A stretch of 64,000 bases of DNA from Myxococcales bacterium (GTDB lineage: Bacteria; Myxococcota_A; UBA9042; JABWCM01; BTVJ01). The notes under the pieces were generated by a model. That model was not told the DNA's origin and ran no database searches. It worked only from the letters and a program-made list of their open reading frames with translations. The translations under genes were made by a program, and so were the position numbers. Every line of letters starts with the position of its first letter. Position 1 is the stretch's first letter. The stretch spans positions 77,242 to 141,241 of the forward strand of contig BTVJ01000013.1 of assembly GCA_045863395.1 (NCBI GenBank), in the 5' to 3' direction. Positions 1 through 64,000 of this stretch are shown piece after piece.

Positions 1-1890
1 AACCGGGGCGTGCCCGGGGCGACGGTCCTGCTCGACGGCCTCGAGGTGGCGGTCACGGACGCCGAGGGGCGCTTCACGGTCGTCGATGCCACCGAGGGGC
101 GTTACGTCCTCACCGCCCGCGCCGATGGCTACGTGGGTCCGCCCCCTACCGGGGCTCCCCCGCTGGAGGTGCGCATCGAGCCGGGCCTGACCGTCAGCGG
201 CGTGCGTGTCACCCTCTACTCTGGAGCGTCCATCGGCGGGCGCGTGGTCGCGGCGGGCAAGCCCGTGGCGGGGGCGGCGCTGTCGCTCTACTACGACGCC
301 GCCCCCGGCGCCCGAGAGCCCTTCGTCACCGAGGCGACCGCGCGCACGGACGCGAGCGGCGGCTTCACCCTCTGGCCGGTGCACCCGGGGCGCGTGCGCG
401 TGCTGGCCGAGGCGGACGGCTGGTCCATGGGGGAGAGCGACGAGGTGGTGGCCGAGTCGGGCGACCCGGTGACCGACGTCCTCATCGATCTCGGCGCGTC
501 CGCGGCGCTGGCTGGGGTGGTGCTCGACGTTCAGGGGCGCCCGATCACCGGAGCCGAGGTGTGGGTGACCTCCACGAGGACCGGGCGGCGGAACACGACG
601 ACGGACGGCTCGGGGCGGTTCGAGCTGCGCGCCCTGCCGGCGGGGGCCGCCGAGGTCCACGCCCGGGCCAGCGGGTACGAGGACGCCCCGGTCCAGGCGC
701 TGGAGCTCGGCGCCAACGAGGAGACGCGGGTGGAGCTGCGCCTGGCACAGGCGCCGGGCTTCGGCGGGCTGGTCGTGTCGCCGGGGGGGCAGCCCGTCGC
801 CGAGGCGGTGGTCACCTGGATGCCGGAGTCCTCGGCCGCCATGCACCGCCGCCCGGGAGGCCTGGCGGGGATGAGGGCGGTCACCGACGCCAAGGGGCGC
901 TTCTGGGTGCGCCAGGTGCCGACGGAGCCCGTCGTCATGGTCGCCACCCACCGGGAGTACGCGGCCTCGGAGGAGCGCACCGTCCCCCTCGGCGTCCGCG
1001 AGGTCACCCTCACCCTGAGCCCCGGCGGGTCGCTGTCGGGGCGGGTCATCGACGCGGTGGGGCGGCGCCCGGTCACCACCTACGAGGTGGCCATGGTGTC
1101 CTTCAAGTCACGAGACGGCGCGGTGCAGGGGGGCGGCGGCTTCGAGCGCCTGACCGTGGCGGACCCGGACGGCCGCTTCCAGTTCACGGGCCTGACGCCG
1201 GGCACCTACGCCATCTCGGTGCTGGCAGACGGGTTCCGCGCGGAGCGCGTGGACAACATCGAGGTGTGGGCCGGCCAGGAGACGTCGGACGTGGAGGTGC
1301 GGCTCCACAGGGGGGGCGCAGTGACCGGGCTGATCGTGGACGCGGTGTCCGGGGCGCCGATCCCCCAGGCCTACGTCACCGTCACGACGCTCTACGAGCA
1401 AGGCTACCGGCGCGGAGGCCCGGGAGCGCTCACGAACGGTGAGGGCCGCTTCCGCATGGAGGGGCTGCCGGAGGGGCCACGCTCCCTCAACGTCCGTGCG
1501 CGCGGCTACGAGAGCCTGATCTCCAGCGGCCACGTGGTGCCCTCGGACGGCGAGCGGGACATCGGCGTGATCCGGCTCGCGCCCGAGAAGCCCGGGGAGC
1601 GCGGCGTCACGAAGTTCAGCGGCATCGGCACGGTGCTCCGCGAGCAGGACGGCCGCATCTACGCCGCACGAATCATCGAGGACAGCCCGGCGGCGGCCAT
1701 GGGCCTCGAGACCGACACGGAGATCCTGTCCGTGGACGGCCGCGACCTGTCGAGCATGACCATGACGGAGGCAGTGGAGCGCATCCGGGGCCAGGAGGGC
1801 TCCGACGTCACGCTCATGGTGCTGCGCCCCGGCGCCGCGGTACCGGAGCGGATCCTGATCACCCGCGGCCAGGTCACGATGCAGCGGTGA
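1..1890 (+). CDS. Carboxypeptidase-regulatory-like (prealbumin-like) repeat protein with C-terminal PDZ domain; 5' end probably outside the window
   Basis: Frame is open from base 1. About six repeats of G(R/V)VxDxxGxP(I/V)xGAxV...TDxxGRFxxxxLPxG, then a PDZ signature FSGIG...DSPAAAMGL...ILSVDG...IRGQEGSDVTL. Confidence 0.8.
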   Translation, partial: NRGVPGATVLLDGLEVAVTDAEGRFTVVDATEGRYVLTARADGYVGPPPTGAPPLEVRIEPGLTVSGVRVTLYSGASIGGRVVAAGKPVAGAALSLYYDAAPGAREPFVTEATARTDASGGFTLWPVHPGRVRVLAEADGWSMGESDEVVAESGDPVTDVLIDLGASAALAGVVLDVQGRPITGAEVWVTSTRTGRRNTTTDGSGRFELRALPAGAAEVHARASGYEDAPVQALELGANEETRVELRLAQAPGFGGLVVSPGGQPVAEAVVTWMPESSAAMHRRPGGLAGMRAVTDAKGRFWVRQVPTEPVVMVATHREYAASEERTVPLGVREVTLTLSPGGSLSGRVIDAVGRRPVTTYEVAMVSFKSRDGAVQGGGGFERLTVADPDGRFQFTGLTPGTYAISVLADGFRAERVDNIEVWAGQETSDVEVRLHRGGAVTGLIVDAVSGAPIPQAYVTVTTLYEQGYRRGGPGALTNGEGRFRMEGLPEGPRSLNVRARGYESLISSGHVVPSDGERDIGVIRLAPEKPGERGVTKFSGIGTVLREQDGRIYAARIIEDSPAAAMGLETDTEILSVDGRDLSSMTMTEAVERIRGQEGSDVTLMVLRPGAAVPERILITRGQVTMQR

Positions 1891-1911
1891 CACGGCAGCG
1901 TGCAAAGAAAG

Positions 1912-1940
1912 TTGGCAGCGCCCGGGGATGCGGCCATACT
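1912..1940 (+). promoter_or_regulatory. Candidate sigma70-type promoter for the transglycosylase gene (near-leaderless)
   Basis: TTGGCA (1912-1917), 17 nt spacer, CATACT (1935-1940), 8 nt upstream of the in-frame ATG at 1949, with no Shine-Dalgarno. Confidence 0.45.
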
Positions 1941-1948
1941 CGGCGGCC

Positions 1949-4288
1949 ATGCGACGTGGCGACAGATCTCGGCATGTGGAGTGCATCTGGGCGAGCGTAG
2001 CGATGATTCTCGTCGTCGCGCTTTTCCAATCGAAGCCTGCGCACGCAGGTCAAGTGAACCCGCCCCGTTCCGACCACTACGACCTCACGCCGCTGTTTCT
2101 TCGGGACGCGCTGACGGAGCAGGCCTACCGAGCGTGGAGGGCGGGCGACCGGACGAGCGCGCGCGAGACGCTCGGGCAGTGGCTCGACGCGCACGGGTCG
2201 GACCCTGACGCCCCGGCGCTCCGCTTCCTGGCGGCGCGCATCGCGATGGAGGACGGCGCGGAGGACGACGCCATCGCCGACCTGGAGGCCATCGCCACCT
2301 GGGGGCCGCTGCGGAGCGTGGTCGCGATGCAGCTCGGCGAGGCGTACCGGGCGCGTGGGCACCTGGAGCGGGCGCTGCAAGCCTACGAGATGGTCCGCCC
2401 GGACAGCACCCAGTACCCGCTCGCGGCGCTGGCGGCGGCGGGGATCCACCGGGAGCAGGGGGCGCTCGCCGACGCGCGTGCCCACGTAGAGGCAGCGCTC
2501 GTGTCGACGGCGGACCCGGCGGTCGAGGACCAGGCGCGGCTCCTTCTGGCCAGGGTGCTGTCGGAGCAGGGCGACCTGGACGGCGCAAGAGGCCACCTGC
2601 AGCGCCTCTGGTGGGGGAGGCGCAAGGTCGCCGGAGACGCGGCGCGAGCGTTGGAGCGGCTCGGGGCGCCGCCAACCGCCGTCGAGGACCTGATGCGCGA
2701 GGTGGACGCCGTCGGGACCCGCGACCTGGACGACGCCCGCAAGCGGCTCCGGCGGACCCTCGATGCGCGGTTCAAAGGGCCGAAGCACGCGGCCCTGCGC
2801 CTGTGGGTGGAGGCCGAGCTGCTCCGCCGCGACCGCAAGACTTGCGACAAGGCGACCCTGAAGTACGAAGCGGCCCTCGAGCTGGAGAGCGACGACCCGG
2901 TGCTGGCTCCGGCCATCCTGTACGGGCAGGCCATCGCGTTGCGCCGCCAGAACCGGGATCTGGAGGCCGTCGAGCGCTACTTGCGCCTCGCAGACCGCTG
3001 GCCCGCCCACCGGCTGGCGCCCGCCGCGCTGTACGGGGCGGGCGATCTCCTGATCTACCGCGGCCTGCCTGTGGAGGCGGAGCGCCCGCTGCGAAGGCTC
3101 GCCACCGAGGCGCCGGACAGCGCGGAGCACGCGGCCGCGCTGTGGGAGCTGGGCTTCGGAGCGTGGCTGGCGGGGGACACGGCGGGGGCCATCCGCACGC
3201 TGGATCTGCTCGCGCGCACGGCCCCCATGCGGCGCACCCCGCAGGGGGCGACGTGGCCGGAGCGCGCGCTGTACTGGAAGGGGCGCGCCGAGGTCCGGGC
3301 AGGCCACCCGGATCGGGCCCTGGCGACGTGGCGCCACCTGGTGGAGCGCTTCCCGCTCACCTACTACTCGACCCAGGCCTTCAACCGCATCGCCGAGCTG
3401 GACCCGGCGCTGGCGGACACCCTGCGGCAGCGGCGCCCGGCAGGGCCGGAGCGCGACCCGGAGCTGCTGGACCTGGCGCGATACACGGTGCGCCGCCGCC
3501 CGACCCTGGACGCCGCGGTGACCCTGGCGCGCGTCGGGCTCTTCGAGGACGCCCGCGAAGAGCTGGAGGCGCGCCTCGACAAGGGCACGCTCCACGCGGA
3601 CGGCGTGCTGCTGCTCTCGTCGCTCCACCTGCGGGAGTCGAACCCGTGGAAGGCCGTGGCGGGCGTGCGCCGGACCATCCTGCTTGCGACCTACCCGGAC
3701 TCCGAGAGCACGCCGCTGTGGCGCTATGCCTTCCCGGTCCCGTTCCTGGAGCTGGCGACGCGGCACGCGACGGACAACGGTCTGTCGCCCCACCTGCTGA
3801 TGGGCGTCATCCGCCACGAGTCGAGCTTCAACCCCGCGGCGGTCAGCCACGCCAACGCCATCGGGCTCACGCAGGTGCTGCCGGAGACCGCGCGGACGGT
3901 GGCCACGCGCCTGCTGGGTGAGAAGGCGCCGGGCGTAGCGGACCTGAAGGACCCGGAGACCAACCTGCGGGTGGGCACGCGTTTCCTGCGGGAGCTGCTC
4001 TCGCTCTTCCAGGGAAACCCGGTGCTTGCGCTCGCGGCCTACAACGCGGGCCCCTACGCGGTGAAGCGGTGGCTCAGCGAGAACGGCCACCTCCAGACCG
4101 ACGAGCTGCTCGAGTGCATGCCCTACGACGTCACAGCGGCCTATGTGAAGGACATCCTGACCAGCGCCTGCGCGTACCAGTATCTCTATGCGAGGCAAGA
4201 CGATCCCGGCGCGCGTACCGTGCCCATCCCCCGCGACCTCCCCAGCGAGTACGGGCCCTTCCTGGAGCGGACCACGGCGAAGCGCTGA
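1949..4288 (+). CDS. Soluble lytic murein transglycosylase (Slt70-like, GH23) with TPR-like helical N-terminus
   Basis: Catalytic motifs IRHESSFNPAAVS, AIGLTQVLPETA and LAAYNAGP; signal-peptide-like N-terminus ending PAHA. Start chosen from promoter position; the ORF track starts it at 1928. Confidence 0.88.
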   Translation: MRRGDRSRHVECIWASVAMILVVALFQSKPAHAGQVNPPRSDHYDLTPLFLRDALTEQAYRAWRAGDRTSARETLGQWLDAHGSDPDAPALRFLAARIAMEDGAEDDAIADLEAIATWGPLRSVVAMQLGEAYRARGHLERALQAYEMVRPDSTQYPLAALAAAGIHREQGALADARAHVEAALVSTADPAVEDQARLLLARVLSEQGDLDGARGHLQRLWWGRRKVAGDAARALERLGAPPTAVEDLMREVDAVGTRDLDDARKRLRRTLDARFKGPKHAALRLWVEAELLRRDRKTCDKATLKYEAALELESDDPVLAPAILYGQAIALRRQNRDLEAVERYLRLADRWPAHRLAPAALYGAGDLLIYRGLPVEAERPLRRLATEAPDSAEHAAALWELGFGAWLAGDTAGAIRTLDLLARTAPMRRTPQGATWPERALYWKGRAEVRAGHPDRALATWRHLVERFPLTYYSTQAFNRIAELDPALADTLRQRRPAGPERDPELLDLARYTVRRRPTLDAAVTLARVGLFEDAREELEARLDKGTLHADGVLLLSSLHLRESNPWKAVAGVRRTILLATYPDSESTPLWRYAFPVPFLELATRHATDNGLSPHLLMGVIRHESSFNPAAVSHANAIGLTQVLPETARTVATRLLGEKAPGVADLKDPETNLRVGTRFLRELLSLFQGNPVLALAAYNAGPYAVKRWLSENGHLQTDELLECMPYDVTAAYVKDILTSACAYQYLYARQDDPGARTVPIPRDLPSEYGPFLERTTAKR

Positions 4289-4360
4289 CCGGATCGCGGT
4301 GGTTGACTTCCAGGGCGCCTGGGCTCGAAGATCCGGGCACCCACCACCGCGCGGGCTGCC

Positions 4361-5691
4361 GTGACGGACCGCACGACGATCACCGAGAAGCTGGCGGGCG
4401 ACGCCTCGGGGACGAGACCACTCCGGCCCGTGCTGATCCTCGCCCACGGCCCGGCTCCGGAGCGCATCGGCGAGCGAACCGCCCTCCCGCGCAGGGAGAC
4501 GATCATCGGGCGGGGTGAGCCACGCTTCGAGACGGGGCCTCTCGACGACCCGCGCGTGTCCTCCCGCCACCTGGTCGTGACGCCGGGCGCGGCGGGCCTG
4601 GGCGTGCGGGACGTGGGCGGCAAGAGCGGGATCCTGGTGCACGGCAAGCGTGTGGACGCGGCGCGGCTCCAGCCTGGTGATCTGGTGCAGTGCGGGCGCA
4701 CCTTCCTTCTCTATCGCGTCGAGCCCGCGTTCGACTGGCGCCCCGCGGAGTCGGCCCTGGCCGGCCTGAGCTATCTGCTCCACCTCGTGCGCCAGAGCGT
4801 GGAGCGCGCCGCAGCCCACGACCTGCCGGCGCTCATCACGGGCCCCTCGGGGGCGGGCAAGGAGCCGGCCGCGCGAGAGGTGCACCGCCTGAGCCGTCGC
4901 ACGGGGCCCCTCGTGCCCGTCAACTGCGCCGCCTTGCCCGCGGAGCTGGTGGAGAGCGAGCTGTTCGGACACGTCGCCGGCGCCTTCACCGGGGCAGGAC
5001 CGGCGAAAGAGGGGCTCTTCAGGAGGGCGCAGGGCGGGACGCTGTTCCTGGACGAGGTGGGCGCCATGCCGCTCGCGCGCCAGCCGAAGCTGCTGCGCGC
5101 CATCCAGGAGCGGAGGGTGCGGGCGGTCGGCGGGACCCGGGAGGTGGACGTGGACGTCCGAATCGTCGCCGCGACCAACGAGGACCTGCCCGCCCTGGTC
5201 CGCAGCGGCGGATTCCGGACGGACCTGTACGGGCGACTCTCGGGGGCGCTCATCGAGATGCCCCCCTCGCGCAGCGGCGCGAGGACGTCGGCGCCCTGCT
5301 CCGCTGGTTCCTCCGCGGGCGCGACCTGGAGGTGGCGCCGGAGCTGCTCAGGGACCTCTTCGAGCACCCGTGGCCCCTCAACGTGCGCGCCCTGGAGCAC
5401 CTCGTGATGGCGGCCGCGAGCACCGCGGTGGCGGTGCTCGGTCCCACGCCGGACACCCGGCGCCTGCTCGACACCCAGGGCTCACTCGGTGGTGAGGCCC
5501 GGGAGCGGCGTGCGCCGGGGGCCGAGGAGCTGGCGCGGCTCCTGGAGCACCACGGCGGAGTGGTCTCCAGGGTTGCCCTGGAGCTCGGCGTCCACCGCTA
5601 CCAGGTCTACCGCTGGATGGCGGCGGCAGGCAGGGGGCGCACCGGGACCGCCCGGAGGACTGACGAGTTCCGTGCGCAACGGTCACGGTGA
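4361..5691 (+). pseudogene. FHA-domain sigma54-dependent activator (FHA-AAA+-Fis HTH), split by a one-base frameshift at the C6 run 5261-5266
   Basis: FHA (IIGRG...VSSRH), Walker [15 protein letters not shown], Walker B LFLDEVG and RIVAATN lie in one frame. The expected continuation PLAQRREDV...[10 protein letters not shown] and the HTH (HHGGVVSRVALELGVHRYQVYRWM) lie in another frame. May be an assembly error. Confidence 0.8.
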
Positions 5692-5882
5692 GGCGCGGAG
5701 CCATGGGCGAGCCGCGCGAGGGGCGTCTCAGCGCCCCACTACCCACGGACTTCTGGTGCATCCTGGCTCTGTGACCGCCAGTACCGTGTCGTCCGCGTAT
5801 CGACGCACCGTGTCGCGCCTGCGGTGCGTGCAATTGTCGCCACCGTTACGCTAGAGTCGGCGCTTCGGAGGTTCGCTCGGCC

Positions 5883-7022
5883 GTGGACTCGCCATCGAAC
5901 GGAACGCAGGAGTGGACGGAGGTGGTGGCCGCCCTGCGCGGACCGCGCTCCCGCGCCGAGTCGGAGGCGCGCGCGCTCCTGTCGTTCGCGTTCGGGATCG
6001 CGCTCCTGTTCCACGCCGGCTTCCTCATCGCGGCCTGGGCTGCGCCCGAGCGCCCGAAGGAGCGTGAGGAGACCCGCGAGCGCGTCATCGAGACCCTGCG
6101 CGTGACCGAGGTGCGGCGCGAGGAACCCGCACAGCGGGAGGTCCCGGAGTGGCGAGACCCACCTCCGCACTGGGCGTCGCACGACTCCACCGCCACGGCG
6201 CCAGCACCAGCGGACGTCCGGGACGTCACGGCCGCGGAGCCTCGCCCCAGTGGCGCGGCCGATGTGGCTGAGGCGCCGCCGGGGCTCCCCGTCGCGCCGG
6301 CCGACGAGAACCTGGCCCCCCCTGGGGGGCCCACCGCAGAGGTCGTGGAACGTTCCGCGCCCGACGAGCCCGCCTCAACAGGCGTGAGCCCCTCACCCAG
6401 CCCGCCGAAGGGTGTCGCGCCCGCCCCGAAGCCCCGGCCCGGGAAGCGCGGCGCGCGGGGCGCAGGGTCAGCCAAGCCGCGCCTCAAGAGCTCCGCGAAG
6501 CTTGCAGCGCTGCTCGACTCGGGCAACGGCTTCGGGACCCTCTCGGTCCTCAGCAGCACCGCAGTGCCGGGCTCCATGTTCGACGAGCTGGAGGGCGGCA
6601 CCGGCCTCGTTGGGAGGGGCACGGGCGCAGGGCCAGGGGCGGGGGTGGGCCAGCTCGCCATCGGAGGCGCAAGCGCCGGCCTCGGGTCCAGCGTCAGCTC
6701 CGTCGCGAGCCCCGGCGGCAACATGGGAGGCGACCCCCTCGCCCAGTACATCAAGCTCGTCACGAGGGCGCTCCGCAAGGAGCTGGTCTACCCTCGATCC
6801 GCCTCCCGCCGTCGGCTGGAGGGCACGGTCCGTCTGGAGCTGACCATCGAGGCCGACGGGACGGTCGTGAAGCGCCGCGTGGTGGGGTCCTCGGGCCACG
6901 ACGTCCTCGATGAGGCCGCCCTCGCGGCGGCTGAGCGCGTCACCAAGGTTCCGAAGCCGCCCGACGCGCTCGACTGGACGCGCCGCGCCATCCGCATCCC
7001 CCTGGTCTATCGCGTGCAGTGA
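5883..7022 (+). CDS. TonB-family energy transducer (TM anchor, Pro-rich linker, TonB C-terminal domain)
   Basis: TM helix with the conserved His (IALLFHAGFL), Pro/Ala-rich spacer, and C-terminal YPRSASRRRLEGTVRLELTIEADGTV...SSGHDVLDEAAL. Confidence 0.82.
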   Translation: MDSPSNGTQEWTEVVAALRGPRSRAESEARALLSFAFGIALLFHAGFLIAAWAAPERPKEREETRERVIETLRVTEVRREEPAQREVPEWRDPPPHWASHDSTATAPAPADVRDVTAAEPRPSGAADVAEAPPGLPVAPADENLAPPGGPTAEVVERSAPDEPASTGVSPSPSPPKGVAPAPKPRPGKRGARGAGSAKPRLKSSAKLAALLDSGNGFGTLSVLSSTAVPGSMFDELEGGTGLVGRGTGAGPGAGVGQLAIGGASAGLGSSVSSVASPGGNMGGDPLAQYIKLVTRALRKELVYPRSASRRRLEGTVRLELTIEADGTVVKRRVVGSSGHDVLDEAALAAAERVTKVPKPPDALDWTRRAIRIPLVYRVQ

Positions 7023-7108
7023 GCGGCGCGTGGGTCGCCCTGCGGCCGAGCTGGCGCATGCAGCCGGGCAGAACCTGAGGCCCAACGGGGTTGTCGTGCG
7101 TTGAGCCT

Positions 7109-7136
7109 TTGTTTCGACCGGCGCGACCCGTACAAT
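7109..7136 (+). promoter_or_regulatory. Candidate sigma70-type promoter for the TPR lipoprotein gene
   Basis: TTGTTT (7109-7114), 16 nt spacer, TACAAT (7131-7136); SD GGAGGT at 7161-7166 before ATG 7172. Confidence 0.45.
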
Positions 7137-7171
7137 GGGATTGGTTCACGACACAGGGATGGAGGTGCTTC

Positions 7172-8521
7172 ATGCGCGCGACCTGGCTGGGTGTCATTGG
7201 AGCGGCGGGGGTGTTGGCGCTGGCGGCCTGTGAGCCGCCGGGGGACAGGGGAGAGGGGGTCTCCACCATCGAGGCGGAGCTGGTGGCCCAGGGCGACGAG
7301 GGGCTCGAGGCCGTAGCGCCCGTCGAGCTGGCGGACCCGGCGCTGCTCGCGGAGCCCGCGCCGGGCGCGCCGGCCTTGGAGGGGCGGGACCTGTTGGATC
7401 ACGTCCGGTGGCTGGTCTCGCAGGAGCGGTACCCCGAGGCACGGGAGCTGCTCCAGGCGCAGGTGGAGGCGCAGCCGCAGGACGTGACCACGACGCTCGT
7501 GCTGGCGGGCGTGGATCTCCTCGACGAGTCCTACCGCTCGGCCTACGACCTGTCCGACGCCGCGCTGGCGGTCGCTCCCGGCGACGTCCGCCTGATGCAG
7601 ACGCGGGCCCTGGCGAGCCTCCTCGACCTGGACGTGGCGACCGCGCTGGAGGACTACAAGGAGCTGGTCTCTGCCATGAAGCGCCTGGCCGAGGCGGAGG
7701 GCGCCACCGTGTGCCAGCCCATCAGCCAGTGCTGCGCGACGGCCCCCGAGGCGCTGGCCGACGCGCTCATCGGGCTCGCAACGGCCCACTACAACCTGGG
7801 TGACCTGGACGCGGCGACCGACCTGGCGGACACGGTCTTCGGGATGCGGGGCATCAACCCCGTCGGGGCCCACTTCGTGATGGCGCTGGTCCAGTCGAAG
7901 CGCGGCGACGACGCGGCGGCGCTGGCCTCCTACCAGACCATCCTGCAGACGCACCCCGGCAACCCCCTGGTGCTGAACAACGTCGGCGGCATCGCCTACC
8001 GGGCCAAGGACCTGGACGGGGCGGAGCGCCTCTTCGTGGCGACCGTAGAGAACGCGGGGGTCGACCGGCGCACCGCGGCCATCGCGTGGTCCAACCTGGG
8101 CGACGTGGCGCTCCTCCGCGGCGACTACAAGGCCGCCGAGGACAAGCTGCTGGAGGCGACGTCCATCTCGCCCGGTTTCCCCGGCGCGTGGTTCAACCTG
8201 GCGGTCGTCTACGATCTGCTCGGTGACGACGTCCGCTCCAAGGCGCACCTCGTCGAGGGGCTCAACCGCGACGAGCAGGGCGTGTCGCGGTACAACTCGT
8301 CCCACTTCTCGCCGGAGTGGGAGGCCCACTTCGAGGGGCTGCTGGCCGAGCACGACGGGCGCGTCGGCGACGCGGTCAATCACTGGCAGGCCGTGGCCGC
8401 GGGGAACGTACCGGCGCTGCACGCCACCGCTGCACGCCACCTGGCGCGGCTCACGCCGGTGGGCGTGGAGGCTCCTGCGGGCCTCGTCTCCCCGGTCACG
8501 GGACGCATCTACATCTACTGA
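7172..8521 (+). CDS. TPR-repeat lipoprotein
   Basis: SD GGAGGT; lipobox LAAC; TPR motifs such as LATAHYNLGDLDAA, VLNNVGGIAY, AWSNLGDVALLRGDY and AWFNLAVVYDLLG. Confidence 0.8.
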   Translation: MRATWLGVIGAAGVLALAACEPPGDRGEGVSTIEAELVAQGDEGLEAVAPVELADPALLAEPAPGAPALEGRDLLDHVRWLVSQERYPEARELLQAQVEAQPQDVTTTLVLAGVDLLDESYRSAYDLSDAALAVAPGDVRLMQTRALASLLDLDVATALEDYKELVSAMKRLAEAEGATVCQPISQCCATAPEALADALIGLATAHYNLGDLDAATDLADTVFGMRGINPVGAHFVMALVQSKRGDDAAALASYQTILQTHPGNPLVLNNVGGIAYRAKDLDGAERLFVATVENAGVDRRTAAIAWSNLGDVALLRGDYKAAEDKLLEATSISPGFPGAWFNLAVVYDLLGDDVRSKAHLVEGLNRDEQGVSRYNSSHFSPEWEAHFEGLLAEHDGRVGDAVNHWQAVAAGNVPALHATAARHLARLTPVGVEAPAGLVSPVTGRIYIY

Positions 8522-8569
8522 GCCTGACGCGGCCTCGGAGAGTTGCGTCCAGCCCCCGCACGGGGGAAC

Positions 8570-10201
8570 ATGCCGCGGATGCGCGCTCCCCCCCGCCTCC
8601 CGGTCCTCGCCACCTGCGCCGCCGCCGCGGCCCTCGTGCTCTGGCCCCTGGCGACCCTGCCGTGGTTCGAGCAGCACGAGGGGACACGCTACTTCATCCG
8701 CCTCGTCGCCCTCGCTCGGAACCTGGTCGCTCAGGGAGGGCACCCCACCTGGATCCCAGAGCTGGCCGGCGGCCACGGCTATCCGCTCTTCGGCTTCTAC
8801 AGCCCCGGCGTCCTCACCCTGGCGCTCCCGTTTCTCCCCCTCGGGCCGGTGGCGGCCATCAAGGCGGTCCTCTTCCTCGCGCTGACCTTCGGCGCGTTCG
8901 GGCTCTACCTGCTGGGCGAGCGCCTGCACGGCCCTGCCGGCGGCACCCTGACCGCGGCGCTCGGGGTGGGTGCCCCCTACGCCATGGCGGACCTGTTCAC
9001 CCGGGGCGACGTCGCGGAGTACGTGGCCCTCTGCGCGGCCCCCTGGCTGCTGCTGCTGGCCGTTCGCACAGTCGAGGAGGGGAGACGCCGCGACCACTGG
9101 CTCCTCGCCCTCGGCTACGGGCTGTTCGTCCCCCTGCACACCGTCTCGGCGCTGCTCTGGAGCGGTGTCCTCGTGGCCCTGCTCCTCGTGATGGCACTCG
9201 CGCGGCGCCAGGGTCCGCGGCGCATCGCGGCGTATGGTGGCGCGCTGGCGCTCGGGCTCGCCCTGTCTGCGTGGTACTGGCTCCCGGCCATGGCGGAGCG
9301 GGGCCTCATCCACCAGGAGGTGCTCCGCGAGGGGTACTTCGACTTCCGGCGCAACTTCCTCCCGTCGCCGCTCTTCGGACCGCAGAGCGTCTCCGAGCCG
9401 CCCATGTACCTGGGGTGGCCGCTGCTCTTGGGGGCGGCGGTGGGGCTCGCGGCGGCCCTGCGCTCCGAGCGCCGGGCAGACACCCTCGCTCTCGTCGCCC
9501 TCGGTGCGGTGCTCACGTGGCTGACCACAGAGTCGGCAGCCGCGGTCTGGGAGACGGCGCCGCTCCTGTCCTTCGCCCAGTTCCCGTGGCGACTCCTCGG
9601 GCCGGCCTCCGTGCTCCTCGCCCTCGCGGCCGCGGGCGCCGCCACGCCGATCCCATCGCGGCACGGCCGGATGCTCCCCCCCGCAGCGCTCCTCTTCGTC
9701 TTCGTGATGGCCCCCGACTCGCGGTTGCTGCGCCCCCTCCCCGTCGAGCCGAGCGAGCTGGACCTCGACCACCTTGCGCGCACCCGCGTGGAGCTCTTGG
9801 GCTACGGCGAGTACGCGCCCGCCACCATGCCGCTGGACTCGCCCCCCCCACCGGGGGAGCCGCTGGCGTGGCTGGCGGGTGAGGGGTCCGCAGACGCGAG
9901 CATGGACGGGGTCCGCGTACGGGTGGAGGTCCAGTCCGAGGGCACCACCCTGACCCTCTCGCAGCTCCACTTTCCCGGGTGGGTGGTGACCGTCGATGGC
10001 GCGGTGGTGCCTCACTCCCACGACGCGAAAGGGCGCATGGTGGTGGAGGTGCCCGCAGGGCGCCGCGTGGTGGAGGCGCGCTTCCGGGACACCCCGATTC
10101 GCGCCGCTGCGAAGTGGGTGTCTCTGCTGGCGGTGGGGGCTCTCGCATTCGGTGTCTGGCGAACCACGCGCGCCCACCGTCCTCGCCCGATTCAGGGGTG
10201 A
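8570..10201 (+). CDS. Polytopic membrane protein of the PTPS-related/YfhO-like (GT-C-type glycosyltransferase-like) family
   Basis: Many TM helices; motifs WIPELAGGHGYPLFGFYSP, PYAMADLFTRGDVAE, LSAWYWLPA, QFPWR and HFPGWVVTVDG. Start could be 8570 or 8579. Confidence 0.7.
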   Translation: MPRMRAPPRLPVLATCAAAAALVLWPLATLPWFEQHEGTRYFIRLVALARNLVAQGGHPTWIPELAGGHGYPLFGFYSPGVLTLALPFLPLGPVAAIKAVLFLALTFGAFGLYLLGERLHGPAGGTLTAALGVGAPYAMADLFTRGDVAEYVALCAAPWLLLLAVRTVEEGRRRDHWLLALGYGLFVPLHTVSALLWSGVLVALLLVMALARRQGPRRIAAYGGALALGLALSAWYWLPAMAERGLIHQEVLREGYFDFRRNFLPSPLFGPQSVSEPPMYLGWPLLLGAAVGLAAALRSERRADTLALVALGAVLTWLTTESAAAVWETAPLLSFAQFPWRLLGPASVLLALAAAGAATPIPSRHGRMLPPAALLFVFVMAPDSRLLRPLPVEPSELDLDHLARTRVELLGYGEYAPATMPLDSPPPPGEPLAWLAGEGSADASMDGVRVRVEVQSEGTTLTLSQLHFPGWVVTVDGAVVPHSHDAKGRMVVEVPAGRRVVEARFRDTPIRAAAKWVSLLAVGALAFGVWRTTRAHRPRPIQG

Positions 10202-10261
10202 CAAACCGGGGCCCCCGGTGTAGTGGTTGCGGGGGGGCCACTGAGCCGGGAGGATACAGCA

Positions 10262-13200
10262 ATGAAGAGCGAGAGATTGGTGGCGCTGATCTGCGCGGTA
10301 GCGACCTTGTTGGCGGTTTCGTGTGGAGGCGGCCATGACGTGGCATCAGACATCACGATACCGTCTGACACGGGCTCAGGAGGCGATGGCGACACCCTGG
10401 GAGCCGATGCCACCGATGACTCCGGCGGCGCCGCGGGCGACGCGGCCATAGATGACACAGCGGACGCTACCTCCGCGGCAGACGCCGGAGACTCCACGCC
10501 GTCGCCAGATTCGGGCGACTCGGCAAACGCAGACACCGCCCAGCCGGGCTGCGGGTCGGACGCAGACTGCCCGGCAACGCAGCACTGCGGCGCCGGCGCC
10601 TGCATCGACGATATCTGCGCTCAGGGCACGGTCGCCTGCAAGGACGGCGACATCTGGGAGTGCAACGCCAGCGGCAGCGGCGAGACCAAGGCCGCCGACT
10701 GCCAGGGGCTCGGCTGCGAGGACGCGGCGTGCCTGGGCCCTGCGTGGATTGAGATCGCGCCCCTGGGCACCGACATCGTGGCGGTCGGGCAGAGCCTGAC
10801 GCTGACCGCAACCGCATGGGATCCCGCGGGCGCCCCCGTCTCCGTCCCGATCACCTGGGCGTCCAGCGACCCGACCATCCTCGACGCGACCGGGGCCGGC
10901 GTGGTCACGGGCCTCGTCGCGGGTGGCGGCGACAAGCTGGCGCCCGACGGGACTCTGGTGGTGACCGCCACGGCCGGCGGCACCACCGAGAGCATCGCCC
11001 TCCAGGTGGTGCAGCTCGACCAGGGCTCGGGGCTCCAGTTCGTGCAGGTGGCGTTGTCCGCCGACCCGGGCTCGGACGGCCGCGCCCACTACGACGGCGT
11101 CTACCAGACGAAGACGAGCCCCCCGGTCAACGCGTGCAACCCTTACGGCGCAGGGCCCTGCTCGTGGCACGTCGCCGATGCCCGCGTGTTTGCCGGCGCC
11201 GACATCGAGGTCCAGGCGCTCGGCGCAGGCAAGTGGTCCTCCTTCGGCAAGGGGCTCCTCGAGTACCCGGCCCTGGTCAACGCCGATGGGCTCGCCGTCG
11301 CCCCACCGGCACCTCGCCCCCTCGCGATCACGTGGAGCAGCAGCGATCCTGCCGTCGCCGTCGTCGAGGGTGGCTTCGTGCGCGGCGTCTCCCCGGGGGC
11401 GGCGACCATCGGCGCCACCATCGGGCCCCAGACGTGGACCCTGGACGTGGTGGTCTATGATCAATACGGCTACCACCCCACCGACGGCTTCGTCTCGGGC
11501 GTGGATCCCGAGGACGGCCACCTCGTCCTGTTCAGCTCATCGGCGGGCGCGGCCATCGCGGGCACCCACGACGCCGTCCGCTACGTCGACCTGGCCGACT
11601 ACCGCAACCTGGACTTCCGCCCGAGCCAGCACGGCCCGCAGGGTGTCCGGCTGGTGGAGCACCTGGGCGGCACCTTCGAGAAGCACCCCGGCTTCGGCTG
11701 CGGCATGGTCCAGGGGGCGGGCTCCGTCGTGTGGCTCTTCAACGGGTGGACGGCGATCCCCTTCGACACCGCCACGGCGACCCAGGTGGGCGGGCTGCAC
11801 AAGGTCATGTGGCGCCCCGACGGGGCCGCGACGGGCGCCAACGCCGTGTGCAGCGGCGTGTTCGTGAAGGCTGGCGGGCGCGACTGGCTGATCGGCTTCG
11901 ACGCCAAGCCGACCACCTACGCTGCCTTCGTGGCGGACGTCACCGATCTCGTCACGGGCGACGTGACCGCCATCGGTGTCGACGACGCGCTGTTCACCCA
12001 GAGCCCCGCGCTGGAGTTCTACAGCCCGACGCTGTGGGACGACGGGGCTGACCAGTGGCTCCTCTTCATGGAGCAGACGCCCAAGAACGACGCGACCAAG
12101 CCCAACAAGCTGCGCGCCGCGCGCCTCACGGCGAGCGGCGGGAGCCTCCTCGTCGAGCCGGACACGACGCGGACCATCGAGACGGCCCCTACGCCCAACG
12201 CCCCCGACGACCAGGGAGAGGCGCCGGCGCTGATCGTGGCCAGCGCGGGCGGTGCTCCCTTCGTGTTCGTCGGCAACAAGGATGGCGTCACGGTGATTGA
12301 CGCCGTGGCCTGGGACATCGTCCACATGGGTCCGGCGGGCTCCATCGACCCGGCGCTCCAGGACCTGGACACGCGGCGCTTCGGCCAGAATATCAAGGCC
12401 TTCGCGCTCTCGCCGGACGGCGCAACGCTGTACGCGCTCCCCGAGACCTCCTACCCCGTGGCGCCCTTCTTCAACACCAAGGTGGAGTGGAAGAACGCGA
12501 ACGGCGCCACCCAGTCCACGAACATGACCGTCCACCGCCTCGCCCTCATCGATCTCACGGGCGCGCTGCCCCGCCTGATGGTGGACCCGGCGACGGACCC
12601 GAGCGAGTGCTTCCTCGTCGCCGGGTGCACGGCGGAGCAGCGGCAGTACGGGTATGACCTGAACCTGCTCGCGCTCAAGCGGTGGATGCTCGACACCGGC
12701 TTCGCCCCGAGCACCGGCGCCATCCTGCCGCCCCAGGCGATGAACGTGCGTCAGCTCGCGGTCGGCGAGAACGCCGTGTTCCTCATCGGGCGCGACAACC
12801 CGGACGGCGTCGGCACGGCGCTCGGCAACCTGTCCGACGTGGCCGTCATCGATCTCGCGACCGGGCGCATGCCGGTGTTCCGCGGGTGGCGCAGCGACCC
12901 GGGCAAGCTGCTCGGCCTGTCGGACCCCTTCGGCTTCCGGGTCGGCGAGGGGGACGCGCTGCTCGGCGACGCCCGCGTGAAGAACGCCGGAGTCCTCTAT
13001 GTGGCCGGCCCCCCGCCGGCCGAGAAGGCGGGAGACGGCGCCCCCCACGGCGAGGACGCCCCCATGGAGCACACCGGGGCCTACGCCGACGCGCCGGCAC
13101 CAGCGTCCGAGCCAGGTCACCTGCTGCTGCTGTCGTCCTCTCACCAGAAGGCGAGCGACGGCACCCACGACGTCGTCCGGCGCCTCGATCTCTCCAAGGC

Positions 13201-14518
13201 CGACTGGCCGGAGCAGGACTTCGATCCGGCGACCGCAGGGGCTCAAGGCAAGGGGCTGACCTACCACGTAAAGGGCGAGACCATCCCCTGGTCTGGCGGC
13301 TGCGGCGTGATCCGGGGCCTGGGCAGCGAGGTGTGGCTCTTCAACGGTGACGCAGCGGTGCGCTTCGACACGGCGACCCTGACGCAGGGCACGGGCCAGG
13401 TGACCTTCGACCCCGACCCTGCGAACCCCACGGCGCGTGTCTGCACGGGCGCGCTGGCGCAGGTGGGCGGCAAGACGCTCCTGTACGGGGTCAACGTGGA
13501 TCTGAAGCCCACCCCGCTCCTCTTCGTGGCCGACGTGACGGGCCTCTCCGGGAACGTGGCGGCGGCTCCGGTCACCAGCCCCTTCTTCGCCCCGATGCCA
13601 GGCGCGGACCCTTACACCGTCCGGTACGTGCAGGCGCTCATCCACGACGGGGAGCTGTGGCTCCTCGAGCGCAACGACCCCTGGAACAACCTGCGCAACG
13701 CCGTCCACCGGGCCCCGATCGGCGCCGACGGGAGCCTGGCCTTCGACATGAGCCGCGCGTCGGACATCGTCGCAGGCTGGACCACCAGCGGAGACCCGGG
13801 GATGGTCCTCGCCCCCGTCCTCGGCACGCCCCACCTGTTCGTCGGCAACCAGGGGTCGATCAGCGTCTTCGACGTGTCCGGGCCACCGGTGCGCCTCAAC
13901 TACAACACGGACGGCGATGGCGTGCAGGACGACCTGGACACCGCCTGGTATGGCCGCGGCATCCAGGCCTTCGCGGTCTCGCCGGACGGGGCGCGGCTGT
14001 ACGCGCTCCCCTGGGAGAAGAGCGGCGCGCTCCCCCATGCGACGTTCACGGTTCCCCTCGTGGGCGGGGGCAAGGCCAAGACCACCGCGGACCGCTACCG
14101 GGCGGTGGTCATCGATCTGACCAAGGCGCTGCCCGTGCCCGACCCGGCGGTCAACAACGGCAACGGCGTCGATCTCAACTGGTACTGGTTCAAGCAGCTC
14201 ATCGCGGCGTCGGGCGCCTCACCGCTGCCGCCCATGTTCCCGACCTACCGCCGGCAGCTCGCGGCGTCGGCGAAGTCGCTGTTCCTGGTCGGCTTCGACA
14301 ACGACGACGGCGCCGGCTCTGCGCTGGCCAACGGGGCGGACGTCGCGACCTTCGACCTGGCCACCGGCAAGGGGCACCTCTGGCGCGGCTACGAGTACCA
14401 GGGCATCTCCAACGCCGCGGGCCTGTGGGGCTATGACCTGGGCGTGAGCGGCGGCGTGGACGACGCGAACCTCAAGGGCGGGCGTGCGAAGAACGCGGGG
14501 GTGCTGTTCGTGCCGTAG
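10262..14518 (+). CDS. Very large lipoprotein: acidic tether, Cys-rich module, two Big_2 Ig-like domains and two copies of an unassigned beta-rich domain
   Basis: SD GGAGG; lipobox AVSC; Big_2 motifs ITWASSDPTI and ITWSSSDPAVAVV; internal duplication at about 11516-13003 and 13115-14515. Confidence 0.8.
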   Translation: MKSERLVALICAVATLLAVSCGGGHDVASDITIPSDTGSGGDGDTLGADATDDSGGAAGDAAIDDTADATSAADAGDSTPSPDSGDSANADTAQPGCGSDADCPATQHCGAGACIDDICAQGTVACKDGDIWECNASGSGETKAADCQGLGCEDAACLGPAWIEIAPLGTDIVAVGQSLTLTATAWDPAGAPVSVPITWASSDPTILDATGAGVVTGLVAGGGDKLAPDGTLVVTATAGGTTESIALQVVQLDQGSGLQFVQVALSADPGSDGRAHYDGVYQTKTSPPVNACNPYGAGPCSWHVADARVFAGADIEVQALGAGKWSSFGKGLLEYPALVNADGLAVAPPAPRPLAITWSSSDPAVAVVEGGFVRGVSPGAATIGATIGPQTWTLDVVVYDQYGYHPTDGFVSGVDPEDGHLVLFSSSAGAAIAGTHDAVRYVDLADYRNLDFRPSQHGPQGVRLVEHLGGTFEKHPGFGCGMVQGAGSVVWLFNGWTAIPFDTATATQVGGLHKVMWRPDGAATGANAVCSGVFVKAGGRDWLIGFDAKPTTYAAFVADVTDLVTGDVTAIGVDDALFTQSPALEFYSPTLWDDGADQWLLFMEQTPKNDATKPNKLRAARLTASGGSLLVEPDTTRTIETAPTPNAPDDQGEAPALIVASAGGAPFVFVGNKDGVTVIDAVAWDIVHMGPAGSIDPALQDLDTRRFGQNIKAFALSPDGATLYALPETSYPVAPFFNTKVEWKNANGATQSTNMTVHRLALIDLTGALPRLMVDPATDPSECFLVAGCTAEQRQYGYDLNLLALKRWMLDTGFAPSTGAILPPQAMNVRQLAVGENAVFLIGRDNPDGVGTALGNLSDVAVIDLATGRMPVFRGWRSDPGKLLGLSDPFGFRVGEGDALLGDARVKNAGVLYVAGPPPAEKAGDGAPHGEDAPMEHTGAYADAPAPASEPGHLLLLSSSHQKASDGTHDVVRRLDLSKADWPEQDFDPATAGAQGKGLTYHVKGETIPWSGGCGVIRGLGSEVWLFNGDAAVRFDTATLTQGTGQVTFDPDPANPTARVCTGALAQVGGKTLLYGVNVDLKPTPLLFVADVTGLSGNVAAAPVTSPFFAPMPGADPYTVRYVQALIHDGELWLLERNDPWNNLRNAVHRAPIGADGSLAFDMSRASDIVAGWTTSGDPGMVLAPVLGTPHLFVGNQGSISVFDVSGPPVRLNYNTDGDGVQDDLDTAWYGRGIQAFAVSPDGARLYALPWEKSGALPHATFTVPLVGGGKAKTTADRYRAVVIDLTKALPVPDPAVNNGNGVDLNWYWFKQLIAASGASPLPPMFPTYRRQLAASAKSLFLVGFDNDDGAGSALANGADVATFDLATGKGHLWRGYEYQGISNAAGLWGYDLGVSGGVDDANLKGGRAKNAGVLFVP

Positions 14519-14532
14519 GGCGCGAAGGGGGG

Positions 14533-15318
14533 TCAGGTGGGGTCCTCGATGCCGTGCTGGCGGAGCAACGCCAGGAGCCGCTCCGCCCGCTCGCGCTCCG
14601 CTTCCGCGCGCGCGTGCTCCGACTCGGCGCGCTCGCGCTCGGCCTCGGCGCGCGCGCGCTCGGCCTCGGCGCGCTCCGCCCCGGTCGGGACCGGCTCCCC
14701 GTCGAGGTGCCAGCGGAGCCAGCGGGCCCTCACGCCCTCGAAGGTGCCCTCCCAGGGGCGGAGCTCCAGCCCTACGTTCGGGAACACGAGCGGCGACATG
14801 GTCACGTACAGGTCGCCGCTCAGGCGGAAGCCGACGAGCTCCTCGGACAGGGCGATGAGCGCCGGGTCCCACACCACGTAGTAGGCGACCCGCATGCGCG
14901 CGTAGCCGCGGCGCCGCTTCTTGAGCTCGCCGCCCTTGCGGTTGGACACGACCTCGATGACCACGTCCGGGGGCTTGCCCATCTCCCAGACGAAGTAGGT
15001 GTTGTGGCGTTTCTCGGCCGCGAAGTCGGGATTCACCGCCACATCGAGGCTGAGCATCGCGTCCGGCACCAGCGGGCGCTCGGCGGGCGAGGAAAACACC
15101 CCCACGTTGGCCATGGCCACGAAGGATCGACGCCCGCCCTCCTCGTCGAGGGGACCGGACCACGAGGAGAAGAGGGGCTCGGTGAGCAGGCGCTGCTGCT
15201 TCTCGGAGTAGATCCCGTCCACGGGCTCGTCGTCCTCGATCTCGATGTGGCTGATGTCGGGCGGCTCGACGAGCGGCTCGTCCGGCGGTGGCTTCAGGTT
15301 GGCGAAGGGGTCGATCAT
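14533..15318 (-). CDS. Uma2-family (PD-(D/E)XK-like) putative endonuclease with C-terminal coiled coil
   Basis: PLVPDAMLSLDV, WEMGKPPDVVIEVVS, YYVVWDP, WLRW, and an AERAEAERARAE tail. Confidence 0.85.
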   Translation of the reverse strand: MIDPFANLKPPPDEPLVEPPDISHIEIEDDEPVDGIYSEKQQRLLTEPLFSSWSGPLDEEGGRRSFVAMANVGVFSSPAERPLVPDAMLSLDVAVNPDFAAEKRHNTYFVWEMGKPPDVVIEVVSNRKGGELKKRRRGYARMRVAYYVVWDPALIALSEELVGFRLSGDLYVTMSPLVFPNVGLELRPWEGTFEGVRARWLRWHLDGEPVPTGAERAEAERARAEAERERAESEHARAEAERERAERLLALLRQHGIEDPT

Positions 15319-15324
15319 GGGGAC

Positions 15325-15353
15325 AGGATGGGAGAGTCCCGCGGGCGGGTCAA
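15325..15353 (-). promoter_or_regulatory. Candidate leaderless promoter for the Uma2 gene
   Basis: Minus strand: TTGACC (15353-15348), 17 nt spacer, CATCCT (15330-15325), 6 nt, then ATG (15318); no SD. Confidence 0.5.
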
Positions 15354-15399
15354 GGGTGATCATGGCGACGGGAGGGGACCTCCACGCGGCCGCCCGCAG

Positions 15400-15427
15400 T
15401 TGCCTTCCGCTCCCTGGTCTGTATCAT
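15400..15427 (+). promoter_or_regulatory. Candidate sigma70-type promoter for the YARHG gene
   Basis: TTGCCT (15400-15405), 16 nt spacer, TATCAT (15422-15427). Confidence 0.45.
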
Positions 15428-15487
15428 CGTGCAGGCCCGGCGCCGTCGGGACAAGCCAGACAACCTGCGCCTCCCCGCGCCCCACCG

Positions 15488-16528
15488 ATGGAGCTCCTCA
15501 TGCGGCTCGCTGCGCGCCTCGGCCTCGCCCTGGCACTCCTGGCATCCCCCGCGCTCGCCAACGACGGTGAGTTCTACGGTGCGGGAGCCACGGTCTACCC
15601 GGTCACGAACAGCGCCATCTCCATGGACACCGAGACGCTGGTCATCGAGCAGCGCGGCCCGCTGTCCACCTACGTGGACCACTGGCTGGTCAACGTGCGC
15701 TACGAGTTCGTCAACACGACGGACGCTCCGGTGACGGTCCAGATGGGCTTCCCCGAGCACTGCCAGCGCACGGTGGATGACATGGACGTGGAGAGCCCGT
15801 CCTGCAAGAAGCCCGCGATTCGCGACTTTACGGCCCGCATCGACGAGCAGCCCGTCAAGGTCACCATCAAGACCCCGAAGAAGGAGGAGGCGGGCGCCCT
15901 GCCCGGCACCGTCTTCGACCGGGTCCACACCTTCCCCGTCAGCTTCAAGCCCAAGGAGCGGGTGGTCGTGGAGCACTCCTACACCCACCGGGGGCGCATC
16001 ATCAGCCCCATGCACAGCGGCATCGACTACATCTTGCGCACCGGCGGGCTCTGGAAGGGGCCCATCCGCGACTTCGACATGCGCATCGTGCTCAAGGGCA
16101 AGTGGGGCGAGATCCTCGACGAGAACGAGGAGGGCAAGCGCCTCCCCAAGCCGACGTTCGAGGGGTGGCAGGGCGGCACCTACCAGATGCGCTGGCAGCT
16201 CAAGGACTTCACGCCGGCCGCCGACGTCGCCTTCCTGCTGCAGGAGCCCCTGGTCGTGATGGCGCGAGAGGACGTGCTCCGGCCCGCCATGCTGGCGGCG
16301 GAGGAGGACCCGGCCTCCCTGGACGCCAGGTCTGCCGAGGAGCTGCGGCTCCTGCGGAACCTGCCCTACGCCCTGCTGGGCTACACGTTCAAGGACGCCG
16401 GCCTGCGCGCCCACTTCGAGAAGCAGCCGTGGTATGCGGCGCGGGCGGACTTCGACGACAAGTGGCTCGGCAAGGACGACCGCGCGTTCATCGAGCGCGT
16501 CAAGGCCGCGGAGAAGCGCAAGAAGTAA
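15488..16528 (+). CDS. Secreted DUF4424-like protein with C-terminal YARHG domain
   Basis: Signal peptide ending PALA-ND; YEFVNTT...MGFP and YILRTGGLWKGPI motifs; YARHG-like ELRLLRNLPYALLGYTFKDAGLRAHFEKQPWY. Confidence 0.75.
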   Translation: MELLMRLAARLGLALALLASPALANDGEFYGAGATVYPVTNSAISMDTETLVIEQRGPLSTYVDHWLVNVRYEFVNTTDAPVTVQMGFPEHCQRTVDDMDVESPSCKKPAIRDFTARIDEQPVKVTIKTPKKEEAGALPGTVFDRVHTFPVSFKPKERVVVEHSYTHRGRIISPMHSGIDYILRTGGLWKGPIRDFDMRIVLKGKWGEILDENEEGKRLPKPTFEGWQGGTYQMRWQLKDFTPAADVAFLLQEPLVVMAREDVLRPAMLAAEEDPASLDARSAEELRLLRNLPYALLGYTFKDAGLRAHFEKQPWYAARADFDDKWLGKDDRAFIERVKAAEKRKK

Positions 16529-16537
16529 GGGGCTCGG

Positions 16538-17785
16538 CTACCCCGCCTCCACCACCACGGTCCCGATGAGCGTCCTCAGCGCCTGCTCCACCACCGCAGT
16601 GTCCGGGTGGCGGACGATGGCGTAGCCCTCCCCCTCGTAGCTCGTGCTGCGCTGCTGCCCGGCCAGCGGGAGCTTGGCCTCGACGACCAGGTGCCCCACC
16701 GCGCGCTGCGCCTCGTCCAAGCCCCGCACCGCGGCGATCCTGCTGCCGTGACCCTGGGCGCGGAAGAAGGCCACCCCCGCCGCGTACTTGCGCTCGGGCG
16801 GGGTGAAGCGCCCGAAGACGGCCAGCTCCGCCCAGACCCGGATGAAGTCCACGTCGTGGGCGTAGCTGTTGAGCGCCATGATCTGCGCCCCCGGCGGCCG
16901 CGCCGCCACCTCGCTGATCGCCACGGACCCGTCGGGGCGGCGGAACCACTCCATGTGGCTGATGCCGGTCTTCATGCCCAGCGCCGCGAGGGCCTTGTGC
17001 CCGTAGGGGCGGATCGCGCGGATCTCGTCGTTGTCCACCTCCCGGGGGAGGCTGACCGTCCACTGGATCCAGCCGTTCTCCAGCACCACGAGCGGCGGCG
17101 GCTCGTAGCGGGTCTGGGAGTCCCACACCGGCCGGCCGTCGATGCTGACGGTCTCGAAGGAGCGCTCCTGGCCGATGACCATCTCCTCGATGACCCACGG
17201 CGTCTGAGGGGTCGGGCGGGCGTGGCCGAGGACCCGCTCCAGCTCATCCATGCGGTTGATGCGGCTCGTCGCCACGGAGCCCGCCCCGGCCAGCGGCTTG
17301 AACACCACCGGCAGCCCCAGCTCCGCCACGAAGCGCCGCGCGTCGTCCGGCGCCTCGACGCGTGCGTGCCTCGCGCAAGGCAGGCCCGCCGCCCGCAGCA
17401 CCTCCTTCATGCGCGCCTTGTCGCGGAAGTTGCGCGCCGCCTCCAGGCCCATGCCGCCTGCGCCGCCGGGCCCGGAGATGCCAAGGGCGTCGCGCACCGC
17501 GGCGATCTGCTCCTGGAGCTGCTCCAGGGTCCCGATCAGGCGCACCGTGTGCGGCTCGGCGCCGAGCTGCCCCGCCACGTGGCGCACCGCGCGGGCCAGC
17601 TCGTTCGCGTCCATGGCGTCGTGGACCCGATAGTGGCCGCGCAGGGCGCCCCGCAGCACCGGCGGCAGGGACTCCAGCGCGTCCTGGCTGATCAGGCCGA
17701 GGCGCACGCCCGGCAGCCCCGCGACCGTGGCGACGAAGCGTGTGGTGGCCTCCAGGAAGAAGGGGGCGGCGAAGATCACGTTCAT
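16538..17785 (-). CDS. ATP-grasp carboxylate-amine ligase-like protein (paralogue A)
   Basis: FRDKARMKEVL, PVVFKPLAGAGS, IEEMVIGQE, SHMEWF and SEVAARPPG. Confidence 0.85.
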   Translation of the reverse strand: MNVIFAAPFFLEATTRFVATVAGLPGVRLGLISQDALESLPPVLRGALRGHYRVHDAMDANELARAVRHVAGQLGAEPHTVRLIGTLEQLQEQIAAVRDALGISGPGGAGGMGLEAARNFRDKARMKEVLRAAGLPCARHARVEAPDDARRFVAELGLPVVFKPLAGAGSVATSRINRMDELERVLGHARPTPQTPWVIEEMVIGQERSFETVSIDGRPVWDSQTRYEPPPLVVLENGWIQWTVSLPREVDNDEIRAIRPYGHKALAALGMKTGISHMEWFRRPDGSVAISEVAARPPGAQIMALNSYAHDVDFIRVWAELAVFGRFTPPERKYAAGVAFFRAQGHGSRIAAVRGLDEAQRAVGHLVVEAKLPLAGQQRSTSYEGEGYAIVRHPDTAVVEQALRTLIGTVVVEAG

Positions 17786-17794
17786 GGGCGCTCC

Positions 17795-18523
17795 CTATGT
17801 GAGCTCGTTCAGGTAGTACGGCAGCATGACCCGCCAGGTGGGCCAGTCGTGGTCCCACTCGTGGCCCCACAGGATCACGCGGTTGGGCACCCCCCGGCTC
17901 CCGAGCGCGTTGGCGATGCCCCAGGCCTGGCCCGGGCTCTCCCAGCGCCCCTGGCCCGAGACCAGCAGGACGAAGCGGCGCCGGAGCTGCTCCAGGAGGG
18001 GGCCCTCCTCCATGTAGGGCAGGAAGTGCACCGGCGACGACACGTGGAAGTCGAAGGTGTGCTCGCCGTTGTTCCAGGGCGAGAGATCATAGGTGCCGCT
18101 CATGCCGATGGCCGTACAGAAGGCGTCCGGGTGGCGGCACAGCGCGGCGACTGCGTTGAAGGCGCCGAAGCTCGCGCCCGCGGTGATGATCTCGATGTCG
18201 TCGCTCTTGCAGTCGGTGCGGATGGCCGGCACCAGCTCCTGCGCCACGAACTCGTCGAAGCGGTTCTGCATCCACGCCTTGTGGGCGCCGGACGCGCCGC
18301 TGTCCACCCAGGTGCGGCCCGCCACGCTGTCACAGGAGTAGACCTTGATGCGCCCCGCCTCGATGAGCGGCCAGAGCGCCGCGATGAGGCGCATGCGCTC
18401 GGCCTCCTCGCAGTCGCCGCCGGCGGTGGGGAACAGCAGCACCGGGCGGCCGTAGGTGCCGTAGCGAACGACGCCCACCTCGCGCCCCACCCGGTTCGAG
18501 TACCAACCAGTCTTCAGCTTCAC
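17795..18523 (-). CDS. Alpha/beta-hydrolase esterase
   Basis: GTG start in a GTGA overlap with the upstream stop; LLFPTAGGD, nucleophile elbow GASFG, and HDWPTW. It is the C-terminal part of track ORF 17795..19822. Confidence 0.85.
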   Translation of the reverse strand: MKLKTGWYSNRVGREVGVVRYGTYGRPVLLFPTAGGDCEEAERMRLIAALWPLIEAGRIKVYSCDSVAGRTWVDSGASGAHKAWMQNRFDEFVAQELVPAIRTDCKSDDIEIITAGASFGAFNAVAALCRHPDAFCTAIGMSGTYDLSPWNNGEHTFDFHVSSPVHFLPYMEEGPLLEQLRRRFVLLVSGQGRWESPGQAWGIANALGSRGVPNRVILWGHEWDHDWPTWRVMLPYYLNELT

Positions 18524-19785
18524 GCGCTCGCCTCCTTGGTGGCGGCGAGCCGGTCCGCCTCCGTCTTGCACCAGAACTGGATGAGCCCGAAGAAGTGGTC
18601 CGTGAAGGTCTCGACCTCGTGGGCGGGGTAGAGCGCCGCCACCTTGGCCCGGACGATGTCCTTGGCCTCGCCGGTCCGGAAGAACTCCAGGGCCACCTCG
18701 TTCAGGTGCGGCAGGTGCGTCCGGCAGAACTCGGCGAAGCGGTCCGCCTCCATGCGCTCCCGCGCGATGGCGGCATACTCCCGCAGGCGATCCCGGTAGG
18801 GCAGGTCCTTCTTGGCGACCTGGTAGAAGGGCTCCCAGTGCATGTTCTGGCGCATGGGCCGCTTGGTGTAGGCGCAGAACAGCGACCACCGGATCATGCG
18901 CTTGACCATCTCCGGGAAGTGGTAGTGGAGCGACGTGACCTGGAAGTCCGGGCAGGCGTTGGCGAAGTCGATGGGGTAGAAGGTCCCGTTCTGGCGCAGC
19001 GCCTCGCAGGAGTTGAACTCCCACCCGAAGAAGGAGTTGATGGTCAGCGTGGTGTCCGTCAGCAGCGACCACTCGTCGGCGTCCGCGAAGTAGTAGTCGA
19101 CCATGTAGCGGGCGTGGAGCGGGGCCGACGGGTCGTAACGCACGATGTAGATCTGGGGCCCGACGCCGATGCAGCGGACGAACAGGTCGAAGGGCTCGAC
19201 CGCCTTCTGCAGGTGCATGACGTGCTTGCCGGACTTCTCGTAGGCCTGGCGCAGCGCCTGCTCGTCGTCGATGCGGCTCACTCCCACCCAGGCGCCGCCG
19301 TCGTAGGGCTTCATGAACATGGGGTAGCCGAGCTTCTGGCCGATCTGCCCGAGGTCGAACAAGCGGGCGTAGCGCGCCAGGGTCGGCTTGATGTCGGCCG
19401 AGTCCGGGTGCTCCTTCGGCGGGACGAGCCACGTCTCCGGGATGGGCATGCCCAGCTTCATCATGGCGACGTAGGTGGAGTGCTTCTCCATGGACTGGAG
19501 CGACCACGGGTTGTTGAGCACGTACAGCCCGTCGAGGATGACGGCCTTCTTGATCCACTCGCGGCTCGTGTTGAACCAGTGGGTCAGGCGGTCGAGCACC
19601 ACGTCGTAGGAGCACGGCTGGCGCAGATCGAACGGCTCGACCGTCACACGGTCCACCGCGAAGCGCACCACGTCGTCGCCGAGCGGCAGCGACAGCTTCA
19701 GGCGGTCGATGATCGCCTCGTAGCAGGCGGGCCAGCACAGGTCGGCGCCCAGGGAAAGACCGATCTTTCTCGTCACTTCGGCCAA
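18520..19785 (-). CDS. RimK/glutathione-synthetase-like ATP-grasp protein
   Basis: TTG start with SD GGAGGAGG; VLNNP, LGMPIPETWLVP, YPMFMKPYDGGAWVGV, LQKAV and IDFANACPD. Confidence 0.8.
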   Translation of the reverse strand: MAEVTRKIGLSLGADLCWPACYEAIIDRLKLSLPLGDDVVRFAVDRVTVEPFDLRQPCSYDVVLDRLTHWFNTSREWIKKAVILDGLYVLNNPWSLQSMEKHSTYVAMMKLGMPIPETWLVPPKEHPDSADIKPTLARYARLFDLGQIGQKLGYPMFMKPYDGGAWVGVSRIDDEQALRQAYEKSGKHVMHLQKAVEPFDLFVRCIGVGPQIYIVRYDPSAPLHARYMVDYYFADADEWSLLTDTTLTINSFFGWEFNSCEALRQNGTFYPIDFANACPDFQVTSLHYHFPEMVKRMIRWSLFCAYTKRPMRQNMHWEPFYQVAKKDLPYRDRLREYAAIARERMEADRFAEFCRTHLPHLNEVALEFFRTGEAKDIVRAKVAALYPAHEVETFTDHFFGLIQFWCKTEADRLAATKEASA

Positions 19786-19820
19786 GGGTTCCTCCTCCAG
19801 CAGGTCGCGGATCGCGACGC

Positions 19821-19848
19821 ATTGTGCCTGGATTTTTGGGGAAGTCGA
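19821..19848 (-). promoter_or_regulatory. Candidate internal promoter for the RimK-like/esterase/ATP-grasp sub-operon
   Basis: Minus strand: TCGACT (19848-19843), 16 nt spacer containing an A5 tract, CACAAT (19826-19821), in the 97 bp intergenic gap. Confidence 0.35.
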
Positions 19849-19882
19849 GAGGGGACCGGGGGCGGGCGCGTAATCGGAGGCG

Positions 19883-21016
19883 CTACTCGTAGACCATCCA
19901 GACGGGCCCCGGGTACAGATAGGAGAGGCCGGCGCGCAGCCGGTCGCGCCAGTTCTCCCAGTTGTGGCCGTCGCGGGCCTCCTCGAAGCGCACGGACATG
20001 CCCGTGTCCTGAAGGAGCGGCACGATGGAGCGGTTCTCGTAGATCAGCGACTCGTACTGGCCGCAGCTCAGGAACACGCGCTCGCTCGGCCTCCCCGGGG
20101 CCTCGCGAAATGCATTGACGAACTCCACCACCTTGTCGAAGAGCGGGCCGCGCCAGTGCGTGCCGATGTCCGTGAAGGCGAAGGAGCCCGATTGGAGCAG
20201 CAGGCGCCCGAAGACGCCCGGGTAGCGCCAGGCGGTCGCCAGAGACGCCACCGCGCCGAAGCTCGCCCCCATCAGGCCCCGGTGGGACGCCTGCTTGTAG
20301 AGGGAGTACCGGGCCTCCAGGGCCGGGAGCAGCTCCTCGACGACGAAGCGGGCGTGGCCCGGGTGGTCCGCGTACTCCGACAGACGATCACCGGGGTGAG
20401 AGAGGGCCACGACCAGGGGGGCGATCTCCAGCCGGTGGATCAGGTTGTCGAGCACCGTCTGGAGGCTGGCGTAGCGCACGTAGTCGCCGCCGTCGTGCAC
20501 GACCAGCAGGCGGTAGCGCCGGGTCGGGCGAAAGCGGGCGGGCAGGTACACCGTCACGCGCCGGTCTCCCCCGAGGGCCGCCGACCGGACGCGCAGCTCT
20601 TGCAGGGTCCCCGGCCGTGCCTCCTTGTCCGGCCTGGCCCACTCGGGGGGCGCGTAGTCCGCCCCCTGGCAGACCGAGTTGCCGCCGTATGGATCCATGG
20701 CCTTGTGCGGGTTGAGCGGGTCCTGGATCCACTCGCCGTGGCCGTTGCGGTGGACGTCGAGCTTGTACTCCACCCGGGAGCGCGGCGGGAGCTCCAGCAC
20801 CAGGTACCACAGGTCCGTGCCGTCGATGCGCGCGAAGGGCTGGTCCGAGCCGAGCCCGTAGACCCAGTGCCGCAGGCTGACCCGCTCCGCCTCGCCACGC
20901 CACACGAAGGTGACCTTGCTGCCTTCGAGGATGGGGAAGGTGTGGTCCCGCAAGAAGGCATCGATGACGTCACGGCTCGGGCGCCCCTTGGTCAGCGCGT
21001 GGATCGCCAGGTTCAT
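19883..21016 (-). CDS. Enterochelin-esterase (Fes)-like alpha/beta hydrolase with N-terminal E-set/CBM48-like domain
   Basis: ATG in an ATGA overlap with the upstream gene; VTFVWRG...LWYLVLEL...EYKL...DPLNP N-terminal domain; VYLP, VHDG, GASFG and GHNW. Confidence 0.85.
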   Translation of the reverse strand: MNLAIHALTKGRPSRDVIDAFLRDHTFPILEGSKVTFVWRGEAERVSLRHWVYGLGSDQPFARIDGTDLWYLVLELPPRSRVEYKLDVHRNGHGEWIQDPLNPHKAMDPYGGNSVCQGADYAPPEWARPDKEARPGTLQELRVRSAALGGDRRVTVYLPARFRPTRRYRLLVVHDGGDYVRYASLQTVLDNLIHRLEIAPLVVALSHPGDRLSEYADHPGHARFVVEELLPALEARYSLYKQASHRGLMGASFGAVASLATAWRYPGVFGRLLLQSGSFAFTDIGTHWRGPLFDKVVEFVNAFREAPGRPSERVFLSCGQYESLIYENRSIVPLLQDTGMSVRFEEARDGHNWENWRDRLRAGLSYLYPGPVWMVYE

Positions 21017-21939
21017 GCGCCCTCCACGGGCACCACGGCCCCGTCGGTGGTCAGCCGGCACGTGGGGCCGTTGGCAGTCCACCCCTTCGCCAGGGTGGCG
21101 GCGCACCCGTCGTCCAGCGCAAGGCACAGCGCCGGCGCGAAGCGGCGCGCCAGCAGCGACACCCGCTGCGGGTCGTCCAGGTTGAGGCGGCTGCTGGCGT
21201 GGGGCAGCGCGACGACCCCCGGGGCGAGGCCCAGGCCGCGGCTCAAGATCTCGGCGTTGCCGGCCCCCTGCGGCGGGTTGTCGTGGAACAGCACGATGCG
21301 GTCCGTGAGCACCATGGCGCCAGCGCTCCAGCCGACGAGGGGCTTTGCTGCCAGGAGGCTCGTCAAGCCAAAGAGCCGAATGCGGTTGATCAAGGACGCA
21401 ACGTGGCCCCCCGCGATGGCAACTGCATCACATTCGCTGAGAATGCTCGAAATCTCTTCGACATGGTGTTGAATGGACGGCCTCCGGGCCAGACCCACCG
21501 CCGCCTCGTACTCGTGCTCGATGCCCTCCATGCGCGCCACGTGCCGCTTGTCGAGCGCCCGGATGGTGCGCATGGTCGCCTCCAGCTCCGGCTCGATGAG
21601 GTCCGCGGGGGCGTCGATGCGCTGGAGCCGCTTCGCCGCCGTGAGCGCGGCCTCGAGCTGGAGCCGGTAGAGGTCCTGCAGGCGGTGCAGACGGTCCTGC
21701 TTGGTGCGGTGGGCCGTGAAGAGCGTCTGGTCCTCGCGGAAGGCCGCGTCGGCCCGCGCGTGCAGCGCCAGGTTGGTCGTGCGGTTGCCGAGGAACCGGG
21801 ACAGCTCGCCGTCTTCGGCCTCCCGCTCCTGCCAGCCCGCGCTGATCACCGCGATGCGCCCGCGGACGCCCAGCAGCTCGAACGCCGTGCCCACCGTCCT
21901 GATGCGACGTTGCGGGCCGAGGAGGACTCGTTGCATCAT
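21013..21939 (-). CDS. Peptidase S51 (peptidase E/cyanophycinase-like, class I glutamine amidotransferase fold) with helical insertion
   Basis: AIAGGH, nucleophile motif GWSAGAM, GLGL...LPHA and ALDD; SD GGAGG. Confidence 0.75.
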   Translation of the reverse strand: MMQRVLLGPQRRIRTVGTAFELLGVRGRIAVISAGWQEREAEDGELSRFLGNRTTNLALHARADAAFREDQTLFTAHRTKQDRLHRLQDLYRLQLEAALTAAKRLQRIDAPADLIEPELEATMRTIRALDKRHVARMEGIEHEYEAAVGLARRPSIQHHVEEISSILSECDAVAIAGGHVASLINRIRLFGLTSLLAAKPLVGWSAGAMVLTDRIVLFHDNPPQGAGNAEILSRGLGLAPGVVALPHASSRLNLDDPQRVSLLARRFAPALCLALDDGCAATLAKGWTANGPTCRLTTDGAVVPVEGA

Positions 21940-21986
21940 CGTGGCGTTCCTCCGGATCGCGAGACCCTTCGACGCAGGATGAGCCC

Positions 21987-23207
21987 ATGCACGTGATCTT
22001 CGTCGCCCCCCACTTCCCAGCGTACCAGGCCAGCTTCGTGCGCGCCCTCAAGGCGGCCGGCGCGGGCGTCACCGGCATCGGCGAGCCGCCCGCCGAGTGG
22101 CTCCCGGACCACATCAAGGGCCTGCTCGACGGCTACGAGCAGGTCCACAACGTCACCGACGAGCAGGCGCTGCTCGACGCGGTGCGCCGCATCCAGGGGC
22201 GCGGCTGGGTGGACCGGCTGGAGGCGACCATCGAGGCGCACATCCTGCCGACCGCCCGCGTGCGGGAGGCGGCGGGCATCCCCGGCCTGACCGTGCGCGC
22301 CGCGACCCTGTGCCGCGACAAGCCGCTCATGAAGGAGGCGCTGCGCGAGGCGGGCGTAGCGACGGCGGCGTCGGCGGGCGTCTCCACCTCTGCGGAGGCC
22401 CGCGCCTTCGTCGAGGCGGTCGGCTACCCGGTCATCGTCAAGCCGCGGGCCGGGGCCGGGGCGGCGGGGACGTCCAAGTGCACGAACGACGACGAGCTCG
22501 CCCGGGCCATCGCCGAGCACCGCCTCGACCACGGCGGCGCGGCCGCCATCGAGGAGTTCGTCAGCGGGCACGAGGGCTTCTACGACACCCTGAGCATCGG
22601 CGGCACCGTGGTGCTCGACTTCGTGAGCCACTACTACCCGAACGTGCTGGAGGCCATGCGAACCCGCTGGATCTCGCCCCAGATCGTCGCGACCAACCGC
22701 ATGGACGCACCCGGCTACGACGAGGTCAAGGCGCTGGGCCAGGCGGTGGTCACGGCGCTGGGCATCGGCACGTCGGCGACCCACATGGAGTGGTTCTTTG
22801 GCCCGAAGGGGCTGCGCTTCAGCGAGATCGGCGCGCGGCCGCCCGGGGTCGGGCAGTGGGACGTGTACTGCGCCGCCAACGACCTGGACCTGTACCGGGA
22901 GTGGGCCAACGCGGTGTGCTGGCGCCGCGTGGAGCACGGGCCCTCTCGGCGCTTCGCGGCGGGCATCATCGCGCTGCGCCCCGATCGGGATGGCCGCATC
23001 GTCGGTTACAGCGGCGTGGACGAGCTGCACCAGATGTTCGGCCCGTGGGTCATCGACGCCCACCTGCCGCCGGCCGGGACCCCGACGCAGCCCGTCGAGG
23101 CGGGCTACATGGCCAATGCGTGGGTTCGGCTGCGCCATCCGGACTACGACGTCCTCCGCGAGATGCTCGACACCGTCGGGCGCACCCTGAAGGTCTACGC
23201 CGCCTGA
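21987..23207 (+). CDS. ATP-grasp carboxylate-amine ligase-like protein (paralogue B)
   Basis: CRDKPLMKEAL, PVIVKPRAGAGA, IEEFVSGHE, THMEWF and SEIGARPPG. Confidence 0.85.
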   Translation: MHVIFVAPHFPAYQASFVRALKAAGAGVTGIGEPPAEWLPDHIKGLLDGYEQVHNVTDEQALLDAVRRIQGRGWVDRLEATIEAHILPTARVREAAGIPGLTVRAATLCRDKPLMKEALREAGVATAASAGVSTSAEARAFVEAVGYPVIVKPRAGAGAAGTSKCTNDDELARAIAEHRLDHGGAAAIEEFVSGHEGFYDTLSIGGTVVLDFVSHYYPNVLEAMRTRWISPQIVATNRMDAPGYDEVKALGQAVVTALGIGTSATHMEWFFGPKGLRFSEIGARPPGVGQWDVYCAANDLDLYREWANAVCWRRVEHGPSRRFAAGIIALRPDRDGRIVGYSGVDELHQMFGPWVIDAHLPPAGTPTQPVEAGYMANAWVRLRHPDYDVLREMLDTVGRTLKVYAA

Positions 23208-23268
23208 GCCGCCGAAGATACCGGCCGAGCCACGGCCTCGCAACCGGAGCGCTGCTCCGAGGTGACCC

Positions 23269-24495
23269 ATGAGCGCCATGAAGGTCCTGTTCGTGTCTCC
23301 CCACTACCCCGACGAGATGCAGGGGTTCGTGCGCGGCCTCGCCGAGGTCGGCGCCACCGTGTACGCGGTCGGCGACGTGCCCGAGCAGCAGCTCCCGGGC
23401 CACGTGCGCCGCTACCTGAGCGGGTACATGCAGGTCCATGACCTGTTCGACGAGCACGCGCTGGCCCGCCAGGTGGTGCCCATCGCCGGGCGCCTGGGCC
23501 TCGACCGCATCGAGGCGCTCTGGGAGCCCGTCGTCCTCGGGGCGGCGCGCCTGCGGGAGGAGCTCGGCGTGCCCGGCATGAGCATGGAGACGGCCATCGG
23601 GTTCCGCGACAAGGCGGTCATGAAGGAGCGCCTCGTTGCGGCGGGCCTTCGCGTGCCCCACTTCGCGCGGGTGACGACGGCGGCGGCGCTGCGGGAGGCC
23701 GCCGAGCGCATCGGCTACCCCCTGATCGTCAAGCCCATCGACGGAGCGGGCACCAGGGACACCTACAAGCTGGACGGGGAGGCGGACCTGGAGGCGGTGC
23801 TCCCGCGGCTCGGCCACCTGCCCGACGTCAACGTGGAGGAGTTCATCGAGGGCGACGAGTTCACCTACGACGCGGTCTCCATCGACGGGGTGCCGGTCTT
23901 CGACAGCGTCGCCCAGTACCACCCGAAGCCGCTGGAGGCGCGGTCTCAGGAGTGGATCAGCCCCATGCAGATCGTCTTCCGCGACCCTCACGTGCCGGAG
24001 CTGGCCGCCGGAGTGGCGCTGGGGCGCGACGTGCTGAAGGCGCTCGGGATGGGCACGGGCTTCACCCACATGGAGTGGTATCGGAAGCCGGGCGGGGAGG
24101 TGGTCTTCGGCGAGATCGCGGCGCGAGCGCCGGGCGGGCGCCTCGTGGATCAGATGAACTACGCCAACGACTTCGACGTGTACCGGGAGTGGGCGCGCAC
24201 CGTGTGCTGGCGCTCGTTCGACGCGACGCCGCATCGGCGCTACCACGTCGCGACGATCTTCAAGCGAGCGCAGGGCCAGGGGCGCATCGTGGGCATGACG
24301 GGGCTCGACGCGGTGCGCGCCCGGTGCGGCAGCTCGCTGGTCCTCGTAGACCTGCTCCCGGTCGGGGCGCCACGGCGCGACTGGCGCAGCACCCTGCTCT
24401 CCGACGGCGTCGTCACCCTGCGCCACCCGGACTACGCGGAGTGCAAGGCCATGGCCTGGGCGGTGGTCAACGATCTGCGGCTGTACGCGGGCTAA
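23269..24495 (+). CDS. ATP-grasp carboxylate-amine ligase-like protein (paralogue C)
   Basis: SD GAGGTG; FRDKAVMKERL, PLIVKPIDGAGT, VEEFIEGDE, THMEWY and GEIAARAPGG. Confidence 0.85.
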   Translation: MSAMKVLFVSPHYPDEMQGFVRGLAEVGATVYAVGDVPEQQLPGHVRRYLSGYMQVHDLFDEHALARQVVPIAGRLGLDRIEALWEPVVLGAARLREELGVPGMSMETAIGFRDKAVMKERLVAAGLRVPHFARVTTAAALREAAERIGYPLIVKPIDGAGTRDTYKLDGEADLEAVLPRLGHLPDVNVEEFIEGDEFTYDAVSIDGVPVFDSVAQYHPKPLEARSQEWISPMQIVFRDPHVPELAAGVALGRDVLKALGMGTGFTHMEWYRKPGGEVVFGEIAARAPGGRLVDQMNYANDFDVYREWARTVCWRSFDATPHRRYHVATIFKRAQGQGRIVGMTGLDAVRARCGSSLVLVDLLPVGAPRRDWRSTLLSDGVVTLRHPDYAECKAMAWAVVNDLRLYAG

Positions 24496-24559
24496 GCCTC
24501 GGCGTGAGGTCCGGCCGCGGCTGGGTTTCAGGACCGCCGCGGCCCGCGTTCAGTACCGG

Positions 24560-24588
24560 TTGTCGTGCTCGGGGCACCACCCTATGCT
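24560..24588 (+). promoter_or_regulatory. Candidate sigma70-type promoter for the small ORF and kinase
   Basis: TTGTCG (24560-24565), 17 nt spacer, TATGCT (24583-24588). Confidence 0.5.
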
Positions 24589-24620
24589 CGCCTCCCCTGC
24601 AACGGAGGTGTGGCGTACCC

Positions 24621-24698
24621 ATGCACTTGATCCCTCCTGAGGAGTGCTCGACACACGACGCGGTCGCGCCGCTTGACTTGCGAGGGGCTGGCCCTTGA
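24621..24698 (+). CDS. Candidate 25-aa small ORF (MHLIPPEECSTHDAVAPLDLRGAGP)
   Basis: SD GGAGGT at 24604-24609; its stop overlaps the kinase TTG start (TTGA, 24695-24698). Confidence 0.3.
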   Translation: MHLIPPEECSTHDAVAPLDLRGAGP

Positions 24699-27421
24699 GC
24701 GCCCCCTCCCGCAGCCAGGCGCCGACGGAGGGCGGCGACCCCATGCAGGGCGCCCCCGCGCTGCCCGTCGGCGCGCTCGTGGCGCGCCGATATCGCCTGG
24801 AGTCGGTGCTGGGAGTGGGGGGCTTCGCCTGGGTCTATGCCGCTACGGACCTGCTCGGCGGTGAGCGGGTCGCCGTCAAGATCCAGCTCCTGAGCCCTGG
24901 GATCGATCTCAGGCGCATCCGGCGCGAGCTGGCTGCCATGCGGCTCCTGCGCATCCCCGGCGTGGTGACCCTGCTGGACGACGGGGTCGAGGGCGACCAC
25001 TACTACCTGGTCATGGAGCTCGTCGAGGGTGCCCCGTTCAGCGGCGCCGGCGGCTGGCCCACCATCGCGGAGGTCGTGGTGGGCCTCCTCGAGACGGTCG
25101 CCCGAATCCATGCCGCAGGCGTCGTCCACCGGGACCTGAAGCCGGGCAACGTGCTGGTGACCCCGGAGGGGCGCCCCGTCGTGCTCGACTTCGGCCTCGC
25201 CATGGGGCCGGGCGTCGGGCGCTCCGTGGCCCCCGTGGAGGGGGTCGTGGGTACGCCGGGCTACATCGCCCCCGAGCAGATCCAGGGGGGAAACGCGGGG
25301 CCTCAGGCCGACCTCTACGCGGTCGGCGCCATGGTCTACGAGGCGCTCTGCGGCCGCACGCCGCTCCAGGGCGACACGTGGCAGGAGACGCTGATGGCGC
25401 GTCTGGTCGCGGACCCTGAGCCCATCGGCCAGCGGGTGCCCGGGCTCGATCCCGCCGTGGCGGCCCTCGTCGACCGCCTCGTCGCCCGTGAGCCGGGCGC
25501 CCGGCCGGCCAGCGCTTCGGATGCGCTGGCCGTGCTGGCCGGGGCGCCGGGCGTGCGGCGGGCGCCCGTGACCTGGCCGTGGGTGCCGGGCGACCGCGCC
25601 GGCACCGGGGGGGCCCCCGAGACCTCGCGGCTGTCCGCCGCGGACCTGAGGTCGCTCATCGCTGGGCCCGAGCGCTTGCTACACCTCCAGGAGGACGGCG
25701 CGCGGCTCGTCCTCGAGCGCACGGGCGGGCTGCCCGGCAACGTGGAGCGAGAGCTGGCCGCGTGGGTGCGCGCCGGCCTGGCAGCCTGGCACGAGGGGCG
25801 TCTGTCGCTGGGCCGAGGCGCCCTGGAGCGCCTGCGCGCCAGCCCTCCAGTCCGCCACAGCGAGGCCTCGGGTGGCGCGGACCTGCTGTCGGCCCTCGGC
25901 GAGGCGCACCGGGACCTCATCGGGTGGCTGGAGCTCGCGTGGCCGCGCACCCAGGCCGAGCACCTCGCCGCGGTCACGGGCCTGCCGTCGTGGCGCGTCC
26001 GCGGGTACGTCGAGGCGCTGGCCCACCTCGGGCTGCTGGTCCGCTCCCGCGACGGGCGGGTGGCGGGCATGGCGGTGGCGGGCGTGGCGTCGGCCTGGAG
26101 CGAGCAGCGCCGCCGTGAGGCCCACCGCAGGCTCGCCGCGGCGCTGCCCGCCGGCGCCGAGGGGCGGCTCCACCACCTGGTCGCCGCTGGGGAGCTCGCA
26201 GAGGTGGGTGCCGAGGCTGCCGCGCGAGGGCTGGCGCTGGCCGGCGAGGGCCTCCTGGGCCCGGCAGCGGCCGCGCTCGAGGAGGGGCTCGGCCCGGCGA
26301 GATTGCACGAGGACGCGGCCGGCGAGGGGCGCCTTCTGGAGCTCCTGTGCGAGGTGTCCCTGTCCCTCGGGACAGAGCACGCTCTCGACCGGGCGCTCTA
26401 CGAGCTGGAGAGGGCCTGGACCCGGTCACCGCGAATCGCACGCCTGGAGGGCCTCGTGCGGGCGAGCCTGGGCGCGATGCGCGCCGTCGGCCAGGCTTCG
26501 CTGCTGGTCGCCGAGTCCATCCGCCCCTTCGTCGAGGAGCCGCTGGAAGAGGGGCGCATGGTCGCGCGGCTGCGCGCTGCTCGTGGCTGCCCCGTGGCGG
26601 AAGAAGAGCGGGTGCTCGCGGATGCGGAGACCTGGGCGGCCGGCGGGAGCCCCCGGGCACGGGCGCTGGCCCTGATGTGGAGGGCGCTCTACCAGTATCG
26701 CGTCGGGCGCTTCCAGGAGGCCGCCGACACCCACCTCGCCGCGCTGCGGGTCGGGCCGCCGCCACACCTCTGGCTCGCCATCTCGGTCAACGCGGCCTCG
26801 GCGCTCCTGGAGGCCCACGACCTGGACGGGGCCATCTCCATGGCAGCGAGGGCGGCCACCTTTGCCGCGCGACTGCGCCACCCGCTGCAGGAAGGCCGCG
26901 CGGAGAGGGTGCGGCGCGTCGCCCTGTATCGGGCGGGGCGAGCGACCGAGCCGGACCTCGACCTGGTGGAGGGAGCAGAGGCGGTCGGCCAGCCCGACCT
27001 CCTCGCCATGGTGTGTCTCAACGAGGCCGGCGTGGCGCTGCGGGGAGGGCGCCTGGAGCTGGGCGGCGTCCTGGCGTCGCGCGCCGCGGCCGCCTGGACC
27101 CGCATGGGCCGCACTTGGGAAGGGGCCCTCGTCCGCGCCCTGGCCGACGGCTGCATGGGCGCGAGCAGCCCGGCGCTTCGCCGCGAGATCGTGCAGGGGG
27201 CGCTGGAGTGCACCACCGCCATGATGCCGCTCCAGGCCCTCGCCCTCTGGGCGACGGCCGAGCCCCTCGACGCGCAGGAGCAGGCGGTCGTCCGAGCGTT
27301 GGCGGATCGCATCCCGCCGGCGGCGTGGGAGCTGCGCGCGGACGTTCTGTCCCCCCGCGAGGCGGTCGAGTTGGCGCTGGGGCGCGGGCGCCTCGAGGAT
27401 CTCGTGGACGCCAGGAGCTGA
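24695..27421 (+). CDS. Hanks-type Ser/Thr protein kinase with long helical (TPR-like) C-terminus
   Basis: LGVGGFAWVY, VAVK, HRDLKPGN, DFG, GTPGYIAPE and DLYAVG. Alternative start is the ATG at 24743. Confidence 0.88.
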   Translation: MSAPSRSQAPTEGGDPMQGAPALPVGALVARRYRLESVLGVGGFAWVYAATDLLGGERVAVKIQLLSPGIDLRRIRRELAAMRLLRIPGVVTLLDDGVEGDHYYLVMELVEGAPFSGAGGWPTIAEVVVGLLETVARIHAAGVVHRDLKPGNVLVTPEGRPVVLDFGLAMGPGVGRSVAPVEGVVGTPGYIAPEQIQGGNAGPQADLYAVGAMVYEALCGRTPLQGDTWQETLMARLVADPEPIGQRVPGLDPAVAALVDRLVAREPGARPASASDALAVLAGAPGVRRAPVTWPWVPGDRAGTGGAPETSRLSAADLRSLIAGPERLLHLQEDGARLVLERTGGLPGNVERELAAWVRAGLAAWHEGRLSLGRGALERLRASPPVRHSEASGGADLLSALGEAHRDLIGWLELAWPRTQAEHLAAVTGLPSWRVRGYVEALAHLGLLVRSRDGRVAGMAVAGVASAWSEQRRREAHRRLAAALPAGAEGRLHHLVAAGELAEVGAEAAARGLALAGEGLLGPAAAALEEGLGPARLHEDAAGEGRLLELLCEVSLSLGTEHALDRALYELERAWTRSPRIARLEGLVRASLGAMRAVGQASLLVAESIRPFVEEPLEEGRMVARLRAARGCPVAEEERVLADAETWAAGGSPRARALALMWRALYQYRVGRFQEAADTHLAALRVGPPPHLWLAISVNAASALLEAHDLDGAISMAARAATFAARLRHPLQEGRAERVRRVALYRAGRATEPDLDLVEGAEAVGQPDLLAMVCLNEAGVALRGGRLELGGVLASRAAAAWTRMGRTWEGALVRALADGCMGASSPALRREIVQGALECTTAMMPLQALALWATAEPLDAQEQAVVRALADRIPPAAWELRADVLSPREAVELALGRGRLEDLVDARS

Positions 27422-27534
27422 GGCGGGCGGCGCGGGGGCGAAGGTCCGCTGCCAACCGGGCCGGGCGTTCATCCCGCAGGAGACTCGACGCGCGCGCCAA
27501 CGCGGAGGCGGGCGTGTCACCCAGGCGCGCCCTC

Positions 27535-29202
27535 TCAGAGCGGCGAGTACACGCGCGCCGGCCGGCGGTGCTCCACCATCCCCTCGGCCGCGTGGGCGAG
27601 GCGCAGCAGCAGGGCTTCGTCCCAGGGGCGCCCGATGGCCTGGAGGCCCACCGGGAGGCCGTCGGCGTCCCAGCCCGCCGGGAAGGAGATGGCCGGGAGG
27701 CCGGTGAGGTTGGCCAGGGGGGCGTAGCGCATGATGCGACCGAGCAGCTCCAGGTTGGACTCGCCGCTCTGCAGGGCGTCCCGGGGCAGCGGGGGGGCCG
27801 TGCAGCCGGTGGCGGGCGTCACGATGGCGTCCACCCCGCTCAGGAGCGAGAGCATCTGGCGCACCATGCGGGCGCGCACCCGCTGGGCCTGGACGTAGTC
27901 GGCGCCGCCCATGTCCCGCGCCAGGGCCAGGTTGATGCGCACGTCCGGGCCGTAGTCGGCGCCGTGCGCTTTGAGCCAGGGGAGCTGGGAGGCGACCATC
28001 TCCACGGCGATGGTCACCATGTGCGCGATGGAGGCGAGGCGCAGCCCCTCGATGCTCACCTCGCGGATGGTCGCCCCCGCCGCCCGGAGCCCGTCCAGGA
28101 GGCGCTCGCAGGCCGTGACGACGCCCGGGTCCGCGTCCTCGAACCACGGCTTGAAGACACCGAGGGTGACGCCGCGCAGGTCCTGGGAGCCCCCGAAGCC
28201 GGTGAGATGCGGCTTGGGCTGGCCCAGGGTGTGGGGGTCCTCCGGGTCCTCGCCGGCCATGATCATGTAGGCCGCGGCCGCGTCCCGGGCCGTGCCGGCG
28301 AGAGGGCCGATGTGCGCGACGCTCCAACACAGCGGGGCGGCGCCGTGCTCACTCACACGGCCGAAGGTGGGCTTCAGGCCGACCAGACCGCACAGGGCGG
28401 CGGGGATGCGGATGGAGCCGCCGCCGTCGGCGCCCAGGGCCACGGGGCAGAGGCCGGCGGCCACGGCGGCAGCCGAGCCGCTGGATGAGCCCCCAGTGGC
28501 GCGCGCCGGGTCGAAGGGGTTGCGCGCCGGCCCGTGGTGCGGGTTGAGGCCCGTGACGCCCAGGCCGATCTCGTGCATGTTGGCCTTGCCGAAGAGCAGC
28601 GCCCCGGCGGCCCGCAAGCGCGCGACGGTCGTCGCGTCGGCGGTGGCGGGCGCCGAGCCGTGGAACCGGGTCCCCACCGTGGTCGGGTAGCCCCGCTGGT
28701 CCACCTCGTCCTTGATGGCGACGGGCACGCCGTCGAAGGGGCCGAGCGGGCGGCCGGCGCGCCAGCGCTCTGCGGATCGCTCGGCTTGATGGAGCAGGTC
28801 GTCGGGCTGCTGCGCGATCAGCACCCGCAGGGCCGGCTCCTCCCGCTCCGACGCGGAGAGCGCGTCGAGCAGCCGTCGCGCAACGTCCACGGGTGAGCGG
28901 CCCTCCTCGGCGTAGGCACGCCGGTAGTCCGCGAGGGTCGCCCAGGGGTGGCCCACCGGGGTCGGCCCCGCCACCACCTCGTCGAGCGTGGGAGAGGCTG
29001 GCGGTGCGCTCGTCCCGGAGAATCGCGGCTCGAACTGAGGGGGGTCGTCGATCTGCGCAGTGCGCAGCAGGTCCACGCCTACCTGGCGCAGGAGCTGCTC
29101 TCGCAAGAGCGAGCCAGCGCGCGGGCGGGACGCGAGGGCGGCCAGGGCGCGCAGCGCCGGTCCGGCGAGGCGCGGGGCGCGGATGGGTTCGAGGTCGTAC
29201 AT
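27535..29202 (-). CDS. Amidase signature family enzyme (fatty acid amide hydrolase-like)
   Basis: GVPVAIKD, GGSSSGSAAAVA and LGADGGGSIRIPA supply the Lys-Ser-Ser triad motifs; SD GGAGG. Confidence 0.92.
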   Translation of the reverse strand: MYDLEPIRAPRLAGPALRALAALASRPRAGSLLREQLLRQVGVDLLRTAQIDDPPQFEPRFSGTSAPPASPTLDEVVAGPTPVGHPWATLADYRRAYAEEGRSPVDVARRLLDALSASEREEPALRVLIAQQPDDLLHQAERSAERWRAGRPLGPFDGVPVAIKDEVDQRGYPTTVGTRFHGSAPATADATTVARLRAAGALLFGKANMHEIGLGVTGLNPHHGPARNPFDPARATGGSSSGSAAAVAAGLCPVALGADGGGSIRIPAALCGLVGLKPTFGRVSEHGAAPLCWSVAHIGPLAGTARDAAAAYMIMAGEDPEDPHTLGQPKPHLTGFGGSQDLRGVTLGVFKPWFEDADPGVVTACERLLDGLRAAGATIREVSIEGLRLASIAHMVTIAVEMVASQLPWLKAHGADYGPDVRINLALARDMGGADYVQAQRVRARMVRQMLSLLSGVDAIVTPATGCTAPPLPRDALQSGESNLELLGRIMRYAPLANLTGLPAISFPAGWDADGLPVGLQAIGRPWDEALLLRLAHAAEGMVEHRRPARVYSPL

Positions 29203-29234
29203 ATCGGGGCCTCCTGGGCGCGGGTCCGGGGCGG

Positions 29235-29296
29235 ATTGAACCCCCGGGGGCCGTCCAGGTCAAGCGGTTGCGAGCGCTCCGAGGCCCCGGTAGGCT
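29235..29296. promoter_or_regulatory. Back-to-back divergent sigma70-type promoters
   Basis: Minus: TTGACC (29263-29258), 17 nt, TTCAAT (29240-29235). Plus: TTGCGA (29268-29273), 17 nt, TAGGCT (29291-29296). Confidence 0.5.
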
Positions 29297-29329
29297 TCCG
29301 CTCGCGCAGCCCTCGCGCGGGAGCCCGCC

Positions 29330-32300
29330 ATGCATCGAATCACCTGTGTGCTACTCGTTGCGCTCCTCCATGCCTGCGCCGGTGTGGAGAGCCCGTCCGG
29401 GTCGGTGGGCTCCGGCGATGTTGCCTCCCACGTGGACGCGGCGTCAGACACGGCGGTCGCAGGCCTGGACGTGTCGGGCGCAAGCGCTCGCGCGGGAGGC
29501 GTCGCGATCCTCGCACCGGACAGCGCCGACCCGCTCACCGAGCGCATGATCGCCACGGCCGCCGCCACCGTGGAAGCAGTGACCGGCGTGGCGCCGGACG
29601 TACACCGCCTCCCTGTGGGGAGCGACCTGTCCGCCCTCGCAGCGCTGGCGTCCGCGGACGGGGCGGCGCTCGTCATCGACGCCCAGGTCGTGTCTCCGGC
29701 GGCGGTGGGGGCGGACGAGGTCACCGGTCTCCCACGCGACGGCTTCCGGCTGCGCGTCGTGGACGCGGGCGACGCCACCGTCGCTCTGTGCGCGGGCGGC
29801 ACGAAGCTCGCGCGCCAGTACGCGCTCTACGAGGCGCTGCGGCGCCTGGGCGTGCGCTACTACCACCCGGAGCAGGAGTGGGCTCCCCGGGTGCCACCGT
29901 CCCAGCTCCGCGCGCGGCTCCGCACTCCGACGGCCGTGGCGCGAGGCGGCGAAGACCACGTCCCGGACTTCGAGCACCGCTCGTACAGCTTCCACGCCGC
30001 CCACCCCCTGGAGCACCAGGAGGCGTTCAGCGACGCGGCCCACCCCATCGACGAGGCGGCGCGGGTCAACGACTGGATCGTGAAGAACCGCGGCGACCTC
30101 CTGCGGGGAGCCGGGCGGGGCGTCGCGTCGCAGGAGTCCTGGGCGCAGCGGGCGGCGGAGCTCCAGGCGCTGGGCGACCTCCTCGGCCTGCGGGGCGCGA
30201 CGGGCATCACGCTGCACAACCAGCAGCAGGGGGCGAGCGCGGCCGTCGATCCGTCGAGCGCGGTGCCCGTCAAGGACCAGATCGAGGCCCTCGTCACCGA
30301 GCGCCTCGCAGCCAGCCCCGATGCCATCCACTTCGGGATCCACTTCGGGCCGACGGAGCTGACGGTCACGCCGGACCAGGAGACCGTCCAGTGGATCGAC
30401 TGGGCCGGCAAGAAGGCGAAGGCGCTGCGCCCGGACCTGCCGGTCATGATCAACGACCACACGACGGGCAGCCAGCCCACCCCGAACTACGACGATCTGG
30501 GCTGCCCGCCGGGGACCAACGGCGAGGGCCGTGGGGACTACTACGACCTGGCCTTTCACACAGACCCGTCCCTCGGCGTCTCCGTCCACACGGTCATGTT
30601 CTATCCGCTCGAAGGGGCGGCGCCGGTCTACAACCAGAAGACCTTCGCCCACAAGCTCTGCCTCATGCAGAAGGCGTCTGCCGCAGGCCGCCCGCTGACC
30701 TGGTTCCCGGAGGGGTCCTGGTGGCTGTCCTTCGACAACCCGATTCCCGTCTATCTGCCGCTCTATATCGCCACGCGGGGCAGGGACGTGGAGCTGGTGG
30801 CCCCACTGCTGGCGTCCCGCGGCGGCACGCTCATCGGGCACCGCATGTTCAACAGCGGCCACGAGTGGGGCTATTGGCAGCAGGACTACGCCGTCGGGCT
30901 CTGGCACTGGAACGTGGACGTCTCCATGGATGCGGTGCTCGGAGAGCTGTTTGACCCCCTCTGCGCACCCGATGCGTGGCCTGGGAGCTGCCCGGCGCGC
31001 GACGAGGGGATCGCCGTCCTGCGAGAGGTGATGGACCACCAGTGGGAGCTGCTCCTCGTGCGGGCGGACTGGAAGGGCATGGCGGGCGGCCTCTTCACCT
31101 ACCTGTCAGGGGAGGATCCCGCGGACGAGATGGGGGAGCTGGCGGGGCTCACGTTCCGGCCGGTGCGGGTGTCGTTCTCCAAGGTCCGCGGCTGGAGCGA
31201 CGCGCAGATTGCCGCCTTCGAGGCTGGAGACCTGGCCGCCCTCGCGGAGATGGAGTCGGCGTATCTCGGGTGGGTGGACCGGCTGAGAGCGGTGGAGGTC
31301 GAGGTGGCGGAGGGAGCGCGCCCGTGGCTCTGGGAGGTGATCGACGGGCTGGAGATCAACGGGCTTCGCGCCCGGCACATCCGGCTCCTCTATGAGACCG
31401 TGATCGCCTTGCGGGCCGCCGAGCAGTCGGGAGAGCCGAGTCAGGCGAATCGGGCTGGAGTCGGTGCGCGGCGACTCCAGGCCAAGGCCGCAATGGATGC
31501 GGCCGCGGCGGTGATCGCCCGGCGGGAGGCCCACTACCGCTACCCGGCGGCCCAGGTCCATGGGGGCGGAGACACGCCGGAGACGGCGGTCCCGAACGGC
31601 ACCACCTACCCCTGGCGGGTCCACTTCAAGACCCACGCCATGAGCTACTGGAAGAACCGGGAGTCTCAGGTGGACCTGCTGATCCAGGGCGGTGTGTCGA
31701 CGGACGTCCTCCGCCTGGAGCCGGCCATCGCCAAGCCCGGAGTGTCACTGTCGCTGGCGTGGCCTCCGGGCCTCGACGGAACCGTCGATCTGGGGGACGG
31801 CAGCCTGGCGGGACCCGCCACGGCGACTCACGGCTACGCGGGCTCCGGGGTCTGGGTCATCGCCGGCTCCGTCGAGTCGGGAGACTCGCAGATTCCGGTC
31901 TCGGGCGCCGTCGCCCGCTCAGACGCGCTGGCGTCCACACCGAAGGGCGGGCTCACCCTCGTCGCGCCGGCCTCGTCCGTCGCACAGACGGTGATCGCGG
32001 CGCTGTCCCCGGGCTTCCGCTGGGCGTTCATCCCGGCCACCTCGGACTCCGCGGGAGCCATCGCGCTCGCGCCAGACCTCGGGGGCGTGGACTTCCGGCG
32101 GGTCTCGGTGGCGTCCATCCCGGCGGGCTCCGCGGGAGTGGCGACCGACCCGATCACCCTGGTCGTGCCCGTGCCGGACCCGAGCACCGGCGAGGTCACG
32201 CTCCAGCTCACGGTGCAGGGCGCCGTGCTCAACGCCGCCACCGAGGCGGGGGCCGTGGTGTCTCCAATCTCCGTGACCGGAGACCTGGTCGTCCAGGATC

Positions 32301-32440
32301 TCGTGGCGGCGCTGGTCGTGCTGGCCGGCTACGACGACGAGGGGGCCCTCGAGACGCTCGGCGACGTGCTCGGGTTCGACCCCGCGGACAAGCCCGCCAC
32401 GGTCCCCTTCGAGGCGTCCTTCGCCCTCGTTGGCGAGTAG
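29330..32440 (+). CDS. Large uncharacterised lipoprotein, possibly glycoside-hydrolase-like, with a PKD-like segment
   Basis: Lipobox LHAC; DGFRLRV...YALYEALRRLGVRYYHP resembles the N-terminal domain of GH20/GH67-type enzymes; TVDLGDG...THGYAGSGVWVI is PKD-like. Confidence 0.6.
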   Translation: MHRITCVLLVALLHACAGVESPSGSVGSGDVASHVDAASDTAVAGLDVSGASARAGGVAILAPDSADPLTERMIATAAATVEAVTGVAPDVHRLPVGSDLSALAALASADGAALVIDAQVVSPAAVGADEVTGLPRDGFRLRVVDAGDATVALCAGGTKLARQYALYEALRRLGVRYYHPEQEWAPRVPPSQLRARLRTPTAVARGGEDHVPDFEHRSYSFHAAHPLEHQEAFSDAAHPIDEAARVNDWIVKNRGDLLRGAGRGVASQESWAQRAAELQALGDLLGLRGATGITLHNQQQGASAAVDPSSAVPVKDQIEALVTERLAASPDAIHFGIHFGPTELTVTPDQETVQWIDWAGKKAKALRPDLPVMINDHTTGSQPTPNYDDLGCPPGTNGEGRGDYYDLAFHTDPSLGVSVHTVMFYPLEGAAPVYNQKTFAHKLCLMQKASAAGRPLTWFPEGSWWLSFDNPIPVYLPLYIATRGRDVELVAPLLASRGGTLIGHRMFNSGHEWGYWQQDYAVGLWHWNVDVSMDAVLGELFDPLCAPDAWPGSCPARDEGIAVLREVMDHQWELLLVRADWKGMAGGLFTYLSGEDPADEMGELAGLTFRPVRVSFSKVRGWSDAQIAAFEAGDLAALAEMESAYLGWVDRLRAVEVEVAEGARPWLWEVIDGLEINGLRARHIRLLYETVIALRAAEQSGEPSQANRAGVGARRLQAKAAMDAAAAVIARREAHYRYPAAQVHGGGDTPETAVPNGTTYPWRVHFKTHAMSYWKNRESQVDLLIQGGVSTDVLRLEPAIAKPGVSLSLAWPPGLDGTVDLGDGSLAGPATATHGYAGSGVWVIAGSVESGDSQIPVSGAVARSDALASTPKGGLTLVAPASSVAQTVIAALSPGFRWAFIPATSDSAGAIALAPDLGGVDFRRVSVASIPAGSAGVATDPITLVVPVPDPSTGEVTLQLTVQGAVLNAATEAGAVVSPISVTGDLVVQDLVAALVVLAGYDDEGALETLGDVLGFDPADKPATVPFEASFALVGE

Positions 32441-32512
32441 AGGCCCAGGCTCGGGACCAGGGTGTCCACCAGCGCTGCGGCCACTCCGGGGAGGGCACGG
32501 CAATGGTTTCGG

Positions 32513-32541
32513 GTGCAAGATCGTCGCGCGTCGCCTATCAT
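32513..32541 (+). promoter_or_regulatory. Candidate sigma70-type promoter for the fibre-like gene
   Basis: GTGCAA (32513-32518), 17 nt spacer, TATCAT (32536-32541); SD GGGAGG at 32601-32606. Confidence 0.45.
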
Positions 32542-32609
32542 GGCTCCTCGATCAGATGTCGAGCCGCCGCGCGCCCAGCGCGCCGTCCAGAGGCGGACAC
32601 GGGAGGACG

Positions 32610-35399
32610 ATGATGGCAAGGCCCGCTCGCTTGATTCCACCGCTCTTCGCCATGACGCTGCTCTTGGGCATGCCCGCCAGGGCCGTGGACGTCGACCCGC
32701 GCCTGCCCATCCAGGGACTCGTGCTGACGTCCGGGGGGACCCCGGCCAACGGCACCTTCGCCATGACCGTGGCCCTCTTCGGCGATGCCACCGGCGGCGC
32801 CCCGGTCTACTCCCAGTCCTTCGCGGCGGTGCCGGTCTCGGCGGGGCTCTTCGACGTGGTGCTGGGCCCCATCGCGGACGGCGTGCTCGACGCCGATCCG
32901 ACGCTGTGGGTGCAGACCACGGTGGAGAGCGAGGTTCTCCCGCGCCAGCCGCTCGGGGCGAGCGCCTACGCCTTCGTGGCGCGCCACGCCAAGGTCGCGG
33001 ACGCCGCCAAGGGCCTCCTGTGCTCCGGGTGCGTCGGGGCGGGCGCGCTCGCGCCTGGCGCCGTGACGGGCGCCGTGGTCGTCGATGGCAGCCTGGGCCC
33101 CGAGGACGTGTCGATCCCCTATGCGCTCTCGTCCTCGAAGGGCGGGCCGGCTCTGGACCTCCAGTGCTCGGGCTGCGTGGGGGACGGGGAGATCGCCTCC
33201 AACTCAGTGGGCTCGGCGCAGATCAAGGACGGCAGCATCGCCGCCGCGGACGTCGGCTTCCCCTGGGCCGCGGCGGCCGCCCCCGGTGGCGCTGCGGCCG
33301 ACGTCGCCTGCACCGGGTGCATCGGCCCCTCCGAGCTCAGCGCGGGCGTGGTCGCCGCCTTCGTCGATGCGGCCGGTGACACCATGACCGGGGCGCTCGC
33401 GATCCAGGCGCCGTCCGACCCCCAGCTCACCCTCGGCGGCGCCGGCGGCGCCGGCACGCTGGACATCGTGCGGTCGAGCGGCGCGGCCGGCGTGCGCCTG
33501 CTCACCGGGGCGACCGAGGAGTGGCGCCTCGGGCTCCCTTCTGGCTCAACGGCGCTCCAGGTGACACGCCCGGGCCTCACGGCGCCGCCCCTCCACGTGG
33601 CGGCGTCGGGCAACGTGGGCGTAGGTCTCGCGAGCCCGGCCTACCGCCTCGACGTGGGGGGCGACCTCAGGGTCGCGGGCAAGCTGATCGTCGGCGACAC
33701 CGAGCTCACGGGGGCGCAGCTCGCCGACCTGCTGGCCTTCGTCCAGACGGTCGAGGTGACGGCTGAGCTGGGCGCCGCGGGCAGCACGACCCTGGCAGAG
33801 GGAGCGAGGGCGCCCGTGCTGATCAAGCGCGTCCAGGGCGGCGGGAGCCTGAACAACGTCGCCAGCGCCGAGATCGTCTGGTCGGGCTCGCCGGCGTTCC
33901 TGGATGGGGCCGCGCCGGTGGTGACCATCGCCGAGAAGTCGACGACGGCGCTGGGGGCAGTCCTCGCCGTCCCGCCGATCACCTCCCTCGGCGCCGGCCA
34001 GTCCCTGGGTGGCACCCTGCGCCTGCTGAGCCCGGTGGGCACCAAGGTGGCCGAGGCGCCGTTCACGGTCGCGGGCCTCGACGAGCTGATCGTCACGGGC
34101 ACCGCGTCAGTCAGCGGGACCCAGACCTACAGCACGATCCGCGTCTCGGGCACCCTCACCGGCACTGGGACCTCACCCGTCCAGCTCTCCGCGACCGGCG
34201 ACGTCGTCATCGACGGCGGCTGGGTGCGGGTGGACGCCAGCGGGTCCACCGGAGGGGCCGGGGGCGGCAACGGCGGCGTCGGCGGGGGCGCGGCGGGCGT
34301 GGGCTCCGGTGCGGGCGGCGGCGCGTCGAGCTGCGCCGGGGGCGGCGGCGCGGGCTTCGGGACGCCCGGCGGCGTCGGGGGGAACGGCGGGCACGGGGGC
34401 ACGGCCGGCTCCGCGGGCGGCGCGTACGGCAACGCGGAGTTGTCGCCACTCGTCGGGGGGTCTGGAGGCGGCGCAGGCAACACCGGCTGCCGCCCCAACA
34501 CCCCGATCGCCGGCGGAGGTGGCGGCGCCATCGCGCTGCGTGCGGGCGGCGCCCTGAGCGTGGTCAATGGCGGGCGCGTCACGGCCAACGGCGCCGGGGG
34601 GGCGGGCTGCGACGTCGGCGGGCAGCGCGGCGCGTCCGGCGGCGGCTCCGGCGGGGCGGTGCTGCTCGCCGCCCGGTCGACCATGACCCTGGGCAGCGCG
34701 ACCGCGGTCCAGGCGGGCGGGGGTGGCGGCGCCGGGGCGAGCGACGGCCCGGGCTGCGGCGGCTCGGGTGGCCAGGGGACGGGCACCGGCGTGGCCGGCG
34801 CGGCGGGCGGCGGCGGCGGCGGTGGTGGTGGTGGCGTGGACGGCCCCGGAGGACCAAAGAGCGGCTGCTCGGCCTGCTGCTCGGGCACGTCGGGCAACGG
34901 CGGCGCGGGCGCATGCGGTGCCGGCGGCGGCGGCGGCGCCGGCGACGACTGCAACGGAGGCACCACGGACAACGGCCAGCCCGGCACCTGCTCCGCAGCC
35001 GGCCGCGGCGGCAACGCCGCCGGCTCCAGCGATCCGGGGGCCGGGGGAGGCGGCGCCGGCCGCGTGCGCGTCGACGCCGCAGATCTTGCCGGCCCCCTCC
35101 CCTCGTCACCGGCACCGGGCCTCCGGGGCGCGACCCTGGCAGCCAGCACGCCCCGGGTGGTCGCCGGCACCACGCTGACCGCCACCGTGGTCACCTGCCC
35201 CGGCGGGACGGTACAGGTGGCCGTCAACGGCTCTCCGTCCGCGACGGCCGTGGCCAACGGTGCGGGAGTCGCGTCAGTGCCCCTGACGCTGGCGCCTGGA
35301 TTCAACTCGCTGGTCCCCATCGTCAAGAGCAAGACCTGTACGTCCGTCTCGCCAAACTCCGACGCAGCCGGCGAGCCGCTCGTCGTCGTGTCTCTCTGA
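32610..35399 (+). CDS. Secreted tail-fibre-like surface protein with a glycine-rich C-terminal domain
   Basis: Signal peptide ending PARA; three CxGC(V/I)G repeats; GDTMTGAL; GNVGVG...YRLDVGG; long GGGGG/GGSGG-rich region at about 34240-35070. Confidence 0.7.
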   Translation: MMARPARLIPPLFAMTLLLGMPARAVDVDPRLPIQGLVLTSGGTPANGTFAMTVALFGDATGGAPVYSQSFAAVPVSAGLFDVVLGPIADGVLDADPTLWVQTTVESEVLPRQPLGASAYAFVARHAKVADAAKGLLCSGCVGAGALAPGAVTGAVVVDGSLGPEDVSIPYALSSSKGGPALDLQCSGCVGDGEIASNSVGSAQIKDGSIAAADVGFPWAAAAAPGGAAADVACTGCIGPSELSAGVVAAFVDAAGDTMTGALAIQAPSDPQLTLGGAGGAGTLDIVRSSGAAGVRLLTGATEEWRLGLPSGSTALQVTRPGLTAPPLHVAASGNVGVGLASPAYRLDVGGDLRVAGKLIVGDTELTGAQLADLLAFVQTVEVTAELGAAGSTTLAEGARAPVLIKRVQGGGSLNNVASAEIVWSGSPAFLDGAAPVVTIAEKSTTALGAVLAVPPITSLGAGQSLGGTLRLLSPVGTKVAEAPFTVAGLDELIVTGTASVSGTQTYSTIRVSGTLTGTGTSPVQLSATGDVVIDGGWVRVDASGSTGGAGGGNGGVGGGAAGVGSGAGGGASSCAGGGGAGFGTPGGVGGNGGHGGTAGSAGGAYGNAELSPLVGGSGGGAGNTGCRPNTPIAGGGGGAIALRAGGALSVVNGGRVTANGAGGAGCDVGGQRGASGGGSGGAVLLAARSTMTLGSATAVQAGGGGGAGASDGPGCGGSGGQGTGTGVAGAAGGGGGGGGGGVDGPGGPKSGCSACCSGTSGNGGAGACGAGGGGGAGDDCNGGTTDNGQPGTCSAAGRGGNAAGSSDPGAGGGGAGRVRVDAADLAGPLPSSPAPGLRGATLAASTPRVVAGTTLTATVVTCPGGTVQVAVNGSPSATAVANGAGVASVPLTLAPGFNSLVPIVKSKTCTSVSPNSDAAGEPLVVVSL

Positions 35400-35410
35400 G
35401 GGTGAGGATC

Positions 35411-37696
35411 ATGCGCTGGCTCGGCATCGTGGTTCTGGGGTTCATGGCGGGGTGTGTGGCGGCGGAGCCCGCGGAGCCGATCGGCGACGGGGGCGGTGAC
35501 ACCGCCGCGGCGGACACGGTCACCGCCGACGGGGGCGCGCCCGACGAAGACGCGGGGGCCGACGTTGGCGCGGACTCCAGCCAGGACGCGGCGCTCGGAG
35601 ACTCCGGTGGGACTCACGTCGACGCGGCCCCGGGAGACTCCGCCGCCGACGCCGCAGACACAGAGCCCCCCGGAGAGATCGGCCCTGACTCCAGCGCCGC
35701 GGACTCCGAGGACATCGCGGCGGTCGAGGAGTGGCCGTGCGAGGACGACGGGGACTGCGACGACGGCCTGCCCTGCACGGCAGGGCTCTGCTCCGAGGGT
35801 CTGTGTCAGTGGGCGGAGCTGTGTGCCCTCGTACCGTGCGAGGAGAGCTCCGACTGCGACGACGGCGACCCGTGCAGCGACGACACGTGCGTCTCGTGCC
35901 CTCCAGGCGCAGCAGCGCTCGGCCTGTGCGACCCGGACGGGGCCGTCTGCGGCGCCACGCTCTCGGACTGCGACGACGACGACCCGTGCACCACGGACGT
36001 GTGCGATCCGGTGGCCGGGTGCGGGTCCACCCCGTGTCTGCCCCCGGACGCCTGCCACACCGCGGACTGCGTGCCGGGAGGCTGCGCGGTGGCTCCGCTC
36101 ACGTGTGACGACGGGGACGCCTGCACCGGAGACTCCTGCGAGCCGGCCAGCGGGTGCGTCCACGCTCCGGTCGCCTGCGACGACGGCGACCCGTGCACGA
36201 CGGACTCCTGCGATCCGGGCGGCGGGTGCGCCCACGGCGCGGTCTCCTGCGACGACGGCGACGCCTGCACGCAAGACTCCTGTGACCCGGCCAGCGGGTG
36301 CGCCCACGGCGCGGTCTCCTGCGACGACGGCGATGCCTGCACCGACGACGACTGCGACCCGATCACCGGCTGCACCCTCGTGGCAGTCTCCTGCGACGAC
36401 GGGGATGCCTGCACCGAAGACGACTGCGACCCGATCACCGGCTGCACACTCGTGGCAGTCTCCTGCGATGACGGCGACCCGTGCACCGCAGACTCCTGCG
36501 ACCTGGGCGCCGGCTGCGTCCATGCGCCCGTCTCGGGGTGTGTCTCCTGCGCCAGCTTCCTGGACTGCGACGACGGCGACCCGTGCACCGTCGACGCCTG
36601 CTTCGTGGGGGCGGCGACCTGCGCCCACGCGCCGGTCCTCTGCGACGACGGCGACCCCTGCACGGCCGACTCCTGCGGCCCCGCCGGCTGCGCCCACACC
36701 CCGACGCCATGCGACGACGGCGACCCATGCACGGTGGACTCCTGTGGCCCGATGGGCTGCGCCTCCGCTCCGCTCCCTTGCGATGACGGCGACCCGTGCA
36801 CGGCCGACGGATGCGCCGGTGGCGCGTGCAACCACGCGCCCGCCGTATGCGACGACGGCGACCCATGCACCGCAGACGCATGCAACCCGCTCACCGGCTG
36901 TGTCCACCCTCCCCTCGCGTGCGACGACGGCGATCCGTGCACCGTCGATGGCTGCGACGGCGGCTGCGCCAGCGCTCCACTGGACTGTGACGACGGGGAC
37001 CCCTGCACCGAGGACGCCTGCCTGGGTGGCGTCTGCGGCAGCACGCCGGCCGCCTGCGGGGACGGCGATCCCTGCACCGCCGACACCTGCGACCCCACGG
37101 TTGGTTGCCTCGCCACCCCCCTCCCCTGCGACGACGGCGACCCCTGCACGGCCGACTCCTGCCAGGGCGGCTGTCTGCATGTGCCCATCCCCGGCTGCGG
37201 CGGCTGCGAGGCGAGCTGGCAGTGCCAGGATGGCGACCCCTGCACGCTGGACGCGTGTCTGGGCGGCGCCTGCGAGAACCCTCTGGTGGACTGCGAGGAC
37301 GGGAGCCCCTGCACCATCGACCTCTGTGACGACGCGTCGGGGAGCTGCCAGTCCACCCCGGTGGACTGCGCGGACGGGGACCCCTGCACCATTGATGGGT
37401 GCGATCTGTCGACGGGGGCGTGCAGGAGCCGCCCCGTGACGTGCGGCGACGGCGACCCATGCACGGCAGACGCCTGCAACCCGTCCGGCGCCTGCGCGCA
37501 TGCTCCGGTGCCCGGCTGCACCGGCTGCGCAGACGCCGCCGCGTGCGACGACGGGGACCCCTGCACCGAGGACACGTGCGCGGTCGGGGCGTGCGCCAGC
37601 GCGTCGCTCCAGTGCGTGGCGGGCCCCTGCGAGCTGAGCTACTGCGACCCCTTCGTCGGCGAGTGCGTCACGGTCCCCGACCCCACCTGCCTCTGA
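35411..37696 (+). CDS. Cys-rich repeat lipoprotein (CDDGDPCT, Dictyostelium/slime-mould-type repeats)
   Basis: Lipobox MAGC, acidic D/A/G linker, then more than 20 copies of CxDGD(P/A)CTxDxC...GC of about 22-25 aa each. Confidence 0.85.
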   Translation: MRWLGIVVLGFMAGCVAAEPAEPIGDGGGDTAAADTVTADGGAPDEDAGADVGADSSQDAALGDSGGTHVDAAPGDSAADAADTEPPGEIGPDSSAADSEDIAAVEEWPCEDDGDCDDGLPCTAGLCSEGLCQWAELCALVPCEESSDCDDGDPCSDDTCVSCPPGAAALGLCDPDGAVCGATLSDCDDDDPCTTDVCDPVAGCGSTPCLPPDACHTADCVPGGCAVAPLTCDDGDACTGDSCEPASGCVHAPVACDDGDPCTTDSCDPGGGCAHGAVSCDDGDACTQDSCDPASGCAHGAVSCDDGDACTDDDCDPITGCTLVAVSCDDGDACTEDDCDPITGCTLVAVSCDDGDPCTADSCDLGAGCVHAPVSGCVSCASFLDCDDGDPCTVDACFVGAATCAHAPVLCDDGDPCTADSCGPAGCAHTPTPCDDGDPCTVDSCGPMGCASAPLPCDDGDPCTADGCAGGACNHAPAVCDDGDPCTADACNPLTGCVHPPLACDDGDPCTVDGCDGGCASAPLDCDDGDPCTEDACLGGVCGSTPAACGDGDPCTADTCDPTVGCLATPLPCDDGDPCTADSCQGGCLHVPIPGCGGCEASWQCQDGDPCTLDACLGGACENPLVDCEDGSPCTIDLCDDASGSCQSTPVDCADGDPCTIDGCDLSTGACRSRPVTCGDGDPCTADACNPSGACAHAPVPGCTGCADAAACDDGDPCTEDTCAVGACASASLQCVAGPCELSYCDPFVGECVTVPDPTCL
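36098..36530 (+). repeat. 72-bp in-frame tandem repeat within the Cys-rich gene
   Basis: Units starting gtctcctgcga at 36314, 36386 and 36458 are exactly 72 bp apart. The first two both encode VSCDDGDACTxDDCDPITGCTLVA. Preceding units are also similar. Confidence 0.85.
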
Positions 37697-37799
37697 CGGT
37701 CCACCACGGCAGGCACCGACCGAGACCCGCGGTCGCCCGCACACGGCGCGCTCCTCGCGCGTCGCCAGGCCACCAGGGCCCCGCCCGCAGACGCCTGCG

Positions 37800-39572
37800 T
37801 CACTCCACGGGGTACGCGTCCAGCAGCTCCTGGGGGACCTCCCCAGCGGTGGCGATGGCCTTGAAGGTCGCGACCCCCTTGCGGGCGACGCGGGCCTTGA
37901 CGGGGTCGTCCGGATCCACGGCAAAGAGGCCCATGCGGATGCCCATGCCGTGGTTCCACTCGTAGTTGTCGAGGAGCGTCCAGTAGAAGTAGCCCTCCAC
38001 CTTGGCGCCGTCGTGGATGGCGCGCGAGAGCCACGTCAGCATCTGGGCCAGGAACTCCACCTGGGTGCCGTCGTCGCTCGGGTCCGCGGTGCCGTTCTCG
38101 GTCACGATGATCGGCAAGGCGTAGCGCTCGGTCACGGCCATGGCCATCTCGTAGATGCCGCGCGGGTAGTACTCCCAGGGCACCAGGGTGAAGGGGTTGA
38201 GGGTGAGCAGCGGCGAGAAGTCGGGCAGCGCCGAGACCCCGGTGCCCTCCACGGTGACGCGCGTGTAGTAGTTGATTCCGAGGAAGTCCATGCGGTTGGC
38301 GAGATCCTCACGGGGCTCGCCCGTGCCGTCCGCGTCGTCGTCGAGGACGCCCGCGCACACGCCGTCGAGGAACAGCCAGTTCCACAGGTACTCCGTGTCC
38401 TTGGCGGCCTGCACGTCCAGGGGGTTGCCCGGATCCTTCGCCCGGACCGGGGCCGTCGCGTAGACGAGCCCAACCCGCGACGCCTGGCCGTCCCCGTCCG
38501 CGTCCACGGTGTCCGCCGCCTTGACCGCGTCGTACATGCGGGCGTGCGCCTCGATGAGGGCGACGGCCACCTCCCGCGCCTCCTTGCCGCGCAGGCTGAC
38601 GGCGGGCGGGTTCGTCCGCTCGGCGCTCGGCATCAGGTAGCCCGGCAGCACGACGGCCAGCGGCTCGTTCTCCGTGGCCCACAGGTCCACCTCGGCGCCG
38701 AACTCCTGCGCGACGAAGCCCGCGTACTTCGCGATCTCGGCGATGGTCCGCTCCTTGTCGAGCCAGCCGCGCGGGCTGCACCCGTCCAGGTCCTTGTGGC
38801 AGCCCACCGCGTCGTGGATCCACGACGGCAGGGTGTAGTGGTTGAGCGTGATCAGCGGCTTGAGCCCCCGCACCTTCAGGGCAGCCAGCATGGCGTGGTA
38901 GGTGGCCAGGGCGTCCGCACTCGCGATCGCCTTCAGGGCCTCGTAGCCCTCGACGCCGTCGGTCGCCGTCGGGAACACGCGGCTCCACTCGAAGGACATG
39001 CGCAGCGCGCTGCTGCCGAGCTCCTCCGCCGCGCGCTGGAAGTCGCCGTCGTACAGCTCCCACATGCCGGGGCCCTTGGAGACCGGGTCACCGCTCAGGT
39101 GGGTGCTCGGGTCGGCCACCATGTCCGGTGACATGACGAACTCATACCAGTCGGAGTTGGGGTCGTCGCAGGTGGCAGCAGGCAGCGTCGGGCAGCCCAT
39201 GTCCACCTGGAAGCCAGCCACCGCCGTCCCGAAGAGGAAGCCCGCAGGGAACGGCGCGTCCGCTGGCCAGGACGGGCCCGCGTCCGGGGTGCCTGCGTCA
39301 TCGGGGCCGGCGTCGTTGCCGGTCGCATCCGAGCCCCCTGCATCCGCACCGCCCGTATCGGTCACTCCCCCGCCATCGCCGGTGGCACCCGAATCCGCTC
39401 CGGCCGTGTCTCCGCCCGCGTCCGGCGCGGCGTCCGAGGTGCCCGCGCCGTCTGCGGTGTCCTTGGCGCCACCGGTGTCCGACGTGCCGGCCCCCTCGGG
39501 GGACTCGTCATCGGCGCAGGAGGTCCACACGAGCGCAGCCAGGAGCAGGGTCAGAGCACGAAGTGTCATCAC
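37800..39572 (-). CDS. Glycoside hydrolase family 1 (beta-glycosidase) lipoprotein
   Basis: FPAGFLFGTAVAGFQ, RMSFEWSRVFP, acid/base TENEP, nucleophile VTENG and WTLLDNYEW; Cys after the signal peptide (WTSC) followed by an acidic tether. Confidence 0.92.
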   Translation of the reverse strand: MMTLRALTLLLAALVWTSCADDESPEGAGTSDTGGAKDTADGAGTSDAAPDAGGDTAGADSGATGDGGGVTDTGGADAGGSDATGNDAGPDDAGTPDAGPSWPADAPFPAGFLFGTAVAGFQVDMGCPTLPAATCDDPNSDWYEFVMSPDMVADPSTHLSGDPVSKGPGMWELYDGDFQRAAEELGSSALRMSFEWSRVFPTATDGVEGYEALKAIASADALATYHAMLAALKVRGLKPLITLNHYTLPSWIHDAVGCHKDLDGCSPRGWLDKERTIAEIAKYAGFVAQEFGAEVDLWATENEPLAVVLPGYLMPSAERTNPPAVSLRGKEAREVAVALIEAHARMYDAVKAADTVDADGDGQASRVGLVYATAPVRAKDPGNPLDVQAAKDTEYLWNWLFLDGVCAGVLDDDADGTGEPREDLANRMDFLGINYYTRVTVEGTGVSALPDFSPLLTLNPFTLVPWEYYPRGIYEMAMAVTERYALPIIVTENGTADPSDDGTQVEFLAQMLTWLSRAIHDGAKVEGYFYWTLLDNYEWNHGMGIRMGLFAVDPDDPVKARVARKGVATFKAIATAGEVPQELLDAYPVE

Positions 39573-39740
39573 GTACCTCCGGTGGTGGCGATCCCTTGGC
39601 AGCCGAGGCTAGTTTCCGAGCACAGGTGTGTCAACGACGCGCGGCTCCGGTCGCCGGGCGCCCCGCTTCCTCGTCCGCCAGGTACCGCCCGCGTGCCCCC
39701 CGGCTCGCCATTGCCCGTTGCATGCGGCATGATGCGGGCC

Positions 39741-39836
39741 ATGGCAGCACCCCACCACCTCCTCCGTAGTGCGCGCCTGGTCCGGGTGCGCCTCCCCGAG
39801 GAGGAGGCCGTCCGGCGGAGGATCTCACACGCATGA
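39741..39836 (+). CDS. Candidate leaderless 31-aa upstream ORF before the aminopeptidase
   Basis: TCGCCA (39705-39710), 17 nt, CATGAT (39728-39733), 7 nt, then ATG; encodes MAAPHHLLRSARLVRVRLPEEEAVRRRISHA. Confidence 0.3.
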   Translation: MAAPHHLLRSARLVRVRLPEEEAVRRRISHA

Positions 39837-39878
39837 TCGGGACCTGCCGCTCGCCAGGGCGACCAAGGAGCAGACACG

Positions 39879-42440
39879 ATGAGCCATGAGTCGAGCCGCT
39901 GGGCGGCGAGAGTTTGCAGCGGCGGTGACTTCGCCCCCCCCGGCGCGGACCTGCACTACCCCCCCGACCTGGAGCTGGAGCCGGTCCACCTGGAGCTGGA
40001 CCTACGGGTGGACGTCGCCGGCGGCGCCCTCGACGGGCGGGTGACCACCACGGTCCGCGCCCTCCACGCGGGCCCCCGCACCCTGACCCTGGACGCGGTC
40101 GCGTTCGAGGCGGTCACGGCGTTGGACCCCGATGGCCGGCCCCTGGCGCACGCCTACGACGGCGACCGGCTGCGCCTCACCTGGGTGGACCCGTTCTCCG
40201 CGGGCGAGGAGCGCCGCGTGCAGGTGACCTATCGCGTGGAGCGCCCCGCCGCGGGCCTGCTCTTCGGCGCGCCCACCCCCGAGACACCCGACACGCCGCT
40301 GTTCGCCGCCACGGACAACGAGACGGAGCGGGCGCGGCACTGGCTCCCCTGCGTCGACCTGCCCAGCGTGCGCTGCACCCAGGCGTGGGCCATCCGCGCC
40401 GACTCCCGCTTCACGGTGCTCGCCAATGGCGCGCTGGTGAACGAGACGGACCATGACGACGGCACTCGCACGACTCGGTGGCGCCTCGACGTGCGCTGCC
40501 CGAGCTATCTGACCTGCTTCGTCGTGGGGGAGCTCGTCCGCAGAGACCACGGGCTCTGGCGCGGCCGCCCGGTCGCCTCCTTTGCGACGCCCTCCCACAC
40601 GGCCGAGGACCTGGAGCGCAGCTTCGGGCGCACGCCTGCCATGCTCGCGTGGCTGGAGGCCAAGGTGGGGCAGGAGCTGCCGTTCCCCAAGTACTTCCAG
40701 TTCGCGGTGCCGGGCATCGGCGGCGCCATGGAGAACATCTCGCTCGTGAGCTGGGACGACCGCTTCGTGCTCGACGCGGCCACAGCCCCGGAGCGCGCCT
40801 GGCTCGTCGACCTGATCAACGTGCACGAGATGGCGCACTCCTTCTTCGGCGACCTGGTGGTCTGTCGGGACTTTGCCCACGCCTGGCTCAAGGAGTCCTG
40901 GGCGACCTACATGGAGCAGTGCTGGCTCGAGGACGTCGTCGGGGCAGACGAGGCGGACTACCTGTATTGGGACCACGCCCAGGCCTACTTCGACGAGGCG
41001 GACTCCCGCTACAAGCGCCCGCTGGTCACCCGCCGCTTCGCCTCCTCGTGGGACATGTACGACCGCCACCTCTACCCGGGGGGCGCGTGCCGGCTGCACA
41101 CGCTCCGAGGCGAGATCGGCGATGACGCGTTCTGGGCCGCGGTGCGTGACTACGTGGCGACGCACTCGGGCGGCGTGGTGGAGACGGACGATCTGCGCCG
41201 CGCCATGGAGCGCCACAGCGGCCGCTCGCTGGGCCGCTTCTTCGACCAGTGGTTCCACTCGCCCGGCTATCCTGCCCTCGACGTCACCTTCGCGTGGGAC
41301 GCCGAGCGGCGGGAGGGCACCTTCACGCTGAAGCAGACCCAGGCGGACGAGAAGGCCGGCGTGCCGCTCTTCGACCTGCACATCGAGCTGGGCTGGGTCC
41401 TCGACGGCGTGCTTCAGACCCAGGTGGTGAGCCTCAGCGCCGAGCGACACGTGCTGGTCGTGCCCATGGACCGAGACCCGGAGCAGGTCCGGGTCGATCC
41501 CCACGCCAAGGTGCTCCACAAGCTCAGCTTCGACCCGGGCGACGTCCGGGCGCGGCGCCAGCTCCGGGAGGCGCCGGACGTCATCGGGCGAATCCAGGCG
41601 GCGCGCGCCCTGTGCGAGTCCGGGCGCCGGGGCGCCGTCGAGGTGGTGAGCGCGGCCTACGCCCATGAGCCCTTCTGGGGAGTGCGTGTCGAGCTGGCCA
41701 AGGCCCTCGCCAAGGCGGGCAGCGAGGCGGCGGCCCGGGCGCTGGAGGCCGCGGTGCGGTCCGAGGCCGATCCGATGGTCCTGGAGCACGTCCTGCGGGC
41801 TGCTGGCAAGCTGCGGGACCCTGCGCTCGCCGCGGCGTTGCGTGGGCGGATCGACGGCGGGCTCCCCCCTCGCGCCGAAGGGGCCGCGTGGGAGTCCCTG
41901 GGGGCCCAGCGCCGGGATGCCCCCCTGGACGACCTGCGCGCGGCAGCCCGCCGCGCGGGGCCCGGGGACGAGGCGCAGGCGGGGGCCCTGCGAGGCCTTG
42001 GCGAGACCCGCCACCCCGACGCCCTCGCAGCTCTCCTCGAGGCGTCCCGCCCGGCGGCCGTCCCCACCCTGGCCCGCCCCGCCGCCGCCGCGGGACTCGG
42101 CAGCCTCGGAGGCGCGCTGGAGCGGGGCCCCCGCGAGCAGGTCGTGGAGCGTCTCACGGATCTTCTCCGTGACCCCGTCCCCCAGGTGCGGTCCGCCGCG
42201 GCGTCGGCCCTCGCAGCCATGCGCGCCACGGAGGCGGCGGGCGCCATCGACGCCTACGCCCGGCGCCTCGCCCGCCAGGACCGCGTGCGCGCCGAGCGCC
42301 TGGCGGCGGACCTGCGGGCGGCCGAGTCCCCCCAGGTCACGGCCTTGCAGAAGCAGGTCGACGAGCTGCGCGAGAAGCTCAAGAAGGTCGAGGCCACGCT
42401 GCAGGGCGTCCAGGCGCGCGTCTCCCCCAACGGGGAGTGA
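39879..42440 (+). CDS. M1-family zinc aminopeptidase with C-terminal HEAT repeats and coiled coil
   Basis: SD AAGGAG; GGAMEN exopeptidase motif; HEMAH-x18-E zinc motif; HEAT-like helical tail. Confidence 0.92.
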   Translation: MSHESSRWAARVCSGGDFAPPGADLHYPPDLELEPVHLELDLRVDVAGGALDGRVTTTVRALHAGPRTLTLDAVAFEAVTALDPDGRPLAHAYDGDRLRLTWVDPFSAGEERRVQVTYRVERPAAGLLFGAPTPETPDTPLFAATDNETERARHWLPCVDLPSVRCTQAWAIRADSRFTVLANGALVNETDHDDGTRTTRWRLDVRCPSYLTCFVVGELVRRDHGLWRGRPVASFATPSHTAEDLERSFGRTPAMLAWLEAKVGQELPFPKYFQFAVPGIGGAMENISLVSWDDRFVLDAATAPERAWLVDLINVHEMAHSFFGDLVVCRDFAHAWLKESWATYMEQCWLEDVVGADEADYLYWDHAQAYFDEADSRYKRPLVTRRFASSWDMYDRHLYPGGACRLHTLRGEIGDDAFWAAVRDYVATHSGGVVETDDLRRAMERHSGRSLGRFFDQWFHSPGYPALDVTFAWDAERREGTFTLKQTQADEKAGVPLFDLHIELGWVLDGVLQTQVVSLSAERHVLVVPMDRDPEQVRVDPHAKVLHKLSFDPGDVRARRQLREAPDVIGRIQAARALCESGRRGAVEVVSAAYAHEPFWGVRVELAKALAKAGSEAAARALEAAVRSEADPMVLEHVLRAAGKLRDPALAAALRGRIDGGLPPRAEGAAWESLGAQRRDAPLDDLRAAARRAGPGDEAQAGALRGLGETRHPDALAALLEASRPAAVPTLARPAAAAGLGSLGGALERGPREQVVERLTDLLRDPVPQVRSAAASALAAMRATEAAGAIDAYARRLARQDRVRAERLAADLRAAESPQVTALQKQVDELREKLKKVEATLQGVQARVSPNGE

Positions 42441-42589
42441 CACGACGGGCACCGTGTCCGTGCGCCCCGCCGACCGCTCACCCCCCTGAGGCCCCCGACC
42501 ACCGCCCGCGGGAACCACCGCGTCTGGACACGCGCCCCGACTCGCGTCATCCTGGGCGCGCTCCCCCCAACGCCGGAGGCTCGACGCCA

Positions 42590-43642
42590 ATGAGCGCGAC
42601 CGTCAGCATGTGGCTCGGCATCGCCTTCCTCGGGCTCGCCGTCGCGGCGACCCTCCTCCAGGCCTGGCTCTGGAGCTTCCCCATGGCGCCGGACCCGGGC
42701 GGGCCCGACCCCAACGGCCGCTCGACGGCCCCGCGCTCCTGGACCCACGTCCACCGCGCCATGGGCCTCGCCTACCTGGCGATCTACGTCGCCATGATGA
42801 TCGAGATGGTCCCTCGGCTCTGGGAGTACCAGTTCGAGCTGCCGGCGCGCACGGTCATGCACGCGGTCATGGGCATCACCATCGGCGTGCTGCTGGCCGC
42901 GAAGATCGCGATCATCCGCTGGTTCCAGCACTTCGGGAAGGCGCTGCCCACCATCGGCCTCACCCTGCTCCTTTGCACGGTCATCCTCTCGACCTTGTCG
43001 CTGCCCTTCGCGCTGCGCGCGCATGACGTCGGCGGCCAGACCCTGGACCCGCAGAACCTCGCGCGCGTCCGGCGCATCCTCGCGGGTCTCGACTTCGGCC
43101 ACGCCGTCGACGCGGACGCGCTGACCACGCGAGCGTCCATGGAGGCGGGGCGGGACGTGCTCGCGCGCAAGTGCACGGTCTGCCACGACATCCGCACCAT
43201 CATCATCAAGCCGCGCACGGGGGCCGCCTGGCTCGACAGCGTGCAGCGCATGGCGCAGAAGCCCGCCATCGGGGAGCCCATCACCGAGCCGGACATCGCG
43301 GTGGTCACCGCCTACCTGGTGGCGATCACGCCCGACATCCAGGAGTCCACAAAGCGCAAGCAACGCCAGGAGCGCCAGCGCGAGGAGCGGGCCGCCGAGG
43401 TGGCCGCCCTGCCCGCCCCCGAGGCCCCCCCCGCGTTCGACCCCGTGAAGGTGCGCCCGGTCTACGAGGACAAGTGCTCCCAGTGCCACGAGCTCACGGA
43501 GGTGGCGGCCGCTGGCGGCAAGGACGAGGCAGGCTGGGCGGCCATCGTCCGCCGCATGGTGGAGGACAACGGCGCGGAGCTGAGCGAGCAGGAGGCGCGA
43601 GACATCACCCTCTACCTGGCGGTGTCTCACGGGAAGCCGTAG
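42590..43642 (+). CDS. Membrane protein with four TM helices fused to two c-type cytochrome domains
   Basis: SD GGAGG; TM helices with His residues (HVHRAMG, MHAVMG); heme motifs CTVCH and CSQCH, each followed by W..(S/I)V.RM. Confidence 0.8.
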   Translation: MSATVSMWLGIAFLGLAVAATLLQAWLWSFPMAPDPGGPDPNGRSTAPRSWTHVHRAMGLAYLAIYVAMMIEMVPRLWEYQFELPARTVMHAVMGITIGVLLAAKIAIIRWFQHFGKALPTIGLTLLLCTVILSTLSLPFALRAHDVGGQTLDPQNLARVRRILAGLDFGHAVDADALTTRASMEAGRDVLARKCTVCHDIRTIIIKPRTGAAWLDSVQRMAQKPAIGEPITEPDIAVVTAYLVAITPDIQESTKRKQRQERQREERAAEVAALPAPEAPPAFDPVKVRPVYEDKCSQCHELTEVAAAGGKDEAGWAAIVRRMVEDNGAELSEQEARDITLYLAVSHGKP

Positions 43643-43727
43643 CGCCGCACACCTTGGCAGGGCTCGGACCTGTGGTGAGGCGGCCGTGCCCGGGCCCCGA
43701 TGCCGCCTCCCAGGACGACGCAGGGGC

Positions 43728-43756
43728 TTGCGCGCCCACGCCGACAGGTCCACCAT
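43728..43756 (+). promoter_or_regulatory. Candidate leaderless promoter
   Basis: TTGCGC (43728-43733), 17 nt, CACCAT (43751-43756), 6 nt, then ATG 43763; no SD. Confidence 0.45.
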
Positions 43757-43762
43757 CGGGCC

Positions 43763-44461
43763 ATGATGCGGCGCGCAGCACTCTGGATCGGGGCGCTGGC
43801 CATCGCCATCGTGGCGTGGCTGCTGGTGTGGCCGCCGGCCGGGGAGCGAGACGCGCCGGGCCCATCGCCACCCGACGCTCCGCCCGCGGACGCCGGCAGC
43901 ACCGAGGACACTGGGCCCGGCCCCGTCAGGGTGGCGCGCCGTCAGGAGGCCCCCCCCGCGACCCCGGCCCGCTCCGACGGTCCATCCGCCGAGCCCGCCC
44001 CCACCGGCCCCGGGCAGCCGCCCAGCCCTCCATCCGTGCCGGCGGACGCTCCCCGGCTGGGACGTCCACCGCTCCCCACGGCAGGAGGAGGCCACTCCCC
44101 CGAGCCCGCGGCGGTTGACGAGCCTGACCCCGCCCGAGAGCTCGTCTTCTCACCCGACAAGGACGGGGTCCAGGGAGCGGTGCGCGAGGCCTTGCCGGCG
44201 ATCCAGGAGTGCTACGAGGGGTGGCTGGAGGCGGACCCGGGCCTCGCTGGCGCCATCAAGGTGCGGTTCACCGTGGAGGCGGACGGCGAGGAGGCGCGCG
44301 TGACGAGCGCGTCGCTGCTCTCTTCCACGATGGCGCACCCCTTCGTCGAGGGCTGCGTGCTCAACGCGATGAGCGGGCTCCGCTTCGATCCTCCGGAGGG
44401 GGGCCGCCTGGACGTGACCTACCCTCTGCGGTTCGCGCCCAGCGAGGAGGCTCCTCCGTAG
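43763..44461 (+). CDS. AgmX/PglI C-terminal (TonB-C-like) domain protein
   Basis: N-terminal TM helix, Pro-rich linker, then IQECYEGWL...LAGAIKVRFTV...VEGCVLNAM...FDPP...VTYPLRF. Confidence 0.78.
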   Translation: MMRRAALWIGALAIAIVAWLLVWPPAGERDAPGPSPPDAPPADAGSTEDTGPGPVRVARRQEAPPATPARSDGPSAEPAPTGPGQPPSPPSVPADAPRLGRPPLPTAGGGHSPEPAAVDEPDPARELVFSPDKDGVQGAVREALPAIQECYEGWLEADPGLAGAIKVRFTVEADGEEARVTSASLLSSTMAHPFVEGCVLNAMSGLRFDPPEGGRLDVTYPLRFAPSEEAPP

Positions 44462-44684
44462 GGGAGGCACCGGCGTACCCGAACGTGTCGGGGTCGGGCC
44501 ATGGAGCCCGCGCATCGGCCTGGTTGTGCGGTTCGGCGGTCTCCGGCATGATGGCCTGCACCGTGCGACGAGCGCGGCCGACGACCGGGAGCGGCGACGG
44601 CCAGCATCGGGCCCCTTGGTCGCCGGAGCGTGACGCACTGCGAGGCGCGCTCGGGCGTCTCGCACGCAGGGATCGACGACGCCG

Positions 44685-47264
44685 ATGGTCAGACTCTGTT
44701 GGTCGAGCAGGCCACCACTCCGGAGCCCCCCGGCGCGTCGGGAGGACGTCGGCGTATCACAGCTTCCCGTCCACAGGGGTGTCTCTCGCAGCACACCGAG
44801 CCGCGCCGGCCTCCTCGCCGTCACACTGCTGGCGCTCCTCGCCACACTCGGGCACGCCGACCCGACTGACGCTCGCACGGTGCGGATGGGCGTCTACCAG
44901 AACAAGCCCAAGGTCTTCATGGATGAGAGGGGCGAGGCCGACGGCCTGTTCGTCAATCTCTTCGACGAGATCGCCCGCGCCGAGGGCTGGACCCCGCTCT
45001 ACGTGCCCTGCCAATGGACGGAGTGCTTGGACGAGCTCGAGGCCGGACGCATCGACCTGATGCCGGACGTCGCACACTCGCGGGAGCGCGCGCGGCGCTT
45101 CGCCTTCCACAAGACTCCGGTCCTGGAGAGCTGGTCTCAGATCTACGCGTCTCCCGGGGCCTCGATCCAGACCATGGCGGACCTGGACGGCAAGCGGGTC
45201 GCCCTGCTCGGGGGGTCCATCCAGCAGACGACGTTCGGACAGATGATGGCCGGGTTTGGCTTCGAGACGACCCTCATCCCGACAGACTCTCTTGAAGACG
45301 CTTTCCGGGCTGTCCAGAAGGGCGAGGCCGACGCCGCCATCGCCAACCACTTCTTCGGAGAGTACTTTCACGAGGAGTATGGGCTGGTCCGGACGTCCGT
45401 GGTCTTTCACGTGGCGCAGCTCTATTTCGTCACGGCCAAGGGTCGAAACCGGGACCTGCTGGACGCAATCGACCGGCGCCTCGATCAGTGGCGGGCAGAG
45501 TCGAACTCGGCCTACTACGCGACTCTGGGCCGATGGATGGATCGTCCGCCCGTGAGTGTGGTCCCCCGCAGAGTCATCTGGGTGGTGGGGATCTCCCTCG
45601 CCCTTCTGCTGCTGGCCGTCTGCGCCATTCTGCTCCTGCGTCACCAGGTCAGATCGAGAACCCGCCACCTGGTCCGGGTCAACGAGGAGCTGCATGAGAC
45701 CCAGGCAGCGCTCCTCAAGAGCGAGTCTCTCCTGAACTCCGTCGAGCGACTGAGTCGAGTCGGAGGGTGGGAGTGGGACGTCGAGAAGCAGACTGTGTCC
45801 TGGACGGACGAGACGTGGCGGATCCACGGACTGGAGCGGGTCGGGTCTTCCGACGCCTCGCGGGAGCTCCTTGACCGGAGCCTCGCGTGCTTCGACCCGG
45901 CGGCCCAGCCGCGGGTGCGGGAGGCACTTCAGCGCTGCGAGGAGCTCGGCGAACCGTTCGATCTTGAAGGCGGCTTCACGAGCGCCGCTGGGAAGCGCCT
46001 CTGGGTGCGCACGACGGCCGTCCCCATCCGAGGTGAGAGCGGCAAGGTCGACCGGGTCGTAGGCAACATCATGGACGTCACCACTCGCAAGGCAGCCGAC
46101 CAGGAGCGCCGGCACCTCGAGGACCAGCTCCGGCAGTCCATGAAGATGGACGCCATCGGCAAGCTCGCGGGCGGTGTCGCCCACGACTTCAACAACCAGC
46201 TCACCGTGATCCTCAACTACGCCGACATGGCCCTCCTGCACGTGACGGACGAGCGCGTGCGGCGGCTGCTGACGGAGGTCGTGAACGCCGGGCAGCGGTC
46301 CGCGGCGCTGACCCGGCAGCTCCTGGCCTTCAGCCGCAAGCAGGCGCTGGAGCTCAAGCCCGTCGACGTGAACCAGTGCGCCTCGAACCTCGAGAAGATG
46401 CTCCGCCGAGTCCTCGGCGAGGACGTCCACCTGCGGCTGGACCTGGCGCCAGACCTGGGCCTGACATTGGCGGACGCGGGACAGATCGATCAGGTGCTCA
46501 TGAACCTGGTGATCAATGCGCGGGACGCCATGCCCACCGGCGGCACTCTGACCATCGAGACATCCAACGCCGAACTGGACCCCTCCCAAGGCGAGCGGCA
46601 GGTGGACGTGGCGCCGGGGCCGTATGTGATGCTGTCGGTGACGGACACGGGCGTGGGCATGGACGAGGACACCCGCGCCCGAATCTTCGAGCCCTTCTTC
46701 ACGACGAAGCCGGCGGGCAAGGGGACCGGGCTTGGACTGTCCATCGTCTACGGGATCGTGAGGCAGTGCGGTGGCCACATCCACGTCCGGAGCGAGCCGG
46801 GCCGAGGGGCGTGCTTCCAGATCCTGCTGCCTCGCGAGCTGACGGCGGTCGTGGCTGCCTCCGAGGTCACCGCACCGCCGGCACAGGTGGGCGGGAGCGA
46901 GACCATCCTGGTGGTCGAGGACGACGCCGCGGTCCGGGAGCTGACGGCCGAGGTGCTCCGAGCCGCCGGCTACAACGTGCTGGTCGCGGCCAGCGGCGAC
47001 GAGGCGCAGCCGGCCGCCGAAGCGCACGACGGCGACATCCACCTGCTGTTGACGGACGTGGTCCTGCCCGGCCTCGGTGGGACTGCCCTGGCCGCCCACC
47101 TCACGGAGGCGCGACCGGGGATCAAGGTCCTCTTCATGTCGGGGTACAGCGACATGACCGTCATCCATGACGCCGTCGCCGCGGACGCGGTCCGGCTCAT
47201 CCCCAAGCCGTTCACCGTCACACAGCTCGCACAGACGGTGCGCGCCACCCTGGATGGGGGCTGA
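44685..47264 (+). CDS. Hybrid sensor histidine kinase (periplasmic SBP family 3, TM, PAS, HisKA, HATPase, REC)
   Basis: GRIDLM SBP motifs; VGGWEWDV PAS; LAGGVAHDFNN H-box; NLVINARDAM; FEPFFTTK...GTGLGL; ILVVEDD...LTDVVLP receiver. Start uncertain. Confidence 0.9.
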   Translation: MVRLCWSSRPPLRSPPARREDVGVSQLPVHRGVSRSTPSRAGLLAVTLLALLATLGHADPTDARTVRMGVYQNKPKVFMDERGEADGLFVNLFDEIARAEGWTPLYVPCQWTECLDELEAGRIDLMPDVAHSRERARRFAFHKTPVLESWSQIYASPGASIQTMADLDGKRVALLGGSIQQTTFGQMMAGFGFETTLIPTDSLEDAFRAVQKGEADAAIANHFFGEYFHEEYGLVRTSVVFHVAQLYFVTAKGRNRDLLDAIDRRLDQWRAESNSAYYATLGRWMDRPPVSVVPRRVIWVVGISLALLLLAVCAILLLRHQVRSRTRHLVRVNEELHETQAALLKSESLLNSVERLSRVGGWEWDVEKQTVSWTDETWRIHGLERVGSSDASRELLDRSLACFDPAAQPRVREALQRCEELGEPFDLEGGFTSAAGKRLWVRTTAVPIRGESGKVDRVVGNIMDVTTRKAADQERRHLEDQLRQSMKMDAIGKLAGGVAHDFNNQLTVILNYADMALLHVTDERVRRLLTEVVNAGQRSAALTRQLLAFSRKQALELKPVDVNQCASNLEKMLRRVLGEDVHLRLDLAPDLGLTLADAGQIDQVLMNLVINARDAMPTGGTLTIETSNAELDPSQGERQVDVAPGPYVMLSVTDTGVGMDEDTRARIFEPFFTTKPAGKGTGLGLSIVYGIVRQCGGHIHVRSEPGRGACFQILLPRELTAVVAASEVTAPPAQVGGSETILVVEDDAAVRELTAEVLRAAGYNVLVAASGDEAQPAAEAHDGDIHLLLTDVVLPGLGGTALAAHLTEARPGIKVLFMSGYSDMTVIHDAVAADAVRLIPKPFTVTQLAQTVRATLDGG

Positions 47265-47285
47265 GCGCGCCGCAGGCCCGCACCC

Positions 47286-48500
47286 TCAGAGAGGCGTACC
47301 CGAGTCCGCGGCGGTGCGGTCGAGCTTCGCGAGCAGGGCGACCACCACCTTGGCGCCGATGGTGATTGCCCGGTCGTCCGCGACGAAGTGGCTGGAGTGG
47401 AGCTGGTGGACCGGCCCGTCGGTGCGCGTGCCCAGGCGGAAGAACAGCCCCGGCGCCTGGGTCAGGTACTCGGAGAAGTCCTCGCCGCCCATGCTGGCCC
47501 GGTCGATGGCGACCACGGCCTCGGGGCCCAGCGTGGCGCCGACGACCGCCTCGGCCGCTGCGCAGAGCCGCGGATCGTTGAGGATCGGCGGGGACCCCTG
47601 CTGGACGCGCATCTCCAGGGCCCCACCGGCAGGCTCCACCACGGCGCTCGCCAGCGTGCGCACCAGCTCCAGGGCCCGCGCGCGCATCACCAGGTCGAAC
47701 GACCGGCACGTGCCCGCCACCTCGGCCACGTCGGGGATCACGTTGGGCGCGCTCCCCGCGTGGAAGCGCCCGACGGTGATCACGAAGGGGTCCCGAGCAT
47801 CCATCATGCGCGGCAGGGTCGAGTAGAGCTCCGAGACCACGCGGGTCCCGAGCAGGATGGGGTCCACCGCCAGGTGGGGGCGCGCCGAGTGGCCCCCGCG
47901 CCCTCGGATCACGAGCTCGAAGGAGTCCACCGCGGCGGTCAGGGCCCCAGGCCGGAGCCCGACGCGGCCAAGCTCGATCTGGGGGTCCACGTGCAGCGCG
48001 GTGATGGCCCGAACCCCGGTCATGGCGCCATGCCGCACCATCTCGATGGCGCCGCCGGGCGCCACCTCCTCCGCAGGCTCGAAGATGAACCGCAGGTTGT
48101 GGCGCAGGCGCTCCCGGTGCGACGCGAAGACCAGCGCCGCCCCCAGGCCCACCGCCGTGTGCACGTCGTGGCCGCAGGCGTGCATCACCCCGGGGATCGT
48201 GCTGCGAGGCACCCGCGGGTCCTCCGACAGGTCGCTCAGGGGAAGCGCGTCGATGTCCGCCCGGTGGGCCACGAAGGGGGCGCCCTCCGCGGTGACCAGA
48301 TCCGCGATGAGCCCGGTCCCCGTGGGCCCGACGCGGCAGTCGTAGCCGGCGGCCTCCAGCTCACCGAGCAGCAGCGCGGTGGTCTCGGTCTCGGCCCACG
48401 CCGGCTCCGGGTGGGCGTGCAGCCGGTGGCGCACCTCCACGAGCCGCGGCGTCAGGTGGAGCAGCTCGGTGAGCAGCGGAGACAGCTCGCTCGGGGACAT
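47286..48500 (-). CDS. M20D-family amidohydrolase
   Basis: LHAHPE, RADIDAL, MHACGHD, FEPAEE, GGHSARPH and GGEDFS. Confidence 0.92.
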   Translation of the reverse strand: MSPSELSPLLTELLHLTPRLVEVRHRLHAHPEPAWAETETTALLLGELEAAGYDCRVGPTGTGLIADLVTAEGAPFVAHRADIDALPLSDLSEDPRVPRSTIPGVMHACGHDVHTAVGLGAALVFASHRERLRHNLRFIFEPAEEVAPGGAIEMVRHGAMTGVRAITALHVDPQIELGRVGLRPGALTAAVDSFELVIRGRGGHSARPHLAVDPILLGTRVVSELYSTLPRMMDARDPFVITVGRFHAGSAPNVIPDVAEVAGTCRSFDLVMRARALELVRTLASAVVEPAGGALEMRVQQGSPPILNDPRLCAAAEAVVGATLGPEAVVAIDRASMGGEDFSEYLTQAPGLFFRLGTRTDGPVHQLHSSHFVADDRAITIGAKVVVALLAKLDRTAADSGTPL

Positions 48501-48643
48501 CCTCACTCCTGTGGGGCCCGGTGGACCTCATTGGCGCGCTTGGGTGCGCAACCGGGGCGTGCTACAACGCACGACGGTCGGCGCCCCCGGGGACCTGCCC
48601 CAGCCCCCGCGTGCCCGGGGGGCCAAAGCCCCAAGGAGCGCCC

Positions 48644-50389
48644 ATGAAGCGCAGCTCGGCATGGTCCCTGGCGGCTGCCCTCGTGGCAGCATGTAGCAGC
48701 GTCTCCCCCGCGGTCAAGGACGAGGACGCGGGCGCACACGGCGCTGCGGACACACCGTCCGTCACGCCCGACGCTCCAGGCGCAAGCGCATCCGACGCAG
48801 ACACCCAAGGCGGGGATACGCCGGGGGCTGGCGCCGACGGGGGCGGCACGGAGCCGCCCCCCTGCGAAGCCCCGGGCGTCACCTCCCCCGCGTGGTATCA
48901 CGAGGCCGTCGGCTACGAGATCTTCGTCCGCAGCTTCCAGGACAGCGACGGGGACGGCATCGGCGACCTCGCCGGCCTGACGTCCCGCCTCGACTACCTC
49001 AACGACGGCGATCCGACCACGGACACGGACCTGGGCGTCACGCTCCTCTGGCTCATGCCCATCAACCAGAGCCCGTCCTACCACGGCTACGACGTCACCG
49101 ACTACCGCGCCATCGAGGAGGACTACGGCTCCCTCGAGGACCTGGACGCCCTGCTCGCGGCGGCGCACCAGCGAGGCATCCGCGTGATCATGGACCTGGT
49201 GCTCAACCACAGCTCCAGCCAGCACCCGTGGTTCAAGGACGCCGCCGCGGGCCCCGGCGCCCCGCTTCGCGACCACTACGTGTGGAGCGAGGTGTTCCTC
49301 GACTGGGACCGCCCGTGGGGCCCGGGCCCCACCTGGGTGAAGGCCGGCGCCTCCTGGTACTACGCCCTGTTCTGGGAGGGCATGCCCGACCTCAACTTCA
49401 CGAGCGCCGCCGTCCGCGCCGAGATGACCGACGTCGCCCGCTTCTGGCTGTCCCGCGGCGTGGACGGCTTCCGCCTCGACGCCGCCCGCTACCTGGTGGA
49501 GACGGGCCCTGGCCCCGGCCAGGCGGACACGCCGGAGACCCACGCCTTCTGGCGGGACCTGCGGGCCATGATGGACAGCGAGGCCCCGGGCTCCATGACC
49601 GTGGGCGAGGTGTGGGAGCAGACCTCCGTGGTGGTGCCCTACTACGGCACGGCGGCCTCCCCCGAGCTGCACATGCTCTTCGACTTCGACGGCGCCTCGG
49701 GAGCGCTCCAGGCCGTCTCCCAGGGCAAGGAGGCCGCGCTCCGCACCCGCCTCTGCAAGCGCCTGCGGGAGTACCCGCCCGACGCGGCCGTCGGCACCTT
49801 CCTGACCAACCACGACCAGGCGCGGGTCGCGACCGAGCTCGGCGACGAGGCGTCCCTGCGCCTGGCCGCCGCGCTGCTGCTGGGCCTGCCAGGCACCCCC
49901 TGGCTCTACTACGGCGAGGAGATCGGCATGAAGAGCGGCCCCGGCGGCGGCGACGAGCCGAAGCGCCTGCCCATGCAGTGGGGCCCCGGCGGCTTCAGCA
50001 CCGGCACGCCATGGAAGGCGCCGGCGTCCACGGAGGCGGCGGCGAGTGTCGCCGGCCAGACCAATGACCCGGGGAGCCTCCTGTCCTGGTACCGGCGCCT
50101 GATCCGCGAGCGCCAGGCGCTGCCCGCGCTGTCTCGCGGGGCCACGAAGCACATCGGCGCGACCGGCTCCGTGGGCGCTCCCCTCGTCGTCCTGCGGTCC
50201 CACGGCGACCAGGCCGCCCTGCTGGTCTACAGCTTCGCTTCCGTCCCCCAGGTGATCACGGTGGCACCCCCGCTCCCCGCCACCACCTTCACGGACCGAC
50301 TGACCGGGGCCACTCTGAGCCGCGTGGACGCCTCCGCTCCGCTGGAGGTCTCCCTGCCGGCGCGGGGCTTCGCCCTCCTCGTGCCCTGA
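48644..50389 (+). CDS. GH13 alpha-amylase-family lipoprotein
   Basis: SD AAGGAG; lipobox VAAC; YEIFVRSFQDSDGDGIGD, DLVLNH, MPDLN, GFRLDAA, GEVW and FLTNHD. Confidence 0.92.
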   Translation: MKRSSAWSLAAALVAACSSVSPAVKDEDAGAHGAADTPSVTPDAPGASASDADTQGGDTPGAGADGGGTEPPPCEAPGVTSPAWYHEAVGYEIFVRSFQDSDGDGIGDLAGLTSRLDYLNDGDPTTDTDLGVTLLWLMPINQSPSYHGYDVTDYRAIEEDYGSLEDLDALLAAAHQRGIRVIMDLVLNHSSSQHPWFKDAAAGPGAPLRDHYVWSEVFLDWDRPWGPGPTWVKAGASWYYALFWEGMPDLNFTSAAVRAEMTDVARFWLSRGVDGFRLDAARYLVETGPGPGQADTPETHAFWRDLRAMMDSEAPGSMTVGEVWEQTSVVVPYYGTAASPELHMLFDFDGASGALQAVSQGKEAALRTRLCKRLREYPPDAAVGTFLTNHDQARVATELGDEASLRLAAALLLGLPGTPWLYYGEEIGMKSGPGGGDEPKRLPMQWGPGGFSTGTPWKAPASTEAAASVAGQTNDPGSLLSWYRRLIRERQALPALSRGATKHIGATGSVGAPLVVLRSHGDQAALLVYSFASVPQVITVAPPLPATTFTDRLTGATLSRVDASAPLEVSLPARGFALLVP

Positions 50390-50396
50390 AGCACGC

Positions 50397-52067
50397 TCAC
50401 TTCGCGAGCTTCCACGACGTGATCTTGGAGGTCACGTTGTCCACCGCCCACAGGAGCCCACCCGGCCCCGGAGCGACGCCCACCGGCGACACGAGCGTCC
50501 CTCCCCCCAGCTCCCGGGAGTGCTCCAGTGCCGGCGCCACCTCGGGCTCGCCGAAGGCGACGGGCACCCCCTCGCACAGGGCCCCGCAGGCCATGCTGCA
50601 CTCCTGGACACAGACGTCGTCCCAGCTCGCCTCGGGGTCATCCGCCGCGCAGCAGAAGGGGTCCATGGCGCAGACGCACTCCTGGCAGGCGCAGCCGTCG
50701 CACGTGACCGAGTCACGGGGCGCGCACCCTGCGCCGCCCTCCTCTCCCCCCGTGCACGCGCCCGCCTCGCAGGTCATGGTCGACAGGCACTGGCCGCAGC
50801 TCCCGCCACAGCCGTTGTCGCCGCACTCCTTGCCGGCGCAGTCCGGGATGCAGCTCCTGAAGAACTGGAGCCTCCCGTTGCCCGCGTCGGCCACCACGAT
50901 CCAGCCGTCGGGCGTCAGCGCAAGGCCGGTCGGGTACTTGAACATCCCGGCCTCGCTGCCCTCTGCCCCGTAGACCCCCACCACCTTCGCCGTGGCGGGA
51001 TCGAAGGCCTGGATGCGCCCGTTCTGGTTGTCGGCGACGATGACGAGGCCGCCGGCCGTCTGGATGACCCCCCGCGGGTCCCGGAAGTGCCCCGGAGCGC
51101 TGCCGGTCTTGCCCAGGCTCTGGCCCAGCTTCGTGTCGTCCAGGTCCACGCGCAGCACCTCGTTCTTGCCGGTGTTGGCGATCCAGAGCCCCGCCCCGAG
51201 GGCCGCCGGCGCGATGTAGGTCGGGCTCTGGAGCAGCGTCCCGTCGCCGGGCTTGCCGTCGAAGGCCCCCACCCACTCGCCGTCCGCGGTGAAGATGGCG
51301 ATGCGGCCGTTGCCCGTGTCTGCCACGGCGACGCGGCCGTCCGCGAGCACCGCCACACCCACGGGCTGGGAGAGCTGACCGTCGCCACCGCCCTTGCCCC
51401 CCCACGCGCCGGCGGGGGTGCCGTCCGCCTCGAAGAGGGCGATGCGGTCATTCCCCGTGTCCGCCACGAGCACACGCCCGCCTGCGACCGCGACGCCCCG
51501 CGGGTCCTTGAGCTGCCCCTCGCCCGCGCCCTTCTCGCCGAAGCTCGCGCCGTCCACCGCGCAGGGACCGCCCGGGTTCTTGCAGACGCCGGTCGCCACG
51601 GTGCAGGTGTCGGTGGTGCACGCGAGGCCGTCGTCGCAGTCCGCGTCCGAGGTGCAGCAGCCTGGCAGCCCGCTCGGGCCATGGGCGCAGGCTCCGCTCG
51701 CCCCGTCGCACCAGTCCCGGGTGCAGGGGTCGTCGTCGTCGCAGAGCGTGTTCGCCAGGGTCTCGCACGCCCCGGCCTTGCACCCGTCGCCGGTCGTACA
51801 GGGGTCACCGTCGTCGCACTCCATGCCGTCGACCCACGCGCTCCCGTCGGCGAGGCAGGTGCGCACTCGCGTCCCCTCGCACGTGGCCGCGCCCGGCTGG
51901 CAGGCGAGGCAGGCGCCCGTCGCCTTGTCGCACACCTGCCCTGCTCCGCAGTCCCCGTCCAAGCTGCACCCGCCCTTGCCCGTGTCGGCTGTGGCGGCAG
52001 GCTCACCACCGGTGGAGCCCGCGTCGCAGGCGGCCAGAAGTGCCACGAGGATCAATCGAGAGGTCAT
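50397..52067 (-). CDS. NHL-repeat beta-propeller lipoprotein with Cys-rich repeats
   Basis: Lipobox LAAC; CDDGDPCT repeats; NHL blades PRGVAV...VADTGNDRI; CIPDCAGKECGDNGCGGSCG module. Confidence 0.82.
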   Translation of the reverse strand: MTSRLILVALLAACDAGSTGGEPAATADTGKGGCSLDGDCGAGQVCDKATGACLACQPGAATCEGTRVRTCLADGSAWVDGMECDDGDPCTTGDGCKAGACETLANTLCDDDDPCTRDWCDGASGACAHGPSGLPGCCTSDADCDDGLACTTDTCTVATGVCKNPGGPCAVDGASFGEKGAGEGQLKDPRGVAVAGGRVLVADTGNDRIALFEADGTPAGAWGGKGGGDGQLSQPVGVAVLADGRVAVADTGNGRIAIFTADGEWVGAFDGKPGDGTLLQSPTYIAPAALGAGLWIANTGKNEVLRVDLDDTKLGQSLGKTGSAPGHFRDPRGVIQTAGGLVIVADNQNGRIQAFDPATAKVVGVYGAEGSEAGMFKYPTGLALTPDGWIVVADAGNGRLQFFRSCIPDCAGKECGDNGCGGSCGQCLSTMTCEAGACTGGEEGGAGCAPRDSVTCDGCACQECVCAMDPFCCAADDPEASWDDVCVQECSMACGALCEGVPVAFGEPEVAPALEHSRELGGGTLVSPVGVAPGPGGLLWAVDNVTSKITSWKLAK

Positions 52068-52208
52068 CGGCGCCGCTCCAATCGGGCCCACCGGGGGCCG
52101 TTTTTTTGACAGGGTCCGGAGTGTCTGCAACAACCATGGCGTCGCGAGAGGCGAACCCGGGCAGCCGCGCCGGCCGCCCCTGTCGCCTGCTCAGGAGCGA
52201 GTCTAGCA

Positions 52209-54521
52209 TTGCAGAAGATCTGCCGCACATGCCGCAGGGTCTTCGGGGCTTCGGAGCAGTTCTGCCCCGACCACCAGGGCTACCTGGTCCTGCACTCCCT
52301 GGTGGGCGATCTGCTGCTCGGACGCTACCGGGTCACCGAGGTGGTGGGCGCGGGCCTCGACGCCCTTGTGTGCCGCGGCGTCGATGAGCAGCTCGGCTAC
52401 AAGGTGGCCGTCAAGGCCCTGCTCCTGGATCCGGACGGCTACCGCTACGTGGTGAACCGCTTCCTGCGCGAGGCAGAGACCTACGCGGCGCTGAGCGACC
52501 CCCGGTTCCCCCGTGTGTTCGCGCGCAACATGCTCCAGGATGGACGCCCCTACTTCGTCTTCGAGTGGGTCGACGGCGAGTCGCTCGAGGACACCCTCGG
52601 CAAGGAGGGCCGCCTGATCGCGCCGCAGGCGGTCCGGCTCGCCATGGAGGTGGCGGCGGGGCTCCAGCAGGCTCACGCGCTCGGCTTCGTGCACCTGGAC
52701 GTCACCCCCGGCAACATCCTCCGCTACCAGGACGCCACCCGCACCGAGCACATCAAGATCATCGACTTCGGCATCGTCCGGCTCACGCCAGCTGCCGACG
52801 GGCCCAGCCAGCGCTTTCGTCGCCCGCTGGGCAACCCGCCCTACATGAGCCCCGAGCAGTGGCGACGCCAGGAGCTGGACCCTCGCACCGACGTGTGGTC
52901 GCTGGGCGTGACGCTCTACGAGCTGCTCTCCGGGCGGCTGCCCTTCGGCGACGACGACTGGGAGGCGGTGCGCCGCCGGGTCCTGCACGATCCGCCGCCC
53001 CCCCTGCGCTCTCGGGTTCCCGAGGACGGGATCCCCGTGCACATCCCAGACGCCCTCGAGGAGCTGGTGATGAGCATGATCGATAAGGATCCGGATCGGC
53101 GCCCCCGGTCCATGCTCGATGTGCACCTGGCGCTCCGCTCCCTGCTCAAGGAGCTCGAGCCGGACGCCTTGCCCTACGCGCGCTTCCTGCGCTGCTTCGA
53201 CGAGCCCCTGCTCGACGTCGGGGCGCCCGGGGCGGCCAACGACGACGGCGCCGACGGCCTGGCGCTCGATGCTGGCTCCGGCGCCGAACCCCGGGGCCCG
53301 GCGGACACGTGGTTGGACGCACCGCCGCTGGTGCCGGCCTCTGACACCGAGACCGACCTGCCCGCAGCCCTACCCGAGGCGGTACACTATCGCGCTCACG
53401 ACACGACGGAGTCGCCAGCCTGGGGGTGGACCCCCCCAGACGTGGACGGGCCCACCGACCCGCGGGGGACGTCACTCGACCAGGACGCCATCCTGGAGAT
53501 CCGCTCGTTGAGTGACGCCCCGCCACCGTTGCCCCCCGATGGAGAGCCGGACGACGCCGAGGAGCTCGACGACTTCGAGGCGGCCACGTTCGACTGCGAC
53601 GCAGGCGATCTGACGCCGGCCGGCCCCTGGGCCGGTGACGACTCGGAGGCCGCGGGCGCGAACCACGAGGCCTCGTTCACGCCTCCCCAGGCCGAGCCCA
53701 GGATGGCCGACGTAGCCCGCTCCAGCCTCGACGTGGCCTGGGCTCTCGCGTCCGGGCCGCTCGCCGCGTGGCCCGAGCGCCCCGGTGGTGACGACCTGCA
53801 CGAGCGCGACACGGACCCGGGCCCGGTCGCTGATCCGGACGATGGCTTGGCAGCGCCCCCTCCTGGCCCGGCTCCGACCCTTCGGAGCATCTCCGTGCCG
53901 GCGGACGACTGCTCGCAGGTCGTCTCCGCAGACCCACCGCCCCGGACCCGCGACGCGGACCGCAACGGGGGCCGCTGGTCGGACCGCCAGCTAGGCGCGG
54001 CGGTCGTCGCGTCCTTCGTCGGCGTCGGCGCGGCCATCCTGATCGTGCTCAGCGGCACGGGGCCGCTGCCAGTGCCCGGATCTGCGCCCCTCGTCGCCGC
54101 CGGCGTGGCACCGTCGCGCCCCGCAGCGCCCCGCGCCCCGTCGGGCGGGACCGTGGTGCTGGGCCACGCCCCCTTGGATCGGCGGACGGAGGCTGCGGCG
54201 GAGCCCACTCCGTCGCCGAGGCGGGCACCAGCCGTGGAGGCTGTGGCGGTAGCACTTGCGGACGTCTCACCGAGGCTCCCACCCGCGGCGGCCGGCCCGG
54301 GCGGCGCTTCCCCGGCCCCCACCCGCGCACGGTCCGGCGCGACGGCCTCGGGCGGCAGGTCCGCACACCCCGCCGGCGCCCCGAAGGCGCCTGCGCGCGC
54401 CAGCACCGGCCGGACCGAGCGCAAGGCGGCCGCCGTCGCGGTGAGGAGGCCGGCCGCCTCCGCCACGACCGAGTTCCGCCCGGCGCCGGGAGTCTCGGAT
54501 CGCTACTTCCCGACCTTCTGA
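52209..54521 (+). CDS. Membrane Ser/Thr protein kinase with N-terminal zinc ribbon
   Basis: TTG start with SD AGGAG; CRTC...FCPDH; VAVK, HLDVTPGN, DFG, PYMSPEQ and DVWSLG; acidic linker, TM helix (AAVVASFVGVGAAILIVL), Pro/Ala-rich tail. Confidence 0.88.
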   Translation: MQKICRTCRRVFGASEQFCPDHQGYLVLHSLVGDLLLGRYRVTEVVGAGLDALVCRGVDEQLGYKVAVKALLLDPDGYRYVVNRFLREAETYAALSDPRFPRVFARNMLQDGRPYFVFEWVDGESLEDTLGKEGRLIAPQAVRLAMEVAAGLQQAHALGFVHLDVTPGNILRYQDATRTEHIKIIDFGIVRLTPAADGPSQRFRRPLGNPPYMSPEQWRRQELDPRTDVWSLGVTLYELLSGRLPFGDDDWEAVRRRVLHDPPPPLRSRVPEDGIPVHIPDALEELVMSMIDKDPDRRPRSMLDVHLALRSLLKELEPDALPYARFLRCFDEPLLDVGAPGAANDDGADGLALDAGSGAEPRGPADTWLDAPPLVPASDTETDLPAALPEAVHYRAHDTTESPAWGWTPPDVDGPTDPRGTSLDQDAILEIRSLSDAPPPLPPDGEPDDAEELDDFEAATFDCDAGDLTPAGPWAGDDSEAAGANHEASFTPPQAEPRMADVARSSLDVAWALASGPLAAWPERPGGDDLHERDTDPGPVADPDDGLAAPPPGPAPTLRSISVPADDCSQVVSADPPPRTRDADRNGGRWSDRQLGAAVVASFVGVGAAILIVLSGTGPLPVPGSAPLVAAGVAPSRPAAPRAPSGGTVVLGHAPLDRRTEAAAEPTPSPRRAPAVEAVAVALADVSPRLPPAAAGPGGASPAPTRARSGATASGGRSAHPAGAPKAPARASTGRTERKAAAVAVRRPAASATTEFRPAPGVSDRYFPTF

Positions 54522-55859
54522 GTGGTGGTGCACGTGGTCCAGCTCTCGCGCCAGTCGGCACTCGTCGCAGCGGTCCTCCTGCTCTCCGCGGGCGGCGCCG
54601 TAGCGCAGGTGCTCGAGGCGCCCGAGCTCACCCTGCGGCCGTCCGGGGACCCCGCCAAGGTCGACGAGTGCCGGCGCCTCACCGCGGAGGCCCGGTCCCT
54701 CTTCGACGCGCAGCTCTATGAGCAGGCGCTTGCCCGGAACCGTGAGGCCTACCTGGCCTACCGGGACCCGCGCCTGCTCTTGGGCATGGGCATCGCGGCC
54801 CAGGGGATCCCCGGCCAGGCCATCGACGCCATCCAATACTACGAGGCCTGCGAGGACGCCCTGGCGCGCATCGAGAGCCGCCTCCGGGAGGAGGCAGAGG
54901 CGGCCGGCGCCGAGGCGCGGACCCGCATCGACGAGGACCTCGCGGCGCTCACCAAGCACCGCGCGGACGTGCGCGAGGGCCTGGACGCGGTGCGCCCCTC
55001 CGTAGAGGCCGAGTGGGGCCGGGTCCCCATCGAGCTGTCCCCTGCGGACTCCGTGATCACCTTCAGCGGCCGCACCTATCCTCCGGTCGTCGCAAACCAG
55101 GCGGCGCGCTGGGTACCGCTCGGGACCCACCTGGTGGAGGTCACCGCCCGGGGGCACGCCATCTCTCGCCAGTGGATCACGGTGGGACCCGGAATGGAGC
55201 CCCTGCGAGTGCGCCTCGAGCCCGCTCCGGAGCTGAGGACGGGCGACATCCGCGTCCGGTGCGCCGTGCCAGGCTGCCGGGTGACCATCCGGGGGGAGGA
55301 CGCGACCAGCGCGCTCCAGAGCCCCTACCTCGTGGCGCCGGGCACCTACGACGTGGTGGTGACGGCTCCCGGGCTGGGCGACACGGTGCGCACCGTGACG
55401 GTGGACTCCGGGCAGTCGGTCTCGGTGGTCATCGGGCCGCCACCCGGCGTGACCATGGAGGCGCTCGCCCCGCCAAGACGACCGCCGGACCTCCCTGGCG
55501 TTCACACGTCCACGGGCGCCGGCTCCCCGGAGTGGACGCAGGCGGACACGGGCTGGACGCTGATCGGCGCAGGAGGCGCTCTCCTGCTCTCCGCAGCGGT
55601 CATGCACGGGGTGAGCTGGGAGCGCGCCACGTCGGTCAACGGGCGCGACGTGCGCTGTCCGGGCTGCTACGACGCGGCGCGCGCGGACTATGACGAGGCG
55701 AAGGGGGTCTACACCGGCGCCATCGTGGGGTACTCCCTGGGGGCGGCCTCTGCGGCAGCCGGCGTCCTGCTGATCGTCCTCGACGTGGACGACGAGCCTG
55801 TCCTCGGCGGCGGGCCGGTGGAGGGCGGCGGCCTCATCGAGGGGAGGTTCCGGTTTTGA
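54522..55859 (+). CDS. TPR-PEGA domain protein with C-terminal Gly-rich hydrophobic helices
   Basis: Starts immediately after the kinase stop; signal peptide; TPR-like helices; PEGA-like PLGTHLVEVTARG and VAPGTYDVVVTAPG; ends GRFRF. Confidence 0.75.
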   Translation: MVVHVVQLSRQSALVAAVLLLSAGGAVAQVLEAPELTLRPSGDPAKVDECRRLTAEARSLFDAQLYEQALARNREAYLAYRDPRLLLGMGIAAQGIPGQAIDAIQYYEACEDALARIESRLREEAEAAGAEARTRIDEDLAALTKHRADVREGLDAVRPSVEAEWGRVPIELSPADSVITFSGRTYPPVVANQAARWVPLGTHLVEVTARGHAISRQWITVGPGMEPLRVRLEPAPELRTGDIRVRCAVPGCRVTIRGEDATSALQSPYLVAPGTYDVVVTAPGLGDTVRTVTVDSGQSVSVVIGPPPGVTMEALAPPRRPPDLPGVHTSTGAGSPEWTQADTGWTLIGAGGALLLSAAVMHGVSWERATSVNGRDVRCPGCYDAARADYDEAKGVYTGAIVGYSLGAASAAAGVLLIVLDVDDEPVLGGGPVEGGGLIEGRFRF

Positions 55860-57409
55860 GACCCCACGCCCTGCTCCTGCTCGCGCTCTCCGCTTGCGCG
55901 TTCCCCGCCTTCGAGCCCGGCGGCGACGAGCCGGTCCAGGTGACCAGCGTCGTCGGCAACTCGCCCCTCGCCACCGACGACACCCCCGGCGTCTTCCGGG
56001 ACGGCATCGTCGTTCACGGCTCGGGCCTCGGCCAGGGCCTGGCGGCCGCCCTCCGGGCCGGCGAGCAGGTGACGCCCCTGGTGGTCCGGGTCGCCACTGG
56101 ATCCGAGGCGGAGCTGGTGCTCCCCGCCGATCTCGAAGAGGGCGCCTGGGACCTGACGCTGAGCCGGGGCTCCTCTGCAACCACCATCGCCCTGCGCTTC
56201 TCGCGCGGGCCGGCCGGCCCCGGTGGTGAGGCGGCCCTCGGCGGCTTCGTGACCCTCGCCGCCCTGGAGGGCGCTCTGCCGGACCCTGCCACCCTGGTCT
56301 CGGAGGGCGACGCCACCAAGACCTTCGTGCTCGCGACCGGTGGGCCGGACCTCTCCGCCTATGCGCCGGCGACCGCCCTCGATGGCCTCGCGACGACAGA
56401 GGCGGCCCTGGCAGCCTACGCCCACCGCGACGAGCTGCTGGACCCGGCCGGGTGGCCGACCAAGGAGGCGCTACTGGCTGCGTACGCGACGCCTGGAGAT
56501 CTCCCGGACCTCTCGAACGCGATCCTGAAGGCGGATCTGCCCGATACGAGCCCGTATGTCTCCAAGGAGGCGGCAGCAGCCACCATCGCCACCCAGGCAG
56601 ACGTGGAGGCAGCGCTCCAGGACAAGGCGACCATGGACGCCTCCTACCTGGCAAAGGACGGGACGCTGAGCGAGGCCCACGTCGCGCTCATCGAGGCCCT
56701 GGTCGGGCAGGCCCTGGCGGAGCTCCCCTGCCCAGCGGGGACGACGCCCGTCGGCGCGAGCTGCGTGTCCACCCACGAGGCCTCCGTGCGGGACAAGCCG
56801 TGCGCCTCGGGCGGGCAGACCTACGGCGCGTCCATCGACGACTACCCGAGCGGGTTCCCCGACAGCGGCGGCGGCGTGACCAAGCCGCTGTACGCGTGCA
56901 GCGGCCCAGGGGTGGCGCCGTCGCGCCATCTGACGTGGTTCCAGGCGGCGCGCGCCTGCGCTGCCTCAGGCCTGCGCCTCTGCACGGACGACGAGTGGCA
57001 GCGCGCGGTGGCCGGGACCGGCGACGAGGGCTGCGCCTTCGAGGGGGTGGGCCCGGTGACGTCGTCCGACGACACGGAGTGCGTCAGCAACCATGGCGTG
57101 GTCCACGGCCCCGGCAGCCTGGGCGAGTGGACGGCCACCTGGGCGCAGGGCGGCCTCGCCTGGGTGACCGAGCCCGGCCAGGTGAAGGCGCCCTGGCCGC
57201 TCGGGTACGGCGACGCGCAGGACACGGTCTCCGCCTGGAACGGGAGCGCGCTCTCCGGGGGCGCCTGGAAGAACGGGACGCCGGCGGCGGTGGTGCGCGG
57301 CGGCAGCTATGCGAGCGGCGCTGCCGGCGGCGCCTACGCCATGGACATGACCCGCTCTCCCGCCGAGAGCGCACCCGACGTGGGGTTCCGATGCTGCCGA
57401 AGCCGTTGA
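55856..57409 (+). CDS. Lipoprotein with Ig-like domain, repeat stalk and FGE-sulfatase/C-type-lectin-fold domain (paralogue 1)
   Basis: TTGA overlap with the upstream stop; lipobox LSAC; LTWFQAARAC, RLCTDDEW, VRGGSY and GFRCC. Confidence 0.8.
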   Translation: MRPHALLLLALSACAFPAFEPGGDEPVQVTSVVGNSPLATDDTPGVFRDGIVVHGSGLGQGLAAALRAGEQVTPLVVRVATGSEAELVLPADLEEGAWDLTLSRGSSATTIALRFSRGPAGPGGEAALGGFVTLAALEGALPDPATLVSEGDATKTFVLATGGPDLSAYAPATALDGLATTEAALAAYAHRDELLDPAGWPTKEALLAAYATPGDLPDLSNAILKADLPDTSPYVSKEAAAATIATQADVEAALQDKATMDASYLAKDGTLSEAHVALIEALVGQALAELPCPAGTTPVGASCVSTHEASVRDKPCASGGQTYGASIDDYPSGFPDSGGGVTKPLYACSGPGVAPSRHLTWFQAARACAASGLRLCTDDEWQRAVAGTGDEGCAFEGVGPVTSSDDTECVSNHGVVHGPGSLGEWTATWAQGGLAWVTEPGQVKAPWPLGYGDAQDTVSAWNGSALSGGAWKNGTPAAVVRGGSYASGAAGGAYAMDMTRSPAESAPDVGFRCCRSR

Positions 57410-58674
57410 AGGGCCTGCTCGGGGCGCTCGGGTCCGGAGCGCTCCTCGCCATGGAGCCGGCGACCCTCCTCGTCGGGGAGCCGGGCCCGCCAGGCGAGCC
57501 CCCTGACACCTCCGCCCTCGTGACGGTGGCTGCGCTCCAGGCGCTCCTCGACGAGGTCGATGCCCTGGTCACCACGGACGAGGCCGCGGAGACCTTCGTG
57601 CTGCCGAGCCAGCTCCCGGATCTCTCGGACAAGGTCCTCCTGGCCGAGCTCGACCTGTCGGGCTACCTGACGGTGGAGGCGCTGGCCGAGGGCTACGTCC
57701 CCGCGGGGCAGGTGCCGGACCTGGCGCTGTGGCTCTCGGCGACGGAGGCGGCGTCCCTCTACCTCCCGAAGTCCGCGTTCCCCTCCGCCGATGACCTGGT
57801 GACCGCGGCCGACCTGCCAGACACGAGCCTCTACCCGACGGCGGCCGAGCTCGCGGCGACCACGTTCACGAAGGACCAGCTCGCCGAGAAGTTCGTGACC
57901 AAGGCGGACGCGCTGGCCTTCGTGCCCCTGGGCGAGCTGCCGGACGGCGTGAAGGCCGAGGTCCAGGCGCTGATCGCGGCGCGCATCGCGGCCCTGAAGT
58001 GCCCACCGAACATGCTCCACGTGGCGGACTTCTGCATCGACCTCGTGGAGGCCTCCGTCTGGACGACGCCATGCGGCCAGGGCGGAGCCCAGCTCGGCGT
58101 CACGGAGGACGACTACGGCGCCGGCTTCCCCGACGCAGGCAGCTTCACGGATCCGCGGTACGCATGCCCGGTGGTGGGGGTGAAGCCCTCCCGCTTCATC
58201 ACCTGGTTTCAGGCGCAGCAGGCCTGCGCCCTCTCGGGCAAGCGCCTGTGCACGGACGCGGAGTGGCAGCTCGCCGCCCTGGGCACCCCCGACGGGGCCT
58301 GCGCGACGGGGGGAACCGACGTGGTCCCCACGGCATCGAAGGGGGGGTGCAAGAGCGACCTGGGCGCCCGAGACATGGTGGGCAATGCCCGTGAGATGGT
58401 CGCCGAGCTCCGCCAGGGCGGCCCCTACTGGAAGAACAACAACGGCGACGCCACGACGGACTGGCCGGCTGGCTACGGCGACGGGCAGGACGCGGTGCGC
58501 GGCGTCAATGGCACGACCTCGGAGCCCCAGAAGGCCGGCCTCCCCTCCATGACGCTGCGGGGCGGGGCCTACGGTGACGGAGAGGGTGCGGGGGCCTTCG
58601 CCATCGCCCTCGACGCCGCCCCGACCCACGCGGACCAGCGCACCGGGTTCCGCTGCTGCAGGAGCATGCGATGA
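57406..58674 (+). CDS. Repeat-stalk protein with FGE-sulfatase/C-type-lectin-fold domain (paralogue 2)
   Basis: C-terminal part of track ORF 56452..58674. TTG 57406 forms a TTGA overlap (alternative ATG 57391). GEPGPPGEP, ITWFQAQQAC, KRLCTDAEW, DMVGNAREM, LRGGAY and GFRCC. Confidence 0.8.
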   Translation: MKGLLGALGSGALLAMEPATLLVGEPGPPGEPPDTSALVTVAALQALLDEVDALVTTDEAAETFVLPSQLPDLSDKVLLAELDLSGYLTVEALAEGYVPAGQVPDLALWLSATEAASLYLPKSAFPSADDLVTAADLPDTSLYPTAAELAATTFTKDQLAEKFVTKADALAFVPLGELPDGVKAEVQALIAARIAALKCPPNMLHVADFCIDLVEASVWTTPCGQGGAQLGVTEDDYGAGFPDAGSFTDPRYACPVVGVKPSRFITWFQAQQACALSGKRLCTDAEWQLAALGTPDGACATGGTDVVPTASKGGCKSDLGARDMVGNAREMVAELRQGGPYWKNNNGDATTDWPAGYGDGQDAVRGVNGTTSEPQKAGLPSMTLRGGAYGDGEGAGAFAIALDAAPTHADQRTGFRCCRSMR

Positions 58675-60011
58675 GCCGCAAGAGCGCAGCGCTGGCGCTG
58701 CTGCTGGCCGCGTGCGGGGACGCGTCCCCCGGGGGCGGGCAGGAGGCACTGGAGGCCCCCCTCGGGGCCCCCGTGCTCCAGGGGCCCGCAGGCCCACCGG
58801 CTGGGGAGGACGCGCTCTCGGCCTACGCAACGAAGGCAGACCTGGACGAGGCTGCGGCGGCCTACGCCTCCAAGCTGTCGTGGGGCGAGGCGGAGGGCCT
58901 GCTCACCCAGTCCGAGCTGCCGACCGCGGAGGCCCTGGATGAGCTCCTGGACGAGGCGGACCTCGCCGCCCTGGATGAGGCCATCACCATCGAGGAGGCC
59001 GACTCTCTGCTGGTCCCGTGGTCCCTCGTGCCCGATCCATCGCTGCTCATGCCAAAGGACGAGGCCGCCAAGACCTTCGTCCTGGCGGCGACTGCACCCG
59101 ACTACGATGCCTGGGCCAGGAAGTCCGACCTGGCGGTGTGGGACACGCTGCTGACCCAGGCGGAGGCGGACGCCCTCTACCCGTCGGCCGCCGCGATCAC
59201 CGACACGCACTACTCCAAGGTGGCGGCCTCGCAGACCTTCCAGGGGGCGTTCGAGCCCCTGTCGCCCGCCCTTCGTGCCCAGGTGGAGGCGGTCGTGGAC
59301 GCGGCGCTGGCACAGCCCCCCTGCGCGGACGGCATGGTCGCCGTGGGGGACGTGTGCGTCGACCGCTTCGAGGCATCCGTGTGGTCGCAGCCATCCTGTG
59401 CCGGCGTGCAGTACGGGGTCACGAGCGACGACTACCCACCGTCCTTTCCCGACTCGGGTGCGTTCTCGGGCCCCCCTGTCTTCGCGTGCAGCCTCCCCGG
59501 TGTGCGCCCCTCCGCCCACCTGACGTGGTTCCAGGCGGATCAAGCCTGCGCCGCCTCGGGAAAGCGCCTCTGCTCCCTCGCCGAGTGGCAGGCAGCCGCC
59601 GCCGGCACGCCGGACGATCCGGCGCTGTGCCGCATCGACCCGTTCGCCGGGCAGAGCGCCGTCATCGACGCGGCCACGGGCTGCGTGAGCGCGTGGGGCG
59701 CGGCCGACATGGTGGGCAACGTCGCGGAGTGGACCGCGACGCTGCGCGTGGTGGGCAAGAAGTGGGTCCAGGGCAGCGAGTCGACGCAGACCACGCCCTG
59801 GCCCTTCGCCGACGACGCGACCGCGGGGGTCAACGGCTACGGGGCCATGGACGCCCAGGATGGCAACTTCGTGAAGGGGAGCCCGGTGGCGGTGGTGCGA
59901 GGGGGCAGCTACCTGGACGGGGCGGCGGCCGGGGTGTTCGCCATGGACTGGACCCGCTCACCGGCCGACGTCGCCTCGACCCTCGGCTTCCGCTGCTGCG
60001 CCAGTCGCTGA
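58671..60011 (+). CDS. Lipoprotein with repeat stalk and FGE-sulfatase/C-type-lectin-fold domain (paralogue 3)
   Basis: ATGA overlap; lipobox LAAC; LTWFQADQAC, KRLCSLAEW, DMVGNVAEW, VRGGSY and GFRCC. Confidence 0.82.
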   Translation: MSRKSAALALLLAACGDASPGGGQEALEAPLGAPVLQGPAGPPAGEDALSAYATKADLDEAAAAYASKLSWGEAEGLLTQSELPTAEALDELLDEADLAALDEAITIEEADSLLVPWSLVPDPSLLMPKDEAAKTFVLAATAPDYDAWARKSDLAVWDTLLTQAEADALYPSAAAITDTHYSKVAASQTFQGAFEPLSPALRAQVEAVVDAALAQPPCADGMVAVGDVCVDRFEASVWSQPSCAGVQYGVTSDDYPPSFPDSGAFSGPPVFACSLPGVRPSAHLTWFQADQACAASGKRLCSLAEWQAAAAGTPDDPALCRIDPFAGQSAVIDAATGCVSAWGAADMVGNVAEWTATLRVVGKKWVQGSESTQTTPWPFADDATAGVNGYGAMDAQDGNFVKGSPVAVVRGGSYLDGAAAGVFAMDWTRSPADVASTLGFRCCASR

Positions 60012-60022
60012 TCGCGTGAACC

Positions 60023-60721
60023 CTACCGCTTCGCGATGACGAGGCGGCGGAAGGGACCCGCCCCCTCGCTGACGGTCTGGACCCGGGGGTCAGGGGACAG
60101 GGCGGCGTGGACCAGGCGCCTGTCGGCGGACGACATGGGGTGGATTCGGACGACCTTGCCCAGCCCAACGGCCTTGTTGGCCAGCTCCGCACCCACGCTC
60201 GCCATCACACGCTCTCGCTCGTCCTTGAGCCCTGCGATGTTCAAAACGACGCGAACAGGCTCCTCGGCGCGGTGGCTGAGCACGCGGCGAAGCAGATACT
60301 GGATGGCAGGGAGGGCCGGCTCCTCCCCGGTGGTGAGCACCGCGTGGTCGGCCGTATCGACGAGGAGCTCGACGGTCCCGTCCTGGTAGATGCCTCCGAC
60401 GCTCGCCTCGACGCCCATGCGCTGCAGGATGCCGCCCAACAGCTTCTCGCCCAAGCGCATGGCGTCCGTCCCTCCGAGGGGAGCCCCTTGATCGGGTCGG
60501 TCGGGTCGGTCGCCTCGCTCGCTCGCCGCACGCCGCCGGGGCCCGCCGAAGTCCTCGGGCGGGTGCGCCTCGAACACGCGGATACGCACCCGTCCGCGCT
60601 TCGCGAGGGCTGGGTCCTCGATCACCTCGTACCTCAGCCCCTTCGGCTCCACGAGGAGCTTGATGCACGCTGCGTGGACGGCGTCCCGCTCGGTCCTGGC
60701 CTCGAAGTCTGCGATGATCAT
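60023..60721 (-). CDS. jag: Jag/KhpB/EloR RNA-binding protein (Jag_N, KH-like, R3H)
   Basis: Directly downstream of yidC; R3H motif PMSSADRRLVHAAL...TVSEGAGPFRRLVI. Confidence 0.85.
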   Translation of the reverse strand: MIIADFEARTERDAVHAACIKLLVEPKGLRYEVIEDPALAKRGRVRIRVFEAHPPEDFGGPRRRAASERGDRPDRPDQGAPLGGTDAMRLGEKLLGGILQRMGVEASVGGIYQDGTVELLVDTADHAVLTTGEEPALPAIQYLLRRVLSHRAEEPVRVVLNIAGLKDERERVMASVGAELANKAVGLGKVVRIHPMSSADRRLVHAALSPDPRVQTVSEGAGPFRRLVIAKR

Positions 60722-60746
60722 GACGACTCCTGGGTGATGTGCAGGG

Positions 60747-62690
60747 TCAGTGGGCCGGCGCTTCCATCTTGCGCTTCAGCGCGTACTGCTGCGCGAGCGA
60801 CAGGATGGTGTTGACGAAGATGTACAGCACGAGGCCCGACGGCAGGAAGAGCATGAAGCCCGTGAACATGATCGGCATGATCCACATCATCATCTTGGCT
60901 TGCGCCGAGTCCATGGAGGTCGGCGTGAGCTTCTGCTGCACGAACATGGTCAGGCCGAGCACGAGGGGGAGCACGAAGTAGGGATCCGGCGCGGACAGGT
61001 CCGTCACCCACCCGAACAGCGGCGCCTGGTAGAGCTCCACAGAGTGATAGATGGTCTGGTAGAGCGCGATGTAGACGGGCATCTGCAGGAGCATGGGCAG
61101 GCAGCCCCCGAGCGGGTTGACCTTGTGGGTCTTGTAGAGCTGCAGCATCTCCTGGTTGAGCTTGGCCTTGTCGCTCCCGAACTTCTCCCGCAGCTTGTCC
61201 ATCTCTGGCCGCAGGAGCTGCATTCGCTGCATCTGTCCGAAGCTCTTCTGGGTGAGCGGCCACAGCAGCAGCTTGACGAGCACGGTGAGGATCACGATGG
61301 CGAGCGCCCAGGACGGGATGTAGTCGTGGGCGGTGCGCAGCACGTACAGCATGGGGACGGCGAGGAAGCTCAGGATGCCGAAGTCCAGCGCCTCGGTGAA
61401 GGTCTCGCCGGCCTGCTTGAGCATGTCGATGTCCTTCGGACCCACGTAGAGCCCGAAGTGGAACTGCACGCCGCCCCGTGAGCGCAGGGAGTCCCACGCG
61501 GCCTTCAGCTCCGCCTCGCGCGCCGGCTCCTTGGTGGCGGCGTCCGCGAAGGCGTCGGCGAGCTGCTTGGCATTGGCCCCCTCGCTGAGGCCCAGCTTGG
61601 CATAGAGCGCTGCACACCGCGGCAGGCCCGGGCGGTCGAGCCATGCGGGGCCGCACGGCGCCGCCGATCCGGACACGATGGTCGGCTGCGTGGCGTAGAT
61701 GCGGGCGGAGACGACGCCGATGCCCGTGGCCGACAGGGTGCACTGGGAGTTCGCCAGGTCCCGCGGCAGGGCCGCCACGGTGAAGTAGCGGGTGTCCACG
61801 CTGGCCCACCGCACCTGGCCCGGCAGCTCTATGGACTTGCCCTCCTTCAGGAGCGAGTGGAACTCCTCGCGCTCCACCTCGTCGCCGGCCATGCAGGAGG
61901 CGGCCTTCAGGTCAGGCCGTGGGGTGAACATCCCCCCCTCCTCGGCCTTGGGGTCCTGCCACCCATCTACGTGCATGACGAGCTGGGCCGTCACATCGGA
62001 CTTGCCGACGTTGTGGACGGCCAGCGCCATCTCGATGACGTAGCCCTGCGTGAACCTGTAGGTCTTCTCGATGAACACGTCGCCGGTCCAGGCCTTGGGG
62101 TCCGGCCACACCCAGGTCTGGGAGTCGTCGGTCTGCTCCACCAAGGTGAACTCGGGCCCCTGGCGCCAGGCGGCCAGCAATGTGGCGGCCTCGTCGGTGC
62201 CCTCGAGCCGCGTCCACTCGATGCGGAACGGGTAGAAGGCCGGGCTCCAGGTGCTCACCAGGTCCAGCGGGCCGGCTGCGAGCTTGTCCTCCGGGACGCC
62301 TGCGATGGGATCCCGCTGCTTCTGCTCATACTGGGGGTTCAGGAGCAGGAACCTGCCAAGGTTCGCCCCCGAGGACGAGAAGAACGCCCTGTACAGCGGA
62401 GGACGCTCGATGACGACCTCGGACGGGGTGCCCTGAGGGACCGTCACCGTGGTCGCGCCGGTGGGGACCGCTGCGGCGGCCGCGGGCTGGGGCGCAGCCA
62501 CGGGCGCGACCTCGCCGGGGAGCACCGGCGCTGGAGGTGGAGCTTCGGGTGTCGGTGATGCCCCGGCGGGGGCCGTGGTCTCGGGGGCTGCCACCTCTTC
62601 GGCGGCGACGTGCTGCCAGTTCACCACGCTCAGCCAGACGATGGCGAAGAGCGTGCTGACCACGAACACGAAGATGACGCGCTTCTCCAT
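60747..62690 (-). CDS. yidC: Membrane protein insertase YidC
   Basis: YVGPK, LDFG, WALAIVILTVLVKLLLWPL, VNPLGGCLPMLLQMP, WVTDLSAPDPY and PSGLVLY. Confidence 0.97.
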   Translation of the reverse strand: MEKRVIFVFVVSTLFAIVWLSVVNWQHVAAEEVAAPETTAPAGASPTPEAPPPAPVLPGEVAPVAAPQPAAAAAVPTGATTVTVPQGTPSEVVIERPPLYRAFFSSSGANLGRFLLLNPQYEQKQRDPIAGVPEDKLAAGPLDLVSTWSPAFYPFRIEWTRLEGTDEAATLLAAWRQGPEFTLVEQTDDSQTWVWPDPKAWTGDVFIEKTYRFTQGYVIEMALAVHNVGKSDVTAQLVMHVDGWQDPKAEEGGMFTPRPDLKAASCMAGDEVEREEFHSLLKEGKSIELPGQVRWASVDTRYFTVAALPRDLANSQCTLSATGIGVVSARIYATQPTIVSGSAAPCGPAWLDRPGLPRCAALYAKLGLSEGANAKQLADAFADAATKEPAREAELKAAWDSLRSRGGVQFHFGLYVGPKDIDMLKQAGETFTEALDFGILSFLAVPMLYVLRTAHDYIPSWALAIVILTVLVKLLLWPLTQKSFGQMQRMQLLRPEMDKLREKFGSDKAKLNQEMLQLYKTHKVNPLGGCLPMLLQMPVYIALYQTIYHSVELYQAPLFGWVTDLSAPDPYFVLPLVLGLTMFVQQKLTPTSMDSAQAKMMMWIMPIMFTGFMLFLPSGLVLYIFVNTILSLAQQYALKRKMEAPAH

Positions 62691-62726
62691 CGGCTCCTGC
62701 GCTCCCTCGAAGGGCTGTCCGGCGTG

Positions 62727-63044
62727 TCACGGGACCGGGTCGTCGCCGCCCTCGCTCCAGGGGTGGCAGCGGGCGATGCGGCGCACCGCGAGCCAGAGGC
62801 CCCGCAGCCCGTGCCGCCTCACCGCGGCGAGCCCGTATGCGGAGCACGTCGGCGTGAAGCGGCACGCCGGCGGCAGCCAGGGCGACACGACGTTGCGATA
62901 GAACAAGATGAGCAGCTCGACGGGCCACAGGAGCGCCCGCTCGATGCGGCTCGGCTCAGGGCGCCTGCGGGGACCCTCCGGCGCTCCCCCGGTCTCGTGG
63001 CGCGCCGCCTCGCTGGTGCCGGTCGGGTGGCCGTCGCAGTGCAT
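62727..63044 (-). CDS. yidD: Membrane protein insertion efficiency factor YidD
   Basis: [22 protein letters not shown]...[17 protein letters not shown]; synteny. Start uncertain. Confidence 0.92.
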
Positions 63045-63381
63045 GGCCCAGCTCCTCAGCGACCCCCTGCATGCTCAGCGACGAGGCGTCCGCCTGCTCG
63101 CCCGCACGGGGCTGCTTGGCGATGACCACCACGTCCTTCGCCGACCGAAACCAGCCGGGGTTGGTGCGAAACGCCTCCCGAACCAAGCGCCGGATTCGAT
63201 TTCGCACCACCGCGCCCCCGACCTTCCGGCTGACGGTCACGCCCAGTCGCGGCGCCTCCGCCTCGCTCTTCAGCACGTACACGATGAAGTGCTTCGTGAA
63301 GAGTCGCCGCCCCTGCTTGAGGGCGCCGACGAACTGGTGACGCTTCAGGAGCCGCGCGCTCTTCGGGAAGGCGAACCCCAC
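62956..63381 (-). CDS. rnpA: Ribonuclease P protein component
   Basis: [35 protein letters not shown] and DVVVIAK. Confidence 0.95.
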
Positions 63382-63393
63382 GGTGCCCCGTGG

Positions 63394-63543
63394 CTACTTC
63401 TTCGCCGTCTGGACGCTCAGGCGCTTGCGACCCTTCTTGCGGCGGCGCTTGATGACCTCGGCGCCGTCCTTCGTGGACATGCGCACGAGGAAGCCGTGCG
63501 TCCGCTTGCGGCTGGTGTTGCTGGGCTGAAAGGTTCTCTTCAC
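63394..63543 (-). CDS. rpmH: 50S ribosomal protein L34
   Basis: GTG start; (M)[43 protein letters not shown], 49 aa. Confidence 0.97.
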
Positions 63544-63767
63544 GGCTCTGCCCCTGTCCTCTGGAGGTGTCGCGACCGCCGGGTGCGCATGACCGCGCAC
63601 AGCCCCTGCGGGCCGCGGGGGCGTAAATAGACCACCGGAGGGGGCCCGAGTCAAGCGAAACAGGAGGTCGACCTGCATGGGACGCAGCGCGCCCATGTAT
63701 GGCACCATCCAGCGCGCCCGGCGGGGGCGCCGGGGGAACGTATGGCGCCATATACGCCCCCCTGGGA

Positions 63768-63799
63768 AATCAAAAAAACAGCATGAGATCAATGAGTTG
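63768..63799 (+). promoter_or_regulatory. Candidate IHF-binding site with upstream A-tract
   Basis: gATCAAtgagTTG (63787-63799) matches WATCAANNNNTTR except at the first base, and is preceded by aatcaaaaaaac. Confidence 0.4.
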
Positions 63800-64000
63800 C
63801 GCGACAGGCCGGGGGGTTTCAGGCGGAGGCATGGAGCCCGCCGAGAGGGCCTCGGAAGTTTTTTCCCAAGGACCAGCGGGTGATACGAGAGAGTGCCAGA
63901 TTGGGCCTTGACCCCCTCGCGGGCGCTTGCTAATCACGTACCTCGCTGCTGACGAACGGCCCCTTCGTCGGCCCGTCGCGGGTCGGCATCTCGCGGGCTG

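Follow-up and report, generated by a model that had tools for sequence, protein, structure and literature searches.

A seven-gene module of a Myxococcales bacterium may serve the reversible, ATP-dependent acylation of glycogen or of a sugar derived from it, with amino-acid ligases extending the acyl group; we put the probability of this reading at roughly 45%. The core of the module is an orphan ATP-grasp protein, R, together with two serine esterases, and the module recurs in several bacterial phyla. Since it was found only in genomes with a glycogen-synthesis gene, it likely both attaches and removes a group carried by glycogen or by one of its sugar derivatives. That the core retains no hydrolases other than serine esterases, whose triads are invariant, suggests an ester linkage.

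Organization of the locus

The window, i.e., the whole 64,000-nt stretch analysed (GenBank assembly GCA_045863395.1, contig BTVJ01000013.1, positions 77,242–141,241), carries the module at 16538..24495. Five genes lie on the minus strand: ATP-grasp A, a paralogue resembling L-amino-acid ligases (16538..17785, 415 aa, motifs HMEWF and EVAARPPG); a small serine esterase (17795..18523, 242 aa, PF00756, GTG start); R (18520..19785, 421 aa), whose TTG start is preceded by the ribosome-binding site GGAGGAGG; a larger, Fes-like serine esterase with an N-terminal Enterochelin_N/CBM-like domain (19883..21016, 377 aa); and an S51-fold protein with a long helical insertion at about residues 59–168 (21013..21939, 308 aa). 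R and the two esterases are the core genes. Across a divergent gap of 47 bp, read from the sequence (21940..21986), lie two further L-amino-acid-ligase-like paralogues on the plus strand, ATP-grasp B (21987..23207, 406 aa) and ATP-grasp C (23269 or 23278..24495, 408 aa). The genes of R and the small esterase overlap by GTGA (18520–18523), those of the Fes-like esterase and the S51-fold protein by ATGA (21013–21016). All seven genes, both 4-bp overlaps and the gap agree with an earlier, sequence-only reading of this DNA. Its statement that the cluster contains no NRPS, transporter or precursor gene is valid for the window, where gaps of at most 97 bp between cluster genes leave little room for a graspetide precursor-peptide gene. 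GC3 of the module genes (0.91–0.98) is similar to that of adjoining genes, and all seven proteins look cytoplasmic because none has a 19-residue stretch of hydrophobicity (KD) above 1.51.

HMM assignment, which had been suggested as a check, placed six of the proteins in Pfam families (ATP-grasp for A, B and C, Esterase for both esterases, with Enterochelin_N in addition, and Peptidase_S51), the sole match of R being Ddl, below the cutoff. The region of the 47-bp gap yielded no sigma-70-like site and no Rfam match, no motif was common to all 15 related divergent gaps when these were compared by eye, and no RNA element, promoter or operator was found within or around the cluster. Flanking genes were rejected as parts of the module: the YARHG gene occurs in 0 of 80 related loci and the kinase matches are generic (30–37% identity). 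A search of PLSDB for plasmid carriage of R gave no match. At least half of the sampled words of the stretch are contained in four RNA runs, which come from two studies; they are not counted as evidence of expression because DNA carry-over is possible.

A core of R and two esterases

Similar esterase/ATP-grasp neighbourhoods had been said to occur in other bacteria, and 302 of 360 pattern-matched GTDB stretches encode a relative of R, a conservation far above chance; the Atlas cluster of R has 8,601 members. Among the genomes sampled, R is carried by 17 of 61 relatives from the window's class; in the 301 Actinomycetota and 201 Acidobacteriota it was found in 40 and 8, respectively. A cultured carrier is Paraliomyxa miuraensis SMH-27-4, whose locus has B, S51, an esterase and R. 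Co-occurrence of all seven genes, proposed as a further check, was observed in 17 of the 80 related loci, but the seven are not an obligate unit. R and both esterases were present in 27 of 32 fetched Actinomycetota loci, and in 26 of these 27 genomes neither S51 nor any relative of A, B or C was found. A point against the glycogen reading is one genome, G010 (91% complete), in which three genes of the A/B/C type occur with no match to R or glgA.

Accessory neighbours in the 80 loci encode AstE-like (10/80), FGase-like (12/80) and GCS2-CBS (33/80) proteins. GCS2-CBS was rejected as an obligate member, being present in 7 of 17 R-positive versus 8 of 44 R-negative class relatives. Gene fusions were also discarded as a functional clue: the four matches among longer proteins look like frameshifted read-throughs or unrelated appendages, which is weak evidence given that 8,000 candidates were scored. 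The earlier notion of a conserved cytoplasmic make-and-remove system is supported. Such neighbourhoods are not known to have a characterised product, and no description of the module was found in the papers searched, by full text or by titles and abstract openings. Parts of it may be mentioned by Iyer et al. in their 2009 survey of the gene neighbourhoods of ATP-grasp amidoligases.

Co-occurrence with glycogen genes

Across three samples, glgA or glgB was present in 65 of 65 R-positive versus 260 of 498 R-negative genomes, counts in which relatives are not independent and genome size or a feast–famine lifestyle can confound. The only strong test is that of Actinomycetota, where glgB was found in 40/40 R-positive (36/36 minus four unpublished genomes) versus 105/261 R-negative genomes. 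Corresponding counts for glgA were 17/17 versus 34/44 in the window's class and 8/8 versus 121/193 in Acidobacteriota, with P of about 0.05 in both when genomes are taken as independent. The single control gene, isocitrate lyase, had no such pattern (14/40 R-positive versus 65/261 R-negative Actinomycetota).

Of the 80 loci, 32 have glycogen genes within 10 kb of the module, as do 17 of the 37 full-length ones, and this adjacency spans seven phylum labels. None adjoins it in this window; the genome carries glgC, glgB and two glgA. In the glgA phylogeny, module adjacency requires at least four changes. Most module-adjacent GlgA proteins (28/34), together with the unlinked C16 copy of this genome, form one branch (SH-like 93) that contains 0 of 26 GlgA from R-negative genomes. 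Nevertheless, a module-specific glycogen synthase was rejected as a requirement, because the sole GlgA of thirteen R-positive genomes is unlinked and falls outside this branch. Co-occurrence, adjacency and the glgA tree make glucan acylation the better of the options raised by the sequence-only reading, and not the CBM-like domain on which it had been based, whose binding of glucan is doubtful.

Fold of R

R has a RimK/LysX-type ATP-grasp fold in residues 1–307, followed by a helical C-terminal part, and its invariant residues are K159, E261 and D273-x-x-N276. Over some 260 residues, the model of R (pLDDT 89) superposes on RimK, LysX and ArgX at Z 17–19.4 and an rmsd of about 3 Å, the Z-scores coming from a re-examination of Foldseek's top 1,000 chains. 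Its best match is RimK (Z 19.4, rmsd 2.9, 259 aligned); that these nearest solved folds form amides is a point against glycogen acylation. Scores for the families TIGR00768 (24 bits, cut-off 143) and TIGR02144 (23 bits, cut-off 276) place R outside both.

Hydroxyl kinases follow closely, with ITPK1 (Z 17.8), PPIP5K and Asp1 at Z 17–17.8, within about 2 of RimK, and the second metal site of R is D-x-x-N, not E-x-N. Both features would suit an ATP-grasp-fold kinase that phosphorylates a hydroxyl of a glucan or sugar while esterases and ligases act separately, and the glycogen-gene dependence is consistent with it. We nonetheless regard such a kinase as highly improbable: two serine carboxylesterases staying with R in the minimal module would be left unexplained, as would the amino-acid-ligase paralogues, and RimK is still the top score.

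The two esterases and the S51-fold protein

Ser118, Glu195 and His225 of the small esterase are each invariant in 62/62 sequences, as are Ser252, Glu322 and His351 of the Fes-like enzyme in 66/66. The closest relatives of the latter are Fes and CBM48-CE1 polysaccharide esterases; among solved structures, Fes ranks first (E 4e-23), followed by feruloyl/acetyl esterases. It scores 104 bits against the Fes family NF007758 (cut-off 222), and no siderophore or plant-polysaccharide genes were found among the recurring neighbours. At E ≤ 0.1, the N-terminal domain has weak matches to CBM20 in 29 of 49 members and to CBM48 in 17 of 49, and it matches the starch-binding domain of glucoamylase (E 4e-4). 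The Lys and Trp aligned with that domain are mostly not retained in the 27 Actinomycetota esterases, and one report states that CBM48 domains of related CE1 esterases did not bind starch (PMC8040265). Judged from sequence, glucan binding by the N-terminal domain is doubtful.

The Fes-like esterase ends in PGPVWMVYE, and this fixed xxYE-COOH tail tracks the presence of S51. Among 100 complete esterases, tail and S51 occur together in 63 and are both absent in 29; seven bear the tail but sit at a locus edge, and one has S51 with a variant tail. In nine further loci both are present throughout. The terminal Glu is conserved in 69 of 73 loci outside Actinomycetota and absent in 26 of 27 Actinomycetota.

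A conserved C-terminal Glu would fit reversible protein modification, in which R adds residues to a target, e.g., a glycogen enzyme, and the hydrolases erase the mark. RimK adds residues to S6, and the top folds matched by R (RimK, RimK-RpsF, ArgX-LysW) have carrier proteins or the C-termini of proteins as substrates; with a glycogen enzyme as target, the glycogen-gene dependence would follow. However, the tail is not the core substrate of R, since it is missing from 26 of 27 Actinomycetota esterases where R is present, and it was rejected as a substrate also in view of its tracking S51. Moreover, amide-linked residues are not normally removed by esterases, and clustering of ORFs from 90–100 aa up, which shorter ones would escape, revealed no recurring small carrier gene at R loci. 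Protein modification appears improbable.

The S51 copy of this genome retains Ser205 and His247, which align with peptidase E at its PH motif. Among 57 homologues, Ser is present in 52 and His in 28; 29 have no His, and five have neither residue. Compared with cyanophycinase, peptidase E and 7UQV (titled pseudo-CphB), the S51 model reaches TM 0.43–0.49.

The amino-acid-ligase-like paralogues

A, B and C share 35–41% pairwise identity and, as first noticed in the sequence-only reading, the motifs RDK..MK, KP..GAG, HMEW, E-x-[AG]-A-R-x-P-G and RHPD. The three paralogues recognized there proved to be three distinct lineages, each a single branch with support of 100 in a FastTree phylogeny of 108 proteins. 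B is the best conserved of them (59–73% identity in related loci). Their top distinct solved relatives are RizA (4WD3), BL00235 (3VOT) and BacD/YwfE (3VMM), with profile E-values of 2e-38 to 4e-23. The active-site His, Glu, Glu and Arg are invariant in 108/108 sequences and align with the same residues of these three ligases. Ala or Gly does replace the Asn of many ATP-grasp ligases, but the earlier reading made too much of it: the residue is the ordinary signature of solved L-amino-acid ligases (EIAMR in RizA, EVGAR in BL00235, ESAAR in BacD), and a "missing Asn" was rejected as an oddity. By size (about 400–470 aa in that group), nearest solved relatives and motifs, A, B and C are L-amino-acid-ligase-like enzymes; they score 34–43 bits against the BacD equivalog NF053745 (cut-off 850).

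Such paralogues next to R with its RimK fold could also make and recycle amino acids in free form as an oligomer, polymer or osmolyte. This would store nitrogen in the way cyanophycin does, and the module would lie with glycogen genes only through joint regulation of two storage functions. RimK is reported to be able to polymerise Glu (PMC6920838), and an enzyme related to AstE to cleave the cyanophycin dipeptide (PMC9974463). The AstE-like, FGase-like and GCS2-CBS neighbours act on amide bonds, and the S51 fold is like that of cyanophycinase and peptidase E, with Ser205 and His247 both kept in this copy. On the other hand, the 65/65 co-occurrence with glycogen genes is not predicted by co-regulation, and a true cyanophycin synthetase, cphA, is encoded on another contig of this genome; the cluster proteins reach at most 34 bits against 850 for TIGR02068 (CphA), in the ATP-grasp part only. 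Peptide storage, the other option of the sequence-only reading, is weakened because the core stands alone, with no peptidase and none of A, B or C, in 26 of 27 genomes and because half of the S51 homologues are without the His. We consider a free oligomer unlikely, though a serious candidate.

Proposed mechanism and significance

If glycogen or a sugar derived from it is what the module acylates, we envisage that R would activate a carboxylate as an acyl phosphate. The acyl group would then become an ester on a glucan hydroxyl, placed there by R directly or passed on through the Ser of one esterase, which would then serve as a transferase, and the other esterase would remove it. In the full version of the module, A, B and C, with different specificities, would assemble or lengthen an acyl group consisting of an amino acid or a short peptide. 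The S51-fold protein is predicted to dock on the large esterase via the conserved xxYE tail, and may trim the peptide once it is released, or simply bind it. The likeliest building block is glutamate, in view of the RimK fold and of the accessory GCS2-CBS ligase, AstE-like and FGase-like hydrolases, all of which handle acyl-glutamate bonds; the argument is weak, since GCS2-CBS occurs in just 7 of 17 R-positive and also in 8 of 44 R-negative class relatives.

Bacterial glycogen is generally regarded as a plain glucose polymer. We tentatively suggest, at somewhat short of an even chance, that the glycogen of many soil, sediment and sludge bacteria bears ester-linked amino acids or short peptides, written and erased by R and the two esterases and built by A, B and C, with a partly pseudo-enzymatic S51 protein docked on the tail. 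If true, such ester linkage would represent a covalent modification of bacterial glycogen not described before, by which nitrogen is coupled to carbon storage or granule turnover is controlled. More generally, a widespread module that is seen only alongside glycogen genes and encodes enzymes for both making and breaking bonds implies that glycogen is chemically decorated or else has a partner storage compound. With a core of just three genes, the matter can be tested at little cost, and A, B and C are candidate catalysts of peptide synthesis with new specificities.

Comparison with known systems

R resembles RimK, LysX and ArgX in fold, but is only 14–18% identical to them and differs in its D-x-x-N motif, in about 110 additional residues forming a helical part, and in its esterase partners. 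The large esterase has the two-domain layout and the Ser-Glu-His residues of Fes and CBM48-CE1 esterases; unlike these, it has no signal peptide and carries the conserved xxYE tail. A, B and C are similar to RizA, BL00235 and BacD/YwfE in length and in the H-x-E and E-x-[AG]-x-R motifs, whereas the module keeps three paralogues as separate lineages, and their neighbours are esterase and glycogen genes rather than genes for antibiotic biosynthesis or export. Like the cyanophycin system (CphA, CphB, CphZ), the module pairs an ATP-grasp ligase with an S51-fold protein and sometimes an AstE-like hydrolase. In contrast to that system, it has no Mur-ligase domain, and its S51 protein is dispensable, often devoid of the His and equipped with a long helical insertion.

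Organization and conservation of the module

ORF reading places the seven genes of the module, their 4-bp overlaps (18520-18523 and 21013-21016) and the 47-bp divergent gap where the sequence-only reading had put them. ATP-grasp ligase A (16538-17785), the small esterase (PF00756; 17795-18523), the RimK-fold ATP-grasp R (18520-19785), the large, Fes-like esterase (19883-21016) and the S51-like protein (21013-21939) are encoded on the minus strand, and ATP-grasp ligases B (21987-23207) and C (23269-24495) on the plus strand. GC3 of the module genes is like that of flanking genes, and none of the seven proteins has a signal-like or membrane-like stretch. The Pfam families matched are ATP-grasp, Esterase, Enterochelin_N and Peptidase_S51; no protein reached an NCBIfam cut-off. 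The flanks (14533-16528 and 24695-29202) encode a Uma2-like endonuclease, an exported DUF4424-YARHG protein, whose gene ends 9 bp from A, a Ser/Thr kinase and an amidase. The YARHG and kinase genes were tested as module members and rejected, as they do not travel with it. A plus-strand ORF at 10223-14518 encodes 1,431 aa; its N-terminus resembles that of a lipoprotein, and its C-terminal region looks duplicated.

Of 302 GTDB stretches with a relative of R, the best 80, which are biased to close relatives, were analysed; 45 carry a Myxococcota label. Within 10 kb of R these loci contain the large esterase in 68 cases, the small esterase in 62, S51 in 58, B in 47, A in 36 and C in 25. The seven genes, first read as one cluster, recur as a full set in 17 of the best 80 loci (12/37 full-length). 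B is the gene immediately upstream of S51, in the same orientation, in 28 loci; in 10 the two genes diverge, as in the window. In nine seemingly closely related loci (among L006-L012 and L020-L022), R and an acetyl-CoA hydrolase/transferase gene are arranged head to head. In the window's class, R is found in 17 of 61 genomes, each of which has at least three A/B/C genes; one further genome (G010) has A/B/C and no match to R or glgA. R matches occur in 40 of 301 Actinomycetota genomes, five via a shorter distant form only, and both esterases are present in 27 of the 32 Actinomycetota R loci fetched. S51 and A/B/C were not found in 26 of the 27 Actinomycetota genomes with R and both esterases; thus, the core of the module is R plus the two esterases. 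Eleven Actinomycetota loci (within L122-L148, e.g. L133:7903-8994) have glpX, encoding fructose-1,6-bisphosphatase, near the minimal module, which may reflect lineage synteny or a link to gluconeogenesis.

ATP-grasp ligases

Ligases A, B and C share 35-41% pairwise identity, and a profile built from 79 sequences identified RizA, BL00235 and BacD as their best solved relatives. These carry EIAMR, EVGAR and ESAAR, respectively, at the site where E-x-N-x-R was expected. The Ala/Gly in place of Asn, flagged earlier as an oddity, is therefore a signature of L-amino-acid ligases (Lals) rather than a loss. None of 108 sequences departs from the His, the two Glu or the Arg of the A/B/C motifs, and in a FastTree phylogeny of these 108 rows each ligase forms one branch with support of 100, which means that the three roles are old and have stayed separate. 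Lals couple free amino acids to dipeptides, according to PMC6920838. A fourth Lal-like gene of the window's genome (G000:C1:14039-15256; L083:6043-7257), 54% identical to C, has no module genes beside it; 4-6 Lal-like copies are also found in many relatives.

R is only loosely placed by sequence searches. Its predicted structure (pLDDT 89) matched RimK, ArgX and Ddl in Foldseek. Realignment, confined to the top Foldseek chains, gave Z 19.4 for RimK over residues 6-307, followed by ITPK1 (Z 17.8) and then Asp1/PPIP5K, LysX and synapsin (about 17). Two readings were weighed beside these matches: modification of a protein is quite unlikely and a glucan kinase highly improbable. Residues 310-420 form an additional helical part in the model. 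K159, E261, D273 and N276 do not vary among 73 close sequences and are at least 90% retained in 15 diverged ones; E261 is the alignment counterpart of the Glu in HMEW. At E<=1e-10 the R family runs to 959 representatives, including many fragments, and the Atlas cluster containing R has 8,601 members. Five Actinomycetota loci (L140-L144) encode a shorter relative of R (about 315 aa, 27-32% identity) with at least one of the two esterases close by, in four cases adjoining a weak match to the circularly permuted ATP-grasp family; this arrangement is possibly a sister system.

Esterases and the S51-like protein

The Ser, Glu and His residues are invariant in both the large (66/66) and small (62/62) esterases. 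The nearest relatives of the former are Fes and CBM48-CE1 esterases. Of 49 members, 48 match Enterochelin_N with their N-terminal domain at E<=0.1, 29 match CBM20 and 17 match CBM48; the domain also hits the starch-binding domain of a glucoamylase at E 4e-4. Two observations count against glucan binding: CBM48 domains of related esterases did not bind starch (PMC8040265), and the Lys and Trp matching the starch-binding domain are mostly lost in 27 Actinomycetota large esterases.

The C-terminus of the large esterase is a tail of fixed length, PGPxWxVYE, whose final Glu is present in 69 of 73 non-Actinomycetota loci. Among 100 complete large-esterase genes, the YE tail coincides with S51 in the locus in 63, and both are missing in 29; seven have the tail but sit no more than 190 bases from the locus edge, and one combines S51 with a variant tail, ETYM. 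Tail and S51 occur together in all of nine further loci and in the sole Actinomycetota locus with S51, and three first-set loci without S51 also lack the tail. Kinship may account for part of this association; nonetheless, the exceptions go in the expected direction, from which we infer that the tail physically contacts the S51 protein. The S51 fold, interrupted by a long helical insertion, is like those of cyanophycinase, peptidase E and an entry titled pseudo-CphB. Ser205 and His247 are both present in the window's copy. Among 57 homologues, however, Ser is retained in 52, His in 28 and neither in five, making hydrolysis unlikely as the conserved role.

Association with glycogen metabolism

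In the best 80 loci, the other recurring neighbours are GCS2-CBS (33), GlgA (29), FGase-like (12), AstE-like (10), acetyl-CoA hydrolase (9), glycogen synthase/phosphorylase (6) and GlgB (5); 32 loci, under seven phylum labels, contain some glycogen gene. GCS2-CBS is unlinked in the window's genome (G000:C24:51298-53223; L082:7299-9224) and also occurs in genomes without R. Genome-wide, glgA is present in 17/17 R-positive versus 34/44 R-negative genomes of the window's class and in 8/8 versus 121/193 (one of them unpublished) in Acidobacteriota, and glgB in 40/40 versus 105/261 in Actinomycetota (36/36 without four unpublished genomes). The isocitrate lyase control in Actinomycetota gave 14/40 versus 65/261. 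Fisher tests on the glycogen genes yielded P values of 8e-15 for Actinomycetota and 0.049 and 0.053 for the other two samples, and 0.18 for the control, all overstated because of the lack of independence among related genomes.

No glycogen gene lies beside the module in the window; its genome encodes glgC, glgB and two glgA. In a midpoint-rooted FastTree phylogeny of 75 GlgA rows (local support, without bootstrap or clade test), the second copy (G000:C16:92986-94434; L081:7987-9435), on another contig with unrelated neighbours, falls among module-adjacent GlgA with support of 98. The enclosing branch (support 93) takes in 28 of 34 module-adjacent GlgA. All 26 GlgA from R-negative genomes fall outside it, two of them from a 73% complete genome (G048) with S51, esterase, B and C, where the absence of R may be an assembly gap. 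The other copy of the window's genome, on C12, clusters with the GlgA of the nearest relative. In 13 R-positive genomes the only GlgA is unlinked and outside the module-adjacent branch. At least four adjacency changes on the tree indicate that different glycogen synthase lineages came to adjoin the module. A highly divergent GlgA lineage (branch length 1.85) is found in the module of four Planctomycetota and Acidobacteriota loci (L060, L064, L065 and L070), and three of these also have a glycogen synthase-phosphorylase gene close by.

Proposed function and comparison with known systems

With one acyl-activating enzyme, two serine esterases and no peptidase, the core points to an ester, and its strict dependence on glycogen genes points to an acceptor that is a glucan or derives from one. 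Ester formation is within the range of ATP-grasp enzymes, as in VanA and graspetide ligases, and PF00756 includes sugar-directed acyltransferases such as antigen 85. We therefore favour, at a probability of roughly 0.45, a module that reversibly acylates glycogen or a glycogen-derived sugar. A/B/C would supply or extend the acyl group, an amino acid or peptide, and the S51 protein would be an accessory docked on the esterase. The fuller version, glycogen decorated with ester-linked amino acids or short peptides, is put forward a little more tentatively. That the module instead makes a free storage peptide, regulated together with glycogen, is rather unlikely; the Lal-like ligases would suit such a role and the peptidase-free core less so. 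All readings beyond those named here are, even together, slightly less probable than protein modification.

No description of the module was found in the literature searched, judged by titles and abstract openings. The module is real, widespread and uncharacterised; its parts are of known kinds, and their combination has no known product. By NCBIfam, its proteins fall outside the RimK, BacD and Fes models. Nor does it belong to the cyanophycin system; a real cphA lies elsewhere in the genome, where a full cyanophycin synthetase (G000:C22:84990-89368) scores above the cut-off and is followed by an ORF matching its C-terminal half only. In its working, the module is like other ATP-grasp make-and-break systems.

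Follow-up and report, generated by a model that had tools for sequence, protein, structure and literature searches.

A five-gene kinase, PEGA and fibre-protein cassette with a possible three-chain surface fibre in an order of uncultured myxobacteria

The Bordetella phage protein Mtd (PDB 1YU0-1YU4) and the Treponema protein TvpA (2Y3C) carry a C-terminal domain of C-type lectin (CLec) fold on a fibre. In the available part of PMC4786415, Mtd is placed among homotrimers with a β-layer, an element formed by three chains, and the trimeric bacterial and phage fibres treated there are homotrimers. These include α/β coiled coils with β-layers (Tcar0761, OMP100 and the Streptococcus prophage tail fibre 2C3F). 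The mosaic adhesive trimers (MATs) of Bdellovibrio, among them Bd2740, whose tip is a C-type lectin, are phage-fibre-like trimers with adhesive tips in a deltaproteobacterial-type cell; according to the available portion of PMC10769870, they are typically about 1,000 aa long, have diverse tips and in some cases end in an S74 chaperone. The text of that paper uses neither "homotrimer" nor "heterotrimer". Literature searches yielded one heterotrimer, which is viral: as far as the accessible text of PMC12724248 goes, three consecutive fibre genes of similar length were reported to form one heterotrimer in the tail of virophage DSLV2, which has a fold like that of the T4 gp37 tip and lacks signal peptides, lipid anchors and a kinase. 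A three-chain mixed fibre on a bacterial cell surface was not found in these searches. Among animal proteins, collectins and C1q combine a collagen-type start, a trimeric stalk and a lectin-type head, and C1q is a heterotrimer encoded by three genes.

A cassette of five genes was analysed within a window of 64,000 nucleotides of contig BTVJ01000013.1 from a Myxococcales bacterium. It encodes a kinase, a PEGA protein and three fibre paralogues (F1, F2 and F3), which share the predicted architecture of a Gly-X-Y start, a repeat stalk and a Cys-rich FGE-type tip. F1-F3 are predicted to share the tip fold of Mtd and TvpA but have neither a DGR template nor a hypervariable region and carry 10 conserved Cys, and the cassette has bacterial signal peptides, lipoboxes, three fixed paralogues and a chromosomal core-gene site. 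The node pattern of the stalks is like that of the β-layer proteins, whereas the spacing is 10 and 12 residues with Leu-Pro-Asp turns instead of nonads. Unlike MATs, F1-F3 are proteins of 430-520 aa with lipid anchors and one tip family, encoded in a kinase/PEGA cassette, and Pfam gave neither an S74 match nor any other match of MAT type in the 27 family members (10 class-1, 7 class-2 and 10 class-3 proteins). Compared with collectins and C1q, the cassette proteins have two or three triplets and an FGE-type rather than a classical CLec or gC1q head, and the likeness is an analogy only.

Layout and distribution of the cassette

The five genes of the original prediction were found again at the same coordinates, all on the + strand and with a coding-type GC3 of 0.89-0.94. 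Their gapless arrangement was also recovered, with TGA ending at 54521 next to GTG at 54522 and with the overlaps TTGA at 55856 and ATGA at 58671. The features are as follows.

52209-54521, + strand: Hanks-type Ser/Thr kinase-like protein, 770 aa (PF00069, 120.5 bits)
54522-55859, + strand: secreted PEGA protein, at most 445 aa (PF08308, 30.5 bits)
55856-57409, + strand: fibre paralogue F1, 517 aa; lipobox Cys14, three Gly-X-Y triplets, stalk, FGE/CLec tip
56207-56728, + strand: F1 stalk (174 aa)
56729-57406, + strand: F1 Cys-rich FGE/CLec tip
57391-58674, + strand: fibre paralogue F2, 427 aa (422 aa if read from TTG 57406); Cys-free hydrophobic signal peptide, three triplets
57475-57999, + strand: F2 stalk (175 aa)
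58000-58671, + strand: F2 FGE/CLec tip
58671-60011, + strand: fibre paralogue F3, 446 aa; lipobox Cys15, short tether, two Gly-X-Y triplets
58782-59321, + strand: F3 stalk (180 aa)
59322-60008, + strand: F3 FGE/CLec tip

F2 has two possible starts, TTG 57406 and the in-frame ATG 57391; of six F2 orthologues examined, four had an MLPK/MLS-type N-terminus matching the ATG start. For the PEGA gene, a later GTG (54528 or 54534) is another possible start. A promoter scan of the locus gave no sigma-70-type sites and two terminator-like sites, against 1.0 expected. Metatranscriptome contigs from four runs of two studies covered 30 of 30 bins including the flanks; these are contigs only and may reflect DNA carry-over.

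All five genes, in identical order and with identical flanking genes, were found in a genome from another family of the same order (G002; 53% GC, compared with 71% here). All five were absent at this site in genome G001, in which jag directly joins the NHL gene. The NHL lipoprotein gene (50397-52133) was rejected as a part of the cassette because it is kept in G001. The chromosomal site is fixed, beside jag and yidC, and the five-gene cassette is a real unit. Whole genomes with the cassette numbered 2 of the 401 sampled in the phylum, further co-occurrences on ten contigs being deduced from equal lengths and not read from DNA, and a kinase orthologue at E ≤ 1e-55 occurred in 2 of 107 genomes of the class, namely the source genome (G000) and G002. 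The range of the cassette is one order of an uncultured myxobacterial lineage.

The GC content of the cassette was 0.735 compared with 0.72 for the contig, and 0.535 compared with 0.529 in G002. A prophage or mobile tail-fibre locus was rejected because there was no foreign composition and no viral context, and the site is common to two families. Tip-only matches were found in 38 viral loci (best E 3e-11), and no viral contig gave a stalk match. Genome and metagenome scans for relatives likewise yielded tip-only matches; among the 223 loci scanned, a single one (L167) matched the stalk profile. As for the three-gene arrangement, which the original prediction had proposed to check in relatives, the number of stalk-bearing paralogues was found not to vary freely: both whole genomes have three, and no class was seen twice. 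Where this type of tip sits on other bodies, in genes without the stalk, the copy number ranged from 1 to at least 5. At one further locus (L009), a single gene downstream of a hairpin-protein gene combines 15 collagen triplets, a β-layer-like motif, a coiled coil and the same tip.

Fibre classes, stalks and lipid anchors

Separate trees of the stalks and of the tips, each of 27 proteins, both split into F1, F2 and F3. The support values were 97/92, 95/91 and 100/100 in the stalk tree and 94/88, 78/79 and 97/97 in the tip tree for F1, F2 and F3, respectively. Judged by their sequences, F1, F2 and F3 are ancient, distinct and fixed classes.

The collagen-like stretch that had been predicted was present, but it comprises just three, three and two Gly-X-Y triplets in F1, F2 and F3. 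All 27 family members carry two or three triplets; none has an extended Gly-X-Y run or a PF01391 match. With so few triplets, a collagen triple helix was rejected as the trimerising element, and the argument for a trimer rests on the β-layer-like repeats instead. The stalks, taken to begin with the first Gly and to extend to the first Cys of the tip, are 174, 175 and 180 aa long, which is somewhat more than the 130-170 aa first estimated. The lengths by class were 173-178 aa (F1), 175-178 aa (F2) and 180-183 aa (F3), and mean stalk identity between classes was 22-25%. For the last 100 stalk residues, the correlation between unaligned sequences of different classes was best at zero shift (r 0.52-0.62). 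Thirteen repeat nodes, positioned with a less strict motif and by visual inspection of the alignment, were in register, with a spacing of 16, 10, 12, X, 10, 12, 10, 12, 12, 10, 10, 10 and 28 residues in all classes and few departures of 1-2 residues. Thus, 12 of the 13 internode spacings were equal across classes, and segment X differed by class (9, about 12 and 15-16 residues).

The nodes have the form hydrophobic-x-Thr/Ser-x-x-acidic, lie between short helical stretches and resemble the β-layers of trimeric phage fibres. The N-cap-type (loose β-layer) motif was counted 127 times in the 27 stalks, compared with 33 ± 5 (maximum 53) in 1000 shuffles. The strict published β-layer consensus matched 3 of the 27 stalks, all of class 3, and there was one exact match to aliphatic/aromatic-A-T-K-x-D, in F3. 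Other proteins with related repeats, several of them with phage tail domains, range from 237 to 3452 aa and contain 2-17 matched stretches; because of this spread, the repeat number is normally free. When PDB sequences were searched with the profile of the stalk, the outcome was two weak OspA matches (E 0.19 and 9.3), which were taken as chance. The ESM Atlas search with the F2 stalk gave no usable feature match and structure rows with TM < 0.4, and a full-length F3 monomer fold (9 sequences) was uninformative (pLDDT 35.6).

The predicted lipoboxes were found in F1 (Cys14) and F3 (Cys15), and F2 has none. No Cys precedes the stalk in any of the seven class-2 proteins. A lipobox-like Cys was present in 9 of 10 class-1 and 9 of 10 class-3 proteins, and both exceptions lack the N-terminus. 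Contigs of four other runs contained no insertion or deletion across the covered part of the locus. Because these contigs were free of indels and all seven class-2 proteins lack the Cys, a sequence error or frameshift was rejected as the reason why F2 has no lipobox. An extra domain of about 100 aa lies between the lipobox and the stalk in F1 only; this class-specific domain gave weak beta-sandwich/Ig matches below the cut-off.

Tips, kinase and PEGA protein

The FGE-type assignment of the tips was borne out by PF03781 scores of 27.7 (F1), 33.7 (F2) and 39.3 bits (F3) against a cut-off of 23.3, and all 27 family members matched at E ≤ 1. The C-type lectin fold was likewise recovered in a model of the F3 tip, the one tip that was modelled (121 sequences; pLDDT 90.0, pTM 0.89). 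The top five Foldseek matches to this model were Mtd variants (E 5e-8 to 1e-7), and the match to Mtd 1YU3 had a Z of 18.0 and an rmsd of 4.2 over 169 aligned residues. In VIA-align, Mtd (Z 17.6-18.0) and TvpA (17.4) were tied within 1 Z. FGE structures scored about 3 Z units below Mtd; EgtB and PorK/PorN complexes (Z 14.6) were also among the fold matches.

In F1, F2 and F3, the stretch from the RGG motif to the GFRCC at the end contains no Cys. The catalytic Cys pair of FGE presumably lies after the RGG motif. Since such a pair is missing and Mtd outranks FGE, an active formylglycine-generating enzyme was rejected. Further FGE-type genes and an RT-like ORF are present in the source genome. 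When the last 260 nt of each fibre gene were compared by blastn with the 186 contigs of the assembly (97% complete), the matches were to self, to a paralogue or of 29-73 nt, and no DGR template repeat was found. The C-terminal equivalent of the variable region was 70-73% identical among 16 closer orthologues, compared with 61-70% over the remaining tip sequence. With neither a template repeat nor a hypervariable C-terminal region, a DGR target was rejected, and by these alignments, the tips are conserved and not diversifying. The proposed role in prey or kin recognition thus received little support since the C-terminal part of the tip is at least as conserved as the rest and there is no DGR template. 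Conserved tips rather point to a conserved ligand, which may be a polymer of the surface or matrix or else a self structure, than to fast-changing prey or kin antigens.

The kinase begins with a Cys-rich knuckle, which is followed by the kinase domain (aa 40-300), an acidic Pro-rich linker of about 270 aa, one membrane helix (aa 595-613) and a Pro/Ala-rich outer tail of 157 aa. This tail ends in F-x-T-F, as does that of the G002 orthologue. The source kinase has VAVK, H-x-D with Asn and DFG, is non-RD and carries Thr at the usual catalytic-loop Lys. In the G002 kinase, the sole orthologue seen (49% identical), Asn and Ala replace the catalytic Asp and Asn and the Gly loop is degenerate. Therefore, the suggested signalling by phosphorylation cannot be general.

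The second gene had been described as encoding a TPR-PEGA protein. The PEGA part was upheld (30.5 bits against a cut-off of 20.8), whereas the TPR part stands by the look of the helical N-terminal region only; a TPR family was not found at E ≤ 0.1 in Pfam and NCBIfam. The protein comprises a signal peptide, this helical part, PEGA-type beta domains and a C-terminal pair of Gly-rich hydrophobic segments with a short tail ending in Phe, and it is likely anchored in the outer membrane. Its C-terminal 120 aa were matched by unnamed Myxococcota clusters at 0.95. The PopA superfamily was rejected as a model for this C-terminus, the search terms being absent from PMC12228718. Fifteen proteins of the source genome share the C-terminal hairpin profile, and 7 of the 15 adjoin a kinase. 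The kinase and hairpin-protein pair is a generic module here, and the pair of the cassette is the only one that precedes stalk-bearing fibre genes. A search for a published description of Myxococcota kinase and PEGA/hairpin gene pairs found none.

Assembly and significance of the proposed fibre

The five genes are passed on and lost together as a single cassette, and on balance, F1, F2 and F3 probably form one lipid-anchored fibre in a 1:1:1 ratio with three different lectin-fold tips. This composition is favoured because the classes are fixed, the stalks match in length and register and class 2 has no anchor. Gene order shared with another family and loss of the whole block in G001 are also in its favour, and the DSLV2 tail is a viral precedent. 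In such a fibre, the 13 repeat nodes would be β-layers intertwining three chains. F2 would be exported via an ordinary signal peptide and retained through co-assembly with lipid-anchored F1 and F3, and the class-specific stalk segment might provide a fixed bend or chain specificity. The PEGA protein in the outer membrane would hold or present the fibre, and the long outer tail of the kinase may contact the PEGA protein and so couple the fibre to the cytoplasm, with an active kinase in the source genome and a scaffold in G002. On the other side, the chains are imperfectly matched at the class-specific segment, the strict β-layer consensus is rare among the stalks, whole genomes with the cassette number two, the kinase and hairpin-protein pair is a generic module, and three homotrimers with a common ruler function could also keep length and register. 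A charge-complementarity score was lower for the heterotrimer than for homotrimers; it is biased by the self-correlation term and was set aside. Similarly, an uncleaved N-terminal helix could hold F2 in place of co-assembly.

A more specific proposal is advanced tentatively. The cassette may encode a domesticated phage-type fibre that is an obligate ABC heterotrimer at the surface of the bacterial cell, with a pseudo-symmetric α/β coiled coil, two lipid-anchored chains and one free chain, a built-in bend, three distinct tips acting as a composite receptor and a trans-envelope link via the outer-membrane PEGA protein to the membrane kinase or pseudokinase.

Three separate homotrimeric fibres of equal reach, or freely mixing trimers, jointly displayed or regulated by the kinase and PEGA genes, are judged unlikely. 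β-layer fibres, bacterial collagen-like proteins and Mtd are as a rule homotrimeric, one segment of the stalk has a length particular to each class, and the single-gene version at L009 suggests that the same tip works from one gene elsewhere. However, homotrimers would leave unexplained why both whole genomes have three genes and no class twice, why 12 of 13 internode spacings are shared at 22-25% identity and what retains class 2, which has no lipid anchor.

An envelope-structural or periplasmic strut, which would fit either chain composition, appears improbable, since the closest folds are the adhesin tips of Mtd and TvpA, the stalk repeat is common to phage tail proteins and G001 does without the cassette. 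Here, the fixed stalk length would span an envelope layer, and the tips would bind something of the cell's own, for instance peptidoglycan, a polysaccharide of the envelope or a partner protein. The strictly fixed stalk length, the conserved tips, the fixed site beside jag and yidC, the structural envelope roles of PorK/PorN among the FGE-fold matches and the catalytically dead kinase of G002 are consistent with such a strut.

Enzymatic tips (formylglycine-generating or related) or DGR targets on plain linkers, in keeping with the PF03781 matches, FGE and EgtB among the fold matches, and the other FGE-type genes and RT-like ORF of the genome, are largely refuted and very improbable, given the lack of Cys between RGG and GFRCC, Mtd standing about 3 Z above FGE, the lack of a template repeat for the three 3' ends, a variable-region equivalent at least as conserved as the remaining tip sequence and a stalk too register-conserved for a linker.

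The fibre set is a variant of phage-fibre-like surface adhesins confined to one order, and this narrow range limits its significance. The cassette offers a defined case for the undescribed Myxococcota kinase and PEGA/hairpin pairs, with a likely cargo and a known pattern of co-loss. If true, a natural three-chain β-layer fibre at 22-25% identity would be a model for partner choice in pseudo-symmetric heterotrimers, and the heterotrimer model could be tested by expressing three small genes in E. coli. The ABC heterotrimer, if true, would be a bacterial counterpart of the C1q/collectin-type architecture wired to signalling.

Five genes conserved and lost as a unit

The five genes at 52209..60011 were present as originally predicted, all in + orientation and with GC3 values of 0.89-0.94; the genome has 8.77 Mb and 71% GC. 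Gene 1 encodes a Hanks-type kinase (PF00069, 120.5 bits). Gene 2 had been called TPR-PEGA; the PEGA domain was recovered (30.5 bits), and no TPR match was found in Pfam or NCBIfam. Genes 3-5 encode the fibre paralogues F1, F2 and F3, each above the PF03781 cut-off and each matching PHROG tail family phrog_11262 (E 4e-7 to 4e-13). Overall identity of F1 to its paralogues was 38-39%. There are two possible start codons for F2, ATG 57391 and TTG 57406. The neighbouring genes are as follows:

within 47286-50389, - strand, M20 peptidase gene (domain search)
within 47286-50389, + strand, alpha-amylase-family gene with a lipoprotein-like N-terminus (domain search)
50397-52133, - strand, lipoprotein-like protein carrying NHL beta-propeller and Cys-rich repeats (domain search)
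60023-63400, - strand, cluster just beyond the cassette end, beginning with jag (R3H and Jag_N matches in Pfam)

The genes after jag in this cluster were read from the sequence as what we take to be yidC, yidD, rnpA and rpmH. The series jag-yidC-yidD-rnpA-rpmH is typically clustered near the replication origin.

The order holds three genomes: the source genome G000, the sole genome of its family, G001 (62% complete), and G002, of another family (92% complete, 53% GC). In G002, the kinase, the PEGA gene, F1, F2 and F3 were found in identical order, flanked by the same NHL-lipoprotein gene and jag. In G001, jag was contiguous with the NHL gene on one contig; therefore, all five cassette genes are jointly missing from that site. 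Searches of the rest of G001 recovered neither a fibre gene nor an orthologous kinase, a weaker negative because this genome is incomplete. Of 401 sampled genomes of the phylum, the stalk profile matched 2, with three genes in each, and a kinase orthologue was present in 2 of 107 genomes of the class. The five-gene cassette is kept and lost together.

Protein searches yielded further family members. Judging from equal contig sizes rather than from DNA, F1, F2 and F3 may lie together on two additional contigs (47,662 and 63,863 bases), and eight others may carry a different-class pair or a fibre together with the PEGA protein. With contigs matched in this way, no class occurred twice on any one contig.

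G001 and G002 both have the NHL-lipoprotein gene next to jag or to the cassette (44-45% identity); the gene marks this order and does not belong to the cassette. The M20 peptidase and alpha-amylase-family genes were not found at the corresponding G002 site.

Kinase and PEGA protein

In the kinase, a single membrane helix is accompanied by an outer tail of 157 residues, rich in Pro and Ala; the final residues of this tail, F-x-T-F, are also seen in G002. The catalytic Lys, Asp and DFG are kept in the G000 kinase. In the G002 orthologue (L167:10909-13575, G002:C147), the catalytic Asp and Asn are replaced and the Gly loop is degenerate, with Lys, Glu and DFG kept; judging from these residues, it is probably a pseudokinase.

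The C-terminus of the PEGA protein, which matches Myxococcota clusters, is made up of a pair of hydrophobic, Gly-rich segments and a short tail with Phe at its end. When used as a profile, this C-terminal hairpin matched 15 G000 proteins, 7 of them adjoining a Ser/Thr kinase, and no Pfam name was common to the 15. Examples of the profile matches in G000 are:

C8:110210-111373, hairpin protein
C16:75869-76915, hairpin protein
C33:42678-43952, hairpin protein
C5:137052-137927, hairpin protein

The PEGA protein may reside in the outer membrane and may contact the kinase tail or the fibre.

Fibre classes, stalks and tips

Twenty-seven proteins were analysed (10 F1, 7 F2 and 10 F3), leaving out self matches, P0137-P0139 (identical to G002 proteins) and the near-duplicates or fragments P0002, P0012, P0121, P0122 and P0125. 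Before tree building, each protein was placed in class 1, 2 or 3, the orthologues of F1, F2 and F3, on the basis of its N-terminal architecture and of similarity. The same three groups appeared in the stalk tree (support 97/92, 95/91, 100/100) and in the tip tree (94/88, 78/79, 97/97), which had several long branches. Since both trees recovered the three classes, nothing points to an exchange of tips. F1, F2 and F3 are three ancient classes, and one of them lacks an anchor: a Cys before the stalk was present in 0 of 7 class-2 proteins, and a lipobox-like Cys, judged by eye, in 9 of 10 class-1 and 9 of 10 class-3 proteins, the exceptions being without their N-terminus. An extra domain of ~100 residues occurred in class 1 only.

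The predicted collagen-like start was present in 27/27 proteins, yet it comprises 2-3 triplets and was rejected as a trimerising element, being too short. Stalk length was 173-178 (F1), 175-178 (F2) and 180-183 (F3) residues, and mean stalk identity between classes was 22-25%. The motif hydrophobic-x-Thr/Ser-x-x-acidic occurred 127 times in the 27 stalks, compared with 33 +/- 5 after shuffling; 3/27 stalks contain the strict form of the beta-layer consensus, as given in the accessible text of PMC4786415. For the last 100 residues, the alignment-free large-hydrophobic pattern correlated best between classes at zero shift (r 0.52, 0.52 and 0.62; next best 0.30). On the alignment, 13 nodes, whose columns were picked by eye and with the help of the motif scan, follow the spacing 16,10,12,X,10,12,10,12,12,10,10,10,28 in every class, apart from sporadic deviations of 1-2 residues; X, which depends on gap placement, was 8-9 (F1), 11-13 (F2) and 15-16 (F3). 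Gap openings between classes were 2.0 per 100 columns in the stalk versus 2.8 in the tip, though identity was 23% and 43%, respectively. The stalks are matched across classes.

The stalk profile found 791 proteins at E <= 0.001; among the best 150, most were long with many repeats. Phage tail or baseplate families (BppU_N, PTR, Phage_tail_C, Gp53-like_C, Gp10_C, SPP1_Dit) were matched by 13 of 52 relatives scanned with Pfam, and 23 of 25 had a PHROG match, for the most part to families without known function.

The tip of F3 was modelled with pLDDT 90.0 and pTM 0.89. Foldseek placed five variants of Mtd, the Bordetella phage major tropism determinant, at the top, ahead of EgtB and FGE; VIA-align Z values were 17.6-18.0 for Mtd, 17.4 for the Treponema protein TvpA, 17.2 for CalU17 and about 14-15 for FGE enzymes. 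Viral matches were mostly tail fibres. The model shows an adhesin-type tip fold; a shared fold shows no ligand. Each of the three tips has ten Cys, and none lies in the stretch from RGG to GFRCC, where we take the FGE catalytic Cys to lie; on this assumed position, active FGE is improbable, and the tips are unlikely to be such enzymes. No template repeat for the 3' ends of F1, F2 and F3 was found in the G000 genome, and the tip region equivalent to the variable region of a diversity-generating retroelement (DGR) was no more variable than the rest of the tip. FGS domains of this kind are treated as ligand-binding modules in the accessible text of PMC7159879.

The same tip type was found on other protein bodies in 15/107 class genomes (1 to 5 copies). 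One metagenomic locus (L005/L006:3-5554) carries at least 5 near-identical tandem secreted proteins with this tip type, recent copies with bodies 92% and C-terminal regions 63% identical, which looks like binding-site diversification. Five neighbouring tip-type genes with a different N-terminal domain, in mixed orientation and with a kinase nearby, were observed at L186:9344-16796 (G011:C18). At L009:512-3412, L004:8165-10936 and L187:9057-12489, a single tip gene lies downstream of a hairpin-tailed helical protein gene. True collagen runs (PF01391) occur in single-gene relatives with the same tip. One of these is L009, where the tip protein combines a coiled coil and a beta-layer-like motif with 15 collagen triplets and is by its sequence a collectin-like single-gene form. 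In G000, an ORF (1165 aa) with motifs resembling those of reverse transcriptases and several FGE-domain genes, some of them kinase fusions, were observed (C78:17780-21274; C18:147-2180; C162:4149-6302; C32:90-2678); the FGE-domain genes with similar 3' ends resemble DGR-type targets.

Proposed composition of the fibre

It appears somewhat probable that F1, F2 and F3 form a parallel three-chain fibre, most likely 1:1:1, in which class 2, having no anchor, would need a partner to remain attached. This need favours the heterotrimer, as do the equal numbers of classes and chains and the repeat number, which is free in other proteins with the stalk repeat and is fixed and common here. Three homotrimers, or free mixing of chains, seem rather unlikely; the homotrimer rule among fibres is one of the strongest points against the heterotrimer. 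According to the accessible text of PMC4786415, beta-layers are built from three chains and occur widely in phage and adhesin fibres; every solved case was a homotrimer except SLH. An envelope strut is improbable, and enzymes or DGR targets are scarcely credible. A full-length monomer model of F3 gave no meaningful structure.

The cassette fibres would work like Mtd-type phage fibres and, as far as the accessible text of PMC10769870 describes them, like the mosaic adhesive trimers (MAT) of Bdellovibrio; by the tested features they are members of neither group. A viral heterotrimer built from three consecutive tail genes is reported in the accessible part of PMC12724248, which makes the 1:1:1 arrangement plausible and less novel. 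In the open full-text literature, which includes few subscription papers, no account of the cassette, of myxobacterial kinase and PEGA pairs or of heterotrimeric fibres on bacterial cells was found. The cassette is real and conserved and apparently undescribed, and this reading of it is open to a specific, cheap test.
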